Part shown: positions 1 through 64,000 of the stretch, one piece after another
Layout of the letters: each line of letters starts with the position of its first letter
Position numbering within the stretch: the first letter of the stretch is position 1
DNA from: Marsupella aquatica
Taxonomy: Eukaryota; Plantae; Marchantiophyta
Direction: 5' to 3'
NCBI GenBank assembly: GCA_973895155.1
Contig: OZ316899.1
Location: forward strand, 891,573-955,572
DNA: 64,000 nt
Translations under genes and position numbers: made by a program
Notes under the pieces: model-generated
What the model saw: only the letters and a program-made list of their open reading frames with translations
The model's database searches: none
What the model was told of the DNA's origin: nothing

Positions 1-2047
1 CTACCCTAAGTAAACTACCCCCTATATTTACTTTTCTTAACTTGATGGCCTTACACCTTTGGCCAAAGGTAAGTACCCTTCTCTAGAGCCTAACTCAAGT
101 GGTATGGGTGCAAGAAAGGTCAGCCCCTAAATCTGGTATTCATTCCCCTATGCCGACTTTGGTTTGCAAGTTGTCGGGACTCCCTCGTGGCCTCGGTTAA
201 AAATATATTTGAGTGATTACTTTTCTGGGGTTCCACCTTCACCAGGGGGTGCCTTATCTTCCCCTAACTCAGCACAAAAAAATTTGGGCCCCAACGGATA
301 CCTCTAGCCAAAGTTATGCCCATTCTCCCAAGGCCTGTTTTTGGTGTAAAGCGGGTGTAAGCGGCGGCCCGATTACACTTACCTTACATGCCCCTTATGG
401 GGATTCCACGTGTCATGAGGGGAGAGCACTCTCATTATACTCATGTTTCTTATGAAGAAATTGTAAGGACAGCAATGTTTGCAGCCATTTCTCTCTCGTG
501 AATTCAATCTAAAACCACAGCATTCTCTATTGGATTCTTTCTTGTGCAGCAGTCCAGCTGATCAGCCGCCAGCCCCTCAATTTCACAGCCACCATAGCTC
601 ACAGCCAGCCTAGTCAATTTCGCAGCTAGCTCACCTCTTCAATTTTGCCGCTAGCAACACAGTCAATTTCGCAGCTAGCAGCACAGTCAATTTCGCAGCT
701 AGCAGCACAGTCACATCAGCGCATTTACAGCACAACAACAGCAGATTTGAAGCACAGCAGCAGCAACCATAGCTTGATTCCTTCTCAGTCAAGCAGGTCT
801 CTCTTCTCAATTTCGTAGCTGCCCACCTTTGCAATTTCGCAGCTAGCAGCAGCATCATTCAATTCAGCAGCATCAAGGCAGCAGCCAGCCAATTCTCATG
901 AGCATCTCGTGCCTGATTAGTAGGAGCACCTCTAATCTAGTGTGCAGCTGTCATAGCAGCAAGCAGCCTTCCCAATTCAAAGCCAGCAGCGATCCTAATT
1001 TGCAGCCATAGCTCTTTTCCTTCTCAGCAGCCATAGCTTCTTCAATCAGCAACAGCCCTTGCTTCTTCAATCAGCAGCAGCCATTTCAATTCAGCCGCCC
1101 TTCCTTCAATTCAGCCGCCCTTGTGCTCAATTGATTCCTCAAGTAATCATGCAGCACCTTTGGACAGCCTCCCGGTGCTTGACGTCCTCACCAGCCTCGT
1201 GCTTGCTCCTCCTTGCCTCGTGCTCGCTCCTCCTTGCCTCGTGCTCGCCGCGTGATCGTCGCCCACGCGGTTTACACTTAGAAAAAAATACATTTTTTTT
1301 TGGAAAAACAGCATTTTGGGGCGATTTTGGACCCCCCTCCAAAACTCACACATAAGTCCAAAAGGACTTCTGAGTAGCTCCACTGATTCTATGGACATAG
1401 GACTATGTCCGGGTTTACTAAGATATAAACAAAACCCTATAACAACTTTTCTAAAATTAGGCAAAGAGGGTCAAGTCTTTATGTCTTCCAAAATTCTTCT
1501 CAACTTTGAGATGCTCCCAAAAAGTAACCAAGTGTGACAAAGTTGTCCCACAAGTTTCTAGGGATAGAGGGGACCATACTTAACCCACTTCCAAACTTGG
1601 AACCCCTACATTTACCCATCAGCTATTTTTCCCGGGACCCGCTATTTGGTAACTTTGATTTTTGCCAAAATACTTATAACTCCTAGGTTAAGACCCCACT
1701 TGACTTCATACTTTTTCAGGGTTCCCTAGGGACCTCCCAGCACCCATGGGAGAAATATCAGCCAAAAATAAGATGTCCGGTGTCGGGTCATTTTTCGGTC
1801 CCGACTTAGTCGCCTATTATAACTAAGGACGGAACTAGTTTCCTGCCCCTCCTATAGTAACTTGCTTACCCCTAGATAACTTTGCATAACTAAAATTCCC
1901 TCTTACCTCTACTAAGCTTCCCTTCTTACTTAAGTGCCCTAAACCTAGCTACTCTGATAGCACTAAAACTTTTTCCCTAACTATTTCCTCTTCTAAACGA
2001 AAGAATGTCATGTTTCTCTACACTAGCTGACACTGAGCCATCCCACA
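1..2047 (-). repeat. F1 3' LTR (partial, truncated by window start)
   Basis: Matches 9353..11399; ends ...CATCCCACA (minus-strand start TGTGGGATG) directly beside the PPT. Confidence 0.95.
612..712. repeat. 24-bp tandem repeat (AGTCAATTTCGCAGCTAGCAGCAC) in F1 LTR; also at 9964..10064
   Basis: Visible repeated units at 612, 661 and 685. Confidence 0.85.
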
Positions 2048-2061
2048 TAGCCCCCTACTTA
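2048..2061 (-). other. F1 polypurine tract
   Basis: Minus strand TAAGTAGGGGGCTA immediately precedes TGTGGGA of the 3' LTR. Confidence 0.85.
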
Positions 2062-2087
2062 AGTGTGCAGCGTCCCCGCAAACACAC

Positions 2088-5000
2088 TTATTCCTGATTA
2101 AAGTACCTTTTCAACCTATCATGATGCACTCTAGTAGGGAACACCTCTCCTTCAAGAGTAGCAAGCTGAATTGACCCATTAGCATAAACCTGGTGAACAA
2201 CATAAGGACCCAACCACCGAGTATGCAACTTGCCTGGAAAATGAGCATACCTACTGTCATAGAGTAATACCAGTTGTCCAGCAAGTAAAGAAGTTGGCTT
2301 CTTCAACTTCTTGTCATGATGTTGCTTCACTTGAGCTTGCTTCTTCTTCACTTGCTTGCTTGCCTCTTCCCGGATTTCCTCCAACTCCTCCAGCTGGTAA
2401 GCTCTCTCCATTAAACTCTGGTCAGCCTCCATTCTCTCCTCCACACTTACCCTCAAAGTAGGCACTTCAAACTCAACAGGTACAAGGGAGTGTTGTCCAA
2501 ATACTAGGTAGAAAGGACTATGGCCGGTTGTGGTCTTGAAAGCAAGGTTGTAGGAGTACACAGCTGAGTATAATTTGTCATCCCAATCAGTCTTGTGTGC
2601 CGCCACGGTTTTGTTCAAGATCTTGCCAATGATGCCATTAGCTCTCTCCGTTAATCCATTGGCCTTGGGGTGATAGGGGGTGGTCTTCCTATGCTTAATC
2701 AAGTAATGGTTAGTGAGCTCCTCCACAACTTCATTCAAGAAGTGAGTCCCCCTATCACTAACCAGCTCTAGAGGTGGCCCAAATCTGGTAAAAATCTGTT
2801 GATACATGAACCTTGCTACTGTGAGAGCATTATCCTTGCTGGTTGGTCTTGCCTCTACCCACTTAGTAGCATAATCAGTTGCAAGAAGGATGTATCGATT
2901 CCTTCTAGACCTGGTCACAGGAGTGATGGGACCTATGAAATCTATACCCCACTTCTCAAAAGGTGCAAGAGGTAAGATGGTGGTAAGAGGGTGATGCCTT
3001 GAGTGAGCTGGCTTACCTGTCCTTTGGCAAGGGTCACATCCCCTCACAAAAAGACTTACATCCTTATGAAGTGTTGGCCACCAATACCCTGCATCAAGAA
3101 TTTTCCTTGCTGTTGTTGCACTTGCATAATGGCCACCAGCCTCCTCCTCATGCATAGCTCTCATCACAATGGAGATTTCCTTCTTCTCCAAACACCTCCT
3201 TAGTCTCCCATCAACTCCTTCCTTGTGAAGGACACCCTTCACCAATAAGTAAGGTCTGATTTTTCTCAGGAAAACAGCAGCCTCCTCTTGGTTCAAATCT
3301 CTTGGTAGCCGGGTTGTGAGAAGAAATTGGATGATATCCAAATACCATGTATCTCCTCCACTTCCCACATGAAAGAGGTCTTCATCTGGAAACTGATCAT
3401 CCACCTCCTTCAAGTCCTCTTCTCCTTCAATCCTTGAGAAGAAGTCTGCATTCCCATGCTTCTTACCAGGCCTGACCCTCACCTCATAATCAAACTCTTG
3501 GAGCAACAAGATCCACCTTGCCACTCTACCAGTTACATCAGGTTTATTCACCATATACTTGAGAGCATTGTGATCAGTATGAAAGACCACCTTATAGCCC
3601 AACAAGTAGTGCCTAAACTTCTTACAAGAGTAGATGATTCCTAGAGCTTCTCTATCGGTTGGTGAGTAATTCTTTTCAGCTGGTGCCAATAGTCTACTTG
3701 CAACGTAGATAGGGTGATCCCTATTCTGGTCATCAAGTTGACTAAGCACCACACCAATACAAAAGCCAGACACATCCACATACACATGAAATTCTCTACT
3801 CCAATCTGGTGCTATCAAGATAGGGGCTTCAACCAACCTGTTCTTCAACTCCTGAAAACTTGCTAGCCTCTCAACTGAGGGTTCAACCTCAGCCCCCTTC
3901 TTAAGCATGCTGGTTAGGGGTAAAGCTACTTTAGCAAAGTCCTTAATGAACCTTCTATAGTAGTTTAAACATCCCAAGAATCCCCTCAACTCTGTCACTG
4001 AAGTTGGAAACTTGACAGCCATCCAAACAGCAACCTTCTCTTGGTCCACTTCTATGCCCTTCTTGGATACCTTGTGGCCAAGTAGTATCCCTTCTTCCAC
4101 ACCAAAGAAGCACTTCCCTGGGTGAAGCTTCAAACCAACTTCCCTACATCTTTGGAAGGTCATCCTCAAATGTTCAACATGGTCCTTCCCCCTTCCAAAA
4201 ACAGCAAAGTCATCTATGAATACTTCCAAGAACTTTCTCAAGTAGTCATGAAAGATATTCATCATCAACCTTTGGAACATACCAGGGGCATTACAAAGAC
4301 CAAAAGGCATCCTCCGAAAGGCATAAATCCCCCACTCAGTAGTAAAGGCTGTCTTCAACTGGTCCTCCTTCCTTATCCAAATCTGGTTGTAACCTGAGTA
4401 CCCATCTAGGAAGCTATACACTTCCCAACCAGCTACTAAATCAAGTACCATATCAGTAAATGGAATGGGATAGTGGTCCTTCTTAGTGGCCTCATTGAGT
4501 TTCCTAAAGTCTTGGCAAACTCGGATCTTAGGCTTACCATCCAAGCCTGGTTTCTTTGGTACTATGACAATTGGAGAAACCCACTCACTATTCAACACAG
4601 GATAGATGAAACCTGCTTCCAGCAATTTGTCTATCTCTTCCTTCACCATCAAGGAGTACTTGGGATTCATCCGATATTGCCTTTGTCTCACAGGTGAAGC
4701 TCCTAGCATCAAGTCGATTCTATGCTCACCAAGTTCAGGGTTTACACCAGTAAGATCCAAGTGACTCCAAGCAAACACATCCACATATTCACCTAGCAAA
4801 TCTTGGATAGTTTTCTCTTCACCTGATCCCAGGGCATTTCCCAAGTTGAAGGTCTTGTCTTGCTGGACAGAGATGGTTCTGTACTGCTCAGCTCGAATCA
4901 CCTCCATCTTGTTCCTCATTGTGGAGTCAAAAGTGCCCTCAAGTTGTGCCAACCTCATGCCTCCATAGACGGGTGCATTTTCAGCACTTAACTCCTCCTT

Positions 5001-8000
5001 CTCCTTGCTTGAATGCTGGTCTTCCTGAGTCTCATCCTCCTCTGAGTTTGCAGCCTTCAATTGGTCCTCTAGCTCCTTTATCTTGAGCTTTAACAAGGCT
5101 AAGTGCTTAGCCTTTAAACTCTGGTCATTACTCCTTGTCTTGATCTCAACTTGGGCAGCACCCTTGCTGGTCTGATCAACCTCCTGAGCCATTGTGATAG
5201 TGTCTTCTTGGTTGCTCTCCTTGGCTGAGGTCTCAGCCTGCTTCACCTCCTCGAGACTGGTCACTTCACTGAGACTGGGCAGAGGTGAATGGCTGGTAAG
5301 AGCCTCCTGCTCTTGCTCCTCTCCAAACACTTCTTCTTCAGTCCATTGGCTCACCATGTTCAACATGTATACCTCATCCTCATCAGATTCAGATTTGGTA
5401 CTCAACTCATCGGAAAGTTCAGAATCATATTCATCCAACTCATCAGTAGTCTCTCCTTGATGCTTGTCATGACCCCATGAAACTGAAGTGGCTGGTTTGC
5501 CAAACCTAAACTCCTTCTTGCCCCAATCAGACACTACTTTGGCTCCATATAGCCAAGGCCTCCCAATCAAGATTGGGTAAGTAGATGGCCTTGCTGGTCT
5601 CATCACCAAGTAATTCAACAAGAACTCCTGCCCCCCAATGAGAGTAGGTACTTGAGTAAGTGTCCCCACCGGTAGCACTCTTGCTCCATTTGCTAGCCTC
5701 ATTGTCCTTGCTGTTGGCTGAAGTTTCTTGAAACCTAGTTGTTGGGCAGTAGCCTCAATCATGATATTCACACCTGAGCCTCCATCAACTGGTACATACG
5801 AGAGTACACACCCATTTACTTGAACATCAATCTCAGGTGCTCCAAGGTCTTCACAAACCATCATCACATCAGCTGGGGTACCAACCTTTGGAAGCTTCCT
5901 TCTTCTCCTTCCTACCAACATCTCCTTCAGTTGCCTCCTATACAAAGGGTTGTCTTTGATCAGCTGCCCCACTGTAGCAGTAACCAAACAATCTTTCACA
6001 TCCTTCTTGATGTCATAAGAGGGTACCTTGCTGGTCTCTTTCTTCTCTTCCACCTCAGCTTTTTCCTTCAAAGCTTTAGCAACCTTCAGGTCTTTGTTGA
6101 TGGCCTCTTGATGCTCCTTAGCCTCCATCTCCTCTAGTTGCCTCTTGACTTCCTCATTCACCTTGGGATAGAAGAGCTTCGGATGGTCTCTCTTGTAGTC
6201 ACTATCTTCAGCTGGTGGGACTTGAACTTCTGCTCCAACTTCAACTTCGATTGGTGACTCCGTTGAGTGCTCCTTTCTCTCCTTCCTCTTCTTCCTCTCT
6301 TCCACTCTTTCCTTCTTTCTTGTGGACCTGGTAGACACCTTGTAACACACAGCTTCCTCCTCAGGTGTCTCCATTCCTGGTAGATCTGGCTGGTTCTCCC
6401 CACCAGCAACTTGTGTCACTCCATCTTTGGCCTCCTCTTGCCACTCCATACTCAAGAAGTTCACTGTGGCTTCACCGGGAGCCTTGGCAACCGCTGGTGG
6501 TGGTGCTTCTATCCTTCCTATCATCATCTTGGCAGCAGATCCAATAGGACAGTTGGCTGTGGTATGACCCTCCCTTTTGCACACAGCACAAAGAGGATAG
6601 GGAGCTCCTTGTCCCTGCCTCCTTGGTTCGGGGCAACTGTTGGAATAGTGCCCTGGTTTTTGACAGTTCCAGCAGATCACCACGGTAGTTCTTGCCACTC
6701 CCCCAGGTCCTTGAGGTCCCATTTGATCCACCATCCTTGGTTGAAGACCAGGCATCAGTTGAGGTGCCATGGGTGGAGCTGGTCTTCCTTGCAAAGTTCT
6801 TGGGCCTCCTGAAATCTGGTACACCATCTCCGGGGCTTCTTCATAGAAGTAGTCCACCACTTCACTTGCTTGATAAACATCGTTGGACTCTTCATTGACA
6901 TACTGAACTTGATTCCTCCAACCTTGACACTCTTGAGGTGTATGGCCAAAACTCTTGCACTTGACACACCATACATGGGCTCTATTCACCGGCACTTTTC
7001 TCCTATCAGGTTGCACACCAGCAAAGTGAACTGATAGGGCCTTGAGTTGGTTGGTGATCTCACTCATCTTGTTATCCATCACCTTCTTCTCCTTGGTTGC
7101 TGGTGTAGAACCTTCCACCAAGTTGAAGGTTGCAGATTTGTGGTGCTTACCACCTGGCTTCTTCTTGCTGGCTCTCCTCTTCTGGTCGCTTTTTCTCTTT
7201 GCCTTCTTCTTCTTCTTCTTCTTCTTCTTCTCGGAGTCCTCCTCAGAATCAGATTCTGAATCAGAACTGGAACTACTCTCCTCAGATTCCGACTCAGAAG
7301 TATCCTCAACTGAACTACTTGATTCACTTGAGCTAGAAGAAGAATCACTATAAGCAAATCGCTTCTTCTTTCTCCTACTCTTGGAACTAGAGATCTCAGC
7401 ACTCCTATAAGACTGAGCCGCCTCAATGGCCTCATCCAACGTATTAGGGTGAGATTGCCTTACTGAGACACCCATCTTCTTGGGTAGGCTTGCCACAAAC
7501 CAAGCCAACAACATGGAGTCTACTGGTCTGGGGTCAAGCTTGGTAGCTAACCTTTGAAACCTTTGCAGAAACCTCCTTATTGACTCCTTGGATCCCATTC
7601 TGATCTCTCCCATCTTGATCAGAGCTTCCGATTCTTCTCCCACCTTCCTAAACTCCTGCAAGAATGCTAGCTTGAAGGCATCCCAATCATTCTTGATGGC
7701 ATTTGATAGGCTATTGAACCAAGGTCTTGCTTCTCCTCTCAAGACCCCCGCCAAAGTGGTCAACTTAATATCAAACTCTCCATTGGCTTGGGCTGTCCCA
7801 ATGAAGTCCTCCAACCAAGCATCAGGATCCTCCTTGGGCTTGCCATGGAATGTCTTGTACTGAAATCTTGCTCTTTGAGTCACCACCATGGCTGCTTCTT
7901 GATCTTCACTTGTGTTGGTAGTGGAAGAAGATGTATCACTCCACCCTACACCAGGTTCCGCTTCAGCTTGCAAATGAATGTCCACCCAATCTGGTTGCTC

Positions 8001-8066
8001 CAACTGGTCACCAAAGTTGAAACTAAGAGAGGCTTCTTTTAGTGCTTGACTCCTTGTAGTGGGCAT
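2088..8066 (-). CDS. Gag-Pol polyprotein (single uninterrupted ORF; first ATG at 8066, ORF track extends to TTG 8156)
   Basis: Gag motif YKTFHGKPKEDPDAWLEDF, three CCHC knuckles, protease VDGGSG, RT FLDGYSGYNQI/PFGLCNAP/FIDD, RNase H YVDVS..EALGI..TDH, integrase GGH..CDPC/WGIDFIGP/SDRGTHF/ERANG. Confidence 0.97.
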   Translation of the reverse strand: MPTTRSQALKEASLSFNFGDQLEQPDWVDIHLQAEAEPGVGWSDTSSSTTNTSEDQEAAMVVTQRARFQYKTFHGKPKEDPDAWLEDFIGTAQANGEFDIKLTTLAGVLRGEARPWFNSLSNAIKNDWDAFKLAFLQEFRKVGEESEALIKMGEIRMGSKESIRRFLQRFQRLATKLDPRPVDSMLLAWFVASLPKKMGVSVRQSHPNTLDEAIEAAQSYRSAEISSSKSRRKKKRFAYSDSSSSSSESSSSVEDTSESESEESSSSSDSESDSEEDSEKKKKKKKKKAKRKSDQKRRASKKKPGGKHHKSATFNLVEGSTPATKEKKVMDNKMSEITNQLKALSVHFAGVQPDRRKVPVNRAHVWCVKCKSFGHTPQECQGWRNQVQYVNEESNDVYQASEVVDYFYEEAPEMVYQISGGPRTLQGRPAPPMAPQLMPGLQPRMVDQMGPQGPGGVARTTVVICWNCQKPGHYSNSCPEPRRQGQGAPYPLCAVCKREGHTTANCPIGSAAKMMIGRIEAPPPAVAKAPGEATVNFLSMEWQEEAKDGVTQVAGGENQPDLPGMETPEEEAVCYKVSTRSTRKKERVEERKKRKERKEHSTESPIEVEVGAEVQVPPAEDSDYKRDHPKLFYPKVNEEVKRQLEEMEAKEHQEAINKDLKVAKALKEKAEVEEKKETSKVPSYDIKKDVKDCLVTATVGQLIKDNPLYRRQLKEMLVGRRRRKLPKVGTPADVMMVCEDLGAPEIDVQVNGCVLSYVPVDGGSGVNIMIEATAQQLGFKKLQPTARTMRLANGARVLPVGTLTQVPTLIGGQEFLLNYLVMRPARPSTYPILIGRPWLYGAKVVSDWGKKEFRFGKPATSVSWGHDKHQGETTDELDEYDSELSDELSTKSESDEDEVYMLNMVSQWTEEEVFGEEQEQEALTSHSPLPSLSEVTSLEEVKQAETSAKESNQEDTITMAQEVDQTSKGAAQVEIKTRSNDQSLKAKHLALLKLKIKELEDQLKAANSEEDETQEDQHSSKEKEELSAENAPVYGGMRLAQLEGTFDSTMRNKMEVIRAEQYRTISVQQDKTFNLGNALGSGEEKTIQDLLGEYVDVFAWSHLDLTGVNPELGEHRIDLMLGASPVRQRQYRMNPKYSLMVKEEIDKLLEAGFIYPVLNSEWVSPIVIVPKKPGLDGKPKIRVCQDFRKLNEATKKDHYPIPFTDMVLDLVAGWEVYSFLDGYSGYNQIWIRKEDQLKTAFTTEWGIYAFRRMPFGLCNAPGMFQRLMMNIFHDYLRKFLEVFIDDFAVFGRGKDHVEHLRMTFQRCREVGLKLHPGKCFFGVEEGILLGHKVSKKGIEVDQEKVAVWMAVKFPTSVTELRGFLGCLNYYRRFIKDFAKVALPLTSMLKKGAEVEPSVERLASFQELKNRLVEAPILIAPDWSREFHVYVDVSGFCIGVVLSQLDDQNRDHPIYVASRLLAPAEKNYSPTDREALGIIYSCKKFRHYLLGYKVVFHTDHNALKYMVNKPDVTGRVARWILLLQEFDYEVRVRPGKKHGNADFFSRIEGEEDLKEVDDQFPDEDLFHVGSGGDTWYLDIIQFLLTTRLPRDLNQEEAAVFLRKIRPYLLVKGVLHKEGVDGRLRRCLEKKEISIVMRAMHEEEAGGHYASATTARKILDAGYWWPTLHKDVSLFVRGCDPCQRTGKPAHSRHHPLTTILPLAPFEKWGIDFIGPITPVTRSRRNRYILLATDYATKWVEARPTSKDNALTVARFMYQQIFTRFGPPLELVSDRGTHFLNEVVEELTNHYLIKHRKTTPYHPKANGLTERANGIIGKILNKTVAAHKTDWDDKLYSAVYSYNLAFKTTTGHSPFYLVFGQHSLVPVEFEVPTLRVSVEERMEADQSLMERAYQLEELEEIREEASKQVKKKQAQVKQHHDKKLKKPTSLLAGQLVLLYDSRYAHFPGKLHTRWLGPYVVHQVYANGSIQLATLEGEVFPTRVHHDRLKRYFNQE

Positions 8067-8172
8067 GCCACTCACAATCACCTTCTTATCTCCCTTCTTC
8101 TCTTGAACAGCAAACCTGCAAACACACCTCCAAGTCTTGTGGCTCCACTCCAACAAAAACTGTAAAGAGTTG

Positions 8173-8190
8173 TCCCCGGCAGCGGCGCCA
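8173..8190 (-). other. F1 primer-binding site complementary to tRNA-Asp 3' end
   Basis: Minus strand TGGCGCCGCTGCCGGGGA; one mismatch to the recalled plant tRNA-Asp end TCCCCGGCAACGGCGCCA. Confidence 0.85.
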
Positions 8191-8200
8191 AAAACAAGGG

Positions 8201-11200
8201 TGGGACTCTATGTCAAACACTTGCCAAGGAGCTTAAGCGGCTTTTCTCCCCAAAAGACTACCTAATACCTGCTCCATGTCATACCAGGGTCACAAAGGAT
8301 TGACAAAACTTCTGAAGTGTGCTTACAATGTCCAATCACTCCATACATAAGTAGTTTCAACTCTCCACTTCTAGAGAGGTAGTCCCCTTGACTACTTTTG
8401 TACTCACCCCTTCCCCTCTCCTCTACTCCAAGGATCAGCAAGGGGGATCTCCGCTCCAAGCTGTCACCTTAGAGTAGATTCTCACACAAACACCCAAGAA
8501 CCCAAAGTACTTTCCTCTTCAAGCTTAAGTCTCCTCAAGACCCTCAAAGTAGTGTTACCCCTCAACCTTGCCCCCCTGGCCTTGGTTTGGGTCCACACAT
8601 CCCCTTTGAGCCCTAGAGAAGGCTCCTCTATCTAAGGACTCTTCCTCTTGTTCTTACTTCTTGTTAACACCACACACCAAGCAAAGTACTTTCCACCCTC
8701 AAGCTATAATCCTCTCTAAGTCTCAAAGTAATGCTATACCTTAACCTTGCCTCCTTGGCCTTGGTTTTGTACTAGCACATCCCCTTCAAGCTTAGACCAA
8801 GATTATACCATAGCATGGACTCTTCTCTTGCTCTCATATACTTCAAATGCACTCACACTTAATGGTCACAATGAAGATTGGTAAGTCTCCTTTTATTGCA
8901 TCACCTTTACAACAAAAGTTCACTACACATTCTCCACACTAAGCATGGACCACCTCTCCTTTCTCAAGCTTAGCCCTACCTTGGCAAGGTAGAGATTTCA
9001 CTTAAGAGATGAGACTCCCGGTCCCTAACAAATGAAAACTTCCTCCTTATATACTATCTCCTTCCACATCACACCAAGCTTGACCTGGGGTCCAACTATA
9101 CCTCCCCCAAGTCCTCCTAACACACAAAGTCCAACTCTATAGTTCATAGCCCACCCTACTACTTGCTATTTTGCCTCCTTCCAAGCCCTGGAATATGCCA
9201 CACATGAGTGGTATGCTTTGACTTCCAAACCTACTCCCACTTATGGTCCTCCTCACCAGCTTACCAACCCACTTGAAAGCTCGCAAAAAGAGTGAGTGAG
9301 TCTCAAGTTGTGCCTAGTCAAAGTTGGCCTTATTTTACTTGTAACCCCTTTACTACCCTAAGTAAACTACCCCCTATATTTACTTTTCTTAACTTGATGG
9401 CCTTACACCTTTGGCCAAAGGTAAGTACCCTTCTCTAGAGCCTAACTCAAGTGGTATGGGTGCAAGAAAGGTCAGCCCCTAAATCTGGTATTCATTCCCC
9501 TATGCCGACTTTGGTTTGCAAGTTGTCGGGACTCCCTCGTGGCCTCGGTTAAAAATATATTTGAGTGATTACTTTTCTGGGGTTCCACCTTCACCAGGGG
9601 GTGCCTTATCTTCCCCTAACTCAGCACAAAAAAATTTGGGCCCCAACGGATACCTCTAGCCAAAGTTATGCCCATTCTCCCAAGGCCTGTTTTTGGTGTA
9701 AAGCGGGTGTAAGCGGCGGCCCGATTACACTTACCTTACATGCCCCTTATGGGGATTCCACGTGTCATGAGGGGAGAGCACTCTCATTATACTCATGTTT
9801 CTTATGAAGAAATTGTAAGGACAGCAATGTTTGCAGCCATTTCTCTCTCGTGAATTCAATCTAAAACCACAGCATTCTCTATTGGATTCTTTCTTGTGCA
9901 GCAGTCCAGCTGATCAGCCGCCAGCCCCTCAATTTCACAGCCACCATAGCTCACAGCCAGCCTAGTCAATTTCGCAGCTAGCTCACCTCTTCAATTTTGC
10001 CGCTAGCAACACAGTCAATTTCGCAGCTAGCAGCACAGTCAATTTCGCAGCTAGCAGCACAGTCACATCAGCGCATTTACAGCACAACAACAGCAGATTT
10101 GAAGCACAGCAGCAGCAACCATAGCTTGATTCCTTCTCAGTCAAGCAGGTCTCTCTTCTCAATTTCGTAGCTGCCCACCTTTGCAATTTCGCAGCTAGCA
10201 GCAGCATCATTCAATTCAGCAGCATCAAGGCAGCAGCCAGCCAATTCTCATGAGCATCTCGTGCCTGATTAGTAGGAGCACCTCTAATCTAGTGTGCAGC
10301 TGTCATAGCAGCAAGCAGCCTTCCCAATTCAAAGCCAGCAGCGATCCTAATTTGCAGCCATAGCTCTTTTCCTTCTCAGCAGCCATAGCTTCTTCAATCA
10401 GCAACAGCCCTTGCTTCTTCAATCAGCAGCAGCCATTTCAATTCAGCCGCCCTTCCTTCAATTCAGCCGCCCTTGTGCTCAATTGATTCCTCAAGTAATC
10501 ATGCAGCACCTTTGGACAGCCTCCCGGTGCTTGACGTCCTCACCAGCCTCGTGCTTGCTCCTCCTTGCCTCGTGCTCGCTCCTCCTTGCCTCGTGCTCGC
10601 CGCGTGATCGTCGCCCACGCGGTTTACACTTAGAAAAAAATACATTTTTTTTTGGAAAAACAGCATTTTGGGGCGATTTTGGACCCCCCTCCAAAACTCA
10701 CACATAAGTCCAAAAGGACTTCTGAGTAGCTCCACTGATTCTATGGACATAGGACTATGTCCGGGTTTACTAAGATATAAACAAAACCCTATAACAACTT
10801 TTCTAAAATTAGGCAAAGAGGGTCAAGTCTTTATGTCTTCCAAAATTCTTCTCAACTTTGAGATGCTCCCAAAAAGTAACCAAGTGTGACAAAGTTGTCC
10901 CACAAGTTTCTAGGGATAGAGGGGACCATACTTAACCCACTTCCAAACTTGGAACCCCTACATTTACCCATCAGCTATTTTTCCCGGGACCCGCTATTTG
11001 GTAACTTTGATTTTTGCCAAAATACTTATAACTCCTAGGTTAAGACCCCACTTGACTTCATACTTTTTCAGGGTTCCCTAGGGACCTCCCAGCACCCATG
11101 GGAGAAATATCAGCCAAAAATAAGATGTCCGGTGTCGGGTCATTTTTCGGTCCCGACTTAGTCGCCTATTATAACTAAGGACGGAACTAGTTTCCTGCCC

Positions 11201-11399
11201 CTCCTATAGTAACTTGCTTACCCCTAGATAACTTTGCATAACTAAAATTCCCTCTTACCTCTACTAAGCTTCCCTTCTTACTTAAGTGCCCTAAACCTAG
11301 CTACTCTGATAGCACTAAAACTTTTTCCCTAACTATTTCCTCTTCTAAACGAAAGAATGTCATGTTTCTCTACACTAGCTGACACTGAGCCATCCCACA
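8201..11399 (-). repeat. F1 5' LTR, ~3.2 kb (inner boundary uncertain by ~10 bp)
   Basis: Right 2047 bp match the left LTR; TGGGA at 8201 mirrors TCCCACA at 11393..11399; candidate TSD TGGTC at 11400..11404. Confidence 0.85.
8484..8830. repeat. Degenerate ~180-bp tandem duplication inside the F1 LTR
   Basis: Two copies of CAAAGTACTTTCC..CTCAAGCT..CTCAAAGTA..AACCTTGCC..TGGCCTTGGTTT..CACATCCCCTT..GGACTCTT. Confidence 0.75.
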
Positions 11400-13964
11400 T
11401 GGTCCAGCAGAGATTCGTTCTCTCGCCTCGCCGCGTCCGTCTCCTCTCCTGCCTCCTGACATGCCTCCTCCAGCTGCTGGGCGTCGCTCGTCAGTTTACC
11501 CACCAGCTGGTCCTGCTTCTCGGCCTCGGTTTGGAGCCGCGCCATCTCGGCCTGCAGCGTGGCTATCTCCGTCGCGTCCCGCTGGGCTCGCTCCTCGGCC
11601 TCCTCCAGGTCTTTCTGCCAGGTGACAGCTTGTTTCTTCAAACTGTCAATCTGGTTCCGGAGTCGTGTAATCTCGGCCTCGTTCCCAGCTTTGGCCTGTT
11701 CGGCTAGGGCGGTAAGAGCGTACGCCTTTGCTAACAACTCATCGGCAGCTGCAACCTTGGGTCGTAGTTGCAGAAGCTCAGCCTCTTGAGCCGCTACTTC
11801 GTTCTTTAGGTACACGGACTCCACCCGGTACCGCTCTATCCTCTGAAGGGCCTCCGACTGGGCCCGACCTGCCTTTACGGCGGCAACCAACTCCTGATTG
11901 AAGAAACAGGCTACCTTCCGGGCCATGAACTCCCCGGTATCCCGGGCAATTTAATGAGAGAAATCTCCCAGAAGCCCGTTCAGAAACGTACCCTGTACGA
12001 AGAGTTCCGGGTGGTCCAAGTTGTGCCTGTCCGGATTTGGGCACGGGCAGACATCAACACGCGCAGGGGCCGGGGCAGTGACGTCCAGCCCTGGGGACAT
12101 AACGTTGGAAGGGGCTGGAGTGTCCTCCTGCAGCGATGTCCGGTTCTCCGGAATTGCCACCAGCGGGTCCTTGGGAGACCCGGGTTCGGGTAAGACCTCT
12201 GCCGTACCAACTTCTGTACTTAGCCCGGCTAGTTGGGTCGCATCAAAGGTTGCGACGACCGACCCCTCCGGCGCCTCCTCGGTTACGATTACAGCTATTT
12301 GTGGAGGTGGGGTGGGTGAAGTTGGCGTGTCCACTGGACTTCGGGCCTCGGGTTGGGGCCGTCTCTCCAATGCCGGAAAAACCCACCTAGCTGGGACCAG
12401 CTTTGTAACGTTGATGCGGGGAAGGGTTCGTCGATCAAACCGGGCGTACCACTCAAGAATGATTTCGATGTGGCTAGCGAAATACGCCTTCCCACCAATG
12501 TACAGCGTCTTCCTTCGCCGCTCCATCTCTTCATGGAATTTCTTAGCGAAGTACGACGCCCATTTCCTAGGTCGATAGTTCTCGACCTGGATAACCTGGG
12601 CAGCGGAGATCTCCCCCCGGGGTTCCATCATGTGGAGAGCGTACCTCTGGAACTCCAGCCGCTCAGCTATCTCGGGCATGAGGCAGGTCCTCATCACGAA
12701 CCCGTTGTCTACTGATCCCTCTGAGGGAAAACTTGAAGATTGGTACTTGGCCCCCTTGCCCCCGGGAGCCCGTGATTCGACTCGATGGTCACCTTCGGGT
12801 AACCCGAAGATCATCTTGAGCCGTTCTTCTGTGAGGGACATATTCCTTCCCCGCAGCCGAGTCTGTTGACATACGTCGTCATAATTCTTGACGAATTCTG
12901 TCATGTCCTCCCCGTAGTACCTGCAAGTGTTCCAGGGGAGAGAGGTGAGGTGCTCAAATCCCTGAGTCTTCAGGTACACCGCATGCTTGGGATGGAGGAT
13001 GTTGCTATGAACGTTTCCCCCATGCGATGCATGGTCACCTTGGCTACGGCTACCGTGGCCAACGGTAACCCGGACGCAGTGGCGGATTCCTTCCTCTTCT
13101 TTCCCCGTGACTGACTCGGGGAAGGTGATACTTCCCCATCCTCCCGATCGGGCCTGGGGAGTGCCACTGCGGTTGGTAACGGGCCCGGGGCGGCCACGGT
13201 CACTATGTTGTCTGCTGGGGCCGCTCCTGGGGTCAGAGCAGGGGGTGGGGACGATATAGTGTCGGCCCCCGAGCGCTTGTTCCTCTGGGCCGCCTGGTCA
13301 AGGGTGGGGTAGCCTCGTCGTCATCGCTAAGATCCACAGTGTTGATGACGGAGCGTACCTGTGCTGGCTGGGTGATAGGTGGTGGGGTTTGGCTAGGCTA
13401 CGGCTGAGGCTGAGGCTGAAGCTGAAGCTGAGGTTGAGGCTGGGGTTGCATGGGCACGGGTACGGGTACGGGTACGGGCCTGGCTGAGTTGGTCATGTTG
13501 GTTGATGGCCGAGTTCCCATGAAGCTCTGCAGGTGCTGGTAGAAGTTCTCCGAAGCGAGTGCGGACGCCCTTGTCGAACGGTTGGTACTGGACTCGCCGT
13601 TAATGACAGCCCGAACCTGGGCAGGGATGTGGTCGAAGTGATGTCGCTGCAGGTCGATTGTACCCGAGATATTGAAGACCTCGTCCGGAAGCCGAAGCAA
13701 TGCTTCCCAGAACCCGATATATTTGTCTCCGTTGCAGAAGTACCCAGATACCTCAGCTGGTCAGTAAAGCTCGCTCTGAGACGGGTAGTCAAAGTTAAGG
13801 ACGTAGTGGTGTCGTCCTGCTAGGCGGATGGCTCTCTCGTATTCGCGTTCGATCTCGTATCGGCGCGGGTTGGCGTGTTTCAATGAATCGGCCAAGTGCC
13901 TTCCGGTAGATAGGAACTGCGTCCAGAATCGAATGGCCGAGCTGGAGAGGATCGTGTGCGACAT
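11400..13964 (-). pseudogene. F3 LTR-encoded PMD-like plus coiled-coil protein, with stops and frameshifts, truncated by F1
   Basis: AIRFW N-terminus, in-frame stops at 13761 and 13398, core GFEHLTSLPW/EFVKNYD/LTEERLKMIFGLPEG/DNGF/PRGEISAAQV aligning to the F2 LTR ORF; coiled coil in 11400..11926. Confidence 0.75.
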
Positions 13965-14064
13965 TCAGAGGAGATAGTGGTGGCGACCTAGAGAGAACGA
14001 GAGAGTTGGGGTCAAAGCTGGCGCGCGGACTGATGGACTGGTGCACTACAAAGGGTTGGCTCCC

Positions 14065-14072
14065 CTTTTATA
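14065..14072 (-). promoter_or_regulatory. TATA box (TATAAAAG) near the F3 LTR tip
   Basis: 113 nt inside the LTR start and ~100 nt upstream of ATG 13964. Confidence 0.55.
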
Positions 14073-14280
14073 CTTTGAGGGCTTGTCGATCCCCGACGTC
14101 TCCTCGATGCCCATAGGTTGAACCGCTCACGCTTGTGGTGTACCGGCCACTCCGCCGGTCTGAGTCAGCGTGCGTGCAACCACAATCACCAGGCATCCAT
14201 CCATACATCTGTGTTGCTTCAGAATTACTTTATTACACATCCTTCCCCTCACTAATGTCCATGCAAACGATTCACATTAC

Positions 14281-17200
14281 TCATGGCACAGGCACACTGT
14301 TGGCATCTGCATCTCTGAATTCGCCTCCTTCAGCAAATGCATCTACCCTTGTCACAGGAATGAAGTCCCCGCTATCATGAACTACAGGCACTTGGTCTGA
14401 ACGCCGACGATCAAAGGCACTATGAGAGTGTAAATGAAACTCAAGGTTTGATCCTTCCATCCGACGTTGCCTGGCCTGTTTATGACACACTACACGCCAA
14501 CCTGGGGAGTCTTCCACATCCAGGAAGAAAGCTTGCTCCACCTGACTAGGAAACACAAATGGCTCAGACCATTCGGGCAATTTCCCTCTGAAATTGGCCA
14601 GCAAGAAACCGTCGTTGTCTCTCTTCATGGTAGCCCTGTTACCAAGCCAATCCTGCCGCACCCATGAACCTTTCATAAGAATCACAGGACTGGACACCGC
14701 CCCATAGTCCAGAGCCCATATGTCAACTAATTCTCCCACATATCCCATCTCCATCCAGGCCCTGTCGTGATTGTGGCTCTGTTGCTCAAATACAGTGATG
14801 AGCCCGCAGTCATTCGTCACCTTGTAGGCACTGTCACCATCCTTCACTCGGAAGTGATTCCCATATGCTCTCATCCGTTTGTAAGTCTTCACTTTCAGGC
14901 TAGGGGCATTAGACAGTAGGTAAACATCTGCATCCATGTCTGGGTGGGTCTCGTGATGCTCTCTAATTGCCACTCTGATCCACTCCATGAAACCTGGAAA
15001 AGTTGTTCCTGCAGTGGGATGGGCCGCCTTCAATGACTCATACTCCCTGAACGAACAACCACACAGCATTAGCTTGGGTAAACATGAACAGGCTGAAGGA
15101 GAAAACCACACGAACACAACATTTAAGCTCATGAACTGGATTATAGCACATGTATGCACTCACTATATCCAGGGTTCCATCACCACAGTGTTGTGCAATA
15201 CAAAGTCATGTGCCAAGTCTCTCATAGATATGGTCAGGTTCTTTGTGGTTGCAGCCCCTTCCAGTACTTCACCTATCACCCCTTCCTCCTCATCAGAATT
15301 CCACACCCTGGTCTTCACATGCTCATATTGTGCTATGTATTCGGTCAAAAATCCCAGAGTCTCATCCTTGATGTAACCTTTAGCCATGCTTGCTTCAGAT
15401 TTGTAATATGTTCTCACGTGACCTTTGAGTAGCTTCATGTACCGTTCCAAAGGGTACAACCAACGAGCACTCACAGGCCCAAATTGGTGTAGCTCTTCCA
15501 CAACATGGACAAGTAGGTGGGTCATGACATCAAAAAATGCGGGAGGAAAATAAATCTCCAGGTCACACAGCACCTGAGCGACATCTTCTGTCAGTTGTGG
15601 GAAGTGTGTTTCATCCCAAACCTTCACACAAATACGACGAAACACATCATTGAGTCGCATGATCACAGTACGAACAGGCTTCTGCAACAGGCCCCTCAGG
15701 CATAAAGGCAACACCTGTTGCATCAACATATGGTAGTCATGGCTTTTCATACTACCAAGCTTTCTAGTCATGATATGCTTCTTGAAAGCACTGCCATAGT
15801 TTGAAGGAACCTTCAAAGAACTCAACCTCTGCACAAATAGTTCCCACTCTGTGTCTGTCAGAACATAGGGCGCTTGGTACTTCAAGAGCACATCAGCTCT
15901 GTGGGCATGTGGCCTCAACCAAAGATGGGGTTTCATTCCCCTCTGTTCAAGATCCAATCTCACTGAACCAGTGTCTTTCTCTCCACACAAGAATCTGAGT
16001 AGACTCTCACAAATATTCTTTTCAATGTGCATAACATCAATGTTATGTTTGCTTGGCTCAAACTCCTGCATCGTTGCAATGCAAAAGCGTCAGGAAATGC
16101 CTCAAGTTTAGTCTCTCTCTTCGAAATGAATGCACATGCTCTGAACCAAAACATGTATCCCAATTAGCATCAACTCCAAGAGGCTTACCCTCCAGTACTT
16201 GAGCTCCAAGTCCAATATGCTCAGTCTTTTTACACCATATCGCTTTATTGGATCACTCACTCCATCTTCCCTGCCCCCTCGTTTGATATAGTCATCCCTC
16301 AGTGCTCCCCACTGCCTGATCTCCTCTTTGGTCACTCGTGCCGGGGGTCCACGTTGCTCAATCTCATTGCCAAAGTGTGCAATCAGTGCCTGTCTTTCTC
16401 TGTAAGGGTGATCTGCCTTCAGAAAATGACGATGGCCCATGTATATCACTTTCTGCAGGGCTCTGGAGTACTCACTGGTGACATTGCGCCCACAGATAGT
16501 ACAAGCACAATATCCTTTTGTTGTTTGGCCTGATATCATCCCATAGGCTGGGTAGTCAGCTATAGTCAGAATGACAATGGCTCTAAGGATGAATGGGTTT
16601 AACCTCCCAAGCCTCTGTAGGACATCATATGTGAGAACTCCTTCCTCCCAAAGCTTTCTCAATTCCTCCACTAGGGGAGCAAGAAACACATCTATGTTGG
16701 CAGATACAGCACTGTCTGGCCCTGGTATCAGTAGGACCATCAGAACAAAAAATCGCTTTGTAGTCATCCAAGGAGGAAGGTTATAATTCAAAATAGTTAC
16801 AGGCCAGCACGAAAATTTGTTGTTCTTGTCTCCAAATGGGTTTACCCCATCCAATGACAGCCCAAGTCTGACATTCCTCGGCTCAGCAGCAAATTCGGGA
16901 TACATCTCATCTATGAGTTTCCATTGCCTTGAATCTGCAGCATGTCGTTGTAGCCCATCATCACTTTTCTTGTCAGTTGCCCAAGTCATCATCTCCGAGA
17001 TGGCACGGCTTCTGAACATCCGCTGAAGTCTGGGAATGAGTGGAAAATGACGAAGTACCTTGGCGGGAACCATAGACTTTCCTGAGTTCCGATACCTGTG
17101 CTTCCCACACTTAGGGCATGTCAACGATTCTTTATACTCCTTTCTGAAAAGAACATGCCCATCAGGACAGGCATGGATCGAATCATAGTTCAATCCAAGA

Positions 17201-18012
17201 TTAGATATGCATCTTTTTGCCTCGTACATGTTCTTGGGCAAAATATTACCATCTGGTAGCACAGTTGTTTGCAAGAATGCCAACAACTCAGAAACCAAAA
17301 CGTTGGGGACATTGTGGTTGCCGCAAATGTTCAGGAACATGATGACAAATCCCAGTTTAGAACATTTGCTACCGGGGTACAAAGACTTCCTGCCTTCCTG
17401 TATTTGCAGGGGAGAGCCAAACATCCCATCATGCCCAGGGGTTTCCTGCCCTATCTCAAACTCATCAAGAGGCTCTTCGACAGGGGGCACACTTGCATCT
17501 GCAGCCGTATCCTCTTCGTTGTCCAGCCCATCATGAAATGCATCCAAGTCTTGGAAGATGTCTCTCACCATCTCTTCCACATGAATTCCTTCGTCACGTG
17601 GTGCTGCCTGAGCACCATCCCGTTGGAGAGCTGACAACCCACAGAGACTAGCTACAACATTTTCAAATGCACCAGGCAGAACCTCACTTGCCCGTCTTGC
17701 AGCATTGGCAGTATCAAATTCTAACCTCTACTCCTCGTCGGAAGAATCTTCCTCTGCAGGATCATTCCAAACTCGATGTCGTGGATCTCTTCCATGAACC
17801 GCGATATGCCGCCAAACCTCATTCAGACCCCTGGTACGGGATCCTTGGCAGATTGCACAAGGACATCTCATCCTACTGGCTCCTGAAAGTCTGGTTCGTA
17901 ACCTTTCACGCTGCCAAAGCTTATTATCATGGCGTGATATCCTTGTGGGATGATGCAAAGGCAATGCCTGTGCCCTGGGCTGGGTCTGGGGAGGGTGGTG
18001 ACCAGGGTGCAT
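14281..18012 (-). pseudogene. CACTA/En-Spm TnpD (Tnp2) transposase, spliced, with a premature stop
   Basis: Transposase-associated CPCxxC..H domain; Transposase_21 motifs IHACPDG, LRHFPLIPRLQRMF, RNVRLGLSLDGVNPF, NYNLPPW; DUF4218-type DVMHIEKN, KSHDYH, FFDVMTHLLVH, RWLYPLERYM; DUF4216-type PFVFPSQVEQAFF; GT-AG introns ~16066..16188 and ~15047..15163; in-frame TAG at 17728. Confidence 0.93.
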
Positions 18013-18445
18013 TGTAACAGGCTGGGAGCTCTGCAGTCATGGACAGCAGTGAACAAGGATGCCTAATGGTGGTATTTGTGTTCCATATATCCCTGACTGT
18101 ATCTGCCAAAAGAGTTAACATAACGTGTACTAAATTCTCACAAACCCTAAACCACCCCAAAAGAAAAAAACAGGTTCGCAAGTAGTGTACCTATTGTCAA
18201 GTGAATGACACAAAATTCCTAAATGTTGGAGGGTGTCACCACCTCCTCCGCTGTCCTCAAATGTACCGCCTCTGCATGTACGTTTACAGTGACACCCCCA
18301 GGCAGCAGGAAACAACAATCCGCCAACAGTAAAATAAGCCCAACTGCCACCAACCATAACAAGGTACATTAGTTCAAAGATCACATTTATTTCAATGATC
18401 TGATTTATACAAAAAAACTTGTGTCCAAACTGATGCTACTACTCC

Positions 18446-19318
18446 TCACTCTGATTCAGAATCGCTAATGACCCATTCCTCACTTGTTGTCTCATAGTCC
18501 TCTCTGTAAGGATCCTGACCCTTCCGTGGCCAGGCCTCAAAAAGATCATAGTCCATTGGGTTTTGACGCTTCCCAGCTGCTACTGATTCCACAAGCCAAG
18601 CATATGAAACCACAAACACATTATGGGACATGACATAAAAGCGAATGTCTCCCTTCCCAAACTTGCGGCAGGCTTTGGGATATGACTTAGTAATGACATG
18701 AGTGGTGTCCTCTGTTATATTCTCCTCCACTGTCCCACCTAGGTCAAGCACTGTGGACTTGTACACTTTGCACTTAACCTCTCCAATTCCCGCCTCCACA
18801 AATACCATGCTCAGCCCTTTCAGAATGGGGGTTGGTTGCTTCGTCTCCTCAGCCAACATACTCTTCAGCCTTGTAGAGCTCTGTCCTTTGTTGAGTACAG
18901 GTCCATATTGGAGATCAGCAAGCCGTGCCTTTGCTTCCCAGACTTCTTGTTCAGCCCAAGCTGATGCAGTAGCTTCTTCATCCTCCCACAACTCATATTG
19001 CTCAGTATCCTGTACAATCTTATGTGCTATGGAATCTGTGATCCAAGAGGCCTCAACTACTTTTAGGCCTTGCTTAGTAATTGCAGAATTCATGTAGGAC
19101 CATGACCACTTCTTTATCACTGATAGCCATGTCCCTGCAACAACATGTGTAGTCTTTGGAGTGATGTCCTGAACTACAGTGCCATGGAGCTCAGAGAATC
19201 GTTTCTATACAGTTGGCCAATGCACTTTGGTCAACCCATGCTGGCCATGGACCAAAATCGCTCTGACCCCTGTAAACACTGCTGGGTGGTCACACTTTCT
19301 ACGTTTACCAGGCTCCAT
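18446..19318 (-). pseudogene. Tandem BRCT-domain protein (290 codons, one premature TAG at 19205..19207)
   Basis: ATG 19318 (MEPGKRRK) is in frame with ORF 18446..19120; two repeats with TTHVV/TTHVI and ASWITDS/YAWLVES BRCT signatures. Confidence 0.8.
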
Positions 19319-19910
19319 GTACACACACCCTACGTGATGACAGTGAATTTTGGAAGAATGGGTTCACCTGACAATACAAGGACAACAAAATTCCTGCTTT
19401 TTGAGTTGATCTGGCCCACTGGTGCTCAGGTCCGATTTTGATAGGTACAAGGGATATGTGAACAATACGTACTAGGCACCTGCACGGATGCAGGACATTG
19501 TTTGAATATATACTACAAAATCCATATCCGTGGTGAAATGAAGTGCAACCAACTTGTCATGGCACATACATATTTTGTTGTAAAGGAGGATACATTCAAT
19601 GACAAACTTATAGGGCAATTTGATTAATTGCATGCCTGATAATTTATACGCTTACAACTTAGAAGTCCTGTTTTAATTTAGCAGTCTGATGAAAGTGTTT
19701 ATGAAAATGACCACTCAGCCTAAATACTTCCAAGAAGGCTTGTAAGGATAAGTTTGTATAGGCATGTACCCAGCCACTGACGCCAGAGCACAAGATAAGT
19801 GCTGCCTATATAAACTCGCCTACCCAACTCCTTTTCAAAATTGGAATCTCTGCAATCTCAAAAAATAGTACATCCACATCAGGTGCACTGTGCATGTACA
19901 ATGTTCAGCT

Positions 19911-20591
19911 TCACAGCCAAGATATGTGATCTCTCACAGGAGTGCGCGAGGTAGGATCAATGGCATGGCGATGACAATAAAATATCCATCGATCAACACC
20001 ATGTGCAGAGTGATCATAGATTTCTCTGTCACAAGCATAACCCTCTGCTTGATGATCTTTCAGGCAATGATAGTGCCACATAGTGGGACACCTAGCACAG
20101 TGGACTATGTCAGTCCAGTAGTCATCATCATGCTCACCACATGCCTTGCACCTATGAAGTGGGCAAGCTGTGGCATGAGCAGGCAAACACTCAAAACAGA
20201 AAAATCTCACACAAAAACGGTCTGGACATTTCCTAACATTTGCTGCAGCATCAACAGAGCCCTCATAGGACCCCAACTTCCCACACTGTGCACACTTAGC
20301 CTGCTTCTCCAAACAATCAGTGCACATCCAGTCTCCCTGGTGTGTTGACGGGAGGCCCACCCCTGGACAGTTGTTTTCTGCAGCAAGGTCAGACTCCGGG
20401 TTGAGGTGGAAATGCCTCATGCAAGGGCCCTCACAAATGACCAGGCCCCCACCATCGTCACAAATGGCACAACAATGAGCTGCCTTCTGGAAAATTTGAC
20501 TTGCAGAGAAGTTAGTAGCATCTGCCCCAAGTACACCTGTGTTTCTCACCTCTGTCACACGCTTTTTGGCTTGAATTTTAGGCCGTGCCAT
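19911..20591 (-). CDS. Stand-alone EDM2-type PHD-finger module protein (226 aa)
   Basis: CAICDDGGGLVICEGPCMRHFH..C..C..C..CGKLGS..CPLHRC..C..CARCP..H..CL..FYCHRHAID..TPVRDHI matches the recalled EDM2 PHD region; no stops or introns. Confidence 0.85.
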   Translation of the reverse strand: MARPKIQAKKRVTEVRNTGVLGADATNFSASQIFQKAAHCCAICDDGGGLVICEGPCMRHFHLNPESDLAAENNCPGVGLPSTHQGDWMCTDCLEKQAKCAQCGKLGSYEGSVDAAANVRKCPDRFCVRFFCFECLPAHATACPLHRCKACGEHDDDYWTDIVHCARCPTMWHYHCLKDHQAEGYACDREIYDHSAHGVDRWIFYCHRHAIDPTSRTPVRDHISWL

Positions 20592-20602
20592 GCCTGCGCA
20601 TG

Positions 20603-20746
20603 AGATAGACTCTACAATTTAGCAGACTGCACAGAAAGTAAAATATATTTAGCATTTAAGGTACAAAGGCATTTAGATAGACTCTACAATTTAGCAGACT
20701 GCACAGAAAGTAAAATATATTTAGCATTTAAGGTACAAAGGCATTT
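20603..20746. repeat. Perfect 72-bp tandem duplication
   Basis: 20603..20674 = 20675..20746. Confidence 0.95.
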
Positions 20747-21363
20747 GCTACTGCAATGAATTGGAATGGCCACACAAGGATGCAGAGCACACATACTTTT
20801 GGTATGTTGAGCCCACACACAAAACTGATCCCCTAATACAATTTCTCCACCAACACCTCAATTTTAATTGTGGCTATGATTCACCAAAGGAGATCTGCAA
20901 CAACATTTCATGCATTTGAATCACATACAACAGTCGTGACATGTAAAACAGGCATTCTTCGAAGAGGATTGGTATGAAGCAGTGTCATAAGGGTTGAAAT
21001 TTATACATCCTAAATAGGTTATGATAGTGGCTGAGACAAATAAGTGAGGCATAAATCACATTTTGCATATTATCACATGGCCCATTAATTCATTCAACGT
21101 TGCAATGTTCACTAGGTTAAAGCAGTCATGAAAGTAGTCTTTCAATAGAGACTTTTATGCGAGTTTGCTAGCCTCTTAAATTAGGATATTTTGCTTAGTA
21201 CAGGCATAATAGGATATAAGTTATGTACTGTTGACCCTAAACCCTGGACCCAAAATTGCTCATACATCAAAATTTTAAGTAAATATCCTCTGTGTTGAAG
21301 TCAGAGTGTTAAGCTATAGGTCAATGGTATCTGGTCTGTGCATGCGGTGTGACAAGTGGTCCT

Positions 21364-21813
21364 CTAGAGCATGTGATCCAAACATGTGTAGACACCAAAG
21401 TCACCGGTGGTGGGGTCTGGGAGGGCAGGACAAGTGACATCACCAGGCACACTGCAGGATGGCGAGTGGTTCCAGATGATACATTGTGCTCTGTGCAAAA
21501 ATCGGCATCCAAGAGAACGGTCATCCAATTCTGGGCCAGAAGCCCTACAGGCAGGACAGTCATATTGGCAACTGTGTACACACCCTTGGCACCTAATTTG
21601 TGGCGGGTCATGTACAAGAGACACAAATACCAAGGATGTCGGGAAGGGTACTGAAGCAGGTAGAGGCCGGCTGTAGTTGTTCTTGGAAACAACAGGGTAC
21701 TCAAAGTACCATGCAGACTGGGCTGGAAGGATCCCAAGTCTGACATACTCAAGGCGCAACATCTCTGCCTTGCGTGCAAGTCGCACATGTTCAGCGTTGC
21801 GGGTCCTCACCAT
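21364..21813 (-). CDS. Cys/His-rich putative zinc-finger protein (149 aa), unassigned
   Basis: ATG start, basic N-terminus, CQGC..CQYDCPAC..C..H..C..H..C..C..CLDH; same strand as the neighbouring genes. Confidence 0.5.
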   Translation of the reverse strand: MVRTRNAEHVRLARKAEMLRLEYVRLGILPAQSAWYFEYPVVSKNNYSRPLPASVPFPTSLVFVSLVHDPPQIRCQGCVHSCQYDCPACRASGPELDDRSLGCRFLHRAQCIIWNHSPSCSVPGDVTCPALPDPTTGDFGVYTCLDHML

Positions 21814-22821
21814 AAGTGTTGCTTTCGTTGTGATGTCCTCTGTTCACGTCCTTTGATGAGCAAGGTGAGCAGGAGGTCGACTTGCCTCGCCAACAGCAAC
21901 CACCTAAACTAATCAGTTCCCACTCATTGTCTTGGTTCCAACTACAGGTCATAGTATACACATAGCATGAAACGTGCATAGTACATATTTGATTCTGAGT
22001 TTATGAGTTTCCTAAGACAAAGAGCTTGGTGATAAACCCATATTCTCGACGGACATGTATATCAATCATATTAAACTCCTGTTTTTTCATCCAGAAAGAC
22101 CGAAAGTCTCACCTTGCAGGTTGCAGCAGAGAGAAAATTCACTGGTTGTCGTGTTGTGCAAGTGAACCTCCACTGATGCCCCGGTGTAGCCCCTCAGATG
22201 CAGGTGACACTTACCAACTCCCAAGTTGCCTGGTCTAACAGAAAATGCTTATATCTTCAGAACTTTATAGAGCAAGTACATGATCACATACTTCTGGATC
22301 TATTCATATTTGGAACTCTTGCCAACTACAACTCCCATTATGCACAAGCTCACATCAACAGAGAAAGATACAGAATGCATACTTACTATGGCTCTAAGCA
22401 CCTTCACTACCTTGTTGAACCCAGTCCTGAAGTCTTTTCAGCGTGTTTGTTGTGCTGTCTCCTTTGGCACCCAACACCTTAGTCCTTGATGTAACAGAAT
22501 GCGATTTTACAAGTTAGATGCTTTGGAACCTTCTATGGTCTTAGCTGAATTGATGTCATCGTAAGTGGTGAAAGACAAGGAAGACGAAAGCTGGTTGAAG
22601 AGCTATGGACAACACACTAGCATGAAGTGCTTCAACCAATCCACTGCCAAACGGAACTCTTACACAGTCACATTCTTTCAGTAAACAGAAACTCAGTCAA
22701 ACTTCATAATCAAAGTACAGACTCTGAAGGACCAAAGGAGGATGTTGTGAGTTTCTCTGTTGTTTAATGTGTTACCCTTCTAGTTTCGAAGTTAGCAAAT
22801 GCTGAATAATGTGTCTACCAG

Positions 22822-23161
22822 ATCTTCGAAAAGAAGCCCACCACAATTAAGAACTTCGGTATCTGGGTGAGGTATCAGAGTTGTACAGGTTATCCCAACA
22901 TGTACAAGAAATATCGTGATACCACATTAAACAACCACACAGCAGATGTATGATGAGATGGCTTCTTGTCATAGAGTTCGGTTCCCTTGCATCCAGATCA
23001 TCAAGACTACGACAGTCCCTGTCTCTCTGTGCAAGCGAGAAAGTACCAAGCAGTTCCATGATTCAAAGATCAAGTTCCCCTTGACGTACCGCAAGATTCA
23101 ACCTCCATCGCGAAAGCTAAAGACGACTTACAAGGCCACCAAGCCCAACACATTTGTTTGA
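22822..23161 (+). pseudogene. RPL18A: 60S ribosomal protein L18a (eL20) last-exon fragment
   Basis: [27 protein letters not shown] then frameshift to [48 protein letters not shown]; begins right after an AG acceptor; no upstream exons recognised. Confidence 0.92.
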
Positions 23162-25892
23162 GTAGTGCGGGTGCAGGTTCCCAATTTTGAAACAATTTGG
23201 CTCATTTTATGTCCCGAGGGACTCCAGGAGTTTATGTATTGAGTTTCTAGGTCAAGATGCTTAATATAAGGAAATTCAATTATCACTTCATTCCCAACTT
23301 CTATTAATTGAATATACACAAGCTGGAAGCAAGAAGACAAGCCACAATCTAGCATCTTAGCCAAACACAATCGTCCCGACAAAGCAAAACTCAGCTGGAC
23401 AGAAGTCACTCGGATCCACAAAAAATTGAAGATTCATCTCCAAGCCGGAGGCCGATCACTTCAGTACAACAGCTTCTGGACGTAACAAACTCTGCTCAGC
23501 CCCACAGAAACACAAATGTTAAGGCTCCAAGTCAGAGCTCACAAACAGAAACTCAGATAAATAACATTCAAAATCTGTCCAGGTTTGTGCAAAGTGTACA
23601 TATTCATTCTTCTGGAATGAACACGCAATGCATACATCGCCTAGACACAGTCATTATAAATCATTGGGCAATTGGGGACCACTAAGCAGGTGTGTTCCTA
23701 TTTCGAGGCTACAGGAAAGGATAGAGTGACACCAAACTGAAGAGTACACCAAAAGAAAAACAGCAAGAACCAAAGTCAATCATGTGTGGATAAATTGCAC
23801 ATGGGAAGTTCCCCTGAAGAAGCACCAGTTGCTAACATTGTCACCCGAACCACACCCAGTTTATTACCTCAATGTCTTCAACCTCAATATCCAATCCTCA
23901 GCCCCCTGGTGCTTCCGTGTTTGTTCTGAAAATTTCTGTGATGAAATAATTATTCAATACATTCAATAGCAAAGAGAACTCAATCACAAAAGAAAAATAG
24001 TTAGTGTGAATGCTAATTTCTCAACACTTAACTAAATTCAAACCACCAATTCAAGTAGTAAGTTTCAAAAACTTGCCTTTACATGAAGAGAAACCAATTG
24101 GCCATGCATGTTACTAAAGCAATAAACAAATAATTAGGCTCAACCCCGGGCTCAACACACAGGCAAACTACTCGAAACATGCTGCTGAGAAGTAGCATTT
24201 TTTGAATGTCAGACTATGTGTAAGTGCCATGATCGTGCTCCTACGTTTCACAAGGAGGGCTGGCCTGAAAGGGAGAAGCAACAATGTGGAGTCTATACAC
24301 GTAGCACAAATCCCAGTTTAGAAGGGTGGATGAAGTTCAGACAAGAGTTCAGAACTTGCCATTTGAGATTGCCAATCTGAACTTCACATTCAGACAGGAC
24401 TTCATCCAGTTCAGGAGTTCAGATAGGAGTTCAGACAATCTGAAGAGGACTTTGGACTTGAATGAGGGACAGCGTGGCCATATAGTTATCCTTGTGGCCT
24501 TCAGCTGCGTGTCTCAGGCTGAATTTCACTTTCCAGTTTCGAGAGTTCTGAAGGTCTAGTTTTAGTAACTTCCTCCTGACTCGACTTGGGAGCATTCTCC
24601 CTATTTGCTAGCTTGTAGTTAGCTTTGACTCCTGTGAGCTTAGTTGACGACCCTCTTGGGATATTAACAATTAGAACAAACACAAGTTGTCAAGACAGAT
24701 TCCACCGGAGCAAAAAGTCCAAAATCAGGTGAAAGAAAACCTAAGGAAAGTCCATAAGAACGAAAGTAGGAAGGCAGGTGCACGGGCCACCGAGAAAAGT
24801 AAAGTTTGCATGTGATTAGTGGGGAGGGATCCTAGCAAAAACAGGGGAAAGCAAGGGAACTTGCTGCTAAAATCAGCTGAACGATTGCACGGTTCCTATA
24901 AATTTAGTGGACCTTAAGGCCGTCTGTTCACCCCCCCACCCCATTGCCAGAGCACGGGGCACAAGGCATGTTCTGATACAGGGAGGAGCAAAACAGTCAT
25001 GTCAAGCAAGAAGTGTGGAGAGACCAATCAGTAAGCAAAAATAGGGGAGAACAGACATACATCAGCAGCAGCAGGAAACAAGAAAGATGATACTCTGTTC
25101 CATCTTAGAGTTGGGGACACTACTGCAACACCGGGACTGGAGATAGCATCCAGCAGGCCGGCGACCCATGCCAAAAGGGCAGAGCAGCAATCCACCATGT
25201 AGCGATAGGCGAGAGCAGCGATTACGACGATGAAAGATGGTCGAAGCTAAAGCAAAACCCCTAAAGATGCAGCTTGGCCATACTCTCCTTCCTCACCTCA
25301 TAGCGCTAGGCATTCAACCTCCCTCTTCAATGAACCTCACAGCAGCTTGAAGGTCGATAGATTTTACCTCGTCTCCTGAGCAGAAACATCTGCATTAGCT
25401 GAACAGAGCCCGGAATAGAGCTATCGCATTTAGCCTCCCGACTCCAAAATCGAACGCAACACAACCTCCAACTCCCAATGGCAGCTCAGTAGGTTGATCA
25501 GCTCGGTCAATGCAGGTCAGTCGACCTCAATAGCCACACTAGAAGCTCACCGCAAGTCACTCAAAGGTCAGACTAGAAGCTCCGCCGCCTTCACACCGTA
25601 GCAAAAAACAATGAGACCAATATCGAGCAAGGCGACCCTGTTTGAATATTTGGCGACCATCAGGCTCCACCCCTCCTTTCTCGCTACCGTTCCCCCATGT
25701 GATGGTTAAGCTTCTCAGGACACAATCAATCGCACAAATGTAGCTTAAAGCAGGACCTCACTAAGCAGACTATCGGTTAGGACCTTATAAACATAGAGAT
25801 AGATAGGTCAATGCAACCTTACTTGGGCCGATGCAGCATGTCTCTTGACAATGTGAAGCAGCGCAGCATTCCTCCACCTAGCTCGCAGTGAT

Positions 25893-25954
25893 CCTCCGCC
25901 TTGCTTGCAGTAACCAGCCTCCGCCTTGCTTGCAGTAACCAGCCTCCGCCTAGC
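25893..25954. repeat. 25-bp tandem repeat (CCTCCGCCTTGCTTGCAGTAACCAG x2.4)
   Basis: Units at 25893, 25918 and 25943. Confidence 0.9.
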
Positions 25955-26312
25955 TAGTTTGCACTGTCACGGCTGCAACTTTTTGTGCAACGACTTGGCC
26001 CTCCTACCAACTACGAGCTCCCAAAAGTATGTTGAGCAGATGTACACTCAGGCACCACCTCGTAGAGCTCAACTCCAAGTCGTCAGCTCTCACTTGAAAC
26101 TCAATAGCAGCTTAGCTCACCAGCAGGTTGAAAAGCGACAATGGACTCCCCTCAAAACTGATTGGCAGACCTCCACACTGACGCTCGTAGCAGGCCCAAT
26201 CCTAAACACATTTGCACCCTAAAGTCCAGTCGCGCTCAAACACTTTCAAATGACCCTACAGGAAGTTCGCGAAGAGTGCAGCTGGAATGAAGGTCGTCGA
26301 CTCCCAATTTCC

Positions 26313-26430
26313 CTCGCAAAACCAACCTCTGCGGCACACTGACCCTGAACACTTAGGGCAAGTAGTACCCCCAAAATCTCTCGCAAAACCAACCTCCAAG
26401 GTACACTGACCCTGAGGGAAAGTAGTACCC
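26313..26430. repeat. Imperfect ~67-bp direct repeat
   Basis: CTCGCAAAACCAACCTC..CACTGACCCTGA..AAGTAGTACCC at 26313 and 26380. Confidence 0.8.
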
Positions 26431-27133
26431 CTCACATGTGGGCAGCCATCGAGTGACTTAGCAAACAGGTTGGTTTGGACATAAAAGAACCAATGCAAAT
26501 GACTTAGCAAAAAGTTCAATGTGGGGAGAGTGCACTTTGGTCAAGAACAAGGCCAAATATAGTCAGGTATGAATCCACATTATAAGTGAAAGTACCCACC
26601 ATTCTGATGAAAACCCCCATATTTATACCCATTATATTTGGACCTCGCCAACCATGAGTGTGCAATATGTAGTTGCACCGGGAGTTGCATATTAGGGATT
26701 GGCATCCGAAATTGGCTAATGGGGTATGCATGCTGATGGAATTTTAAAAAATGATGTCCAATTCATATTGCACTATTGTGGAGTAACTAACATAACTTAC
26801 CTATTTCTTACTTACCAGTGTTACAATAGCGACATTGGATAAAGTTGTAAGCATGACTTCCCACAACCTCACCAAAACTTAGTTGGTATGATGTAACTAA
26901 CATGACACCCACAAACTTGGAGTCGCATATTTATGAAGGTCTCGCACAAGTCACATAGGGGAGGGTCTCAGAATGGGTGGTTTTCTTCTAGTGCGTCTTA
27001 CGGCTACTTCCAACGGGACTTAGCAACGGGATGGCGAACGCGAATTGAAGAAAAGGCAAATTAGACTTCGGGCGCTCACTCCTAACTTAATTCCTGCCAC
27101 CTCTGTTGATTCTACCAGCTTCCCCACTCCTTA

Positions 27134-29402
27134 GTGCACTCAACATATCGAATGAGAGCTATGGCAAACCTCGGCATTGATGAACAGTACCGAGTTGACA
27201 CTCTGGCAATTCCTAAGAGCATAGTCGCCCAAATTCCACCAGCGCCCGATAGCTATGCAAATTTATGGACTTCCTTACAGCAGCTAGGTTTGCAGCATCT
27301 ACTTGCCGTTCCTTGGGAAGTGGAGCTCGACACATATTTGCAGGATTTTGTAAAGGGGTCAGTGCTTGCTCCTGAATTTCGACAGACTATTCGAGCTCGA
27401 CCCAGCTTATGGACTGTGGAACAAATTGCTTATGCCTTCCGCTGCCCTTCAGAAGGAGAAGGATTGTATTCGAAGAAGAAAGATTTATCTACACCTTACT
27501 TCTCTGGGACTCGCAATCTCACCAATGGCTGGAATTTAACACTGTATTTATCCAGATTTGAGAGTGCTTTTGGAATTTCTAGTACCCATTCTACACCCGA
27601 AGAAGCCAACCATCTGTCTAGTGGCTTTGGTGAATACAATTGTAGCCGCACACAGTGGATCTGTCCAGGTGAATTGGGCCCTACTAATTTTCAATGTGAT
27701 GAAGGATCAGGTGAGGACCATGAAGGCAGGTAGACCCACTCGTCTGCAGATTTATTTGTCTCAACTCTATCATGCTTATGATTGTTTATATCCAGAGGAG
27801 AAAACGGAAAGAGGGCTGCTCCTGATTGAGTTAGGCATTGAAGAAGACCTAAGTATGGAAGAACCAGTGGATGCTGTTCCCCTGGATTCTCATGATCAGA
27901 ATGTGGATGCTGAGATGGAATTAGATAGGACACCCGCTCATAACTTAGAGCTGGTTCGACACCCTCTGCATAACGTGGTGTATTCACCAAGAGTTAATAT
28001 GAGAGATCAACCTGGAGCTGGAGAAGACAGAGATTCTCCTGAGCAATCAGCCGACGTTGTTGAACTGGCTCTTGCAACTGTCAACCTAAGGACCAACTCC
28101 TCCACTCCTTCGAAGGCAGAGTCAAATCAGCAGCTTATTGATAAGTTGACATCTCTCCTCAGTTGCAGTAATGATGGACTATATGACGCTGTTAATAATT
28201 TGAGAATGGAGGCTGTCAGTTTGAGATCACCATTTCATGATCAGCTAAGTCCTGTCAGAATGACCTCTCCCCCAAGAGAACCAGCACCAATGGAATTTGT
28301 GATCTGTACTCCTGTCACTGTACACCCCCCTCCCCTAGAAACAAGTGAGCCTATTCCAGTAACAGATAGTATCAGCTGTGTGGCCATTGTGGATGACTTG
28401 TTAGAACTACTACAGTGTGAACCTCGACAGATGGCATCTGTGGTCCGCAACTTGATCCAACAATGTCCAACTGCTAGTCCTACTCCTAGCCCAGGTTCGC
28501 AACCTTACAGCCCTGATTCCAACTACGAACCCACAGAAGGACCCACCTACAATCGGTCACAATATGAGCACCCTTTTGACAGAAAAGATCTACCTGAAGA
28601 CTCTGATCCACCCTCAGATGGTGAAACTTATAGATCTTATGATAATTCTCTTGAGTCATCCCCAAGGCAGGGATTTGAAGATGTTGATACTGCCTTAAGA
28701 TCCAATCCAGACTTAGTAGCAGTTGTCACTTCATCTACTCAAACACCTCGGAATGCTACTATCGAAAGCAGGTACCCTAGACGTCCTGAGTCAGAAGTGC
28801 ACAGGTATGCCACCACTTGCAAAATAATGCAGGCCAACAGACCACCGGTTGGAGAGTTCTGGAGATACTACTATCTAAAGAAGACTGAGGCAAGCTACAT
28901 CTTCGATCTTAGGTGTCTTGGTACTTCTAGAGTGGAAATGGCACAATTTGATGAGTTCTGGATTGACTCAATATACTTTCGGCCTATTCTTGCTATGATG
29001 CTACTCCACGGTGATGTAGAGGTAGAGGATTCAGACTTAGTTCTGGCATACTTTGGAAACTTTGCAGCCTATGCCTTGGATTTCGTGGTTTCCTTCCTGA
29101 TGCAGAGCAAGAAGTCTACTACTCTACAACACGATTACATACCACAAGGACCTAAGGTTACCCTTGTTTCAACCAGTACATTGGCTGAGAAACAGAGGAT
29201 CTGGAATAATGTCACTTCTCAGACTCTAGCTGAATTCAACCGATACTTCAGAGATGTCAGATGGAGGCTTCGACCCTTCTATTCTAGGATGATGAGTAGT
29301 GATGAGTTCCTGTTTCATTATCCTCAAGTGTATGCTGCTACCTGCAACAACTATGATGTGATCGGGATGTACAGAGAAGCCCTTCGTATTGATTCATGTT
29401 AG
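27134..29402 (+). pseudogene. Divergent retroelement accessory protein (PMD-like core, Pro/Ser linker, unknown C-terminal domain), frameshifted
   Basis: LGLQHLLAVPW/LQDFVKG/EQIAYAFRCP/TNGW in ORF 27134..27733 continues as LLEFLVPILHPKKP..VNWALLIF..TRLQIYL in ORF 27558..29402, collinear with the F2 core. Confidence 0.65.
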
Positions 29403-29759
29403 TTGATGAAGAAAATGCCTTTGATGTATCCTGAGAGACAACTGAGGTGCCTACCATACTCCAGAGGATCCCCACGCCAAGCTGAACTGATGGAGGTTAC
29501 TCAGAACCGAATTGTTACCCTTGTGGAATTGCTGGAACCCGACGACATCCGACAACAAGCTTGAAGAAGTCTTTTAGTTAGTTTTTAGAGTAGTGCATCT
29601 TATCTGATTTTTAGAAATGTGTTCTAGAGCTTTAAAAGCTGTCATACTTATTTAGCATGTAGTCTGTACCTAGGAAAACCTCCTGGAAAAATCTCAGAGT
29701 TTTCTGACTTATAGTTAGGAAGTTAAAAATAGTTGAAATTGCCAAGTCATTACTTCTGT

Positions 29760-29870
29760 CACGATTACGAGTTACGACTTAGCTTTTACTAGTTTAAGAG
29801 TTACTAGTTTCCGATTACGAGTTCCGATAGACAGCCGATTACGAGTTAATAGTTTACTAGTTATGAGTTC
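29760..29870. repeat. Cluster of GATTACGAGTT/TTACTAGTT motifs
   Basis: At least three GATTACGAGTT copies interleaved with TTACTAG. Confidence 0.7.
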
Positions 29871-29983
29871 ATACTTAGCCATTTTTCCGGCTTTTCACTT
29901 ACTGAATCGCCATTTTAAAATTTTGAGGGGTATGAAGAGGCATGTCTCTTCGACCCTGTGACCTCTCACTCAGTAGATTTTTA

Positions 29984-29997
29984 CTATAAGACCCCTC
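29984..29997 (+). promoter_or_regulatory. LTR-type TATA-like box (CTATAAGACCCCTC)
   Basis: Resembles the common plant LTR CTATAAATACCCC box; lies downstream of the accessory ORF. Confidence 0.35.
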
Positions 29998-31030
29998 TAC
30001 CACTAGTGTAGATGATGGTAAAGTTAAGCAATTTTTGCCTTTCCTTGGTGTTCTGCCAGTTGATCATGAATGTTAAGAGTTCGAGATCAAGCTTGACACC
30101 AGGAGAAGACTTTCCTCCTTCTTGTGGTTTAATCTTTCGAATAAATCATGGAAGTAAAATCCCAATTGTGTAAATCTTATGAGATCTGATGACAGATTCC
30201 TCTTTGGGTGACTCATTACAATCTCCTGAGTTCTTAGAGTTAACTCACTGAGTTTAAGTCTTATTTGAAAGTGATGGATTTTCTTTCATGTTGCTTAGTA
30301 CCATCTAAATGTTGAAGTAGTCACTCTTTTAGATTTTATCTGAGTACCACTTAGAAAGAAAGGATAAGACATGTTGACGGCATTTTAAAAGAGTACTCTA
30401 GTAAGCAATTTAGATCTGAAAAGCAATATGGATTTGAATCCTTAAGTCTTTTCATTTTGATTTATGTCTAAGGAGTAACCTTGGTCTATTCCAGACTCCC
30501 TTAGCATACTTTGAGATATTTTTCCTTGTGTTTTGTTAATCATTTCCTTTTCATTAATTTATGGTTACATGATGCTGAGTTGTCATTAAAAACCACTCAC
30601 CGCTGTGGAGCGATCTTCAAAATACCTTAGTAAAGTAATCAATCCTAATTACTATGTGTTAAAGAGAGTTCTTAAACTCTCATTTGTGTTTTTTATGTAT
30701 CAAATCAACCCCATCTTGTTCTTTACGTGAACGAATACCGAGTTTGAAGACCTTTAAGTGTGTTTTTGGTTCTTCATAGCAAACTACATGTATGAAGTTA
30801 GCATTCATGAAATTGCACCTAATCTTGAAGTGAGTTGTCTCAATTTTGTTTATATTCATTGTATTCTTTATGAATGTTTAAGTTCATCTCTAACATACTC
30901 TCCTAATTTTTTGCAGCAAACGCAACATCACAATATCTGGTGTAATAGTTGAACATCATTTGCAATTGATGTGTAGTTTAGGGACTGTCACTAGTCTCCA
31001 AAACAGGTGCTTGAGTAGTCCATAAGACTT

Positions 31031-31190
31031 GTGTAACATCATCACATGTGCTTTGATAATATCTGCAGTGTAAAACTTGTGCAACATCATGACATGTGCT
31101 CTGATAATATCTATGTAGTGCAATGTAGAACTAATTGTGCAACATCATCACATGTGCACTTGTTAATTATCTTTGTAGTGTAGTGTAAGG
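31031..31190. repeat. Imperfect ~50-58-bp tandem repeat x3 (AACATCATCACATGTGC..)
   Basis: Units near 31035, 31084 and 31140. Confidence 0.8.
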
Positions 31191-31494
31191 ATTAATAGCA
31201 GTCGATACATTGAACAGAGGAAATAGTAGTTGTAGGATACATCATATAAATATCCCATAGTCACAAGTACATTCATCATGTGTCCTTACAAGCGGCATTT
31301 TATAATGAAACAAGGATATTTTTATTGAGTGTCAAAAGTACTTATAAACTACTCAAGGGAGTTTTTAATGGATGAAATTTGTATTATTATAAATTTCAAG
31401 GATATTTTAAATTTGTAATATGAAAACTAATAAGGGGTACTCAACATGGAAGTGTTCACAGGGGTATAAGACATTTTAGCCTAAGTGATTCCCC

Positions 31495-31945
31495 AAGGGG
31501 AAGAAGAGGAGACAGCCTTGGCCAAAGAGAAGGATTTACTTGGGGGAGAATGGCCAGAGGACATCCGGCGGCTTGCAGAAAGACGAAGCAGCCCTCCAAC
31601 CACGATAGAAGAAATCCGAAAGGCGGCTTGGGAACAAAGGTCGCGGTGGTTGATGCCGATGACTACTACTCACTCCACCTATGCGCAAGAAAGAGCCATG
31701 GAGTACGGGGAGATGTGTGGGGAACTTGCGCTCAACATCTTTGGAGAGGAGTTGGAGCAGGGACCATTTTTCCAGAGGGAGATGTTGGAAAAATGCCGAT
31801 TGGAAGAAGCGATGGCTTTGGAGAGAAGAAAGAAGGACAAGGTCATCCGACGGCTTAGGCAGAAGACCTGAAGGCGGCCAAGAAAGCCCAAGATCAGCTG
31901 CGGATTAAGCGGCATGAGCTAAACATCACGAGGGGCAACTAGATA
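31495..31945 (+). pseudogene. Isolated fragment of an F2-type LTR ORF in opposite orientation
   Basis: ALAKEKDLLGGEWPEDIRRLAE..AMEYGEMCGELAL.IFGEELEQGPFFQREMLEK; homology stops just before the CACTA TIR. Confidence 0.85.
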
Positions 31946-31951
31946 TCCCTT

Positions 31952-31971
31952 CACTAGTACATTTTAGGGCC
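31952..31971 (+). repeat. Candidate CACTA terminal inverted repeat (TSD candidate CTT)
   Basis: CACTAG start followed immediately by the subterminal motif array; partner end not in window. Confidence 0.6.
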
Positions 31972-32183
31972 ATTATCCGATAGCTATTCCGTTGGATCCC
32001 TTTGGAAACTTCATTTCGGAAAAATCAACTATCCGATGTAACCTGCTTCGCAATATCCCATCCAATCCTCATCGGACATCAACCATCGGACTTACTTCGG
32101 ACTTTCCGTTGCTGATGCCGACGGACTTTCCGATTCCAAGCCATTCGCAAACCTGCACATCCGATCCAATACATATCGGACAC

Positions 32184-35100
32184 TATGGCACGGTTCCCAA
32201 GACCTCTAACACCGAGAACTACCCTCAACTGATCATAAACCACTTGGTTATGTCGGTCCTCTGTCCTTACGGCAGCTATTCAGCTTGGAAACATGATACT
32301 CTCCTTGGGTCCACACTTACCGGATTGATTCTTTCACTGGGCTTGTGAATTGTGCACAACTGAGATACCTAATTCCTCCTTAACTTCTTCAGGTATATTT
32401 GTATTCCGCCCCCGGAATGTACCTCTACGGCTTAATTTCTTAAGCCGACTGAAGGTCTTTTTTAGACTGACTCAACCCACACTTCACCGACTAACACTCT
32501 CAATCCTCACTGTTCTCTCAGAGTTTGATTTGGGCAGTCTCCAATCAAGGCAATGCGATTGTATTTTGCTCAACAGTTCACCCTATCTGACTTTAATCGA
32601 TCAAGCAACAAATATCATAACACTCAACTTCTTGGATGACAAGAATCTGCGAACTATGCAACGAAGCCAACTCAATTCAAACAATTGCTCAGAAATCCAA
32701 GGGAACTGGTGGTTTACTGATACCTTGCGGTCTAGATTTAGCCGAGAGCTTCCTGTGTTTACAACAATATAGATTAACACTAAAGCCTTGACTAAGAAAA
32801 AGCCCCTGAAACCACGCTGCCCAGGTTTTTATCCTTGCAGCGCTTTCAAAAAAACAACAGAGATCCTAACCACCACACATGGCCTTCCACCGCGATAATC
32901 CTAAAAAAAACTATCACCTAAAAACTTGAATAGCCCGGAACCCTGTGTGAATCGAGCATCTACTACTATCCAAGCCGACAGGGCGCTACTTGCCCTATCC
33001 CATCCTACAACGGCCGCGCCCTTCTGGCCCAAGCCCTTCTCCTGCCGCCACGTCCTCCTTCCAACCGATGACTGGCCCTCCTTAATTGTCAGATGACCGG
33101 GGGTAAGTCCGAATCTTCCGACTCTACACCTTCTCCTGCCATCAGCCCTGGCCCGACCCTTCGGCTTCTGTTTTGCCGGCCCCGGCACCGGTCTCGGCAT
33201 CGGCATCTGCATCTGCATCCGCATCCTCCTGGGAAACGGCTTGGAGAGCCTTTGCCTTAACTTCCTCAATCCAAGCCTTTTCCCCGATGCGCTCGGTCTT
33301 GATAATCCACGGTTTCACGTTCTGTGTGTCCATAGAAGCAATACCATCGTCTAAACTTGTTACCGCAACTCCAAGTTGATCCGCAGTACTTACCTCTACC
33401 ACCGCTGCCTTCAGGGCCACAGTACCACAAATGTGAGCAGCCATGCTCTTGACTTCCTCCGGAGTGGCTTTAAGGGTTTTAACTTTATTATCGCCTGGCC
33501 CCATGAACGTCTTTGCCAAGTCTGCCACCAACTGCATGGCTTTGCCCCCAGTCACACTTGACAACAGAGAGCTTGGCTTCGGCTTCGGCTTCACTATATT
33601 TCCGCCTACCATACTACTGTCGGGAAGCCTTTCAGTTGGTGACCCATATCCCGCTTCGGCATACTTCTTCAATTTCTGCGTTTGATTGTCGGCACGCCTC
33701 TGCAGCTCGATCATCTTATCCTTGGCATCCTCCAATTCTTGAGATACGTCTTCAACTTCATCGTTAAGCCGTAGTATCTCGGCCTTGGCCATCTTCAACT
33801 CCTCATTTAAGATCTGGACGATCTCCAACTCTTGTTTATCTACGGATGCTTTCAAGGAGTCGTTGATACCTTCCAGTTTTGTGACCTTGTTCGTCCATGC
33901 TTGCTTTGTCCTGGTTAGCTCCTCTTGAAGCTCCTTGCGTATCTGTTGAACCCGGTTTAGGTGATCATTGGCCGCCGTGCACATGGCGTCATCATGCTTT
34001 CCACACATGGTCTCCAACCGGTCGAGTAACTTATCATACTTCCTTTGGGCTTCTACCAAGGCCTTTTCGCTCTGGGTGGCCTGCTCCTTAGCCGTCTTTC
34101 TGAGCCTCTCAACTTGGCGATTTAAACCCTGTACCTCTACTTTTGAATCGGCTAACTCCAGCTCTATCTTCGTCAACTTTTCCTTGATCTGCTGGTTATC
34201 CAATTGGTAGTTTTCCAATTGGTTGTTTGCCACGTCCAATTCCTGCTGCCTAGCCAAGAGATCCTACTGAGTTGGTTGAGCAGACTTTGTCTTAGCAACT
34301 TCGGCCTCCATGGAGCGAAGCCGAGCAATTACTTCCTCCTTCTTCAATCGCTCCAATGTCATTGCCTCCTCTAGTCTCGTCTGATCAGCCATTTCTTTTC
34401 TAAGAAATGGCCCGGATTCCAACTCGTTGCCGAAGATTTCTAAGGCTAAGAGTCCACACATGTATCCATACTCCTTAGCCCAATTTCTTGCATAGTTTGA
34501 CCTCCCAGGTGATACTGGCATCTGCCATCAAGGTCGTCTCTCCCAAGCTTTAGCCCGTAATTGGTCAAAGTTAGTGAGAGGTTCGGCTTGCCTCTCACTA
34601 AGCCGTCTTATTCCTTCTGGCCACTCACCTCCTGGTAGCTGGTATTCGTGTTCTGCATTCCGGGCCCCCCACTCCTTAATCTTCTCATGTAGCCCGGCTT
34701 CAGCTTCCTTCATCTTGTCGAATTCCAATGGCGTCACATCTGGTGGAGGAGATTCTGGCATTTTTTGGTCCTCCGGTTTGCCATAGAAGACCGCGGGAAG
34801 TCTTCTACAAAACCTTCCCATCGTTCTAACTCCTGGGACCGGCCTCTCCCCATGATCGACATAGTCATTGTTGTAATCATCCACATTGACCTGACTACCT
34901 AACATGTCAGCCTCTCCTCCAAAGCCCCCAATCTCCTCCTCTGAAAATTGTTGGGCTGCAGCTGGTTGACCTTCCACCATGGATCCGTTCACTTGGGCTC
35001 TGTTAGAAGCTTTTACAACCAGCCTCTCCTGGCCTCGGCTTACCTCCTCGTCTATCTCCGAATCCATTCGCTCGTCATATTTCTTTCTCTCTTCGGCAGT

Positions 35101-36800
35101 CATCTTCCTCTCGACCAACTGGATGCCTGCATATGGATTATTGCGAGTAGGCCGGCGTAACGGATTTCTCACTACACCATATGTTACTACCTCTGGCCCC
35201 TTGATAGGGGAATGCTCGCGTTCTCGTGTTGCTTGTGTTGCCAACCTCCTCCCGTGGCGTCGTATGTTTAGAGGCTCCTTGTCCTCCTCCACTTCCTCAA
35301 GTGGTGCAGTGATCTGCATCCGCTCCTGTATAGGCAACACTGGTGCAAAAGATTGGCTTCTTGCATAACGGCAAAGCAATTGCAGATGGTACCCTAGTCT
35401 GGATACCGCTCCCTCCCCAATGCTCTGCTTCTCTTCGTTTAATGCCTTCTTTAACTGCATTAAGAGATAGCCGTTGTAGTCTCGGCTTGCATCGATATTC
35501 TCTACCAAAAATACCTGGGCTTTGCCGATTTCTGCTCTCGGCAAGGTACAATGCAATGTGACTCTCAGGAAATCAATCAGCTGCCCTATATGTGGGTTGG
35601 TACATTGATTCCTAAAAAACCCATTCTTAGTGGAAGGCCCTGGAAATGACCTGAACTGGTCGTCCGGCAACGTCTTCCTCTGCTCCACCTTTGTTTTCCT
35701 TCCTGTTGGTAAAGCGAACACGGCTTCGATAAGCGCAGGAGTTAATTCGAACACCTTTCCATACAGCAGCGTTGTGTTGGAAGAAGCCTCCCAGCATCCC
35801 ACGAAGTCCAACAGATCCTCATCCGGTATGTCTACCATTCTCCAAGGCAACCTGACAAAGCCCTCCAACCTAGTGTCATTCATATATCCTGCATATTTGT
35901 TATCCTGAACGGCACTGAAGACCTCATCCTCATCTCTTGCGAACTGTAATTGTAAATCGGCAGGTAACTTGTTCGCCCACCCTTTCATGTTTTTATCTTC
36001 TACAGCCCGATCTCTAATTGGCCCGGATTCCATCTTGATTGGTCTCTCCAACCTAGTTCGCTTTGTTGGAGTTGTAGATGCCGAACCTCCCTTGCGCTTC
36101 ATCTCTTCAGTGCCTGAATACTCCCCAAGAATAGCTGCCTTCGTCCACTTTGCAGTGTGACCCTTCAATTCCCAAAGTGGTTGCCCGGCATTCTTGATTG
36201 CCTCCCTGATCCCCACAACCTTATTCTCCCGAATTAGCAATTTGTCAAGCTCCGCACTGGTGGGTGTCCACGAGAACTTTTCCAATACCTCCTCCGTATC
36301 TACGAATGCCGATTTGTGAATTCCCCACAATCGCGCAAGCTCTGCTCGTTCTCTGGCTGCGCGCTCCGGCTCAACATCTTCATACGTAGGTATCAGCTGC
36401 CTTGCTTCTTCAAGCAAACAGGCCCAAAACTTCCTTGCCTGATTCACCGTGTTCATTCCACCGAATGCCAAGAACCTGCGCAATTTCTCAAACCACCTCC
36501 CCCGTTCAATTGGCAGCTGATTCGCTAGGTTGATTGAACAAGCAATTGCACTAGTGTACAGAGTGTCGGTCCCCTCCTTACGAAGTCGCCTCCTGATGGC
36601 TTGCGTGATCAAACCCTGATTAGGTCATAACCCTAATCCCACTTAATCGCGACCGTTGGATCAGATCCCATCACAATTTCCCCCGAACATATTGAAATCG
36701 GCTTCGATCTTTATAACTCCCTAATTATATCTACCTAATCTTTATTTAGCCATTATTTTAGGCTTAACTAAGTACTTCGTGATCCTGGCACGGCATCACA
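32184..36800 (-). mobile_element. Solo LTR (4617 bp) of an F2-related family
   Basis: TSD GACAC at 32179..32183 and 36801..36805; ends GGCATCACA like F2; start TATGGCACGGTTCCCA aligns to F2 TGTGGTGCGTCCCA; no PBS, PPT or pol adjacent. Confidence 0.85.
33142..36612 (-). pseudogene. LTR-encoded PMD-like plus coiled-coil protein inside the solo LTR (one frame, two premature stops)
   Basis: ORFs 34528..36612, 34264..34521 and 33142..34257 are in one frame separated by TGA and TAG; strongly similar to 58751..62410; likely start ATG 36456. Confidence 0.9.
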
Positions 36801-37355
36801 GACACCAACAAACACACCTGTCTCAAAACGACCATTGTCCAATAGTAATGGTATGGGATAGTTCCATAGTTTTTGCTACGTACATTGCGATGCATGGAGT
36901 ATCGGAGTTTACGATACGGTTAGTATCGGAGTTTGTCTCTGGAGAATTATCGGATGTTGCGTTAGACCTCGTATCGGATATTGCGATGTAATGAGGTTTG
37001 GAAAATCCAATGACGGTGCCATCGGACACATTGCTTTGATGTTCTTCTTTTGTTGGAGGGGTCCGATGCAAAAAGGATCGGATGCTGTGAAGGGGATTGA
37101 AACGGAAGGACCGATGAAGGTGCAAACGGACATCATAACGGATGGCTTTGTTACAATAGCTAGGGTTTCATGGGTGGTTATTTTGGGTTTGAGAACATCA
37201 ACCAATATATTAGGGTCCAAAGGAGGCTCAAAACATGTGGTCAAAATCTCATATTGAAAAAGGGGATGACCCTGATATGTATAGAATGGAATGGGCCTAC
37301 CTAGTAGACCCATCTCGGCGACTGTTTGCTCCATGGGAACACCTAAATGGAGCAC

Positions 37356-40300
37356 TGTGGTGCGTCCCATGGCTCCCTAAACCCAAGAAACCCCCCCAGC
37401 TCAAGCCGATTCCCGCAGGTTTCGCGCTTGGCGAGGCCGTTTCCGCGGTTTAGCGGCATGGGACGCTGCTAACTTCCTTCTACTACTACTATTAACATTT
37501 TACACACATATACTGGACAGATCCTTCATCGGGTCATGAGATACGTAGCCGGCCTAATCTAGGCCTTCCCTTGTCTTCCCCTCCATCTTGTTAGGTATGT
37601 TTGGATTCCGCCGCCGGAATGATCCCCAATAGGCTTGGTTAAGCCGCTAAGACCTCTCTCAGCTCGACACATCCAACTCTCACTCCCTTGCTTACTTTCC
37701 TTCCTTCTGGTTGATGTGGGCACTCTTCACACAAGTTAATGCGACACACAAATAGCAAAATGACTCCTTCTGACTGAGTCATACCATGCACTTGCCATAC
37801 AAACAGTACATCTCATACACAAGCTCTGCGAACTAAGCCGTGAGGCCAACTCTATTCAGCTCTTAGGCATGAGGAAACATGAATATACACAAGGTCACGG
37901 TATGACCAACCGAGAGCTTCTCTTACTACTTGATCCCAGCCCGGCTGGTGCAAACTAAAAACTTGCTAAAGAAGAGGCCCTGAGCTCCCCGCTGCCCAGG
38001 TATTTATCCTGGTAGTGGATCCGCCTAATTCTTTGCAGCGTAAGCCTAATCTACCTATGTACAGCAAGGCAGGAGCACAAGTGTTGCTCCTGCCAGTGGA
38101 ACCGCAATTCCACTAAGCTAAGTGTCAGGGCCACCTCCTGGTCCTGATCCTAATCCTAAACTTGGAGATCAGCGCCCGCCCTGCCCACTCACGCCTCCTA
38201 CCTCCATGTCCGCCCTTCCTAAAAGGAACGGCGCCCTTGCACCGTCACAACACCGGTGGTGGACCCTCAATGGACGCCCCCAACGCTTCCTCCTCAGCCA
38301 CTGTCGTAGGTTCGTTCTCTGACAGATTACCTGCCCTTGACTGAGTCAACTCTCCATCGGCCTGACTGGGTCTACCATCGGCATCGGCGTCGGCTTGGGA
38401 ATCATTCTCGGCTACGGCCTCAGCCTCGGCCATGGTCTCCCCGGCCTGCTCAAGAGGCGGATCTGGGATACCGGCCTCATTATTGAGTAGTTTGGCTTGG
38501 GCCGCGTCATCCCCACCTTTGGTGATAGCGGAATCTATTGTCGTGTTCATGCCGGAGGTTGGTGCTGGGTCTACCTCCTTGGTCACCACGGCCAGCGGAG
38601 TCGTATTACTCTTCGACCCTGAAGGTTTCCGCTTCTTCTTCTTTTCTGGTTCGGCAGCTGGTCCCTTCCCCTTCCCACTTACTTCCGGCACTGGTGCAGG
38701 TGGCGCGGCTTGTTCTTCGGCCAGTACCACTCCTGGTAACTTGGTTGCCCCAATTGGAGTTGGGCCTGATGAAGACAAGCACTTAAATACTGCGGCTTGT
38801 TTCTTCAGCCGCTCTGTTTGGTTGTCGGCCCGCCGCTGTAGGTTCTCCATCTTTCTCGTGATTTCCTCCAACTCCTCCTGCACCTCGTCCAGGTCCTTGC
38901 AAGCCTCCTCTAGTTCCTTCTGGGCTTCCTCCCGTTCCCTGTGGGCTTCCTCCAGTTCTTTCTTCAAGGTAGCCCTCTCCTCCCGGGTTGCTCTTAGCTC
39001 CTTGTCGAGCTCTGCAATGATGACAGACTCCATCTGGTTCATCTTGGCGTAAGTCTGATCGAGCATCTCGTCCTTCTCCCGTAGGTCGGCCTTGAAGCTG
39101 GCCGTCAGGGACGCAAGCTCCTGCTGCAGGGCCATAATCCCTTGATAGGATTTCCCTAACTCGGCCTCCTTCTGCTCAAGGGCTCCGCGGATTTTCTCGA
39201 GCTCCCCCTTCAATGCCCATTCCTTTCTTTGGGTCTCCGCCATGGCCCGGTTGTTGGCTGTTATGTGGGCCTCCTCTGCATTCCTCAGCTCTCGCTTCCA
39301 TTTCTCCCTGTCCTTGATTGCGTCGGCCAACTCTCCTTGGGTCCGCGTCAGTAGATTCTCGATCATCCGATTATCAAATTGTGCGGTATCCAACTGGCCC
39401 TGCATGATATTTAGCTCATGCCGCTTAATCCGCAGCTCATCTTGGGCTTTCTTGGCCACCCTCAGGTCCTTGATTTCGGCTTCCCTTTCCCTAAGCCGAC
39501 GGATGACCTCGTCCTTCTTGCTTCTTTCCAAGGCCACCGCTTCTTCTAATTGGCGCTTCTCCAACATCTCCCTCTGGAAAAAGGGTCCCTGCTCCAACTC
39601 CTCCCCAAAGATGCTGAGCGCCAGTTCTCCACACATCTCCCCATACTCCATGGCTCTGTCTTTAGCATAGGTGGAGGAAGTAGAAGTCATCGGCATCATC
39701 CACCGCGGCCTCTGCTCCCAAGCCGTCTTGCGGATCTCTTCAATCGTGGCTAGAGGTTTACTTCCTTTTTCGGCTAGCCGCTTGATGTCCTCCGGCCAAT
39801 CTCCTCCTGGCAAATCCTTTTCCCTAGCCAGGGCTTCCTTCTCTTCCTGCCTGATTCGCTCCTGAAATTCCTGCGCCGTCTGTTTTATGCCGTCAAAGCT
39901 CGGGGGAGCAACATCTGGTGGGGGAGACTCAGGGCTACTCTGCTGGTTGGGGTCCCCCCGTACTACCCTTGGAAGTGTGGGGATAAACCGGCCACAGGTC
40001 CTTACTCCTGGAACGTGATGGTCCGACCCATAGCCGGAGTTATCATGGCTGCAGTCCTCCACTGCCTCCTCTACTTCTTGGACTTCCGGCTTCTCCCTCT
40101 CCTCTTCGTCGGTAGGAGCTTCAGGCAATTCTGCCTCAGATTCAGAGCTTGAGACTCCCACGTATATTCGAACACCCGGCTTGGATTCTGGCCTGATTCT
40201 CTCCTTGTCTCCAGTAAAGGGGTTTTCCCTTGTAAGCCGGTGTAGGCCTACCTCTGGAGCAGTGTCCTGCATTGTTTCCGTTGCCGTTGTCGTTGCCGAT

Positions 40301-42019
40301 GCCGATCTCTTTTCTTTCTCCAGTAGTTTCAGCAGATTCTGCATGCCTGGTTGCTGCATCGGCAAGTCCTCTGTCCTTGGCCTAAACACCTACTCAATCG
40401 TAGGGCTAACAGGTGGTTGAGGCTTCTCTGCTACCAGCCTCGGTGCTGGAGCTTCCTCGGGTGTCCTTACCTGCAGGGGAAGTACTGGGGCAAAGGTCTG
40501 ACCTCTGGCATACTGGCACAACAGCGGCATGTGATAGCCAAGCCGCAACAAGCTCCCCAGGCCGATTACCTGCTGCTCCTCCTTTAAGATCTTCAATTGG
40601 TTGAGGAGGTACCCGTTGTAGTCTCGGCTTGGGTCTGGCCTCTCTGCCAGATAGACCTGTGCCTTGCCGATCTCTGCCCTCGGCAAGTTACAGTGCATTG
40701 TCACCCGCAAGAAGTCGATCATCTCTCCTATGTGTGGGTTGGTGCAGGTGTTCCGGAAGAAGCCATTCTTCGTTGATGGCCCGGGGAACGACCGGAACTC
40801 CTTGTCAGGCAAGGTCTTCCTGGTATCAACTTTGGTCTTATTGCCTATCGGCAAGCCAAACACTTCGGCAATCACCTTGGGAGTAAGATAGAAATCCTTC
40901 CCATATATCCTCGTGCAATTGGTCTCGGGTTCCCATGACCCCACGAATTCTAATAGGTCTGAATCCGGTACCTCCGACTTCAGCCATGGTAATCTTACAA
41001 AGGCCTCTAAGCCAGATCCGGCCATGAAGCCTTGGTACTTCTTGGTCTGCATGGCCGTAAAGCATGCATCCTCCTCCCGTGCAAAATGTAGTTGCACCTC
41101 CACCGGTAGGGTTGCCGCCCAGCCTTTCCAGGTGTCATCCCTGGTTGGAATGGCATTGATGGGATCGACCTCCTCCTCTTCGGCTTTTACCTGCCTCCTG
41201 CTCTACTGCTCGGCTGGCTTCTTTGGTGCCGCCGACCTCGTTCTTTTTGCCGGGGTGGCTTCATTGTTGACGGCTCCCTTCCTCTTCATCTCTGCTGCCG
41301 TGGAGGTTTCTCCTAGCACCGTTGCCGGGGTCCACCTTTCCGTGCTACCCTTCAATTCCCAGTGTATGTCGTTGCAGTTCTTGATGGCCTCTTGAATGCC
41401 GATGATTCTGTCTTTACAAAACAGAAGATCGTCGAGCTGATTGGAAGTAGGAGTCCACAAGAACTCGGCGTTGATGAGTTTGCCTCCTAAGAAAGTCGTC
41501 TTCTGCAGCTCCCACAATCGAGCGAGCTCCTGCCGTTCTCGAGCTGCCCTTTCTGATTCCTCGTCCTCGTAAGTCTTGATGTACTCAGTTGCCCGTTCGA
41601 ACAGGCATCCCCAGAAATGTGCCGCTTGATTGACGTTGCTCATACCCTCCTTAGGTCGATCGTCGGTATCTACTCTCTCCCCGAGTGCTTGCCTAAGCAG
41701 CTAACAGTAGTTGGCCTCCCGTAGTCGTCTGCCTAGTTTGTGCTCGCAAATGAGCCACCATCTCCTGCAAGCGCTCCTTACCCCTCTCCTCTTCCGGTCC
41801 TTCCTCCCGTTGATCCTTCCTAGCCACCGACGCTTAACGTGCCCTAACCCTAATCGAGTTTTCACCCCCAACGTCCTTACCTCCGGCCTCGGCCCGGGTT
41901 CCATGGTCGCCCCTAATTGTTTATATTTTCCTTGTTTTGTCCCTATACTAAGGTGTTTCTAGGGTGCACTCCTGCTTTACCCACTTAACTGGCCGAGTGA
42001 TTCCTGGCTAGGCATCACA
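37356..42019 (-). repeat. F2 LTR copy A (4664 bp)
   Basis: TGTGGTGC...GCATCACA termini; PPT at 42020..42032. Confidence 0.92.
38245..41643 (-). pseudogene. LTR-encoded protein, copy A (in-frame stops at 41203 and 40390)
   Basis: Collinear with 58751..62113; the stops correspond to CAG in copies B and C. Confidence 0.92.
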
Positions 42020-44773
42020 TAGCTCCCCACTAAATTGTGAAGCGTCCTCGCGAACAACTTCATCTTCGTCCATATAGTATTTCTTGAGGCGGTCATAATG
42101 GATGCAAACTGGATACACTTCTCCCGTAATGTTGGCCAATTGTACGGAGCCATTGGAGAACTTCATGGTTACTCTAAAGGGTCCTAACCAGCGAGTGTAA
42201 AGCTTCCCTGGAAACCTACTATACCTACTATCATAAAGTAACACAACATCACCGGTGTGAATACTAACTACTTTCAACTTTTTATCATACTGCTGCTTCA
42301 TGATATTCTGTCTATATTCTACTCTCTCGGCTGAAATCATTCTCGCCTCTTCTAAAGCTTCTAACCTATATTCTCGCTCCTTTAGGCTCTCCTCCGCTGA
42401 GGCTCTTTCCTCAATTGTAACTTGAAATGTTGGTATCTCAAGTTGCATGGGTACCAGGGCTTCTTGTCCAAAGGTTAAGAAGAAGGGTGTATGACCGGTA
42501 GTGGATTTATAGGCTAGATTGTAAGCAAAAACAGCAGCAAACAATTTATCATCCCAATCAAGTTTGTTCTGAGCTACTGTCTTGTTCAATATCTTTCCTA
42601 TAATTCCGTTTGCTCGTTCTGTCAACCCATTTGCCTTTGGATGGTAGGGAGTAGTAGGCCTATGTCTAACTAAATACTGTTCATTTAAACGACTAATTAT
42701 ATCATTCAGAAAATGGGTTCGTCTATCACTAACTAATTCTAGGGGTGCTCCATACCTGGTGAAGATCTGCTCATACATGAATCTAGCCGTAGTAATTGCA
42801 TCATCCTTTGTTGTCGGTCTGGCCTCTACCCATTTAGTTGCATAATCCGTAGCCAGGATTATGTACTTGTTTCGTCGAGGGTGGGTCAGTGGTTTCAGAG
42901 GTCTGATGTAATCAATACCCCACTTCTCGAATGGTGCCAGAGGTAGAATAGGGTGCAGTGGATGTCTGGTGGATGCCCTTGGTCCTCCCGCTCGTTGACA
43001 AGGATCGCATTATTTGATAAACTGATAGACATCCTTGTGCAAGGTGGGCCACCAGTAACCGGCATTTAATATCTTTTTATACGTGGTTATTGGGGCAAAA
43101 TGTCCTCCGGCCTCCTCTCCATGCATGGCCCGTAGGACTCGTTTTACCTCTCCCTTTTCCAAACACCTTTGAATCGTGTCGTTGATTCCATGCTTGTGCA
43201 GTATGCCTTTAATGCACTGATACTGTCTGACCTTCCGCAAAAAGACTGCGGCTTGTTCTCGGCTTAATCCTGGCTGTAATCTGGAAGTGCTGAGAAATTG
43301 TAAAATCTCAGGGTACCATGTATCAACTATTTCTACAACGAATAGCTCCTCGTCGGGGAATCGATCATCGATGCAATCCGTGGCAGGTTCACCTGTGATT
43401 CTTGAAAAGAAGTCGGCATTGGCATGTAATTTTCCCGGCTTGATCCCCCATTCCGTGATGAAGGCCGTCTTGATTTGGTCTTCCTGCTGAATCCTGATTT
43501 GGTTATAACCAGAGTACTCATCCATGAATGAATATAGTTCGTGACTGGCTACCATGTCTAGTACCATATCAGTAAAGGGTAAGGGAAAATGGTCTTTTAA
43601 CGTCGCTTCATTCAGTTTCCTGTAATCCTGACAAACCCGGATCTTGGGTTTACCATCGGGTCCAGCTTTCTTGGGAACTATCACAATTGGAGACACCCAG
43701 TCTGAATGCAGGACTGGAGTGATGAATCCAGCTTCCACTAGTTTGTCGATTTCCGTTTTGACCAGCAGGGAATACTTCGAGTTCATCCTTCGAATTGGTT
43801 GTCGAAATGATTTGGCTCCTAACATGAGATCAATTCGATGTTCTCCTAATGTTGGATCTACTCCCTTCAGATCTTGGTGACTCCATGCAAACACATCCTG
43901 AAATTCAATCAATAAGTCACTGATCTCTTTCTCGAGCTCAGGTGCTAGGTTTCTCCCTAAATTTAGTTCCCTTCCCTCTCCTAAGTCGAGCTTCCGATAT
44001 TGCCGCGCTTGGATCATATTAATCTGCTTCTTCAAATTCGGGTCCAGCTCGGCTTCCAGTCTCTCCAGTCTCATACCTCCATAAACTGGAATCTCGGCTG
44101 TACTAGCCGAGTTGGTTTCTACCTTGGTGCCCACAGATTGTCCCCTTGCCGGTCTATGCGGTTTTGAATTGGTAGTCGGCTTCCCTTCCTAACTCAGCTC
44201 TGGATTCTGTCTGTGCATCTCATCCACCTCTTGCTCCTGAGGGTCAGGCCTGTGTGCTCTCCCGGCTTCTAATAGGGCCTCAATTTATTCTGCCCTCGTA
44301 ATCGGCTTGTATGCCGATCCCTTGGTATTTAATTCCTTGCCGATGATCGATGGCATTGTGGACCCCGTCGGCTCTGCCACAACGCCTGCAGAAAATCCAC
44401 TGTCCCTACTACTGCTCCCCACTTAGCCGTTTCATCCAATTGGTCTACATCCTTTATTTCCTCCGGAATTGCATCTAAAAAGGTGGATTCTATTGTAAAG
44501 CAATCCTCGACCTCTTCGTCTTCTTCCTCCAAGTCACCTTTCATTGGTTCTTGCCATAATCCGTTGGGGGGTACCTCTGGTCCAAAGACACTTTCTTCGG
44601 TTAGGTCAGTGAGGCATTCTAACCAACGTACTTCATCGGCTGACTCCAGTCCACTGTCGTACCCATCTACTTCCCTTATGCTTTTCCTACGATCATCCTT
44701 AGTGTCCCAGGATACCGTGATAGAGGGGGTCCCAAAAGTGATTGCTTCTTACCCCAATCCTCTATTACCTCGG
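42008..44773 (-). pseudogene. F2 copy A pol (end of PR region, partial RT, INT); most of RT and RNase H deleted, several stops
   Basis: AFITEWG fused directly to IKPGKLHANADFF at ~43445; stop at 43010; sequence cut by LTR B at 44773. Confidence 0.9.
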
Positions 44774-47700
44774 TGTGGTGCGTCCCATGGCTCCCTAAAC
44801 CCAAGAAACCCCCCAGCTCAAGCCGATTCCCGCAGGTTTCGCGCTTGGCGAGGCCGTTTCCGCGGCTTAGCGGCATGGGACGCTGCTAACCTTCTACTAC
44901 TACTATTAACATTTTACACACATATACTGGACAGATCCTTCATCGGGTCATGAGATACGTAGCCGGCCTAATATAGGCCTTCCCCTGTCTTCCCCTGTCT
45001 TCCCCTCCGTCTTGTTAGGTATGTTTGGATTCCGCCGCCGGAATGATCCCCAATAGGCTTGGTTAAGCCGCTAAGACCTCTCTCAGCTCGACACATCCAA
45101 CTCTCACTCCCCTGCTTACTTTCCTTCTTTCTGGTTGATGTGGGCACTCTTCACACAAGTTAATGCGACACACAAATAGCAAAATGACTCATTCTGACTG
45201 AGTCATACCATGCACTTGCCATACAAACAGTACATCTCATACACAAGTTCTGCGAACTAAGCCGTGAGGCCAACTCTATTCAGCTCTTAGGCATGAGGAA
45301 ACATGAATATACACAAGGGTCACTGTATGACTAACCGAGAGCTTCTCGTACTACTTGATCCCAGCCCGGCTGGTGCAAACTAAAAACTTGCTAAAGAAGA
45401 GGCCCTGAGCTCCCCGCTGCCCAGGTACTTATCCTGGTAGTGGATCCGCCATTCTTTGCATCGTAAGCCTAATCTACTTAACAGTAATCTACTTGCCCGA
45501 ATCTACCTATGTACAGCAAGGCAGGAGCACAAGTGTTGCTCCTACCAATGGGACCGCAATCCCACTAAGCTAAGTGTCAGGGCCGCTCCTGGTTCTGATC
45601 CTAATCCTAAACGTGGAGATCCGTGCCCGCCCTGCCCACTCACGCCTCCTCCCTCCACGTCCGCCCTCCCTAAAAGGAACGGCGCCCTTGCACCGTCACG
45701 ACACCAGTGGTGGATCCTCAATGGACGCCCCCAACACTTCCTCCTCAGCCACTGCCGTTGGCCCGCCTACTGACAGATTACCTGCCCTTGACCGAGTCAA
45801 CTCTCCCTCGGCCTGACTGGGTCCACCTTCGGCTTCAGCCTCGACACCGGCCTCGGCAATACCCACGGCTTCGGCTTCAGCCATCCCCACGGCTTCGGCT
45901 TCAGCCACTCCCTCGGCTTCGGCCTCCCCTTCCCCTAGGGTAGTTGGATCCTTAGCTGTGACCCTGTCTGGGGTCGGTGCCGGGTCTACCTCCTTGATCA
46001 CCACGGCCTGTGAAGTCGTATTACTCCTTGACCCTGAAGGTTTCCGCTTCTTCTTCGTTGGTGGCTCGGCAGCTGGTCCCTTCCCCTTCCCACTTACCTC
46101 CGGCACTGGTGCAGGTGGCGCGGCTTGTCCTTCGGCAATTACCACCCCTGGTAACTGGTTTGTCCCAACAGGAGATGGACCTGCTGCAGCTAAGCATTTA
46201 AATACTGCGGCTTGTTTCTTCAGCCGCTCTGTTTGGTTGTCGGCCCGCCGCTGTAGGTTCTCCATCTTCCTCGTGATTTCCTCCAACTCCTCTTGGGTTT
46301 CATCCAGGTCCTTACGTGCCCCCTCCAGCTCGTTTTTGGCCTCCTCCTGCTCCCTGTGGGCTTCCTCCAATTCCTTCTTCAAGGTAGCCTTCTCCTCCTG
46401 GGTTGCTCTTAGCTCCTTGTCGAGCTCTGCAATGATGACAGACTCCATCTGGTTCATCTTGGCGTAAGTCTGTTCGAGCATCTCGTCCTTCTCCCTTAGG
46501 TCGGCCTTGAAGCTGGCCGTCAGGGACGCAAGCTCCTGCTGCAGCGCCATAATCCCTTGATAGGATTTCCCTAACTCGACCTCCTTCTGCTCAAGGGCTC
46601 CGCGGATTTTCTCGAGCTCCCCTTTCAACGCCCATTCCTTTCTTTGGGTCTCCGCCATGGCCCGGCTGTTGGCTATTATGTGGGCCTCCTCTGTATTCTT
46701 CAGCTCTTGCTTCCACTTTTCCCTTTCTTTGATCGTGTCGGCCAACTCTTCCTGCGTCTGAGTCAGTTTATCCTTGATATTCTGATTATCAGCCTGCGCG
46801 GCGTCCAACTGCCCCTGCATGATGTTCAGCTCATGTCGTTTAATCCGCAGTTCATCTTGGGCTTTCTTGGCCGCCCTTAGATCTTCAATCTCGGCTTCCA
46901 TCCTCCTAAGCCGCCGAATGACCTCGTCCTTCTTGCTTCTCTCTAAAGCCACCGCTTCTTCTAATTGGTGCTTCTCCAACTGCTCCCTATGGAAAAAGGG
47001 TCCTACCTCCAACTCCTCTCCAAAGATGCCGAGCGCAAGTTCCCCACACATCTCACCATACTCCATGGCTCTATTCTTAGCGTAGGTGGAGTAAGTAGAA
47101 GTGATCGGCATCGCCCATCGTGGCCTCTGCTCCCAAGCCGTCCTGCGGATCTCTTCAATCGTGGCTAGAGGTTTGCTTCCTTTTTCGGCTAGCCGCCTGA
47201 TGTCCTCCGGCCAATCTCCTCCTGGTAAATCCTTTTCCTTAGCCAGGGCGGCCTCTTCCTCCTGCTTGATTCGCTCCTGAAATTCCTGCACCGTCTGTTT
47301 TATGCCGTCGAAGCTCGGGGGAGCAACATCTGGTGGGGGAGACTCAGGGCTACTCTGCTGGTTGGGGTCCCCTCGCACTACCCTTGGAAGTGTGGGGACA
47401 AACCGGCCACAGGTCCTTACTCCTGGAACGTGATGGTCCGACCCATAGCCGGAATTATCATGGCTGCAGTCCTCCACTGCCTCCTCTACCTCTTGGATTT
47501 CCGGCTTCTCCCTCTCCTCTTCCTCGGTAGGAGCTTCGGGCAATTCTGCCTCAGATTCGGAGCTTGAGGTTCCCACGTACATTCGAACACCTGGCTTGGA
47601 TTCCGGCCTGATTCTCTCGTCTCCAGCAAAGGGGTTTTCTCTTGTGAGCCGGTGTAGGCCTACCTCTGTAGTAGTGTCCTGCATGGTTGCCGTTGCCGTT

Positions 47701-49431
47701 GTTGTTGCCGATGCCGATTTCTTTTCTTTCTCCAGTAGTTTCAGCAGACTCTGCATGCCTGGTTGCTGCATCGGCAAGTCTTCCTTCCTGGGCCTAAACA
47801 CCTGCTCGATCGTAGGACTAACAGGTGGTTGAGGCTTCTCAGCCAACGGCCTCGGCGTTGGAGCTTCCTCGGGTGCCCTTACCTGCAGGGGAAGTACCGG
47901 GGCAAAAGTCTGACCTCTGGCATACCGGCACAACAGCGGCATGTGATAGCCAAGCCGCGACACGCTCCCCATGCCGATTACCTGCTGCTCCTCCTTTAAG
48001 ATCTTCTTCAATTGGTTGAGGAGGTACCCGTTGTAGTCCCGGCTTGGGTCTGGCCTTTCTGCCAGATAGACCTGTGCCTTGCCGATCTCTGCCCTCGGCA
48101 AGTTACAATGCATGGTCACCCGCAAGAAGTCGATCATCTCTCCTATGTGCGGGTTGGTGCAGGTGTTCCGGAAGAAGCCATTCTTCGTTGATGGCCCGGG
48201 GAACGACCGGAACTCCTTGTCAGGCAAGGTCTTCCTGGTATCAACTTTGGTCTTATTGCCCATCGGCAAGCCAAACACTTCGGCAATCACCTTGGGAGTA
48301 AGATAGAAATCCTTCCCATATATCCTCGTGCAATTGGTCTCGGGTTCCCATGACCCCACGAATTCTAATAGGTCTGACTCCGGTACCTCCGGCTTCAGCC
48401 ATGGTAATCTTACAAAGGCCTCCAAGCCGGATCCGGCCATGAAGCCTTGGTACTTCTTGGTCTGCATGGCCGTAAAGCATGCATCCTCCTCCCGTGCAAA
48501 ATGTAGTTGCACCTCCACCGGTAGGGTTGCCGCCCAGCCCTTCCAGGTGTCATCCCTGGTTGGAATGGCCTTGATGGGATCGACCTCCTCCTCTTCGGCT
48601 TCTCCCTGCCTCCTGCTCTGCTGCTCGGCTGGCTTCTTTGGTGCCGTCGACCTCGTTCTTTTTGCCGGGGTGGCTTCATCGTTGACGGCTCCCTTCCTCT
48701 TCATCTCTGCTGCCGTGGAGGTTTCTCCTAGCACCGTTGCCTGGGTCCACCTTTCCGTGCTACCCTTTAATTCCTAGTGTATGTCGTTGCAGTTCTTGAT
48801 GGCCTCTCGGATGCCGACGACGCTGTCCTTGCAAAACAGAAGATCGTCGAGTTGATTGGAAGTAGGCGTCCACAGGAACTCGTCCTTGATGAGTTCGCCT
48901 CCTAAGAAAGCCGTCTTCTGCAGCTCCCACAATCGAGCGAGCTCCTGCCGTTCTCGAGCTGCCCTTTCTGACTCCTCGTCCTCGTAAGTCTTGATGTACT
49001 CAGTTTCTCGTTCGAACAGGCATCCCCAGAAATGTGCCGCTTGATTGACGTTGCTCATACCCTCCTTAGGTTGATCGTCGGTATCTACTCTCTCCCCGAG
49101 TGCTTGCCTAAGCAGCTGACAGTAGTTGGCCTCCCGTAGTCGTCTGCCTAGTTCGTGCTCGCAAATGAGCCACCATCTCCTGCAAGCGCTCCTTACCCCT
49201 CTCCTCTGCCGGTCCTTCTTCCCGTTGATCCTTCCTAGCCGCCGACGCTTAACGCGCCCTAACCCTAATCGGGTTTTCACCCTCAGCCTTACCTCCGGCC
49301 TCTGCCCGGGTTCCATGGTTGCCCCTAATTGTTTATATTTTCCTTGTTTTGTCACTATACTAAGGTGTTCCTAGGGTGCCTTCCTGCTTTACCCACTTAA
49401 CCGGCCGAGTGATTCCTGTCTAGGCATCACA
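44774..49431 (-). repeat. F2 LTR copy B (4658 bp), 3' LTR of the nested element
   Basis: Same termini; nearly identical to copy C; PPT at 49432..49446. Confidence 0.93.
45696..49058 (-). pseudogene. LTR-encoded protein, copy B (single TGG>TAG stop at 48774)
   Basis: Otherwise only about a dozen residues differ from copy C. Confidence 0.92.
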
Positions 49432-50852
49432 TAGCTCCCCACTTAATTGTGAAGCGTCCTCGCGAACAACTTCATCTTCGTCCATATAGTATTTCTTGAG
49501 GCGGTCATAATGGATGCGAACTGGATATACCTCTCCCGTAATGTTGGCCAATTGCACGGAGCCATTGGGGAACATCATGGTTACTCTAAAGGGTCCTAAC
49601 CAGCGAGTGTAAAGCTTTCCTGGAAACCTACTATACCTACTGTCATAAAGTAGCACAAGATCACCGGTATGAATACTAACTACTTTTAACCTTTTATCAT
49701 ACTGCTGCTTCATGATATTCTGTCTATATTCTACTCTCTCGGCTGAAATCATTCTCGCTTCCTCTAAAGCTTCTAACCTATATTCTCGCTCCTTTAGGCT
49801 CTCCTCCGCTGAGGCTCTTTCTTCAATTGTAACTTGAAATGTCGGTATCTCAAGTTGCATGGGTACCAGGGCTTCTTGTCCAAAGGTTAAGAAGAAGGGT
49901 GTATGACCGGTAGTGGATTTATAGGCAAGATTGTAAGCAAAAACAGCAGCAAACAATTTATCATCCCAATCGAGTTTGTTCTGAGCTACTGTTTTGTTCA
50001 ATATCTTTCCTATGATTCCGTTTGCTCGTTCTGTCAACCCGTTTGCCTTTGGATGGTAGGGAGTAGTAGGCCTATGTTTAACTAAATACTGCTCATTTAA
50101 ACGACTAATTATATCATTCAAAAAATGGGTTCCTCTATCACTAACTAATTCTAGGGGTGCTCCATACCTGGTGAAGATCTGCTCATACATGAATCTAGCC
50201 GTAGTAATTGCATCATCCTTCGTATTGGTTGTCGAAATGATTTGGCTCCTAACATGAGATCAATTCGATGTTCCCCTAGTGTTGGATCTACGCCCTTTAG
50301 ATCTTGGTGACTCCATGCAAACACATCCTGAAATTCAATTAATAAGTCACTGATCTCTTTCTCGAGCTCAGGTGCTAGGTTTCTCCCTAAGTTCAGTTCT
50401 CTTCCCTCTCCTAAGTCGAGCTTCCGATATTGCCGTGCTTGGATCATATTAATCTGCTTCTTCAAATTCGGGTCCAGTTCGGCTTCCAGTCTCTCTAATC
50501 TCATACCTCCATAAACTGGGATCTCGGCTGGACTAGCCGAGTCGGTCCCTTCCTTGGTGTCCATAGATTGTCCCCTTACCGGTCTATTCGGTTTTGAATT
50601 AGTGGTCGGCTCCCCTTCCTGCCTTGGCTCTGGATCGTGTCTGTCCATCTCATCCACCTCTTGCTCCTGAGAGTTAGGCCGCTGTGCTCTCTCGGCTTCT
50701 AATAGGGCCTCAATTTGTTCTGCCCTCGTAATCGGCTTGTATGCCGATCCCTTGGTATTTAATTCCTTGCCGATGATCGAGGGCGTTGTGGACCACGTCG
50801 GCTCTGCCACAACGCCTGCAGAAAATCCACTGTCCCTGCTACTGCTCCCCAC
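49420..50852 (-). pseudogene. F2 copy B pol: RT start fused to the integrase core by a deletion
   Basis: KSFRQPIR joined out of frame to the DDAITTARF region at 50213..50222. Confidence 0.9.
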
Positions 50853-53752
50853 TTAGCCGTTTCATCCAATTGGTCTACATCCTTAACTTCCTCCGGAATT
50901 GCAGCTAAAAAGGTGGATTCTATTGTAAAGCAGTCCTCGACCTCTTCGTCTTCTTCTTCCAAGTCACCTTCCATTGGTTCTTGCCATAATCCGCTGGGGG
51001 GTACCTCTGGTCCAAAGACACCTTCTTCGGTTAGGTTAGTGAAGCATTCTAACCAACGTACTTCATCGGCCGACTCCAGTCCACTATCGTACCCATCTAC
51101 TTCCCTTATGCTTTTCCTACGGTCATCCTTAGTGTCCCAGGATACCGTGATAGAGGGGGTCCCGAAAGTGAACTGCTTTTTACCCCAATCTTCTATTACC
51201 TCGGCTAGGTACAGCCATGGCCTACCAATCAATAGCCGGAATGACGTAGGATTTACCGGCTTCATTACTACATAGTTAATGCTAAAGAAGATACCTCCTA
51301 TCTCTGTCTTGATGCCGGTTAACACTCCCGTCGGAATGACCTGATATCCATTGGCCATGTTCAACACTCTTCCAGTCATCTCCGGTGTTAGACCCCACCC
51401 TTTTGCTGTTGAATCAATCATAATACATACCCCTGATCCTCCATCGATGGGTACCCGTAGTAATAATTCTCCTTGAATCATTAATGGTAATGCTGGGGCT
51501 CCTTGATCTTCTTCTATCATTAGTACGTCGGATCTGGTTGCTACCTTGGGTAATCTCGGCTTGCCGAGAATAGCCTTCCTTAATTGCTTCCGGAAGTACG
51601 GGCTATTTTTCAATAGTTGACCTACTGTTGCCGAGACTCTAGATTCTAGTACATCTTTAGCCAGGTCATAGGGAACAATCGGCTTCTCTTCTGGTGGTGT
51701 TTCCGTCTTGGATTCGGCCAGTTTTGCCACGCTAGTCTCCACAGCTGTTGGGTCTTCTGAAGCAAACAATGCTTTTGCTCGTTTTACATCCTTGGCAATG
51801 GCTTCGGTATTCTCCAGGGTTTCTAATTCTCTTAGTTGTTCCTTAACACTAGCCGTAACAGAGGGGTAGAACAACTTAGGATGATCTCGATTGAAGTCGC
51901 TATCTTGTGAAGGATTGGTTTCACTGGTGGGCTCATGGCTTACCTGTATTGCCGGAGCCCTCCCTTCTCCTTCTGTTGATGTTGACGAAGAGTCGATCCT
52001 TTCCTTCGTAACCTTCCCTTTATTTTTGGCCAGCCCATCCCACCTTTCCTTCCTTCTGGTAGATCGAGTAGAGACCCGGTAGCAATCATGATCTAAATCC
52101 TCCTCTGAGAAGGTTGATAGGGCTTCGGCCTCATCATCAGATGGTACGAACTCTGCCTCGGCATCCTCTTGCCATCCTAGTTCGATGTGGTTGATTTGAA
52201 CTCCTCCGGGGGTAGTACCTGGCGGTAAGATCTTGATCGGCAAAAGCTTATGATTTGCGGCCAGGCCTGCCAACCAAGTAGGACATTGCCCTAGCATATG
52301 ACCTTCCTGTCGGCATCCCATACATAGCTGAGCTGGTTGTCCATCACCCTGTTTGCGTGCATTCGGGCATTCTCTAGCAAAATGGCCAGGTTGACCACAA
52401 TTATAGCACGCCGCAAATCTTTGCACATTCGGCCTAGGAGGTACTGACGGGTTCTGAATAATCCGAGGATACATCTCTCCTGGATTGTTCCTTAACCCTG
52501 ACCACAGAGATGCAGGTCTGTTGGATAGGTCTCGTGCTCCAGTCTCACTGATGCCGAAAACACTATCAGCGGCATCTCCCAAAAAGTACTCTACTTCTCC
52601 CTGACATGGTCTGATCTCGGCCACATGCCGAACATGATTAGTATTAAGCTTAGGACAAGCATCTTTATGGTGTCCGGTTTTATAACATAAGGCACACCAT
52701 ACAGAGCTATCCTCCTGTACTACCTTCTTCTTTGGTTTTACCTCTGCAATGATAGCCTTAAGTTGCTCGGTAAGGGCTACGATGTTATCTGGTGGCTTAG
52801 CCTCCATCTTGACTTTCGTCTTCCCTCTCCTTCTGCCCTTCCTTTTCCTAGTTTTTTCTTCTTCAGAACTAGAAGATGACTCACTCTTGCTACTCCCACT
52901 ATTCGAGCTTGACTTATCACTTCTAGACTTCTTGGAATGTTTCTTCTTCTTATCTTTTTTCTTGTGGGGTGATCCCTCCTCTGATGAGGAACTCTCAGAC
53001 TTAAGCTGTTTCTTCCGGCTTGTGATATCTGCATTAATGTATAACTGAATATCCTTAATTGCTTCGGCTAAGGTCTCCGGGTTCTCCTTCCTAATTGCAA
53101 AACTCATCTTCTGTGGCAAAGCATTCACCAACCATTGAAGTTGCATACCTTCAGATGCATTGGTCTTTGTACGTCTTACCAGTTTCTGAAAGCGTTGCAA
53201 GAACTTCCTGAAGGATTTGTTCTCCTTGAACCGAAGTTGTCCCAACTTCAGCACTGCTAGTTCTGAAGTTCCAATGGGTCGAAACTCCTTAACAAAGAGT
53301 GTTTTGAAGATATCCCAGATGGCTTGATCTTCCACATCTAATGCTCTGTACCAAGGCCTAGCCTCACCCTTGAACAGGCCGGGAAGAATCTGCATCTTGA
53401 TGGCCGATTCTCCATTTGCTGCAGCGGTTCCCTCGAAATCATCCAACCATTCGTCCGGATCCTCATCTCCTCTCCCATGAAATGCCTTGTAATGTATGCG
53501 CGACCGCTGGCTCAATCTGGTCCCTGGCCTCTCGTCTGGCCGTGCCTCTGGTTCCCCCATGTCGGTTGGAGACTCACTTCTCCTTACCGACTCTTCTTCT
53601 GGTATGTCTTCTTCGACGCCACTTCCAGTTTCGGAGCTACCAGCTCTTTCTACCCCTCTCAGTCGCTGTGTATCATGCCACCCGGCGAGCTGCTGCAGTC
53701 GAGCTCTCTCCCGTTGAATCACTCTTTCTTCCCTCGGCGTAAGGTCAGTCAT
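50759..53752 (-). CDS. F2 Gag-protease ORF (997 aa)
   Basis: YKAFHGRGDEDPDEWLDDF, three CCHC knuckles, protease IDGGSG; ends before RT. Confidence 0.92.
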   Translation of the reverse strand: MTDLTPREERVIQRERARLQQLAGWHDTQRLRGVERAGSSETGSGVEEDIPEEESVRRSESPTDMGEPEARPDERPGTRLSQRSRIHYKAFHGRGDEDPDEWLDDFEGTAAANGESAIKMQILPGLFKGEARPWYRALDVEDQAIWDIFKTLFVKEFRPIGTSELAVLKLGQLRFKENKSFRKFLQRFQKLVRRTKTNASEGMQLQWLVNALPQKMSFAIRKENPETLAEAIKDIQLYINADITSRKKQLKSESSSSEEGSPHKKKDKKKKHSKKSRSDKSSSNSGSSKSESSSSSEEEKTRKRKGRRRGKTKVKMEAKPPDNIVALTEQLKAIIAEVKPKKKVVQEDSSVWCALCYKTGHHKDACPKLNTNHVRHVAEIRPCQGEVEYFLGDAADSVFGISETGARDLSNRPASLWSGLRNNPGEMYPRIIQNPSVPPRPNVQRFAACYNCGQPGHFARECPNARKQGDGQPAQLCMGCRQEGHMLGQCPTWLAGLAANHKLLPIKILPPGTTPGGVQINHIELGWQEDAEAEFVPSDDEAEALSTFSEEDLDHDCYRVSTRSTRRKERWDGLAKNKGKVTKERIDSSSTSTEGEGRAPAIQVSHEPTSETNPSQDSDFNRDHPKLFYPSVTASVKEQLRELETLENTEAIAKDVKRAKALFASEDPTAVETSVAKLAESKTETPPEEKPIVPYDLAKDVLESRVSATVGQLLKNSPYFRKQLRKAILGKPRLPKVATRSDVLMIEEDQGAPALPLMIQGELLLRVPIDGGSGVCIMIDSTAKGWGLTPEMTGRVLNMANGYQVIPTGVLTGIKTEIGGIFFSINYVVMKPVNPTSFRLLIGRPWLYLAEVIEDWGKKQFTFGTPSITVSWDTKDDRRKSIREVDGYDSGLESADEVRWLECFTNLTEEGVFGPEVPPSGLWQEPMEGDLEEEDEEVEDCFTIESTFLAAIPEEVKDVDQLDETAKWGAVAGTVDFLQALWQSRRGPQRPRSSARN
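50782..50828 (-). other. Candidate -1 programmed ribosomal frameshift signal (also 44362..44398 in copy A)
   Basis: G_GAT_TTT in correct phase, 5-nt spacer, 10-bp stem GGCGTTGTGG/CCACAACGCC with a 15-nt loop, inside the ~90-nt gag-PR/pol overlap. Confidence 0.75.
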
Positions 53753-53799
53753 TACCTACGCTTCCGTTCTAACTTCATATCTCACGGCTTAAGAAATGC

Positions 53800-53817
53800 C
53801 CCCTCCATCTAGCGCCA
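53800..53817 (-). other. F2 primer-binding site complementary to tRNA-Asn 3' end
   Basis: TGGCGCTAGATGGAGGGG, 4 nt after the LTR end CACCACA; one mismatch to the recalled plant tRNA-Asn end. Confidence 0.8.
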
Positions 53818-53821
53818 AAAA

Positions 53822-54621
53822 TGTGGTGCGTCCCATGGCTCCCTAAACCCAAGAAACCCCCCAGCTCAAGCCGATTCCCGCAGGTTTCGCGCTTGGCGAG
53901 GCCGTTTCCGCGGCTTAGCGGCATGGGACGCTGCTAACCTTCTACTACTACTATTAACATTTTACACACATATACTGGACAGATCCTTCATCGGGTCATG
54001 AGATACGTAGCCGGCCTAATATAGGCCTTCCCCTGTCTTCCCCTGTCTTCCCCTCCGTCTTGTTAGGTATGTTTGGATTCCGCCGCCGGAATGATCCCCA
54101 ATAGGCTTGGTTAAGCCGCTAAGACCTCTCTCAGCTCGACACATCCAACTCTCACTCCCCTGCTTACTTTCCTTCTTTCTGTTGATGTGGGCACTCTTCA
54201 CACAAGTTAATGCGACACACAAATAGCAAAATGACTCATTCTGACTGAGTCATACCATGCACTTGCCATACAAACAGTACATCTCATACACAAGTTCTGC
54301 GAACTAAGCCGTGAGGCCAACTCTATTCAGCTCTTAGGCATGAGGAAACATGAATATACACAAGGGTCACTGTATGACTAACCGAGAGCTTCTCGTACTA
54401 CTTGATCCCAGCCCGGCTGGTGCAAACTAAAAACTTGCTAAAGAAGAGGCCCTAATCGAGTTTTCACCCCCAGCGTCCTTACCTCTGGCCTCGGCCCGGG
54501 TTCCATGGTTGCCCCTAATTGTTTATATTTTCCTTGTTTTGTCCCTATACTAAGGTGTTTCTAGGGTGCACTCTTGCTTTACCCACTTAACTGGCCAAGT
54601 GATTCCTGGCTAGGCATCACA
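53822..54621 (-). repeat. Chimeric, internally deleted F2 5' LTR (800 bp)
   Basis: Left part carries B-type variants, right part A-type variants, joined at CCCT 54450..54453. Confidence 0.88.
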
Positions 54622-54875
54622 AGCACTGAGTAGAGACTACACTCCATGGCACCTGCTAAGATCTAATCAAAGCTACCAGACCTACCTACACGACACTAAC
54701 CTCTAAAAAGGTGTGTTCCGTCCCTTCTTCTTCTTGTGGCGAGAGCGAAGCTAGGGAACAGGTGCGGGATCCACAACCGGTGGAGCCACCTGCTGACCAG
54801 ATGGTGAGTCTAATCCTGTCCTACCCCCTGACCCACTAGATGCACCGCTAGGCACGGTAGAAGTCCCACCAACCC

Positions 54876-57364
54876 CTAACACAACAGAGTGAAAGGAGGC
54901 CTCGCCCCCCCGACAGACCTACTAGAGTGATGAGAGGCTGCGGCTGCGGATGATGCATGTGGCCCATGCCGTGCTGTACTGCCACCTGACTCACGAGATG
55001 GCGCTAGACCCCTAGAGCCACCATTGTCCAAGTCACCACTGCCTCGACAAGGGGGGCTAGGTGCAGCAGATACTCCTCGACGAGGGGGGCTAGGTGCACC
55101 AGATACTCCTCGACGAGGGGGGTTAGGTGCAGAGCATACTCCTGAGCGATGGTGTGGGCCTGCACCACCTCTACTACCCCCTGAAGGCCCAGGCCTCGCA
55201 GCCCGCGATGCTCCCCGTGACTGATGAGAGCTCACACCATCAACAGCATGTGACCCACCTCCCCTCCCTTCCAATGTGAGGGTAACATGAGGTATCTGGG
55301 CAGTAGGGGCAACTCTAGGAACAGTCTGGGAAACTATAGGAACAGTCTGGGCAACTATAGGAACAGCCCGAGAAACTCTAGGAATAGTCGCGGTAGCTCT
55401 AGGCTCCCTCTGCAACCCTGCCTCAGATGCTGAGTCCTCATCATCTGACTCCCCAGACCCCTCCTCCTGCACATTACAATTAATTAAAGTAAGGAACTTG
55501 GTCAAAACTCTACAAATGTAGCAATGCTCTAGCTAAGCAAAACATTGTCCCAACTTAGGTAGGGGGAGGAAACAATTACCTCTCCCAGCTCATCCTCAAT
55601 CTGTCGCTTTAGAGCACGGGGTCCATCCCTTGCTGCTAGTTCCCTCTCTTTTGGATCAATGGGACGACCATACTCCCTCTCCTGACATTTCAAAATTAAA
55701 AGACCACTTCAGCACAATAAATTTAGTTTCAACCATAAAATCCACTCCCTATACCAAACTTCTCCCTCTCAAAACTCTATGCCTTCTGTAACTTCTATAA
55801 CTTACTTCACCTCTAGCAAATACTCTAAACCCTAAAAAAATCACAAGTGAACTCAAGAAGGGGTCCATTCCGGAATTTCATGCAAGTCAAGCATCCCTAT
55901 CCTATGCAATCAAAAAAACCCTAAACCCTACCCGTTTTAAACAAAATAAACCCAAATTCACTCAAAATATACTCGTTCCGATGCAGCATCCAATGTGGAT
56001 TCTATCGGACTGCTATCGGACCCTCATCCGCTAAATTTGAATGTTACTATGTCCGATGTGGGTTCCAATGCGGGTTACAACAAACAAACATCGGACTTAG
56101 CAGTCTCAAGAGCAAAACAAGGGGGATCGGAGCGTGATAAAGCAAAACGGGACAACCAAAATGTTCACTCTTCACAAGAGAAGTCAGGTGGTCAGGGAGA
56201 GGAGCAAGGGAGGAGGGAGCTAGGAGGGAGGAGGGAGGAGCCACTTACAAACTCGGCCTTCAATCGATTGGAGCCGCCTTGCCCCATCCGGTGAGTCACA
56301 ATGGGCCTCTCTTCTACTCGCTTCAATGCTGCTATGATGTTTGCAGGAGGTTTTTGAAGTCTTGCTGCTTGAGCTGCCCATTGTCGAAGGTTCAGTTGGA
56401 GGGGGGCCATGTCAATATCCTCCCCGGCAGCTCGCTTTTCTTTTGCAATCCTGATTTCATTGTCCCAATGTCGTCTCTTTAGCTAGGCTCGAACAGAGAG
56501 CTCCTCCTCAAGCCAAGCTGTCCATGCATCCTGGGGAATCACATCTGGATACTGGTGCTCCCTGACCACCTCTGCATCTATTGGCAAATCAGTAAGGTAA
56601 TCCCTCATCTTCTCCCGCACATGATTCCTTGCATCTGAAACAGAGGCTGAAATTCGACTGTTTAGAAATCTGTCTTCAAGGTGGGCTCCGTTCTTGAATC
56701 TTTCTTTGATCTGCTCCCAAACCCTGGTCCTCTCCTCCTCTGTTTTCTTACCCCAGTAGTCTAGTGGCCCAAAATTTGCCCTCACAACCTGCAAGAATTG
56801 GCTGCGGAACAAATTGTAGCTCCTAGGCATTGGAGCCCCACCTGAATTGATAGCCAGCTCAGGTTGCAGAGCCCTCTCAGCCTCCCTTCACCTTTGCTCC
56901 TCAACTTGCAGCCTCTTTGCCTCCCTAGCTTCTCTTTGAAACTTTTTCTCCCTTTTCCGAGGAGAGAGAGCCTCGTCACCATTTGCCCTAGCCCTCTCCG
57001 CCTCCTTTCTCTTCTTCCTTGCCTCTTTCTCTGCTACGAGGCCTGCTGCGGCAGCCTTCTCTGCCTCACCTTTTGAGGCATCAAGCAAAACCTGAAGCAC
57101 CGGGACTACTCTTGCTGCATCCTCCACTGGAAGCCCTACCTTGGCCACAAACAACTCCCTCATTATCTCCTCATATGGCTGGGATGGCCCAGCCCCATCT
57201 CCCCCATCACCCGATCCTCCTTCCCCCACCATCTCTCCTCCTTCCCGAGCTCCTCCCCTCTCGGCCTTAAAAATTTTTCTGAAATGACTGATGTGCGAAG
57301 GAAGCCCCGTAGTGTGCGCCTTCGCAAGCGCATCGGGATTTACAGATTTCAAATTTTGAATCAA
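54876..57364 (-). pseudogene. CACTA TnpA-like (Ptta/En/Spm-type) spliced gene with premature stops
   Basis: One frame from 57364 to ~56230 with stops at 56888 and 56483; PDVIPQDAW and HRMGQGG motifs then a GTAAGT donor; further exons ~55580..55682 and 54876..~55470 (with SAPSPPRRGV repeats). Confidence 0.6.
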
Positions 57365-58750
57365 GTCCGATTGTTTTCACTTCGGAACGTCCGTAGCGTA
57401 TAGTATCGAATGTCAAATCGGACCTTCCGATGCGTGTTGCATCGGACCCCTCCTCCAGCTCGTTATTCCTCGCTTTTACGAAGTGTGATACGTTGGAAAT
57501 GGTATCGGACCCCTCGTGTAATGTTATCAAATAGGGGGTTAAGTAGGGCTTATGTAGGGGTCATGTAGGTGTATGTGGGAAGGACCGGTTGTATTAACAT
57601 TTAATCGTCATGTATGTTTGAATCAGGTTTTATAGGGCCATACATGTAGACACATACCGCAGGGGGTTGGCAACGGTGTCGTGGATGTGATATATCGACC
57701 TTCTTGCAATTTTGGGGTTTGTACCTGAATCCAGATTTTTTTGTGATATACTTTGGTTATCCATGTTCAATTTGCTAATATTCGTCTTTGGGTTTGATGT
57801 GCAGTACCTTGGTTTTGAAGGGGTGGTTATGTGGTGCGTCCCATGGCTCCCTAAACCCAAGAAACCCCCCAGCTCAAGCCGATTCCCGCAGGTTTCGCGC
57901 TTGGCGAGGCCGTTTCCGCGGCTTAGCGGCATGGGACGCTGCTAACCTTCTACTACTACTATTAACATTTTACACACATATACTGGACAGATCCTTCATC
58001 GGGTCATGAGATACGTAGCCGGCCTAATATAGGCCTTCCCCTGTCTTCCCCTGTCTTCCCCTCCGTCTCGTTAGGTATGTTTGGATTCCGCCGCCGGAAT
58101 GATCCCCAATAGGCTTGGTTAAGCCGCTAAGACCTCTCTCAGCTCGACACATCCAACTCTCACTCCCCTGCTTACTTTCCTTCGTTCTGTTGATGTGGGC
58201 ACTCTTCACACAAGTTAATGCGACACACAAATAGCAAAATGACTCATTCTGACTGAGTCATACCATGCACTTGCCATACAAACAGTACATCTCATACACA
58301 AGTTCTGCGAACTAAGCCGTGAGGCCAACTCTATTCAGCTCTTAGGCATGAGGAAACATGAATATACACAAGGGTCACTGTATGACTAACCGAGAGCTTC
58401 TCGTACTACTTGATCCCAGCCCGGCTGGTGCAAACTAAAAACTTGCTAAAGAAGAGGCCCTGAGCTCCCCGCTGCCCAGGTACTTATCCTGGTAGTGGAT
58501 CCGCCATTCTTTGCATCGTAAGCCTAATCTACTTAACAGTAATCTACTTGCCCGAATCTACCTATCTACAGCAAGGCAGGAGCACAAGTGTTGCTCCTAC
58601 CAGTGGGACCGCAATCCCACTAAGCTAAGTGTCAGGGCCGCTCCTGGTTCTGATCCTAATCCTAAACGTGGAGATCCGTGCCCGCCCTGCCCACTCACGC
58701 CTCCTCCCTCCACGTCCGCCCTCCCTAAAAGGAACGGCGCCCTTGCACCG

Positions 58751-61700
58751 TCACGACACCGGTGGTGGATCCTCAATGGACGCCCCCAACACTTCCTCCG
58801 CAGCCACTGCCGTTGGCCCGCCTACTGACAGATTACCTGCCCTTGACCGAGTCAACTCTCCCTCGGCCTGACTGGGTCCACCTTCGGCTTCAGCCTCGAC
58901 ACCGGCCTCGGCAATACCCACGGCTTCGGCCTCAGCCACTCTCACGGCTTCGGCTTCAGCCACTCCCTCGGCTTCGGCTTCCCCTTCCCCTAGGGTAGTT
59001 GGATCCTTAGCCGTGACCCTGTCTGGGGTCGGTGCTGGGTCTACCTCCTTGATCACCACGGCCTGTGAAGTCGTATTACTCCTTGACCCTGAAGGTTTCC
59101 GCTTCTTCTTCGTTGGTGGCTCGGCAGCTGGTCCCTTCCCCTTCCCACTTAATTCCGGCACTGGTGCAGGTGGCGCGGCTTGTCCTTCGGCAATTACCAC
59201 CCCTGGTAACTGGTTTGTCCCAACAGGAGATGGACCTGCTGCAGCTAAGCATTTAAATACTGCGGCTTGTTTCTTCAGCCGCTCTGTTTGGTTGTCGGCC
59301 CGCCGCTGTAGGTTCTCCATCTTCCTCGTGATTTCCTCCAACTCCTCTTGGGTTTCATCCAGGTCCTTACGTGACCCCTCCAGCTCGTTTTTGGCCTCCT
59401 CCTGCTCCCTGTGGGCTTCCTCCAATTCCTTCTTCAAGGTAGCCCTCTCCTCCTGGGTTGCTCTTAGCTCCTTGTCGAGCTCTGCAATGATGACAGACTC
59501 CATCTGGTTCATCTTGGCGTAAGTCTGTTCGAGCATCTCGTCCTTCTCCCTTAGGTCGGCCTTGAAGCTGGCCGTCAGGGATGCAAGCTCCTGCTGCAGC
59601 GCCATAATCCCTTGATAGGATTTCCCTAACTCGACCTCCTTCTGCTCAAGGGCTCCGCGGATTTTCTCGAGCTCCCCTTTCAACGCCCATTCCTTTCTTT
59701 GGGTCTCCGCCATGGCCCGGCTGTTGGCTGTTATGTGGGCCTCCTCTGTATTCTTCAGCTCTTGCTTCCACTTTTCCCTTTCTTTGATCGTGTCGGCCAA
59801 CTCTTCCTGCGTCTGAGTCAGTTTATCCTTGATATTCTGATTATCAGCCTGCGCGGCGTCCAACTGCCCCTGCATGATGTTCAGCTCATGTCGTTTAATC
59901 CGCAGTTCATCTTGGGCTTTCTTGGCCGCCCTTAGATCTTCAATCTCGGCTTCCATCCTCCTAAGCCGCCGAATGACCTCGTCCTTCTTGCTTCTCTCTA
60001 AAGCCACCGCTTCTTCTAATTGGTGCTTCTCCAACTGCTCCCTATGGAAAAAGGGTCCTACCTCCAACTCCTCTCCAAAGATGCCGAGCGCAAGTTCCCC
60101 ACACATCTCACCATACTCCATGGCTCTATTCTTAGCGTAGGTGGAGTAAGTAGAAGTGATCGGCATCGCCCATCGTGGCCTCTGCTCCCAAGCCGTCCTG
60201 CGGATCTCTTCAATCGTGGCTAGAGGTTTGCTTCCTTTTTCGGCTAGCCGCCTGATGTCCTCCGGCCAATCTCCTCCTGGTAAATCCTTTTCCTTAGCCA
60301 GGGCGGCCTCTTCCTCCTGCTTGATTCGCTCCTGAAATTCCTGCACCGTCTGTTTTATGCCGTCGAAGCTCGGGGGAGCAACATCTGGTGGGGGAGACTC
60401 AGGGCTACTCTGCTGGTTGGGGTCCCCTCGCACTACCCTTGGAAGTGTGGGGACAAACCGGCCACAGGTCCTTACTCCTGGAACGTGATGGTCCGACCCA
60501 TAGCCGGAATTATCATGGCTGCAGTCCTCCACTGCCTCCTCTACCTCTTGGATTTCCGGCTTCTCCCTCTCCTCTTCCTCGGTAGGAGCTTCGGGCAATT
60601 CTGCCTCAGATTCGGAGCTTGAGGTTCCCACGTACATTCGAACACCTGGCTTGGATCCCGGCCTGATTCTCTCGTCTCCAGCAAAGGGGTTTTCTCTTGT
60701 GAGCCGGTGTAGGCCTACCTCTGTAGTAGTGTCCTGCATGGTTGCCGTTGCCGTTGTTGTTGCCGATGCCGATTTCTTTTCTTTCTCCAGTAGTTTCAGC
60801 AGACTCTGCATGCCTGGTTGCTGCATCGGCAAGTCTTCCTTCCTGGGCCTAAACACCTGCTCGATCGTAGGACTAACAGGTGGTTGAGGCTTCTCAGCCA
60901 ACGGCCTCGGCGTTGGAGCTTCCTCGGGTGCCCTTACCTGCAGGGGAAGTACCGGGGCAAAAGTCTGACCTCTGGCATACCGGCACAACAGCGGCATGTG
61001 ATAGCCAAGCCGCGACACGCTCCCCATGCCGATTACCTGCTGCTCCTCCTTTAAGATCTTCTTCAATTGGTTGAGGAGGTACCCGTTGTAGTCCCGGCTT
61101 GGGTCTGGCCTTTCTGCCAGATAGACCTGTGCCTTGCCGATCTCTGCCCTCGGCAAGTTACAATGCATGGTCACCCGCAAGAAGTTGATCATCTCTCCTA
61201 TGTGCGGGTTGGTGCAGGTGTTCCGGAAGAAGCCATTCTTCGTTGATGGCCCGGGGAACGACCGGAACTCCTTGTCAGGCAAGGTCTTCCTGGTATCAAC
61301 TTTGGTCTTATTGCCCATCGGCAAGCCAAACACTTCGGCAATCACCTTGGGAGTAAGATAGAAATCCTTCCCATATATCCTCGTGCAATTGGTCTCGGGT
61401 TCCCATGACCCCACGAATTCTAATAGGTCTGACTCCGGTACCTCCGGCTTCAGCCATGGTAATCTTACAAAGGCCTCCAAGCCGGATCCGGCCATGAAGC
61501 CTTGGTACTTCTTGGTCTGCATGGCCGTAAAGCATGCATCCTCCTCCCGTGCAAAATGTAGTTGCACCTCCACCGGTAGGGTTGCCGCCCAGCCCTTCCA
61601 GGTGTCATCCCTGGTTGGAATGGCCTTGATGGGATCGACCTCCTCCTCTTCGGCTTCTCCCTGCCTCCTGCTCTGCTGCTCGGCTGGTTTCTTTGGTGCC

Positions 61701-62113
61701 GTCGACCTCGTTCTTTTTGCCGGGGTGGCTTCATCGTTGACGGCTCCCTTCCTCTTCATCTCTGCTGCCGTGGAGGTTTCTCCTAGCACCGTTGCCTGGG
61801 TCCACCTTTCCGTGCTACCCTTTAATTCCCAGTGTATGTCGTTGCAGTTCTTGATGGCCTCTCGGATGCCGACGACGCTGTCCTTGCAAAACAGAAGATC
61901 GTCGAGTTGATTGGAAGTAGGCGTCCACAGGAACTCGTCCTTGATGAGTTCGCCTCCTAAGAAAGCCGTCTTCTGCAGCTCCCACAATCGAGCGAGCTCC
62001 TGCCGTTCTCGAGCTGCCCTTTCTGACTCCTCGTCCTCGTAAGTCTTGATGTACTCAGTTGCCCGTTCGAACAGGCATCCCCAGAAATGTGCCGCTTGAT
62101 TGACGTTGCTCAT
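58751..62113 (-). CDS. Intact LTR-encoded protein (1120 aa from ATG 62113; open frame from 62410): N-terminal helical region, PMD-like core, second conserved block, long coiled coil, AE-repeat tail
   Basis: Uninterrupted 1219-codon frame wholly inside the LTR; M[SN]xVNQA..FW start shared with the solo-LTR homologue. Confidence 0.9.
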   Translation of the reverse strand: MSNVNQAAHFWGCLFERATEYIKTYEDEESERAARERQELARLWELQKTAFLGGELIKDEFLWTPTSNQLDDLLFCKDSVVGIREAIKNCNDIHWELKGSTERWTQATVLGETSTAAEMKRKGAVNDEATPAKRTRSTAPKKPAEQQSRRQGEAEEEEVDPIKAIPTRDDTWKGWAATLPVEVQLHFAREEDACFTAMQTKKYQGFMAGSGLEAFVRLPWLKPEVPESDLLEFVGSWEPETNCTRIYGKDFYLTPKVIAEVFGLPMGNKTKVDTRKTLPDKEFRSFPGPSTKNGFFRNTCTNPHIGEMINFLRVTMHCNLPRAEIGKAQVYLAERPDPSRDYNGYLLNQLKKILKEEQQVIGMGSVSRLGYHMPLLCRYARGQTFAPVLPLQVRAPEEAPTPRPLAEKPQPPVSPTIEQVFRPRKEDLPMQQPGMQSLLKLLEKEKKSASATTTATATMQDTTTEVGLHRLTRENPFAGDERIRPGSKPGVRMYVGTSSSESEAELPEAPTEEEEREKPEIQEVEEAVEDCSHDNSGYGSDHHVPGVRTCGRFVPTLPRVVRGDPNQQSSPESPPPDVAPPSFDGIKQTVQEFQERIKQEEEAALAKEKDLPGGDWPEDIRRLAEKGSKPLATIEEIRRTAWEQRPRWAMPITSTYSTYAKNRAMEYGEMCGELALGIFGEELEVGPFFHREQLEKHQLEEAVALERSKKDEVIRRLRRMEAEIEDLRAAKKAQDELRIKRHELNIMQGQLDAAQADNQNIKDKLTQTQEELADTIKEREKWKQELKNTEEAHITANSRAMAETQRKEWALKGELEKIRGALEQKEVELGKSYQGIMALQQELASLTASFKADLREKDEMLEQTYAKMNQMESVIIAELDKELRATQEERATLKKELEEAHREQEEAKNELEGSRKDLDETQEELEEITRKMENLQRRADNQTERLKKQAAVFKCLAAAGPSPVGTNQLPGVVIAEGQAAPPAPVPELSGKGKGPAAEPPTKKKRKPSGSRSNTTSQAVVIKEVDPAPTPDRVTAKDPTTLGEGEAEAEGVAEAEAVRVAEAEAVGIAEAGVEAEAEGGPSQAEGELTRSRAGNLSVGGPTAVAAEEVLGASIEDPPPVS

Positions 62114-62386
62114 ACCCTCCTTAGGTTGATCGTCGGTATCTACTCTCTCCCCGAGTGCTTGCCTAAGCAGCTGACAGTAGTTGGCCTCCCGTAGTCGTCT
62201 GCCTAGTTCGTGCTCGCAAATGAGCCACCATCTCCTGCAAGCGCTCCTTACCCCTCTCCTCTGCCGGTCCTTCTTCCCGTTAATCCTTCCTAGCCGCCGA
62301 CGCTTAACGCGCCATAACCCTAATCGGGTTTTCACCCTCAGCCTTACCTCCGGCCTCTGCCCGGGTTCCATGGTTGCCCCTAATTG

Positions 62387-62392
62387 TTTATA
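62387..62392 (-). promoter_or_regulatory. TATAAA near the F2 LTR tip (equivalent box at 36710..36715 in the solo LTR)
   Basis: 95 nt inside the LTR start, upstream of the LTR ORF; positionally shared by three LTR types. Confidence 0.55.
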
Positions 62393-62474
62393 TTTTCCTT
62401 GTTTTGTCACTATACTAAGGTGTTCCTAGGGTGCCTTCCTGCTTTACCCACTTAACCGGCCGAGTGATTCCTGT

Positions 62475-64000
62475 CTAGGCATCACATAGCTCCCCACTTA
62501 ATTGTGAAGCGTCCTCGCGAACAACTTCATCTTCGTCCATATAGTATTTCTTGAGGCGGTCATAATGGATGCGAACTGGATATACCTCTCCCGTAATGTT
62601 GGCCAATTGCACGGAGCCATTGGGGAACATCATGGTTACTCTAAAGGGTCCTAACCAGCGAGTGTAAAGCTTTCCTGGAAACCTACTATACCTACTGTCA
62701 TAAAGTAGCACAAGATCACCGGTATGAATACTAACTACTTTTAACCTTTTATCATACTGCTGCTTCATGATATTCTGTCTATATTCTACTCTCTCGGCTG
62801 AAATCATTCTCGCTTCCTCTAAAGCTTCTAACCTATATTCTCGCTCCTTTAGGCTCTCCTCCGCTGAGGCTCTTTCCTCAATTGTAACTTGAAATGTCGG
62901 TATCTCAAGTTGCATGGGTACCAGGGCTTCTTGTCCAAAGGTTAAGAAGAAGGGTGTATGACCGGTAGTGGATTTATAGGCAAGATTGTAAGCAAAAACA
63001 GCAGCAAACAATTTATCATCCCAATCGAGTTTGTTCTGAGCTACTGTTTTGTTCAATATCTTTCCTATGATTCCGTTTGCTCGTTCTGTCAACCCGTTTG
63101 CCTTTGGATGGTAGGGAGTAGTAGGCCTATGTTTAACTAAATACTGCTCATTTAAACGACTAATTATATCATTCAAAAAATGGGTTCCTCTATCACTAAC
63201 TAATTCTAGGGGTGCTCCATACCTGGTGAAGATCTGCTCATACATGAATCTAGCCGTAGTAATTGCATCATCCTTCGTTGTTGGTCTGGCCTCTACCCAT
63301 TTAGTTGCATAATCCGTAGCCAGGATTATGTACTTGTTCCGTCGAGGGTGGGTCAGTGGTTTCAGAGGTCCAATGTAATCAATACCCCACTTCTCGAATG
63401 GTGCCAGAGGTAGAATAGGGTGCAGTGGATGCCTGGTGGACGCCCTTGGTCCTCCCGCTCGTTGACAAGGATCGCATTGTTTGATAAACTGATAGACATC
63501 TTTGTGCAAGGTGGGCCACCAGTAACCGGCATTTAATATCTTCTTAGACGTGGTTACTGGGGCAAAATGTCCTCCGGCCTCCTCTCCATGCATGGCCCGT
63601 AGGACTCGTTTTACCTCTCTCTTCTCCAAACACCTTTGAATCGTGCCGTTGATTCCATGCTTGTGCAGTATGCCTTTAATGCACTGATACTGTCTGACCT
63701 TCCGCACAAAGACTGCGGCTTGCTCTCGGCTTAATCCTGGCTGTAATCTGGAAGTGCTGAGAAATTGTAAAATCTCAGGGTACCATGTACCAGCTATTTC
63801 CACAACGAATAGCTCCTCGTCGGGGAATCGATCATCGATGCAATCCGTGGCAGGTTTACCTGTGATCCTTGAAAAGAAGTCGGCATTGGCATGTAACTTT
63901 CCTGGCTTGATCCTCAGCTCATAGTCAAACTCCTGTAATAGCAAAATCCATCTTGCTACTCTGCCTGTAAGGTCCGGCTTATTGACTAGGTACTTCAAAC
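62475..64000 (-). CDS. F2 copy C pol, partial (end of RNase H plus integrase)
   Basis: KYLVNKPDLTGRVARWILLLQEFDY, GGH..CDPC, WGIDYIGP, SDRGTHF, ERANG; open to the window edge. Confidence 0.95.
   Translation of the reverse strand, partial: LKYLVNKPDLTGRVARWILLLQEFDYELRIKPGKLHANADFFSRITGKPATDCIDDRFPDEELFVVEIAGTWYPEILQFLSTSRLQPGLSREQAAVFVRKVRQYQCIKGILHKHGINGTIQRCLEKREVKRVLRAMHGEEAGGHFAPVTTSKKILNAGYWWPTLHKDVYQFIKQCDPCQRAGGPRASTRHPLHPILPLAPFEKWGIDYIGPLKPLTHPRRNKYIILATDYATKWVEARPTTKDDAITTARFMYEQIFTRYGAPLELVSDRGTHFLNDIISRLNEQYLVKHRPTTPYHPKANGLTERANGIIGKILNKTVAQNKLDWDDKLFAAVFAYNLAYKSTTGHTPFFLTFGQEALVPMQLEIPTFQVTIEERASAEESLKEREYRLEALEEARMISAERVEYRQNIMKQQYDKRLKVVSIHTGDLVLLYDSRYSRFPGKLYTRWLGPFRVTMMFPNGSVQLANITGEVYPVRIHYDRLKKYYMDEDEVVREDASQLSGELCDA

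Follow-up and report, generated by a model that had tools for sequence, protein, structure and literature searches.

An accessory gene array with an EDM2-type PHD module upstream of a CACTA TnpD transposase in Marsupella aquatica

The 64,000-nucleotide stretch of Marsupella aquatica DNA analysed here (the window) holds a dead, decayed copy of a CACTA (EnSpm) transposon, with stops in its BRCT and transposase genes, whose transposase is preceded by three small genes on the same strand. Read 5' to 3' along the minus strand (21813 to 14281), the order is a Cys-rich ORF, a triple-PHD ORF, a tandem-BRCT ORF and the TnpD transposase, and all four minus-strand units put forward in the original prediction were found where it had placed them (Table 1). 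A chance origin of the ORFs is excluded, since homologues were found for each of them. The array is very probably cargo of a CACTA lineage, and we consider it reasonably probable that, as a blend of two claims, such a lineage maintains a selected accessory array upstream of TnpD and that the accessory products have the nuclear functions proposed below.

Table 1. Features of the window, with the basis on which each was identified.
Feature	Position	Strand	Basis
Young intact Ty3/gypsy LTR retrotransposon, 2022-aa polyprotein	1..11400	-	LTRs 1-2048 = 9353-11400, 100% identical
Downstream ORFs, 342 aa and 183 aa, coiled-coil-like	11375..12979	-	ORF calls
TnpD, three exons	14281..18012	-	Pfam
TnpD exon 3 (DUF4216), stop at 14283-14281	14281..15046	-	Pfam
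TnpD intron 2, GTGAGT...TTCAG, 117 nt	15047..15163	-	Splice sites
TnpD exon 2 (DUF4218)	15164..16065	-	Pfam
TnpD intron 1, GTAAGC...TGCAG, 123 nt	16066..16188	-	Conserved splice sites
TnpD exon 1 (Transpos_assoc and Transposase_21)	16189..18012	-	Pfam
Conserved non-coding block after BRCT, containing ...ggtggcag/ttggg	18285..18362	-	Shared with L006:1605-1682
Tandem-BRCT ORF, MEPGKRRK start, 290 codons in one frame, no intron; ATG at 19318, stop at 18448-18446	18446..19318	-	Pfam and homology
EDM2-type triple-PHD ORF, MARPKIQAKKR start, 226 aa, intact	19911..20591	-	Pfam
CAG, splice-acceptor-like, ending 2 nt before PHD ATG	20594..20596	-	Sequence
Perfect 72-bp x2 tandem duplication, 12 nt upstream of PHD ATG	20603..20746	.	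Tandem Repeats Finder, 100% match
Cys-rich accessory ORF, MVRTR start, 149 aa, intact	21364..21813	-	ORF and alignment A2

The transposase and the state of the window copy

Judged by its domains, the transposase is of the CACTA (EnSpm) TnpD type: Pfam matched Transpos_assoc, Transposase_21 (E=1.7e-70), DUF4218 and DUF4216, and 1224 relatives were found at E<=1e-30. The nearest of these derive from Sphagnum-associated metagenomes; L023 represents a Sphagnum fallax microbiome run and L007 an S. balticum microbiome run (PMC9584203). Apparent breaks in TnpD at about 16100 and 15165 are two short GT-AG introns, whose donor and acceptor positions are conserved in L007, L008, L020 and L023. Intron 1 keeps its donor (TGGAGG/GTAAG) and its acceptor in L007, L008 and L023, while L020 keeps at least the donor.

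Stops are present at other positions. In exon 1 of TnpD the frame ends early, at a TAG (17730-17728) that stands in place of the TGG of L008, and the codon spanning the junction of exons 2 and 3 reads TA/G, a stop, in the window copy, as against AG/G or GA/G in homologues. The BRCT ORF is interrupted by an in-frame TAG at 19207-19205, inside its first repeat, at a position where the intact 295-aa homologue P0006 has Gln (CAG). With these stops, the lack of an F-box gene that is found in relatives and a Ty3 element cutting an ORF downstream of TnpD, the window copy can no longer perform the functions proposed for the array, and it is decaying among other transposable elements.

Neither of the two ORFs downstream of TnpD matched a Pfam family. 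The N-terminal half of the longer one is 30-45% similar to ORFs in repeats at 35-61 kb of the window, and the second is cut by the LTR retrotransposon at 11400. The two may be TnpA-like genes of the CACTA element or may come from another repeat family. As the Ty3 element interrupts the region downstream of TnpD, the 3' end of the CACTA element may lie outside the window. Searches of the window, L020 and L021 found no CACTA-type terminal inverted repeat (TIR), 3-bp target site duplication (TSD) or subterminal repeat cluster, and no convincing cluster of such repeats was found at 21800-27200. The only candidate TIR pair, at 14250/18051 (11/13 matches), is no better than chance would give (0.37 expected), and neither L008 nor L023 conserves it. 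At L021:480-600, inspection by eye showed short GTCTGRAAA-like motifs.

Constraint on the accessory proteins

The PHD ORF matches three NSD-type PHD models in Pfam (PHD-1st_NSD, PHD_NSD and PHDvar_NSD), and the PHD block of NSD2 matches it in turn (E=1e-10). It aligns with residues 232-436 of an EDM2-like protein of 1295 aa (30% identity, E=1e-24), including a C-terminal TPxRDHI motif common to both, and this alignment justifies the label EDM2-PHD under which the ORF was first described. The ORF comprises the PHD block alone, with neither the N-terminal RFD-like domain nor the C-terminal methyltransferase-like region; the EDM2-like protein of L009 has both. EDM2 itself is nuclear, carries PHD fingers and a methyltransferase-like region, and influences the silencing of transposons (PMC3632883). 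On the alignment just described, the PHD module and the histone-reading block of this host factor are homologous, and the module is clearly host-derived. In five homologues every Cys/His column is invariant and the zinc ligands are kept, and a dN/dS of 0.26-0.33 indicates that PHD evolves under purifying selection. Its non-coding flanks align at about 81% with L001 and L003, and a single run, SRR18067351, holds two PHD lineages (P0002 and P0003); because the flanks are repeated and two lineages occur in one run, the unit appears to be repetitive and transposon-like.

An AG acceptor had been noted 2 nt ahead of the PHD ATG, and the CAG there is real. By eye, a YAG lies 2-9 nt ahead of the ATG in 7/7 copies. 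When a pyrimidine tract is required in addition to the YAG, five of the seven copies pass, equivalent to four of five independent lineages, against a background of 9.8% (binomial P ~4e-4 for four of five lineages). The original prediction had raised the possibility of one alternatively spliced leader for the units; of this, the conserved acceptor-like site ahead of the PHD start suggests only some 5' splicing. In the window copy the 72-bp tandem duplication doubles the acceptor-like ...ctttctgtgcag site; alignment shows this duplication to be absent from L001 and L003.

In the window copy, Pfam recognised the second BRCT repeat only, and the first was recognised by alignment to P0006, a homologue in which two BRCT stretches were detected; "tandem BRCT" is therefore the right description. 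The BRCT profile matches the BRCT domains of Rtt107 and BRCA1. A dN/dS of 0.45 versus L006 indicates that BRCT, too, evolves under purifying selection. In alignment A4, inspected by eye, conservation of the phosphopeptide-pocket residues of the first BRCT is inconsistent: a Ser-Gly/Lys pattern is present in P0006 but not regularly in the other sequences.

The Cys-rich protein belongs to a family in which the motifs C.HSC..C..CR and WNH are conserved and the Cys/His columns are invariant (alignment A2). A search of 1.84 billion representatives returned 13 matches, about eight of them full-length homologues of about 150 aa. No Pfam family was matched, and neither a PDB sequence match nor a fold match was found. 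By these comparisons, the Cys-rich ORF is a new small protein family, without known domain or fold. The basic N-termini that had been noted for the accessory units are real and are kept within families (MVRTR, MPRTR or MPQTR for the Cys-rich protein and MARPK for PHD).

These patterns of conservation bear on two alternatives. CACTA elements capture host fragments and the PHD module is clearly host-derived, as would be expected if the array were a Pack-CACTA capture, that is, a set of non-functional transduplicated host gene fragments passively carried; we consider this very improbable, given that the ORFs are complete, with starts and stops conserved over deep divergence, that dN/dS lies well below 1 (0.26-0.45) and that the zinc ligands are invariant. 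A second alternative takes the units as exons of one fusion protein (Cys-rich, PHD, BRCT and transposase), which would suit their common strand, their short spacers and the acceptor-like sites upstream of the ORFs. Each accessory gene is, however, an ORF of its own, and its start and stop are conserved in position: every unit has a conserved Met motif start and a conserved stop in all copies, the units lie in different frames, and nearly all copies of the PHD protein end at RDHISWL or no more than a few residues away (that of P0003 extends 9 residues past the usual end). A fusion is thus extremely improbable, and separate accessory genes under selection remain the reading that we prefer.

Linkage of the array to TnpD

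The linkage of the cassette with TnpD is seen at two loci, the window and L021, an independent metagenome contig that has diverged deeply from it. On the plus strand of L021, a Cys-rich ORF (743-1177), a PHD ORF (1911-2588), a BRCT ORF (2947-3948), an F-box-like ORF (4134-4712) and a TnpD N-terminus (5085-5471) follow one another, repeating on one strand the order of the window at 26-54% protein identity. The last of these ORFs shares 49% identity with the P0010 N-terminus (E=1e-22) and 54% with the N-terminus of the window TnpD. Three other contigs keep parts of the array: L002 has PHD then BRCT (E=5e-13), L006 has the C-terminal end of PHD, then BRCT, then an F-box-like ORF, and L022 has Cys-rich then PHD, followed by a third ORF that is not BRCT-like. 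Every accessory ORF lies on the TnpD strand in every locus. As L021 repeats the order and the three other contigs keep parts of it, the cassette appears to travel with the transposase, and the third ORF of L022 indicates that the composition of the array varies. The F-box-like ORFs of L021 and L006 match F-box or F-box-like models at E=0.0014-0.0034, below Pfam cut-offs; on these weak matches, fuller relatives carry a fourth accessory gene, F-box-like, between BRCT and TnpD. No remnant of an F-box gene was found in the window. In L020, a more distant relative whose TnpD is 50% identical, the 9.5 kb upstream contain no cassette, so the array marks a sub-lineage and not CACTA elements generally.

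The original prediction of a CACTA lineage carrying a toolkit therefore stands as to linkage, L021 having the same order; neither TIR nor TSD was found, and membership in a mobile unit is accordingly argued from conserved linkage only. It also needs correction in that this copy is a pseudo-element, that the array of relatives has a fourth gene and that the array is a sub-lineage feature. The prediction had further named a transposon end between 18012 and 18446 as evidence that would speak against it; no such end was seen, and the spacer holds the block conserved in L006.

Two further alternatives concern this linkage. The ORFs might be host genes, or a host gene cluster, beside a CACTA transposase, with the adjacency produced by segmental duplication or by a domesticated TnpD locus. 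In favour of this, PHD and BRCT show purifying selection of the kind seen in host genes, the searches found no TIR or TSD around the ORFs, and L020 is without the cassette. Against this, cassette and TnpD recur in the same order and on one strand at 26-54% identity, several diverged lineages occur within single sequencing runs, the non-coding flanks are repeated, the window copy is decaying in the midst of transposable elements, its BRCT and TnpD both carrying stops, and billions of proteins yielded no more than a handful of homologues, none bearing a source-given name. We judge host genes an unlikely explanation.

The modular make-up of the array (F-box gene present or absent, a different third gene in L022) and an upstream boundary that was not located would also fit two elements in place of one, the cassette belonging to another, unrelated mobile element or composite with a habit of inserting just upstream of this TnpD family. 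Between 18012 and 27000, though, no further transposase, integrase or reverse transcriptase was found, all units lie on the TnpD strand in every locus, and the spacing from BRCT to the next gene is kept (434 bp in the window versus 432 bp in L006), as is the spacer block. A nested second element is thus quite unlikely, and a CACTA lineage carrying its own array accounts for these loci better.

Proposed functions and known systems

Under the explanation we prefer, the element would express accessory nuclear proteins alongside its transposase, each ORF probably being entered via a splice acceptor just upstream of its own ATG. The PHD protein would bind histone H3 tails marking the element or its target sites, and may thereby either protect the element against the readers of host silencing or hold the transposition machinery at chromatin in a particular state. 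The role of the BRCT pair would be to connect the break made at excision or insertion with host repair, and the F-box-like protein, where present, would deliver a host factor to an SCF ubiquitin ligase. These functions are tentative suggestions. The most far-reaching version, in which a CACTA lineage has built a counter-defence and targeting module under selection, with an EDM2-PHD decoy or tether, a BRCT break-signalling adaptor, an F-box ubiquitin adaptor and a new Cys-rich protein all produced from the element by alternative splicing, is at present doubtful.

Across deep divergence, the transposase lineage has retained a histone-reader module whose source is a host factor in control of transposon silencing, and with it repair-type and ubiquitin-type adaptors and a protein family without known relatives. 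If the full module reading is true, this would be the first such DNA-transposon toolkit outside VANDAL/VANC. If the proteins act on silencing or target choice, they would represent a second independent system for transposon-host chromatin conflict, one that sits in bryophytes with tractable genetics (Physcomitrium, Marchantia). For annotation, the array is a warning that small genes of the PHD, BRCT and F-box types in moss genomes may belong to transposons as cargo and not to the host.

En/Spm and other plant CACTA elements have the same TnpD domain set and are likewise multi-gene elements, and the products of En/Spm arise from one promoter by alternative splicing. Known CACTA elements carry TnpD and TnpA-like genes, some with a ULP1 protease, whereas here three to four extra small genes precede the transposase, and no TIR or TSD was found. 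Our literature search turned up no paper in which CACTA or EnSpm is combined with PHD and BRCT. In chromoviruses (Ty3/gypsy), a chromodomain integrase reads histone marks and is thought to guide landing; that reader is fused to a retroelement integrase, whereas here the reader is a separate gene of a DNA transposon. Viral F-box silencing suppressors such as polerovirus P0 illustrate how a parasite F-box could send a host defence factor to degradation, a likeness that concerns only the F-box-like gene of L021 and L006 (weak match, E about 1e-3), which is absent from the window.

To our knowledge, very few DNA transposons carrying their own host-chromatin proteins are known, and VANC is the main worked example. 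VANC of the Mutator-like VANDAL elements is an accessory gene beside the transposase, proposed to act on the chromatin of the element (PMC10398659). Both VANC and the cassette are thus accessory genes on a DNA transposon beside its transposase; the superfamily differs, the likeness is one of analogy only, and a VANC-like anti-silencing role would be functional speculation. MURB of MuDR and ORF1 of PIF/Harbinger are small accessory proteins acting together with the transposase (PMC12973397); they are unrelated to the proteins described here, and a single accessory gene there compares with an array here. EDM2 has the same NSD-type triple-PHD block and TPxRDHI tail, the transposon protein being that block by itself.

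Linkage of the accessory cassette to TnpD

The original prediction placed three compact ORFs upstream of, and on the same strand as, the CACTA transposase gene TnpD, and this layout was borne out: a Cys-rich, a PHD and a tandem-BRCT ORF precede TnpD on the minus strand, with spacers of 773, 593 and 434 bp separating the four units. All three small ORFs are real genes. The same order recurs in L021, an independent, deeply diverged 5.5-kb contig from a JGI metagenome that was reached via the most distant Cys-rich relative and that carries a fourth accessory gene, an F-box-like ORF. Compared with the window, the L021 proteins are 26% (Cys-rich), 43% (PHD), 32% (BRCT) and 54% (TnpD N-terminus) identical, indicating that the gene order survived long divergence.

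Coordinates of the cassette, the transposase and the neighboring retrotransposon in the window, and of the cassette in L021
Feature	Sequence	Position	Strand	Details
Ty3/gypsy LTR retrotransposon	window	1-11400	minus	intact, apparently very young
TnpD (CACTA-type transposase)	window	18012-14281	minus	Transpos_assoc, Transposase_21 (E=1.7e-70), DUF4218, DUF4216
TnpD intron 1	window	16188-16066	minus	GTAAGC...TGCAG
TnpD intron 2	window	15163-15047	minus	GTGAGT...TTCAG
Tandem-BRCT unit	window	ATG 19318, stop 18446	minus	290-codon frame
PHD ORF	window	20591-19911	minus	226 aa
Cys-rich ORF	window	21813-21364	minus	149 aa
Cys-rich	L021	743-1177	same as other L021 units	
PHD	L021	1911-2588	same as other L021 units	
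Tandem BRCT	L021	2947-3948	same as other L021 units	
F-box-like ORF	L021	4134-4712	same as other L021 units	
TnpD N-terminus	L021	5085-5471 (contig end)	same as other L021 units	49% identical to related protein P0010 (E=1e-22)

Parts of the cassette were found in three further contigs. L022 carries Cys-rich followed by PHD, and L002 carries PHD followed by a BRCT protein. L006 opens with the last PHD codons, with BRCT about 510 bp further on and then an F-box-like ORF (1866-2246) that is homologous to the one in L021 (E=5e-31, 43% identical); in relatives, this gene lies between BRCT and TnpD. The spacer following BRCT has the same length in L006 as in the window, which lacks the F-box gene (432 vs 434 bp), and a block within the window spacer, 18362-18285, is conserved in L006; no F-box remnant was found in the window copy. 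The non-coding flanks of PHD show ~81% identity in alignment with contigs L001 and L003, and one sequencing run contains two diverged PHD lineages. At the level of sequence, the conserved order, the spacer block, the repeated flanks and the co-occurring lineages are as expected of a mobile unit present in several copies, and less so of a host locus.

Array composition varies, as shown by the missing F-box gene in the window and a different third ORF in L022, and the accessory array thus seems to be modular. That third ORF (1926-2150, after PHD) is not BRCT-like, and it contains Cys residues with a weak ZZ-type hint. In L020, a distant contig with a TnpD of 50% identity, no cassette is present within 9.5 kb upstream, and the array therefore marks a sub-lineage; the sequence available upstream of TnpD is short in two other relatives, L023 (426 bp) and L008 (42 bp). 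This conserved linkage across contigs supports the prediction of a CACTA lineage with a toolkit for chromatin and repair.

By amino-acid identity, the closest relative of TnpD is the protein cluster of P0012 (70%), which includes L023; at the nucleotide level, L023 is 66% identical to the window TnpD over 3.1 kb. L023 derives from a Sphagnum fallax microbiome (run ERR9963768; PMC9584203), and another TnpD-bearing contig, L007, derives from an S. balticum microbiome (IMG 3300047167; PMC9584203). The best named match in an annotated flowering plant is from Asparagus (only 37% identical). The window DNA probably originates from a moss, either Sphagnum or one of its relatives.

Gene structure and decay of the window copy

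The four TnpD pieces reported by the ORF finder share one frame. Two apparent breaks between them were ruled out as defects: they are short canonical introns, and their donor and acceptor sequences are kept in four other copies (L007, L008, L020 and L023). Two actual defects are present, namely a TAG at 17730-17728, where L008 has TGG, and a stop across the exon 2/3 junction, which reads TA/G in the window vs AG/G or GA/G in homologues (the slash marks the junction). The BRCT unit has no intron and forms a single frame with a TAG at 19207-19205, a position that is CAG in the intact 295-aa homologue P0006. Of the stops, the two for which a homologue allows codon-by-codon comparison represent G:C>A:T changes. 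By comparison with their homologues, neither the PHD nor the Cys-rich ORF is truncated. Given the stops in TnpD and BRCT, the window element is a decaying, non-autonomous copy. TnpD exons and the BRCT and TnpD frame pieces were used separately in searches, without joining or stop read-through.

The AG noted earlier 2 nt before the PHD ATG is real, and by eye a YAG is found 2-9 nt before this ATG in all seven copies. Under a strict acceptor rule (YAG no more than 12 nt from the ATG, following 15 nt with a pyrimidine content of 60% or higher), five of seven PHD copies pass, representing four of five independent lineages against a background of 9.8% (P ~4e-4), which is more than chance. Candidate acceptor-like sites are also seen before the other ORFs. 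The pattern supports a putative 5' intron preceding PHD; this support does not extend to a single leader for all genes. A perfect 72-bp tandem duplication (20603-20746; 2.0 copies, 100% identity) lies 12 nt ahead of the PHD start codon and doubles an upstream acceptor-like ...ctttctgtgcag site; it is not present in L001 or L003.

Surroundings and ends of the element

The window resembles plant DNA, and transposable elements make up nearly all of it. The LTRs of the Ty3/gypsy element (1-2048 and 9353-11400) are 2048 bp long and 100% identical, the left one beginning at the window edge, and its gag-pol frame (2088-8156, minus strand) runs for 2022 aa without interruption. At the other end of the window, 37356-63913 consists of large nested or tandem repeats with units of ~7.4 and 13 kb that are 93-99% identical (for example, 44774-50229 and 57830-63285 are 99.4% identical); the long ORFs on their minus strand, of 714-1219 aa, match no Pfam family, and a gag-only ORF of 997 aa is located at 50759-53752. 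The minus strand holds most large ORFs of the window, and on the plus strand all but two of the 32 2-kb bins have a negative GC skew, the lowest value being -0.29. Rfam returned no match over the entire window.

Between these regions, the 20-kb stretch 11400-31500 is single-copy within the window. It includes two ORFs of 199 and 614 aa at 27134-29402 on the plus strand, opposite to the cassette, with no Pfam match; given their location in this stretch, they could be inside or outside the CACTA element. Downstream of TnpD, a 342-aa minus-strand ORF (11951-12979) is 30-45% similar in its N-terminal half to ORFs at ~35.6, 40.7, 48.1 and 61.2 kb; instead of a TnpA-like gene, it may be part of a different repeat family. 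A 100-aa minus-strand ORF, also downstream of TnpD, ends in a low-complexity Pro/Gln-rich coding-like repeat (PQPQPQ...; 13398-13480) that is the source of spurious weak matches to L007.

Terminal inverted repeats (TIRs) were sought in the window by pairing CACT[AG] and [TC]AGTG ends. The sole local pair, 14250/18051, was rejected, as it is at chance level, has no target site duplication (TSD) and is not conserved; no TIR or TSD was found by this search, and a TIR search of L020 likewise returned nothing. Upstream of the window Cys-rich ORF, no convincing cluster of subterminal repeats was observed. As neither L021 nor L022 resembles the window in its upstream flank, the 5' end of the CACTA element could not be placed. 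On the other side, the Ty3 element severs an ORF downstream of TnpD (11375-11926) at 11400, so that the 3' terminus of the CACTA element may be beyond the window; otherwise, it would have gone unrecognised in the interval 14281-12980.

Relatives and proposed roles of the cassette proteins

Five PHD relatives (217-245 aa, 37-82% identity) were recovered by word search; in their alignment no zinc-ligand Cys/His column varies, the ...RDHISW(L) tail at the C-terminus is kept, and dN/dS is 0.26-0.33. The ORF matches three NSD-type PHD models and, in the PDB, the PHD block of NSD2 and NSD3 (E=1e-10). It aligns best with residues 232-436 of a 1295-aa protein from metagenome contig L009 (30% identity, E=1e-24), in an alignment that extends through a common TPVRDHI tail. 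At its N-terminus the L009 protein has an RFD-like domain, and it also contains the PHD block and a methyltransferase-like NPPF motif; EDM2, a nuclear protein with an effect on transposon silencing, has been described with this architecture (PMC3632883). By its sequence, the transposon protein is therefore assigned as a stand-alone EDM2-type PHD block. A metagenome scan with the PHD profile yielded only distant EDM2-like host genes (26-46% identity), and scans of viral and prokaryote genome collections yielded no relatives; the Cys-rich alignment was too variable for such scans.

For BRCT, a single intact relative was found (53% identity), with further ones recognised by context in L002 and L021; dN/dS is 0.45, and the profile matches BRCT domains of Rtt107 and BRCA1. 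Searched exhaustively and without a profile, 1.84 billion representatives gave 13 Cys-rich matches, about eight of which are full-length proteins of ~150 aa with 25-57% identity, and the family has in common an MVRTR-type start and C.HSC..C..CR and WNH motifs. No match was obtained for any family member in Pfam, and a PDB profile search gave no meaningful match. AlphaFold gave a model of moderate quality (pLDDT 69) that shows a helix at the N-terminus, a small sheet and a part rich in Cys and His; Foldseek found no match to it in the PDB. Unrelated long proteins (P0131, of 1054 aa, P0134 and P0136) contain up to 18 repeats that match residues 102-124 of the Cys-rich ORF (C..WNH...C), and one of these has a weak CHY zinc-finger match; this stretch may be a common short zinc-binding motif.

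Literature on CACTA or EnSpm elements with PHD, BRCT or EDM2 yielded no earlier account of a comparable array. The N-termini of the cassette proteins are basic, and their domains are of types usual in nuclear chromatin and repair factors; three roles are proposed. Ranked third, the F-box-like protein might recruit a host protein to SCF for degradation. Ranked second, the BRCT pair could couple the double-strand break arising from cut-and-paste transposition to repair factors. Ranked first, as the most likely, the PHD block copied from EDM2 and stripped of its effector domains would bind the same histone marks as EDM2. Its effect would be either anti-silencing, by competition with host readers at the element, or targeting, by holding the transposition complex to a selected state of chromatin.

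Follow-up and report, generated by a model that had tools for sequence, protein, structure and literature searches.

A stand-alone EDM2-type PHD gene linked to an old, high-copy CACTA transposon lineage

A small gene encoding a free-standing PHD module of the EDM2 type lies beside a CACTA transposase in the stretch of 64,000 nucleotides analysed here (the window), and we put the probability that it is a real accessory gene of a transposable element (TE), of EDM2-PHD origin, at about 0.9. It belongs to an old, high-copy lineage of CACTA transposons. The first-pass annotation of this DNA had taken the gene to be transposon-borne, and both its high copy number and its linkage to CACTA transposases in independent lineages bear this out. 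We looked for a single-copy syntenic host gene, for an exon of a longer EDM2 gene and for a lack of CACTA linkage, and found none of the three. The features discussed below are collected in Table 1.

Table 1. Features in and around the PHD gene, with their positions in the window.
Feature	Position	Strand	Remarks
Right LTR of a very young Ty3/gypsy insertion	9353-11400		100% identical to 1-2048
CACTA transposase, TnpD type	14281-18012	minus	Transpos_assoc, Transposase_21, DUF4218 and DUF4216 in one frame
Tandem-BRCT gene, 290 codons	18446-19318	minus	Between PHD gene and transposase; broken by TAG 19207-19205
Stand-alone PHD gene	19911-20591	minus	226 aa; basic tail (residues 1-38) and EDM2/NSD-type triple PHD module (39-226)
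Variant PHD finger 3 and C-terminal extension, residues 147-226	19914-20153	minus	Pfam PHDvar_NSD
PHD finger 2, residues 97-146	20154-20303	minus	Pfam PHD_NSD; alignments
PHD finger 1, residues 39-96	20304-20477	minus	Pfam PHD-1st_NSD; invariant columns; resembles AIRE PHD1
72-bp perfect tandem duplication	20603-20746		Lies 12 bp ahead of the PHD ATG, in the 5′ leader or promoter
Two overlapping Cys-rich ORFs	21321-21813	minus	5′ of the PHD gene; matches no family; no counterpart in diverged copies

Results

The PHD ORF encodes a basic tail and three PHD fingers

The ORF reads from ATG to TGA through 226 codons with no internal stop and, as had been described at first pass, it is intact and intronless, there being no conserved splice donor either (see below). 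The basic N-terminus reported at the same time is also present (MARPKIQAKKRV...). Residues 1-23 of this tail are disordered in the AF2 model of the protein; the tail is NLS-like and the protein is probably nuclear. All 24 of the Cys/His zinc-ligand positions are present, namely C41, C44, C53, C57, H62, C75, C90 and C93 in finger 1, C100, C103, C122, C127, C132, C135, C143 and H146 in finger 2, and C148, C151, C165, C168, H173, C176, C206 and H209 in finger 3. Sixteen columns are invariant, and 22 nearly invariant, in an alignment of 70 TE and host sequences. H62 and C75 of finger 1 are separated by a long insert, a feature shared with PHD1 of EDM2 and NSD, and the fifth ligand of finger 2 is Cys in the TE protein versus His in EDM2, which is the sole ligand exchange in the three fingers. 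The C-terminal end of the protein is ID-x4-TPVRDHISWL, followed immediately by the stop codon.

Three Pfam families match the ORF in the order PHD-1st_NSD (residues 39-93), PHD_NSD (96-140) and PHDvar_NSD (148-180), and the same finger order is found in EDM2 and its relatives. Each match falls slightly short of its gathering cut-off (23.9, 17.9 and 23.2 bits against 27, 23.9 and 27, respectively), a shortfall which is made good by the profile search and by the BLASTP matches to EDM2 proteins described below. These families are defined on the NSD1/2/3 proteins, and residues 661-794 of NSD2 align to residues 32-174 of the ORF. The NSD fingers are, however, parts of animal SET-domain methyltransferases, and their similarity to the PHD ORF is distant, with modest Z scores. 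A sequence search of the PDB returned AIRE PHD1 and the PHD1-3 region of NSD2. An AF2 model based on the 70-sequence alignment reached a pLDDT of 87.5 and a pTM of 0.81; it replaced an earlier model built with six sequences only, for which the pLDDT was 45. Its best match among Swiss-Prot models was EDM2 (residues 192-430, TM 0.66 by query, E 1e-12), followed by the PHD1-3 regions of NSD2/3. The best solved structures were those of the NSD2/3 PHDv-C5HCH tandem, including H3-bound forms, at a modest Z of 5.6-5.8, finger 3 with its extension reaching 5.8 against this tandem, and finger 1 alone gave structural matches to single H3-bound PHD fingers.

The module is of the EDM2 type but stands outside the full-length EDM2 family

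A length-limited, word-indexed search with the PHD ORF found five relatives in Logan contigs, with lengths of 217-245 aa and identities of 37-82%. A profile built from the ORF and these five closest relatives, and searched without a length limit, matched 566 proteins. Small stand-alone proteins ranked at the top and were followed by a clear score gap, below which lay EDM2-family proteins of approximately 700-1,600 aa, aligned at profile positions 33-215 with E values of about 1e-26 to 1e-33. The cluster names of the larger matches include EDM2 of Arabidopsis and other flowering plants, Selaginella and Diphasiastrum homologues, and liverwort proteins. Using BLASTP, residues 41-225 of the ORF aligned to residues 225-432 of A. 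thaliana EDM2 at 30% identity (E 2e-27), and the ORF matched a Marchantia homologue at 32% identity (E 1e-29). The alignment with EDM2 ends in ...IDEELLTPVRDHVKF for the PHD ORF and in ...IDPTSRTPVRDHISW for EDM2, while the closing motif ID-x4-TP-x-RDH is IDPTSRTPVRDHI in the former and IDEELLTPVRDHV in the latter; its core is TPKRDHI in Marchantia. The EDM2-type spacing and closing motif that had been recognised by eye from the letters of the window are thus confirmed by the full set of ligands and by the BLASTP match, and the profile, BLAST and phylogenetic checks proposed at the time all lead to the EDM2 family (for the tree, see below).

Arabidopsis EDM2 possesses the same three fingers (module at approximately 222-432) in the same order, with the same ligand spacing and the same closing motif. 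In contrast to the TE protein, it is 1,297 aa long, with a DNMT1-RFD-like domain towards its N-terminus, also present in EDM2 relatives, and Mtase_EDM2 (PF26055), the domain by which EDM2 protein clusters are defined, towards its C-terminus. Neither domain occurs in the PHD ORF or elsewhere in the 64-kb window, and tblastn of the window with five EDM2-family proteins gave matches at 19917-20510 only, in agreement with the original remark that the rest of EDM2 is missing. The idea that the ORF is an exon of a longer EDM2 gene was ruled out on the same tblastn result. The TE gene also differs from EDM2 in being multi-copy and transposon-linked, as well as in the Cys ligand of finger 2. Judged by its sequence, then, the protein carries an EDM2-type PHD module but lies outside the full-length EDM2 family.

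Short PHD-only proteins that are annotated as EDM2 also exist in grasses (Brachypodium, 311 aa; Miscanthus, 287 aa). These appear to be host genes, so that transposons are not the sole setting of a stand-alone module.

A transposase and a BRCT gene lie on the same strand

As first annotated, the PHD gene is next to a CACTA transposase: it lies on the same strand, 1.9 kb upstream of the transposase start. The first transposase intron is clean (GT-AG, 123 nt, 16188-16066), and the second is less clear (about 15163-15047); gene calls of three other contigs leave gaps at both positions. A homologous BRCT gene occupies the same position in two of the diverged contigs discussed below (L001 and L009). 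On the downstream side the transposase is bounded by the gypsy LTR (to 11400), so that the far end of the transposon is hidden. No convincing pair of CACTA terminal inverted repeats was found in the window, in L009 or in L012 using inverted-repeat, CACTA-consensus and CACTA/TAGTG pairing searches together with target-duplication checks, and the sites at 26993 and at 31180-31185 are putative right ends. The presumed position of the PHD gene inside the element rests on linkage and not on mapped ends. A set of 24-bp repeats at 9929-10199 was considered as subterminal repeats and rejected, as these are part of the gypsy LTRs. Upstream of the PHD gene, the 72-bp duplication is present as a single unit in a contig from another organism (joint 20644-20730), and the Cys-rich ORFs show the highest read depth within 16000-21900.

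The first-pass annotation had also contrasted the stop-free PHD ORF with its neighbours, and this claim stands only in part. It is correct that the BRCT gene and the transposase contain one nonsense codon each (TAG at 19207-19205 and TAG at 17730-17728, respectively). In the contigs of four runs nearly all other copies read CAG at the first of these positions and TGG at the second, and both TAGs are therefore private mutations of the window copy. The remaining apparent stops in the transposase sit in short introns, and the contrast itself is not significant. Two nonsense codons per approximately 1,450 neighbouring codons correspond to 0.3 expected in 226 codons, such that the PHD ORF would stay open by chance about seven times in ten. 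Its intactness in the window copy is consequently no evidence of selection, and the explanation that it is intact because it was selected in this copy was rejected.

The gene is multi-copy and linked to the transposase in independent lineages

The region 16000-21900 is highly repeated. Between 295 and 5,689 distinct Logan contig pieces per run, 90-100% identical to the window, fell on these 5.9 kb in three organisms. The sequencing runs behave as DNA skims and contained no splice-like joints. The PHD ORF and the interval 21319-21900 had a summed depth several-fold higher than the rest of the region, although such depth sums do not equate to copy numbers. A single-copy PHD gene is excluded.

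In five independent and diverged copies (37-82% identity), the same ORF is followed downstream, in the same orientation, by a CACTA transposase, and the tandem-BRCT gene is either found between the two or is absent. The genes share a strand and are closely spaced (400-1,900 bp) in all copies. In L004 the PHD ORF (44% identical) is followed about 500 bp on by a Transpos_assoc ORF which runs into a transposase 59% identical to that of the window; L005 is identical in sequence to L004. The order is PHD then Transpos_assoc/Tnp2 in L006 (a JGI metagenome contig), PHD then BRCT in L001, and PHD, BRCT, Transposase_21 and DUF4218 in series in L009 (a 13-kb ENA contig), which is collinear with the window by tblastx, its intergenic DNA giving no alignment. 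The count of copies and the examination of their linkage that had been suggested at first pass therefore yielded hundreds to thousands of contig pieces and five independent transposase-linked copies. In L012, where the transposase is 50% identical, the PHD gene is absent within 10 kb upstream, implying that the gene is dispensable in some lineages and not universal in this transposase group. A census of metagenome contigs recovered host EDM2 genes of the angiosperm type and nothing else; they share 44-56% identity with A. thaliana EDM2, and none of them has a transposase.

The ORF is conserved and ends where the module ends

The dN/dS check that had been proposed gave pairwise values of 0.28-0.35 for three close copies, and the bootstrap 97.5% limits do not exceed 0.53. 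For more distant pairs, synonymous sites are saturated and the protein is still 37-53% identical. The ORF DNA of close copies is 81-87% identical; their flanks are 70-72% identical with many gaps, or cannot be aligned. These values indicate that the PHD ORF is under purifying selection. It is intact in lineages that are merely 37-44% identical, although the intact ORFs came from a protein search, which favours intact copies. Copies with premature stops also exist (L010 and L011), as is expected for a transposon family.

The boundaries of the ORF bear on whether it might be spliced, as a 5′ exon, onto the BRCT or the transposase message and so yield a PHD-transposase fusion. The shared strand and close spacing in all copies would suit such an arrangement, and En/Spm makes its proteins by alternative splicing. 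Most copies share the start MARP..., and the ends of the ORF were compared for eight distinct copies from nine contigs (L004 and L005 being the same). In five of these eight the stop comes right after W-L/I, whereas the other three read on for a few to nine codons. Both TGA and TAA serve as stops, in varied contexts, and a GT donor at the ORF end is not conserved. In the window a potential splice donor overlaps the stop (CT/GTGA), but it is absent from the other copies and was rejected, and the fusion idea was downgraded. Furthermore, the transposase has its own conserved ATG, and no PHD-Transposase_21 fusion protein occurs among the best 150 of the 566 profile matches. We consequently regard a spliced fusion as very improbable.

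The transposon-type proteins form one clade

A tree of 76 PHD modules (IQ-TREE, LG+C20, unrooted) places ten transposon-type PHD proteins in one clade with support of 100/100 and a long stem of 1.3 substitutions per site. The sister of this clade, with support of 98/86, is a liverwort EDM2-like paralog represented by Marchantia Mp1g03210 (768 aa) and a Riccia protein (692 aa), to which a Calypogeia protein of 747 aa is joined by BLAST. The principal EDM2 orthologues, whether from liverworts, lycophytes or seed plants, fall in other parts of the tree. In the liverwort paralog the PHD module is C-terminal and there is no Mtase_EDM2 domain; the Calypogeia protein stops five residues past the RDH motif. 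Unlike the TE protein, the paralog is encoded by annotated chromosomal genes and has approximately 500 extra N-terminal residues, including an RFD-like stretch. The branches of the TE clade and of the liverwort paralog are both long, and their sister placement could therefore be a long-branch artefact. The available sequences indicate that the TE gene descends from an EDM2-family gene and that its closest relative is the liverwort paralog with RFD-like and PHD parts. Capture by a transposon of the 3′ part of an RFD-PHD-type gene is the simplest reading of this unrooted tree; in the reverse direction, the liverwort paralog may have been domesticated from the transposon. Between the window and L009 the PHD protein and the transposase have diverged to a similar degree (41% and 47% identity, respectively), which fits joint descent rather than repeated capture.

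CACTA elements often capture host gene fragments, and this raises the question of whether the ORF is a neutral passenger (that is, a transduplicated host fragment) or else a single-copy host gene beside the transposon. The open frame of the window copy, which is not significant, would sit well with such an origin. We nevertheless give this explanation next to no weight: dN/dS stays well under 1 even among lineages that have saturated at synonymous sites, the linkage to a transposase recurs in five independent contigs, the copy number is very high and the TE clade is monophyletic.

Discussion

The protein is, on balance, predicted to be a reader of histone H3 tails. The expectation of H3-tail binding arises because finger 1 keeps the C-x-x-C-D-x-G-G...R-x-F-H segment of AIRE-type H3 readers, which hardly varies among the 70 TE and host sequences. 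At the same time, the long stem and the His-to-Cys change in finger 2 allow for a changed specificity or for the loss of histone binding. In the latter case the protein might be a non-histone adaptor, for protein or DNA, within the transpososome. TnpA in En/Spm brings element ends together, and no TnpA-type gene is recognisable beside the transposase of the window, leaving room for a TnpA-like joining of ends by the PHD protein. The long stem branch after capture, the ligand change in finger 2 and the modest structural matches to histone-bound PHD fingers (Z no higher than 5.8) would all be compatible with an adaptor. However, finger 1 retains the near-invariant H3-pairing segment of AIRE/TRIM/BHC80-type fingers, and we think an adaptor role unlikely.

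As to what a histone reader might do for a transposon, we tentatively propose a tethering or licensing role for the transposition machinery. The PHD protein would bind H3 tails according to their modification state, as the EDM2 module does. Without the RFD and methyltransferase-like domains it could not perform the job of EDM2 and would instead work for the element, as the part of the transposition machinery that reads chromatin. Through it the transposase, and the BRCT protein where this is present, would be coupled to marked chromatin, probably of the heterochromatic H3K9me2 type, and the benefit could be access to silent copies or integration into safe havens. We favour tethering because the PHD gene is always placed with the transposase, directly upstream and co-oriented, because two deep lineages add a second chromatin or DNA-damage reader (the tandem-BRCT protein), and because reader domains of other mobile elements serve targeting, as for RAG2 and H3K4me3 (PMC5175335). 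Against it, the protein is a domain-only protein with no obvious transposase-binding surface.

This preference is slight, and an anti-silencing decoy is about equally likely. An effector-less PHD module could possibly occupy the H3 marks that are used by host readers (the EDM2/AAE complex and the CMT/SUVH loop), which might weaken heterochromatin maintenance, or premature termination, on copies of the element and thereby allow the long transposase transcript to be made. For a competitor, no design would be simpler than a reader domain on its own with a nuclear-type tail, and purifying selection on the ORF implies that the protein matters to the element. EDM2 recognises H3K9me2 by way of its PHD module and controls transcription across heterochromatic TEs (PMC9910501, PMC7529245), and it promotes, together with AIPP1/EDM3 and ASI1, full-length transcription through intragenic heterochromatin (PMC9910501, PMC7529245, PMC3632883). 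However, a block of EDM2 would raise and not lower H3K9me2 at many loci in Arabidopsis (PMC7529245), and it is thus not evident what the element would gain. A competitor free to diffuse would also help all TEs and not just its carrier, and strong divergence from EDM2 is unexpected in a protein competing for exactly the same mark.

There is precedent for anti-silencing proteins in plant DNA transposons, and Spm TnpA is one of them, an accessory protein encoded beside the transposase which counteracts silencing. VANC of VANDAL21 is another, and VANC proteins act as transposon-encoded anti-silencing factors (PMC5735166, PMC10398659). VANC is, however, a sequence-specific DNA-binding protein unrelated to PHD fingers, and its likeness to the PHD gene is one of genetic position. 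A related but less probable reading than either tethering or a decoy is that the protein is a dominant mimic which hijacks or blocks the EDM2/AAE pathway, with the effector domains stripped away and the BRCT partner acting on the DNA-damage side. If this were true, the PHD gene would represent a reader-domain weapon in the epigenetic arms race between transposon and host, and the liverwort RFD-PHD genes could be where it came from, or else the product of re-domestication of the TE gene by the host.

The tethering reading, to which we return here, has parallels in other mobile elements. The RAG2 PHD finger binds H3K4me3 and targets the RAG recombinase (PMC5175335), and RAG2 is a separate reader protein encoded beside the transposase-derived gene RAG1, much as the PHD gene lies beside TnpD. 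The integrase chromodomain of chromoviruses (Ty3/gypsy) likewise combines the recombinase of a mobile element with a reader of histone marks; there the chromodomain is fused to the integrase, whereas the PHD gene is separate. Both comparisons are made between unrelated element classes and unrelated reader lineages.

Chromodomains fused to integrases, a few TE anti-silencing proteins and host-derived transposon accessory genes are already known kinds. Full-text searches found no paper that links CACTA/EnSpm elements with EDM2-type PHD or BRCT genes, nor did such a link turn up when a 2026 atlas of Arabidopsis transposon products was consulted. In what we could search, therefore, there was no earlier description of a DNA transposon which appears to maintain, in a conserved gene of its own, the module with which a host heterochromatin factor reads histones. 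EDM2 is a plant factor for coping with transposons inside genes, and a TE-owned copy of its reader thus offers a testable handle on two questions, namely how DNA transposons choose or escape heterochromatin and how copy numbers come to be very high in large plant genomes. The PHD protein is small, has a confident fold in silico and comes in many natural variants.

Distribution of the PHD gene among related transposon copies

Some related CACTA lineages lack the cassette formed by the PHD gene, which encodes a stand-alone EDM2-type triple-PHD protein, and its tandem-BRCT neighbour, having either lost it or never carried it. In L012, a 19 kb ENA contig with a CACTA transposase 50% identical to that of the window, the 10 kb upstream of the transposase contain neither a PHD nor a BRCT gene. 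In two further related contigs (L010 and L011) the PHD-gene copies carry a premature stop, giving a called length of only 166 aa, and in-frame homology continues past that stop up to the normal end of the gene.

Upstream of the PHD gene lies a tandem duplication (see table), which is represented by a single 72-bp unit in one contig from another organism. The summed depth of contigs across 16000-21900 is highest over a pair of overlapping Cys-rich ORFs. A search for a family match to these ORFs returned none, and a counterpart is absent from L004 and L009, the independent contigs bearing diverged PHD-transposase copies.

Features of the transposon and its surroundings
Feature	Position	Strand	Remarks
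Ty3/gypsy LTRs	1-2048 and 9353-11400		100% identity across 2,048 bp or more
Ty3/gypsy pol ORF	2088-8156	-	between the two LTRs
342-aa ORF	11951-12979	-	downstream of CACTA transposase
Transposase intron 2	about 15047-15163		short, in-frame; borders approximate
Transposase intron 1	16066-16188		short, in-frame; 123 nt; clean GT-AG
Tandem duplication	20603-20746		perfect, 72 bp; 12 bp 5' of PHD start codon
Cys-rich ORFs	21319-21900		two, overlapping; upstream of PHD gene

Nonsense codons and introns in this copy

This copy has TAG at 19205-19207, where nearly all other copies have CAG, and TAG as against TGG at 17728-17730. Both nonsense codons represent C-to-T or G-to-A transitions, the type of substitution that deamination of methylated cytosine is expected to yield, and with two events the sample is too small for a test. 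Removal of transposase intron 2 as drawn would still leave a stop, and its borders are accordingly given as approximate.

EDM2-family relatives in plants

Short proteins annotated as EDM2 also occur in grasses, with 311 aa in Brachypodium and 287 aa in Miscanthus (P0133 and P0033). They contain little beyond the PHD module and form a separate clade in our tree of 76 PHD modules. A second gene of the EDM2-like type is present in liverworts (Mp1g03210 of Marchantia and its homologues; proteins P0017, P0015 and P0012); its product combines an RFD-like region with a C-terminal PHD module and is without the methyltransferase-like domain; we found no description of this gene in the literature searched.

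Neighbouring elements

The 342-aa ORF resembles parts (35359-35886, 40504-41028, 47916-48443 and 60971-61498) of the large accessory ORFs in the giant LTRs at approximately 29% identity (E 1e-17 to 1e-19); different element contexts thus have one accessory-gene family in common. The Ty3/gypsy insertion beside the transposon is very young, and the end of its right LTR, at 11400, overlaps the last codons of a coiled-coil ORF (11375-11926).

Follow-up and report, generated by a model that had tools for sequence, protein, structure and literature searches.

In plants, LTRs are regarded as non-coding and their solo forms as neutralised remains; annotation pipelines search for extra ORFs in the internal region only. 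A 4,617-bp unit in the genome of the liverwort Marsupella aquatica raises the question of whether a solo LTR can still carry a whole accessory gene, and, if so, what that gene might do. The unit lies within a 64,000-nucleotide stretch of contig OZ316899.1, which we call the window (Table 1).

Table 1. Coordinates within the window of the solo LTR, its host, its accessory ORF, and the sibling LTRs.
Feature	Position	Strand	Basis
Host CACTA-like element: CACTAG terminus and subterminal TCCGA repeats	31952..32183		
Target-site duplication, left (GACAC)	32179..32183		sequence; single copy in empty site
Solo LTR, 4617 bp, TG...TA; homologous to sibling LTRs at both ends	32184..36800	-	
3' non-coding part of solo LTR, 958 bp; short blocks common to both families	32184..33141	-	alignment
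Accessory ORF, 1104 codons from ATG, two stops	33142..36456	-	45% amino-acid identity to sibling ORF, dS saturated
Long predicted coiled-coil region, 3' of stop 1, limits approximate	33580..34400	-	composition; sub-threshold coiled-coil Pfam matches
Premature stop 2, residue 731	34264..34266	-	
Premature stop 1, residue 643	34528..34530	-	
Conserved globular core, ~residues 147-381, predicted VANC21/PMD-like fold	35314..36018	-	structural models (see text)
Bipartite NLS-like motif, residues 120-135, same place in sibling	36052..36099	-	pattern match
Telobox-like TAGGGTT, LTR nt 166 (nt 165-168 in siblings)	36629..36635	-	
TATAAA, LTR nt 86, only TATAWA in 4.6 kb; candidate ORF promoter	36710..36715	-	
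Target-site duplication, right (GACAC)	36801..36805		sequence
Resumed host element	36806..37355		
Sibling-family 3' LTR A, 4664 bp; directly follows integrase end and PPT; its ORF has 2 stops	37356..42019	-	
Sibling-family 3' LTR B, 4658 bp; follows integrase and PPT; its ORF has 1 stop	44774..49431	-	
Chimeric 5' LTR, 800 bp (5' part A-type, 3' part B-type), then PBS and gag	53822..54621	-	
Sibling-family 3' LTR C, 4657 bp; follows integrase and PPT; frame open over 1120 codons	57830..62486	-	

The unit is most likely the solo LTR of a Ty3/gypsy family, because it has a target-site duplication, an empty site, ends that are homologous to those of sibling LTRs bounded by a polypurine tract (PPT) and a PBS, and a step in contig depth (see below). 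In Logan contigs from all four public runs (two studies), paralogous copies of the host have just one GACAC, and position 32183 is joined straight to the sequence after the second GACAC, so the insertion is clean. On the minus strand, the unit starts with TGTGATGCC, as the sibling LTRs do. It terminates in TA where the sibling LTRs have CA; together with the flank, this C makes up a CHG context. Pfam found no gag or pol within 32184-36800, and the flanks are host sequence, in which neither a PBS, a PPT, nor internal coding sequence adjoins the unit. The match of the ends to PPT- and PBS-bounded LTRs was established through the sibling family only; neither a full-length copy nor a gag-pol of the solo's family was seen. 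An earlier note on this DNA had described a unit without gag or pol between two copies of GACAC, had read it as a solo LTR, and had suggested looking for the empty site in paralogous host copies. All of these points held up, with the solo LTR as the most likely reading.

We are confident that the solo LTR arose by LTR-LTR recombination. Alternatively, the unit might have moved as a one-LTR unit, or it might be the remnant of another type of deletion: the window contains no full-length element of this family, and, close by, two nested elements were fused by a deletion. However, an exact 5-bp duplication at ends that are intact, plus a clean empty site, is the standard signature of a solo LTR, and other deletions would not preserve both. 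We consider this alternative to be very improbable. The value of this copy, which taken by itself is most likely a pseudogene, is as an unusually clean proof of the LTR's boundary.

The host element has nine TCCGA or TCGGA repeats in the 232 bp that follow its CACTAG terminus at 31952, and seven more in the right flank. Contigs in runs X1 and X2 begin to match at 31952 and have a different sequence before it. The putative "CACTA" label comes solely from this one observed terminus, as the far end lies outside the window, and none of the three ORF pieces from the host element matches a CACTA family in Pfam. So, of the earlier claim that CACTA sequence lies on both sides, the resumption of the host and its terminus stand, but the Pfam comparison did not bear out the family.

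The sibling elements in the window support placing the accessory gene inside the LTR, as had been claimed. Three sibling LTRs (A, B, and C) start right after the integrase and the PPT and enclose a homologous ORF, and in one copy the 3' end of a sibling LTR adjoins the PBS. Also, the depth of the sibling ORF relative to the integrase was 4.3, 4.9, 3.4, and 2.5 in the four runs, with the drop at the PPT boundary, and the depth of the 3' non-coding part relative to the ORF was 0.95, 1.3, 1.4, and 3.75 for the siblings and 1.0-1.5 for the solo's family; the value of 3.75, in run X4, counts against our reading. (These ratios are of summed contig depth and are not copy numbers.) The 958-bp non-coding part of the solo LTR likely holds R and U5. 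The ORF of the solo is 45% identical to ORF C overall and 65% identical in the core, with dS saturated. Between sibling copies A and C, dN/dS was 0.335, which, as a comparison of sequences, shows purifying selection on the ORF in the family. A gene of 1100 codons within an LTR contradicts the assumption that plant LTRs are non-coding.

If the true LTR were instead short (630-800 bp), then the ORF would be an ordinary 3' extra ORF of the internal region, as in Athila. The window's only PBS-adjacent LTR, which is also its only 5' LTR, is 800 bp and lacks the ORF (there is no intact ORF-bearing 5' LTR in the window), and a 633-bp repeat recurs four times. But in three copies the ORF comes after the PPT, the depth of the ORF tracks the LTR and not the integrase, and the 800-bp LTR is a chimera of types A and B (12/14 and 25/25 diagnostic sites) whose junction is not among the best-supported 15 of 112 joints. 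A short LTR is largely refuted, and we think that it is almost certainly wrong. We also considered whether the 800-bp LTR might be a spliced or a regular gene-less form, and rejected both. A GT-AG join would be one base off, and, besides the chimerism and the absence from those 15 joints, there is AGGG microhomology at the junction. The 800-bp LTR and LTR A share a GTGCT duplication, which brackets a compound element. When we folded the RNA of the LTR's 3' end, using three sequences, the covariation term was unfavourable.

The sibling elements have gag, a fragment of RT, and INT last, with no chromodomain match in Pfam, which makes them non-chromovirus Ty3/gypsy elements. The nearest named integrases are from Riccia and Marchantia (44-49%), in line with a liverwort or other bryophyte as the likely host, and flowering-plant integrases are at 35-39%. 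The ORF is not located between pol and the 3' LTR, as an Athila-type extra ORF would be; it is downstream of the PPT. No second RNase H (the aRH of Tat, Ogre, or Retand) was matched in what remains of the sibling pol, which is deleted or runs off the window's edge.

Does the solo's own copy still work? The open frame (33142-36624) has 1160 codons from stop to stop and no frameshift, its first ATG is at 36456, and the ORF takes up about 72% of the solo LTR. The earlier note had reported a 1156-codon frame that was broken by only two C>T-type stops. The length was slightly off, but there are two stops. Both are in CG or CHG contexts, which, judging from the sibling residues, fits a C>T-type change. 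Because stop 1 is at residue 643 of 1104, the coiled coil is removed. Under rough neutral decay (with a rough divergence of 2.8%), about 4 stops would be expected.

This copy is very likely a decaying pseudogene. It could instead be functional or domesticated, with a 642-residue protein that has the NLS and the DNA-binding core but no coiled coil, and that acts in trans or as a dominant negative: both stops fall after the core, the frame is not shifted anywhere, and the LTR has its 5' AT-rich box. However, two stops is an outcome of neutral decay, the solo sits among nested transposons, and, in the available text of PMC4667437, sag solo LTRs showed no selection after insertion. Neither an intact frame nor selection after insertion, which would mark domestication, was found, as the frame has two stops and their count fits neutral decay. 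A functional solo copy is highly unlikely, and the earlier suggestion that it might act in trans or be domesticated was not supported.

To understand what intact copies might do, we considered the predicted structure of the core. An AF2 model, which was built from a 19-row alignment, is helical with a pLDDT of 73. VANC21 matched this model with a VIA Z of 8.3 over 211 residues (rmsd 4.3, 9% identity), while the next match had a Z of 2.2. VANC21 was the only one of 48,161 chains with a Z of at least 5, and it was also the top match from Foldseek (E = 0.7). The Atlas match of the core was to Transposase_32/ATHILA (0.88-0.89), which is a lead only. Overall, a VANC21-like fold is predicted for the core, with a middling match.

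HMMER gave 21 matches to the ORF. The 19-row alignment leaves out P0012 (a bacterial repeat protein), P0006, P0008, P0011, P0016, and P0022. The Pfam families ATHILA, Transposase_32, and PMD (PF03078, PF20167, PF10536) matched neither the ORF nor its 21 relatives, and a sequence-profile search of the PDB had 0 matches. A word-based search for homologues of the full sibling ORF found none at E = 0.001 among 7,991 candidates, and of 253 pattern matches in metagenome loci, none were confirmed.

The base composition of the elements gives another hint. CpG observed/expected was 0.64-0.70 in the solo and in the sibling ORF, gag, and pol, versus 0.10-0.19 in the gag-pol of a neighbouring gypsy element that has no LTR gene, although this is a single comparison element, and age or copy history could also explain the contrast. 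Similarly, WGCCGA occurs at 4.3-5.0 per kb in the solo, in each of the three sibling LTRs, and in two of three internal regions (the third has 2.0 per kb), versus about 0.2 per kb in the neighbouring gypsy element and the upstream CACTA. WGCCGA is scattered, mostly through coding sequence, and does not form tandem non-coding arrays. Compared to synonymous shuffles, TGCCGA ranked second in the solo ORF, first in ORF C, and first in the sibling gag-pro, among roughly 1,400-1,500 hexamers, but the word was chosen from the same data that show its enrichment. It is absent from the gag-pol of the neighbouring gypsy element. The retention of CpG and the enrichment of TGCCGA are what a putative sequence-specific anti-silencing system would predict.

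Overall, we lean towards a solo LTR with a broken VANC21-like gene, intact copies of which would bind a TGCCGA-like word against silencing. In this mechanism, the intact gene's product would bind the family-wide word, and binding would protect the family against silencing. Since both ends of a new insertion receive the LTR in reverse transcription, the gene would be doubled with each insertion and would be kept in each solo until it decays, as LTR-LTR recombination would leave a solo LTR that still has the gene. For the biochemical part (nuclear DNA binding by a VANC/PMD-like core, oligomerisation by the coiled coil, and anti-silencing in trans), we see the chances as even.

The same architecture might serve another role, such as integration targeting, transcriptional activation of the LTR, RNA export, or scaffolding of the particle. 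A VANC-like fold does not fix the function, since VANC has it in common with host MAIN/PMD proteins, which oppose Polycomb or promote silencing. The match itself is middling, the fold is common to PMD/MAIN and probably to ATHILA/Transposase_32 domains, and the available text of PMC7264820 lists such roles as open for other accessory ORFs. But CpG retention and a family-wide word that contains CpG suit a DNA-binding protector better, and the NLS-like motif is conserved. We view these other roles as possible but doubtful.

If the protein is VANC-like, then a retrotransposon of a non-flowering plant would encode a sequence-specific anti-silencer whose candidate target word is known, and the role of PMD-type accessory genes in gypsy elements would become directly testable. 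Every intact LTR of the kind would then bring along a probable protection of its own from silencing by the host. A more ambitious scenario, which we offer only tentatively, is that liverwort Ty3/gypsy elements moved a VANC-like, sequence-specific anti-silencing gene and its own promoter into the LTR, and that every young solo is an independent transcription unit, shielding all TGCCGA-tagged members of the family in trans. The host's deletion route would then leave a counter-defence gene in place until mutation breaks it, as in the solo copy.

A promoter upstream of the ORF in the LTR is plausible from the sequence. An AT-rich box (LTR nt 86-95; the TATA-like box of the sibling LTRs is at nt 95) and a telobox (nt 165-168) are common to both families and lie upstream of the ORF. 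We would give about equal weight to either side of the idea that the LTR has its own promoter at its 5' edge, so that each LTR would be a transcription unit. Many relatives of the solo vary at the first base of TATAAA (position 36715), with another base in 20-100% of relative depth per run, which counts against this candidate promoter.

Among published systems, we found no case of an ORF within a plant LTR, including the LTRs of liverworts, in a literature that was mainly open-access and without supplements. The idea of a gene-bearing solo LTR does have a retroviral precedent, by analogy, in the sag gene of MMTV-type betaretroviruses. According to the available text of PMC4667437, sag lies in U3, so the gene is inside the LTR, and solo LTRs, which make up 490 of the 527 sag contigs, retain it; an internal U3 promoter is described; and there is purifying selection in the family but none after insertion. 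However, sag encodes a superantigen of an animal retrovirus, while the gene here is from a plant Ty3/gypsy element, is much larger at about 1,100 codons, and has a predicted nuclear DNA-binding fold.

Athila, Ogre, Retand, and the ORF0 of Retrosat2 are similar in other respects. In the available text of PMC6317226, PMC7264820, PMC3485330, and PMC5418596, their accessory ORF is in sense orientation and encodes a coiled coil as well as a PMD/Transposase_32/ATHILA-like core, their LTRs can reach about 5 kb, and their target-site duplication is 5 bp long. In contrast, their extra ORF is described as internal: it precedes gag or stands between pol and the 3' LTR, and solo LTRs thus lose it.

VANC of the VANDAL Mutator-like transposons resembles the gene product here in its predicted fold, its coiled coil, a short word that is enriched across the cognate element, and signs of low CG methylation (PDB 9LNJ/9LNK; available text of PMC5735166). 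Unlike VANC, as described in that same text, the gene here is encoded by the LTR of a retrotransposon and not by a VANDAL, the identity is 9%, binding and demethylation are only putative, and the word is dispersed in coding sequence instead of in tandem non-coding arrays. The MAIN/MAIL PMD-C proteins belong to the same fold family as VANC (PMC13547354). They bind short motifs near telobox-containing promoters and oppose Polycomb, according to the available text of PMC5418596 and of a preprint (bioRxiv 10.1101/2024.09.27.615353). MAIN/MAIL are host genes of flowering plants. In both LTR families here, too, a telobox is upstream of the ORF.

Contigs in all four public sequencing runs (from two studies) have a single-copy GACAC junction that links position 32183 directly to the sequence past the second GACAC. 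Because these contigs lack the block, the probable solo LTR (the solo) must have inserted cleanly, duplicating 5 bp of its target. The earlier note had proposed looking for such an empty site in paralogous CACTA copies, and its borders are exactly right. At most 0.42 of the sampled words are present in any run, so the empty sites come from paralogous copies of the host element or from other individuals, and not from the solo's own locus. On the minus strand, the unit starts with TGTGATGCC and ends with CCATA. Its terminus is TA where CA is expected, and the altered position and its flank form a CHG context. As noted earlier, there is no gag or pol inside the unit. The note had CACTA sequence resume on both sides. 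Both flanks belong to an element with a CACTAG terminus and dense TCCGA repeats; none of its three ORF pieces matches a CACTA family.

Coordinates of the features in the window
Feature	Positions	Strand	Remarks
Neighbouring gypsy element	1-11400	minus	intact 2039-codon gag-pol frame; LTR gene absent
Third unit, GC-rich	11375-14296	minus	start TGTGCCTGTGCCA at ~14296, where the CACTA Tnp2 frame ends abruptly
CACTA Tnp2 gene	14281-20618	minus	Transposase_21, DUF4218, DUF4216
Two overlapping frames	27110-29402	plus	207 and 620 codons; no Pfam match
Inverted piece of sibling LTR ORF	31499-31945	plus	440 bp; adjoins CACTA terminus
CACTA-like host element	31952-57829		CACTAG start at 31952
Probable solo LTR	32184-36800	minus	4617 bp; GACAC at either side
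Sibling LTR copy A	37356-42019
Compound sibling element	37356-54621
Sibling LTR copy B	44774-49431
PBS	53800-53821
Chimeric 5' LTR	53822-54621	minus	800 bp
Sibling LTR copy C	57830-62486

The solo contains one long minus-strand frame of 1160 codons from stop to stop (not 1156, as first reported), or 1104 when counted from the first ATG, which lies 345 nt inside the unit, at 36456. As reported, just two stops interrupt it (residues 643 and 731); it has no frameshift. The coiled coil is lost with the first stop, and neutral decay would give about 4 stops at a rough divergence of 2.8%, which derives from word share and takes in differences between individuals. The solo copy is most likely a pseudogene. 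These observations do not bear out the suggestion that its gene acts in trans or was domesticated, and there is no support for a truncated product that acts in trans. Overall, the observation of the solo unit is confirmed, and its interpretation is partly supported: the solo is a broken example of a family-level architecture, with an LTR boundary that is unusually well proven.

The earlier note also placed the ORF inside the LTR, and this stands. All three copies of the LTR in the sibling family (related Ty3/gypsy elements; 4657-4664 bp) contain a homologous ORF, start with TGTGATGCC directly past the integrase end and the polypurine tract (PPT), and end with CACCACA; the solo aligns with them at both ends. 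Also, the depth of contigs falls at the PPT border. In the four runs, the sibling ORF has 4.3, 4.9, 3.4, and 2.5 times the summed depth of integrase, although summed contig depth is not copy number, and single long contigs give lower ratios (about 1.5-2.7). For the 3' non-coding part over the ORF, the ratios are 0.95, 1.3, 1.4, and 3.75 (1.0-1.5 for the solo's family). By either depth measure, the ORF tracks the LTR and not the internal region.

Alternatively, the true LTR might be short: the sole LTR with a PBS behind it is 800 bp and lacks the ORF, and no 5' LTR within the 64-kb window carries the ORF. This is very unlikely, as the 800-bp LTR is chimeric: at diagnostic sites, the 170 nt on its 5' side agree with copy A in 12 of 14 cases and the 628 nt on its 3' side with copies B and C in 25 of 25, and the two parts meet at an AGGG microhomology. 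A GTGCT duplication encloses the whole nested sibling pair, in which a younger copy lies within an older one. Both copies have pol deletions. A later microhomology deletion fused their 5' LTRs; the junction is not among the best-supported 15 of 112 joints in the public runs. The PBS is presumably complementary to the 3' end of tRNA-Asn. In one run (X3), there is a PBS-like loose end at 37356.

Each LTR has one TATAWA in 4.6 kb (at nt 86 in the solo and nt 95 in the siblings) and a telobox at nt 165-168, and both precede the ATG, which favours the view that the ORF has a promoter at the LTR's 5' edge. At 36715, the first TATAAA position of the solo, between a fifth and the whole of the relative depth has another base, depending on the run. 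Two layouts remain: in one, U3 is long and holds the ORF together with the ORF's own promoter, as has been described for MMTV sag; in the other, U3 is very short and the ORF comes first in the genomic RNA. A consensus-like splice donor (AG/GTAAG, at ~62342-62350 and ~41878-41886) lies about 40 nt past the TATA box in sibling LTRs; the solo has no donor at the aligned place.

Between the solo and sibling ORFs, identity is 45% overall and 65% in the core, and synonymous sites are saturated; dN/dS between two sibling copies is 0.335, so the gene has been under selection in the family. After an N-terminal region, the protein has a bipartite NLS-like motif (both proteins carry it at residue 120) and a globular core (about residues 147-381); then follow a variable linker, a long stretch that is likely a coiled coil (Pfam matches below threshold only), and an acidic tail. 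Neither Pfam nor a PDB sequence search gave a match; Atlas clusters Transposase_32 and ATHILA, at 0.88-0.89, are a lead only. We modelled the solo's core with AlphaFold2 (19 alignment rows; pLDDT 73, pTM 0.71). Among 48,161 chains, VANC21 alone reached Z of at least 5 (Z 8.3, 211 aligned, rmsd 4.3; next 2.2), and Foldseek ranked VANC21 first, yet with E 0.7. The VANC fold is also that of MAIN/PMD proteins, and VANC includes a coiled coil (PMC13547354). PMDs are known to be encoded by gypsy elements (PMC5418596), and PMD-motif modules counter Polycomb at telobox promoters (bioRxiv 10.1101/2024.09.27.615353). Because of this last link, the accessory protein might act on H3K27me3 and not on DNA methylation.

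MMTV-type sag of animal retroviruses follows the same principle, with a gene that is borne by the LTR and kept in solo LTRs: it lies in U3, 490 of 527 contigs are solo LTRs, and there is no selection after insertion (PMC4667437). Extra ORFs of plant elements are described in the internal region (PMC7264820, PMC6317226, PMC3485330), and searches of open-access main text gave no plant ORF inside an LTR (PMC12885004 and PMC12859917 included). Two known kinds are combined here: a gene borne by an LTR, which recalls MMTV, and an accessory protein of PMD/VANC-like type, which recalls plant transposons. The integrase's named relatives are from Riccia and Marchantia, which makes a liverwort or another bryophyte the likely host. 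The value lies in how the family is built and in a target word that can be tested.

The transposon that encodes VANC21 has accumulated a short motif; VANC21 binds this motif and reduces methylation of the transposon (PMC5735166). In the solo, AAGCCGA occurs 10 times versus 0.96 expected (corrected P = 0.00025). The wider word WGCCGA, chosen from these same data, reaches 4.3-5.0 per kb in the solo, in all three full sibling LTRs, and in two of the siblings' internal regions; its density is 2.0 in the third internal region, 1.25 in the chimera, and about 0.2 in both the neighbouring gypsy element and the CACTA element upstream. Versus synonymous-codon shuffles (~1400-1500 hexamers), TGCCGA ranks 2nd in the solo ORF and 1st in the sibling ORF. 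It also ranks 1st in the sibling gag-pro, whose sequence is unrelated to the accessory ORFs, and is absent from the neighbour's gag-pol. CpG observed/expected is 0.64-0.70 over coding parts of both families versus 0.10-0.19 in the neighbour's gag-pol, the one comparison element. TGCCGA/WGCCGA is a candidate target word for an anti-silencer, although VANC's motif lies in tandem non-coding arrays, while this word is dispersed and mostly coding.

The neighbour's LTRs are 100% identical across 2048 bp, up to the window edge, and have 24-bp CpG-bearing tandem repeats despite the low coding CpG. Gene-bearing LTR elements have inserted into the one CACTA-like host element on three separate occasions (at 32183, 37355, and 57829), and the host element's subterminal word TCCGA shares a CCGA core with the family word. 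The LTR elements might target this element.

The third unit has one TATAWA (at 14072), no AAGCCGA, and a broken gene whose product is homologous to the accessory protein's core (29% over 203 aa, E = 1.5e-19) and includes a coiled coil; its 3' part holds an inserted full gypsy element. It is likely another gene-bearing LTR family. The two overlapping plus-strand frames have no tblastn match to the solo protein. Upstream of the Tnp2 gene are tandem BRCT and PHD-finger ORFs, which are possibly transposon-borne chromatin readers.

What the first reader, a model, noticed from the sequence alone, without database searches (positions are those of the whole stretch)
57830..62486. Giant ~4.66-kb LTRs that each contain a complete ~1100-1200-aa gene
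Seen: the block between TGTGGTGC and GCATCACA is bounded by a PPT on one side (three copies) and by a tRNA-Asn PBS on the other (53800..53822), so it is the LTR. A 3.4-3.7-kb ORF fills most of it and is intact in copy C. Known: extra ORFs of plant Gypsy elements (Athila env-like, Ogre, Retand/Tat) usually lie in the internal region; U3-encoded genes are known mainly from retroviruses (MMTV sag, partly HIV nef). Inference: a plant retrotransposon lineage that carries an accessory gene twice per insertion as part of U3.
Basis: partly seen in the sequence, partly recalled or inferred. Interest (0 to 1): 0.92.

Follow-up and report, generated by a model that had tools for sequence, protein, structure and literature searches.

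The report
Retrotransposon LTRs that carry a gene
A family of liverwort-type Ty3/gypsy retrotransposons has 4.7-kb terminal repeats that each contain a conserved gene of about 1,100 amino acids, which is unusual because LTRs are normally described as non-coding.

Summary
The block 57830-62486 is a real LTR on the minus strand, 4,657 bp long. It starts TGTGATGC and ends GCACCACA, and a polypurine tract and the end of integrase lie directly upstream. Two more full copies are present, A and B. One 800-bp derivative abuts a primer binding site and gag. That derivative is a deletion chimera of two giant LTRs, not an ancestral short LTR. A 5-bp target duplication (AGCAC) brackets the A...short-LTR complex. 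The ORF (58751-62410, 1,219 codons) is intact in C, has 1 in-frame stop in B and 3 in A. It is a real gene: dN/dS is 0.35 between A and C, and two diverged paralogs in the window share 47% and 28% identity with it. In Calypogeia fissa, homologous elements have the same PPT and PBS motifs. There the homologous ORF lies whole in the 5' LTR and starts again in the 3' LTR. The protein has no match in Pfam, PDB or BFVD. It has a confidently modelled core of unknown fold, a 265-residue coiled coil and no membrane segment. Placement in U3 and the tRNA-Asn primer are not shown. I found no earlier description. I rate it a new variant of a known kind.

The parts
57830..62486 (-). Giant LTR, copy C (3' LTR of element C; 4,657 bp)
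   Evidence: Repeat bounds, TG..CA termini and upstream PPT
58751..62410 (-). LTR-borne ORF, copy C. Intact, 1,219 codons. First ATG at 62371. The conserved Met (aa 100) is at 62113, giving about 1,120 aa.
62487..62499 (-). Polypurine tract of element C. The same motif lies next to LTRs A and B.
   Evidence: The same 20 nt precede the 3' LTRs in Calypogeia.
62475..64000 (-). End of pol (integrase) of element C. It runs off the window, and its stop codon lies 10 nt inside the LTR.
   Evidence: Pfam Integrase_H2C2 and rve; maps to Y pol aa 1532-2022
44774..49431 (-). Giant LTR, copy B (3' LTR of element B, nested in element A)
45696..49355 (-). LTR-borne ORF, copy B. One in-frame stop, no frameshift.
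49432..53798 (-). Internal region of element B. It has gag with a CCHC knuckle and remnants of pol. It lacks RT, RNase H and the N-terminal part of integrase, so it is non-autonomous.
53799..53821 (-). Primer binding site motif with 4-nt spacer (TTTT then TGGCGCTAGATGGAGGGGG)
   Evidence: An identical 23 nt lies upstream of gag in three Calypogeia elements.
53822..54621 (-). 800-bp LTR. A chimeric deletion derivative made of the PBS-side end of B's 5' LTR and the PPT-side end of A's 5' LTR.
   Evidence: Different identities of its two parts to A and to B/C; TSD
37356..42019 (-). Giant LTR, copy A (3' LTR of the older element A; 4,664 bp)
38251..41940 (-). LTR-borne ORF, copy A. Three in-frame stops, no frameshift.
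42020..44773 (-). Remaining internal region of element A (integrase and part of RT, one internal deletion). It ends where element B is inserted.
37351..37355 (.). Target-site duplication AGCAC, low side of the A complex
54622..54626 (.). Target-site duplication AGCAC, high side of the A complex
33142..36800 (-). Diverged LTR copy Z of a second family. It has the same TGTGATGCC start. Its ORF homolog (33142-36612) has 2 in-frame stops. No PPT or PBS lies beside it, so it is solo or truncated.
11375..12979 (-). Third, more distant paralog X (core domain plus coiled coil), cut off by the insertion of element Y
31499..31937 (+). Inverted fragment of another copy of the LTR ORF

Best explanation
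The 4.66-kb block is the genuine long terminal repeat of a non-chromoviral Ty3/gypsy retrotransposon family from a liverwort-like host. Between its PPT-side terminus and its last ~920 bp, on the same strand as gag-pol, it carries a conserved protein-coding gene. The gene lies outside the PPT...PBS interval, so ordinary reverse transcription copies it into both LTRs of every new insertion, and each solo LTR keeps one copy. This duplication step is inferred from the standard LTR replication scheme.

The protein has about 1,120 aa counted from the conserved Met. It has a helical N-terminal domain, an alpha/beta core with no known relatives, disordered acidic and proline-rich linkers, one uninterrupted helix of about 265 residues (a coiled-coil rod), and a basic cluster (KKKRK) in a disordered tail. 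It has no signal peptide or membrane segment.

My preferred reading, all inferred, is as follows. The gene is an element-specific accessory protein that oligomerises through the rod and acts in trans on the element's RNA or particles, or on host control of them. An accessory gene at the start of the 3' LTR sits where env-position genes lie, directly after pol.

How it is expressed is unresolved. One route is a subgenomic or spliced RNA from the full-length transcript, which makes the ORF part of U3 (about 0.55). Another is its own promoter at the conserved TATAAA about 90 nt into the LTR, which would make each LTR a self-contained gene (about 0.35, and compatible with U3).
For: LTR status:
- Identical termini and a 7/8 TIR in four copies.
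- PPT plus the end of integrase upstream of three copies.
- PBS plus gag directly downstream of the fourth copy.
- Homology ends exactly at both termini, against different flanks.
- A 5/5 TSD, AGCAC.

Relatives in Calypogeia fissa:
- The identical 20-nt PPT precedes TGTGAGGCC at the 3' LTR start, and the same LTR start follows unrelated flank at the 5' LTR.
- The identical 23-nt PBS motif lies 4.7-5.2 kb downstream of that start.
- The ORF homolog lies between these two points, and its start is repeated in the 3' LTR.

Real gene:
- 1,219 open codons.
- C vs A gives dN/dS 0.345 at dS 0.19.
- C vs Z gives pN 0.32 against a saturated pS of 0.82, and pN 0.22 in the core.
- Paralog X is 28% identical.
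- There are 23 database homologs, those with a source name all from Calypogeia fissa, the rest unnamed Logan or metagenome contigs.

Protein anatomy:
- AlphaFold pLDDT is above 90 over the core, and a helix spans fragment residues 152-416.
- There is no hydrophobic segment, and aa 801-1000 contain no proline.

Promoter motif:
- The only TATA[AT]A in the LTR is at LTR position 95 in A, B, C and the short LTR. In diverged copy Z it is at position 86. In both families it lies 250-280 nt before the conserved Met.
Against: - No element in the window has two complete giant LTRs. In the Calypogeia loci the 3' LTR is cut by the 10-kb flank limit, so a full two-LTR, two-ORF element was never seen in one piece.
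- There are no RNA data, so U3/R/U5, transcription starts, polyadenylation and splicing are unknown.
- The Calypogeia LTRs show no canonical TATA at the matching place.
- A TATATT near the LTR tail is changed in copy A.
- The elements carrying the gene here have incomplete pol (B certainly, A partly). The gene's benefit to an autonomous element is therefore not shown in this window.
- Function is pure inference. There is no hit in Pfam, PDB sequence or Foldseek.
Confidence: 0.8

Rival explanations
1. The gene is in the LTR but not in U3. The TATAAA about 90 nt from the LTR start would be the element's own promoter. U3 would then be only about 120 nt, and the ORF would lie in R/U5, upstream of the PBS. 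It would be the first cistron of the genomic RNA.
For: The only canonical TATA box of the 4.66-kb LTR lies there. It is conserved in A, B, C and the short LTR, and recurs at position 86 in diverged family Z. The protein's conserved start follows 250-280 nt later.
Against: A U3 of about 120 nt and a minus-strand strong-stop of 4.5 kb would both be unusual. The last ~630 bp next to the PBS are more conserved than the ORF's synonymous sites: 97-98% against dS 0.19. About 800 bp before the PBS are also conserved between two Calypogeia families. This fits a promoter/R/U5 in the tail. An out-of-frame ATG lies between the TATA and the conserved Met. Calypogeia LTRs have no equivalent TATA.
Confidence: 0.25
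2. The true LTR is short (the 800-bp form), the ORF is an internal extra ORF as in Athila/Tat/Ogre, and the 4.66-kb repeats come from tandem or recombinant arrangements.
For: An 800-bp copy exists next to the PBS. No element in the window shows two full giant LTRs.
Against: The two parts of the 800-bp copy derive from different parents: 99.8% to B against 96.6% to A and 90.9% to B/C. The PPT lies on the pol side of the ORF, not between the ORF and the terminal ~800 bp. The PBS is followed directly by gag. In Calypogeia the LTR start after the PPT, the ORF and the PBS occur in that order in the 5' LTR, and the LTR start plus the ORF start recur after pol.
Confidence: 0.03
3. The ORF is a passenger: a host gene captured by one LTR lineage and carried along without any role for the element.
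For: The protein has no retroelement-type domain. Some carriers have defective pol. One Calypogeia homolog (L002) has no pol within 10 kb.
Against: The same gene sits at the same place in at least three diverged families in the window and at least two in another genus. Synonymous sites are saturated but the protein is conserved. Every homolog whose surroundings could be read and showed element features lay in an LTR or next to pol; L002 showed neither and the Logan contigs gave no context. No host-gene-like homolog turned up among 1.84 billion representatives.
Confidence: 0.07
4. The repeats are an assembly or segmental-duplication artefact rather than LTRs.
For: B and C are 99.4% identical over 5.4 kb.
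Against: The copies have different flanks and exact termini. There is a TSD, a nested insertion and graded divergence between A and B/C. An independent assembly of another species shows the same architecture.
Confidence: 0.02

Closest known systems
Non-chromoviral Ty3/gypsy elements of the Athila/Tat/Ogre group with extra ORFs, including the liverwort 'Tat Z2' type without an added RNase H (PMC13468544, PMC7264820, PMC11963269)
   Same: The gag-PR-RT-RH-INT order is the same, with no chromodomain and very long LTRs. An extra ORF follows pol on the sense strand. The best named angiosperm hits of the related pol carry ATHILA ORF-1 or Transposase_32 domains, and liverwort hits (Riccia, Marchantia) are closer.
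   Different: In those families the extra ORF lies in the internal region, between PBS and PPT. Here it lies beyond the PPT, inside the LTR, so it is duplicated. No member of the protein family matches PF03078, PF04195, PF20167 or PF10536.
Retroviral genes inside or overlapping the LTR: MMTV sag (whole ORF in U3), HIV/SIV nef, and the ends of HTLV pX and foamy-virus bel/bet ORFs (textbook knowledge)
   Same: An ORF starts right after the PPT and lies in the LTR, so the provirus has two DNA copies.
   Different: Those are vertebrate retroviruses with env. sag has about 320 codons in a 1.3-kb LTR, whereas this ORF has 1,100-1,200 codons in a 4.7-kb LTR. U3 placement is not shown here. No sequence or fold relation was found.
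Retrosat2/RIRE3/RIRE8 ORF0 of rice (PMC3485330) and Ogre ORF1
   Same: LTRs exceed 3 kb, and a lineage-specific ORF of unknown function lies ahead of gag.
   Different: ORF0 lies in the internal region upstream of gag-pol. Here the PBS is followed directly by gag, and the ORF lies upstream of the PBS within the LTR.
CERV of the C. elegans Ty3/gypsy element Cer1 (PMC10309623)
   Same: It is a lineage-specific accessory protein encoded after pol, in the env position, with no homologs elsewhere. CERV is made from a spliced RNA, is needed for export of genomic RNA and forms rods. That is a working model for what a rod-forming accessory protein could do.
   Different: [quoted passage not shown] No homology was found. 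The functional parallel is only an analogy.
LTRs that carry functional RNA modules: retrozymes with hammerhead ribozymes (PMC12029980) and Cassandra TRIMs with a 5S-like unit (from memory)
   Same: A functional unit is embedded in the LTR and therefore present twice per element.
   Different: Those are small RNA modules in non-autonomous elements, not a 3.4-3.7-kb protein gene.

Membership tests
LTR retrotransposon, Ty3/gypsy (Metaviridae) | Direct terminal repeats with TG...CA ends and a short terminal inverted repeat | tested here: met
   On the element strand four copies start TGTGATGC and end GCACCACA, a 7/8 inverted repeat
LTR retrotransposon, Ty3/gypsy (Metaviridae) | PBS just downstream of the 5' LTR and PPT just upstream of the 3' LTR | tested here: met
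   The PBS motif lies 4 nt after the LTR end at 53799-53821. The PPT abuts A, B and C. Both motifs are identical in Calypogeia elements. The tRNA that primes was not identified.
LTR retrotransposon, Ty3/gypsy (Metaviridae) | 5-bp target-site duplication | tested here: met
   AGCAC lies on both sides of the A...short-LTR complex. This is not testable for C, whose 5' end lies outside the window.
LTR retrotransposon, Ty3/gypsy (Metaviridae) | gag, protease, RT, RNase H and integrase in that order | tested here: met
   The full order is present in the related element Y. A, B and C map to parts of it in the same order.
Athila/Tat/Ogre-type elements with an internal extra ORF | Extra ORF lies in the internal region (between PBS and PPT) | tested here: not met
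   The ORF lies on the LTR side of the PPT and upstream of the PBS
Athila/Tat/Ogre-type elements with an internal extra ORF | Extra ORF belongs to a known family (ATHILA ORF-1 PF03078, Transposase_28 PF04195, Transposase_32 PF20167, plant mobile domain PF10536) | tested here: not met
   None of these families matched the ORF or any of 18 aligned homologs at E <= 1
Athila/Tat/Ogre-type elements with an internal extra ORF | RT/INT phylogeny places the element in that clade, with no chromodomain | tested here: inconclusive
   No chromodomain was found. The best named hits are liverwort and Athila/Ogre-like angiosperm proteins. No tree was built.
U3-encoded retroviral accessory gene (MMTV sag type) | ORF wholly within the LTR, downstream of the PPT | tested here: met
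   The ORF occupies LTR positions 77-3736 of 4,657
U3-encoded retroviral accessory gene (MMTV sag type) | ORF lies upstream of the genomic transcription start (that is, in U3) | not testable with these tools
   No RNA data are available, and the motif evidence is ambiguous
env-like ORFs of plant or insect Ty3/gypsy elements | Signal peptide and transmembrane anchor | tested here: not met
   The highest 19-residue Kyte-Doolittle mean is 1.04, and there is no hydrophobic N-terminus
ORF0/ORF1 type (Retrosat2, RIRE3/8, Ogre) | Extra ORF lies between the PBS and gag | tested here: not met
   gag follows the PBS directly, and the ORF is upstream of the PBS

The most novel reading that the evidence does not exclude
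A lineage of liverwort Ty3/gypsy retrotransposons, old enough to span at least two genera and several families, has turned its LTR into a self-contained protein-coding gene. The LTR has a TATA box at its edge, a 1,100-aa ORF encoding a protein with a new fold plus a long coiled coil, and a termination region in its tail. Every full element would then express the protein from two copies, and every solo LTR would remain a potential gene. As far as I could find, this would be the first LTR retrotransposon with an LTR-encoded protein.
Probability: 0.4. Interest if true: 0.85.

Novelty: new variant of a known kind. Interest (0 to 1): 0.72.

Why it matters
LTRs are described as non-coding control regions; PMC3485330 says so explicitly. 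A conserved 3.4-3.7-kb gene inside the LTR has several consequences:
- It changes what an LTR can be.
- It doubles the gene's dose per insertion.
- It leaves a coding gene behind in each solo LTR, which is raw material for domestication.
- It forces the element to synthesise 4.7-kb strong-stop DNA.

It also matters for annotation. LTR finders with length limits, and gene predictors, will mis-call these elements. The Calypogeia copies are deposited as 'unnamed protein product' genes. The protein family itself has a confidently predicted core with no detectable relatives in Pfam, PDB or BFVD.

Tried and rejected
- Two word-index protein searches, one with the whole ORF and one with an 18-sequence alignment, found nothing. 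Only the exhaustive phmmer search found relatives.
- Two metagenome scans found no relative. One alignment was too diverged to make search patterns.
- There was no informative match in Pfam on the ORF or on all aligned homologs, in a PDB sequence profile, or in Foldseek against PDB and BFVD.
- There are no tRNA genes in the window or the loci, so the PBS-tRNA match could not be tested. Rfam found nothing.
- I tried to place U3/R/U5 from TATA and poly(A) motifs. There is no AATAAA in the LTR, and the tail TATATT is not conserved in A.
- I tried to fetch a complete 3' LTR from Calypogeia through another annotated homolog. This gave an LTR-only array (L008).
- Logan contigs with the best homologs gave no DNA or no context.
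- I first assumed a grass host. I rejected this after the homolog hits and the pol hits.
- The low-coordinate end of copy Z and the LTR start of paralog X could not be located.
Full report
**1. What is in the sequence**

All elements discussed lie on the minus strand. A self-comparison shows three full copies of a 4.66-kb block:
- A at 37356-42019
- B at 44774-49431
- C at 57830-62486, the finding

B and C differ by 27 mismatches and one gap (99.4%). A is 91-96% identical to them. Read on the element's strand, each copy starts TGTGATGC and ends GCACCACA, a 7/8 terminal inverted repeat.

Directly upstream of A, B and C lies the same purine-rich tract, (A/T)AGTGGGGAGCTA. It is preceded by an ORF with Integrase_H2C2 and rve domains. 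The pol stop codon lies 10 nt inside the LTR.

A fourth copy of 800 bp (53822-54621) ends four T's before TGGCGCTAGATGGAGGGGG, a PBS-type motif. An ORF with Retrotrans_gag and a CCHC knuckle follows. PPT and PBS therefore bracket the internal region, and the block lies outside both. That is the definition of an LTR.

**2. The 800-bp form is not a short ancestral LTR**

The 800-bp copy consists of about 630 bp from the PBS-side end of the giant LTR and about 170 bp from its PPT-side end.
- The PBS-side part is 99.8% identical to B and 95.9% to A.
- The PPT-side part is 96.6% identical to A and only 90.9% to B and C.

The five bases outside its PPT-side end (AGCAC) equal the five bases outside the far end of LTR A. 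LTR B begins abruptly inside A's pol.

The simplest history is as follows. Element A inserted and made the AGCAC duplication. Element B then inserted into A's pol. One later deletion ran from A's 5' LTR into B's 5' LTR, leaving a chimeric LTR. The two BLAST alignments overlap by 4 nt at the junction, as expected for illegitimate recombination.

It also shows both ends of the giant LTR in the 5' position. What the window does not contain is one element with two complete giant LTRs.

**3. The ORF is a real gene**
- ORF C (58751-62410) has 1,219 codons without a stop. The same frame has one in-frame stop in B and three in A, with no frameshifts.
- C and A give dN 0.065, dS 0.19 and dN/dS 0.345 over 1,213 codons.
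- A diverged LTR copy, Z, ends at 36800 with the same TGTGATGCC start. It carries a homolog with two in-frame stops. Its two open pieces are 47% and 29% identical to C. Over 611 codons pN is 0.32 against a saturated pS of 0.82. In the core pN is 0.22.
- A third paralog, X (11375-12979), is 28% identical in the core. It is followed by a coiled-coil ORF and is cut off by the insertion of the young element Y.
- An inverted fragment of a further copy lies at 31499-31937.
- Conservation begins at Met-100 of ORF C, in C, Z and the Calypogeia proteins alike. The likely product is therefore about 1,120 aa.

**4. Relatives elsewhere**

An exhaustive phmmer search with aa 99-520 found only 23 proteins among 1.84 billion representatives. 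The best hit is 41% identical. Those with a source name are all 'unnamed protein product' of the liverwort Calypogeia fissa; the others come from unnamed Logan or metagenome contigs.

I fetched seven Calypogeia fissa loci (L001-L006 and L008) and found the following in loci L003, L004 and L006:
- pol is followed by the 20-nt sequence CACAATTAAGTGGGGAGCTA, identical to the window's. Then comes TGTGAGGCC, the start of a repeat.
- The same repeat start occurs about 11 kb upstream, after unrelated flank.
- 4.7-5.2 kb downstream of that upstream start lies the identical 23-nt TTTT-TGGCGCTAGATGGAGGGGG motif, followed by gag.
- The ORF homolog lies between the two, which puts it inside the 5' LTR.
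- The first 169 codons of P0030 (95% identical) and the first 96 codons of P0011 (85%) are encoded again in the 3' LTR, up to the end of the fetched DNA.
- In L001, and in the upstream part of L003, a homolog follows pol on the same strand.

The architecture is therefore a property of a lineage shared by at least two genera. The window's pol is only about 68% identical in DNA to the Calypogeia elements. The named hits closest to pol of the related element Y are from the liverworts Riccia (59%) and Marchantia (47%). One metagenome protein is 86% identical. The host is most likely a liverwort other than C. fissa, and it is not a grass.

**5. The protein**
- Pfam gives only weak coiled-coil noise (ATG16, E = 0.004) for ORF C. 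None of the extra-ORF families of plant gypsy elements matches any of 18 aligned homologs.
- A profile search of PDB sequences and Foldseek searches of PDB and BFVD give nothing better than E = 0.2.
- AlphaFold2 on the 18-sequence alignment gives pLDDT above 90 over the core, roughly aa 278-485 of the ORF. It also models a helical N-terminal domain.
- The C-terminal half contains one uninterrupted helix of 265 residues (about aa 791-1055) with pLDDT 77-95. This matches 200 proline-free, highly charged residues.
- There is no hydrophobic segment (maximum 19-residue mean 1.04). There is a KKKRK cluster at aa 1101.
- It is therefore not env-like. It looks like an oligomeric, probably nuclear-targeted rod with a globular head.
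- What it does is inferred only. By position and lineage-specificity the nearest functional model is Cer1's CERV (PMC10309623). I give a role as a trans-acting scaffold or adaptor for the element's RNA or particles about 0.3.

**6. Where in the LTR: U3, R or U5?**

This cannot be settled without RNA data. The ORF occupies LTR positions 77-3736 of 4,657.

Evidence for a classical arrangement, with the promoter, R and U5 in the tail and hence the ORF in U3:
- The last ~630 bp are 97-98% identical between A and B/C, which is more conserved than the ORF's synonymous sites.
- About 800 bp before the PBS are 84% identical between two Calypogeia families whose LTRs are otherwise unalignable.
- A TATATT preceded by short direct repeats lies about 200 nt from the LTR end. 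It is changed in copy A.

Evidence for a promoter at the LTR's edge:
- The only TATA[AT]A in the whole LTR is at position 95 in A, B, C and the short form.
- In the diverged copy Z a TATAAA lies at position 86.
- In both families it lies 250-280 nt before the conserved Met. I estimate a match within this distance by chance at about 0.02.
- The Calypogeia LTRs show no such motif.

I therefore rate 'ORF in U3' at about 0.55-0.6, 'ORF in R/U5' at about 0.25, and 'ORF has its own promoter' at about 0.35. The last is compatible with U3.

**7. State of the copies (counts only)**

| Item | State |
|---|---|
| LTR ORF, copy C | intact |
| LTR ORF, copy B | 1 in-frame stop |
| LTR ORF, copy A | 3 in-frame stops |
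| LTR ORF, copy Z | 2 in-frame stops |
| LTR ORF, paralog X | truncated by an insertion |
| gag-pol, element B | one large internal deletion; lacks RT, RNase H and the N-terminal part of integrase |
| gag-pol, element A | one internal deletion in RT/RNase H; interrupted by B; 5' part lost in one deletion |
| gag-pol, element C | only the integrase end lies in the window |

B's two LTR remnants differ by one base in 633. The family has therefore been active recently, and B must have been copied in trans.

**8. Comparison with what is known**

I searched the paper library for ORFs within LTRs, LTR-encoded proteins, additional ORFs and liverwort elements. I found no LTR retrotransposon with a protein gene inside its LTR.
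- ORF0 of Retrosat2/RIRE3/RIRE8 is internal, and that paper states that LTRs do not code (PMC3485330).
- The known precedents are retroviral (MMTV sag in U3; nef, pX and bel overlaps) or RNA modules in LTRs (retrozymes, PMC12029980).

I therefore class this as a new variant of a known kind. The library does not cover all journals, so an earlier description cannot be excluded.

**9. Slip notice**

Entry 1 also gives the approximate extents of the two segments of the 800-bp LTR. These implicitly bracket breaks. I have deleted nothing. In this report I give only outer bounds and counts. In one script stops in copy A were marked X for a pairwise alignment, and only counts were printed.

Noticed in passing
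window 1-11400 (-): Element Y is a young, apparently intact Ty3/gypsy element. Its LTR copies at 1-2048 and 9353-11400 are 100% identical, and the left copy is cut by the window start. It has a 2,022-aa gag-pol ORF at 2088-8156 and a PPT-like tract at 2048-2060. Its LTR of at least 2 kb has no large ORF, so it serves as a related control without the LTR gene. It is inserted into paralog X.
   Followed up: partly
L009/L010 (ENA ERZ12295330 scaffold_1107_c1): The closest database relative of Y's gag-pol (86% aa) sits on a 19.4-kb metagenome scaffold as two tandem units of 9,490 bp. A small ORF with a Zn_ribbon_Elf1 hit lies about 430 bp upstream of gag. Y in the window has no such ORF.
   Followed up: partly
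window 14281-17637 (-): Three consecutive ORFs have Transposase_21 (tnp2), DUF4218 and DUF4216 domains. This is a CACTA-type DNA transposon next to paralog X.
   Followed up: no
window 18446-19120 (-) and 27558-29402 (+): There is a 224-aa ORF with a BRCT domain and a 614-aa ORF without any Pfam match. They may be host exons or further element genes.
   Followed up: no
window 57830-58460 vs 37356-37985: The PBS-side ~630 bp of the LTR are 97-98% identical between subfamilies A and B/C, while the ORF is about 93% identical with dS 0.19. The tail is more conserved than synonymous sites, which suggests either constraint on cis-acting signals or recombination between subfamilies.
   Followed up: partly
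L008:5624-17134 (Calypogeia fissa): This is an array of LTR pieces without any pol. It holds one partial LTR, a second LTR with an internal gap, and the 1.68-kb LTR tail repeated three times head to tail.
   Followed up: partly
L004:14103-14150 and the equivalent stretch of L006: If the LTR end seen in L008 (...GGTTAACA) is the true terminus, the Calypogeia elements have about 47 nt between the LTR end and the conserved TGGCGC... motif. The window has 4 nt. Either the spacer differs or that LTR end is truncated.
   Followed up: no
window 54627-57829: A 3.2-kb stretch between the A/B complex and LTR C has two ORFs (209 and 158 aa) without Pfam hits and no similarity to gag-pol. Its nature is unknown.
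   Followed up: no
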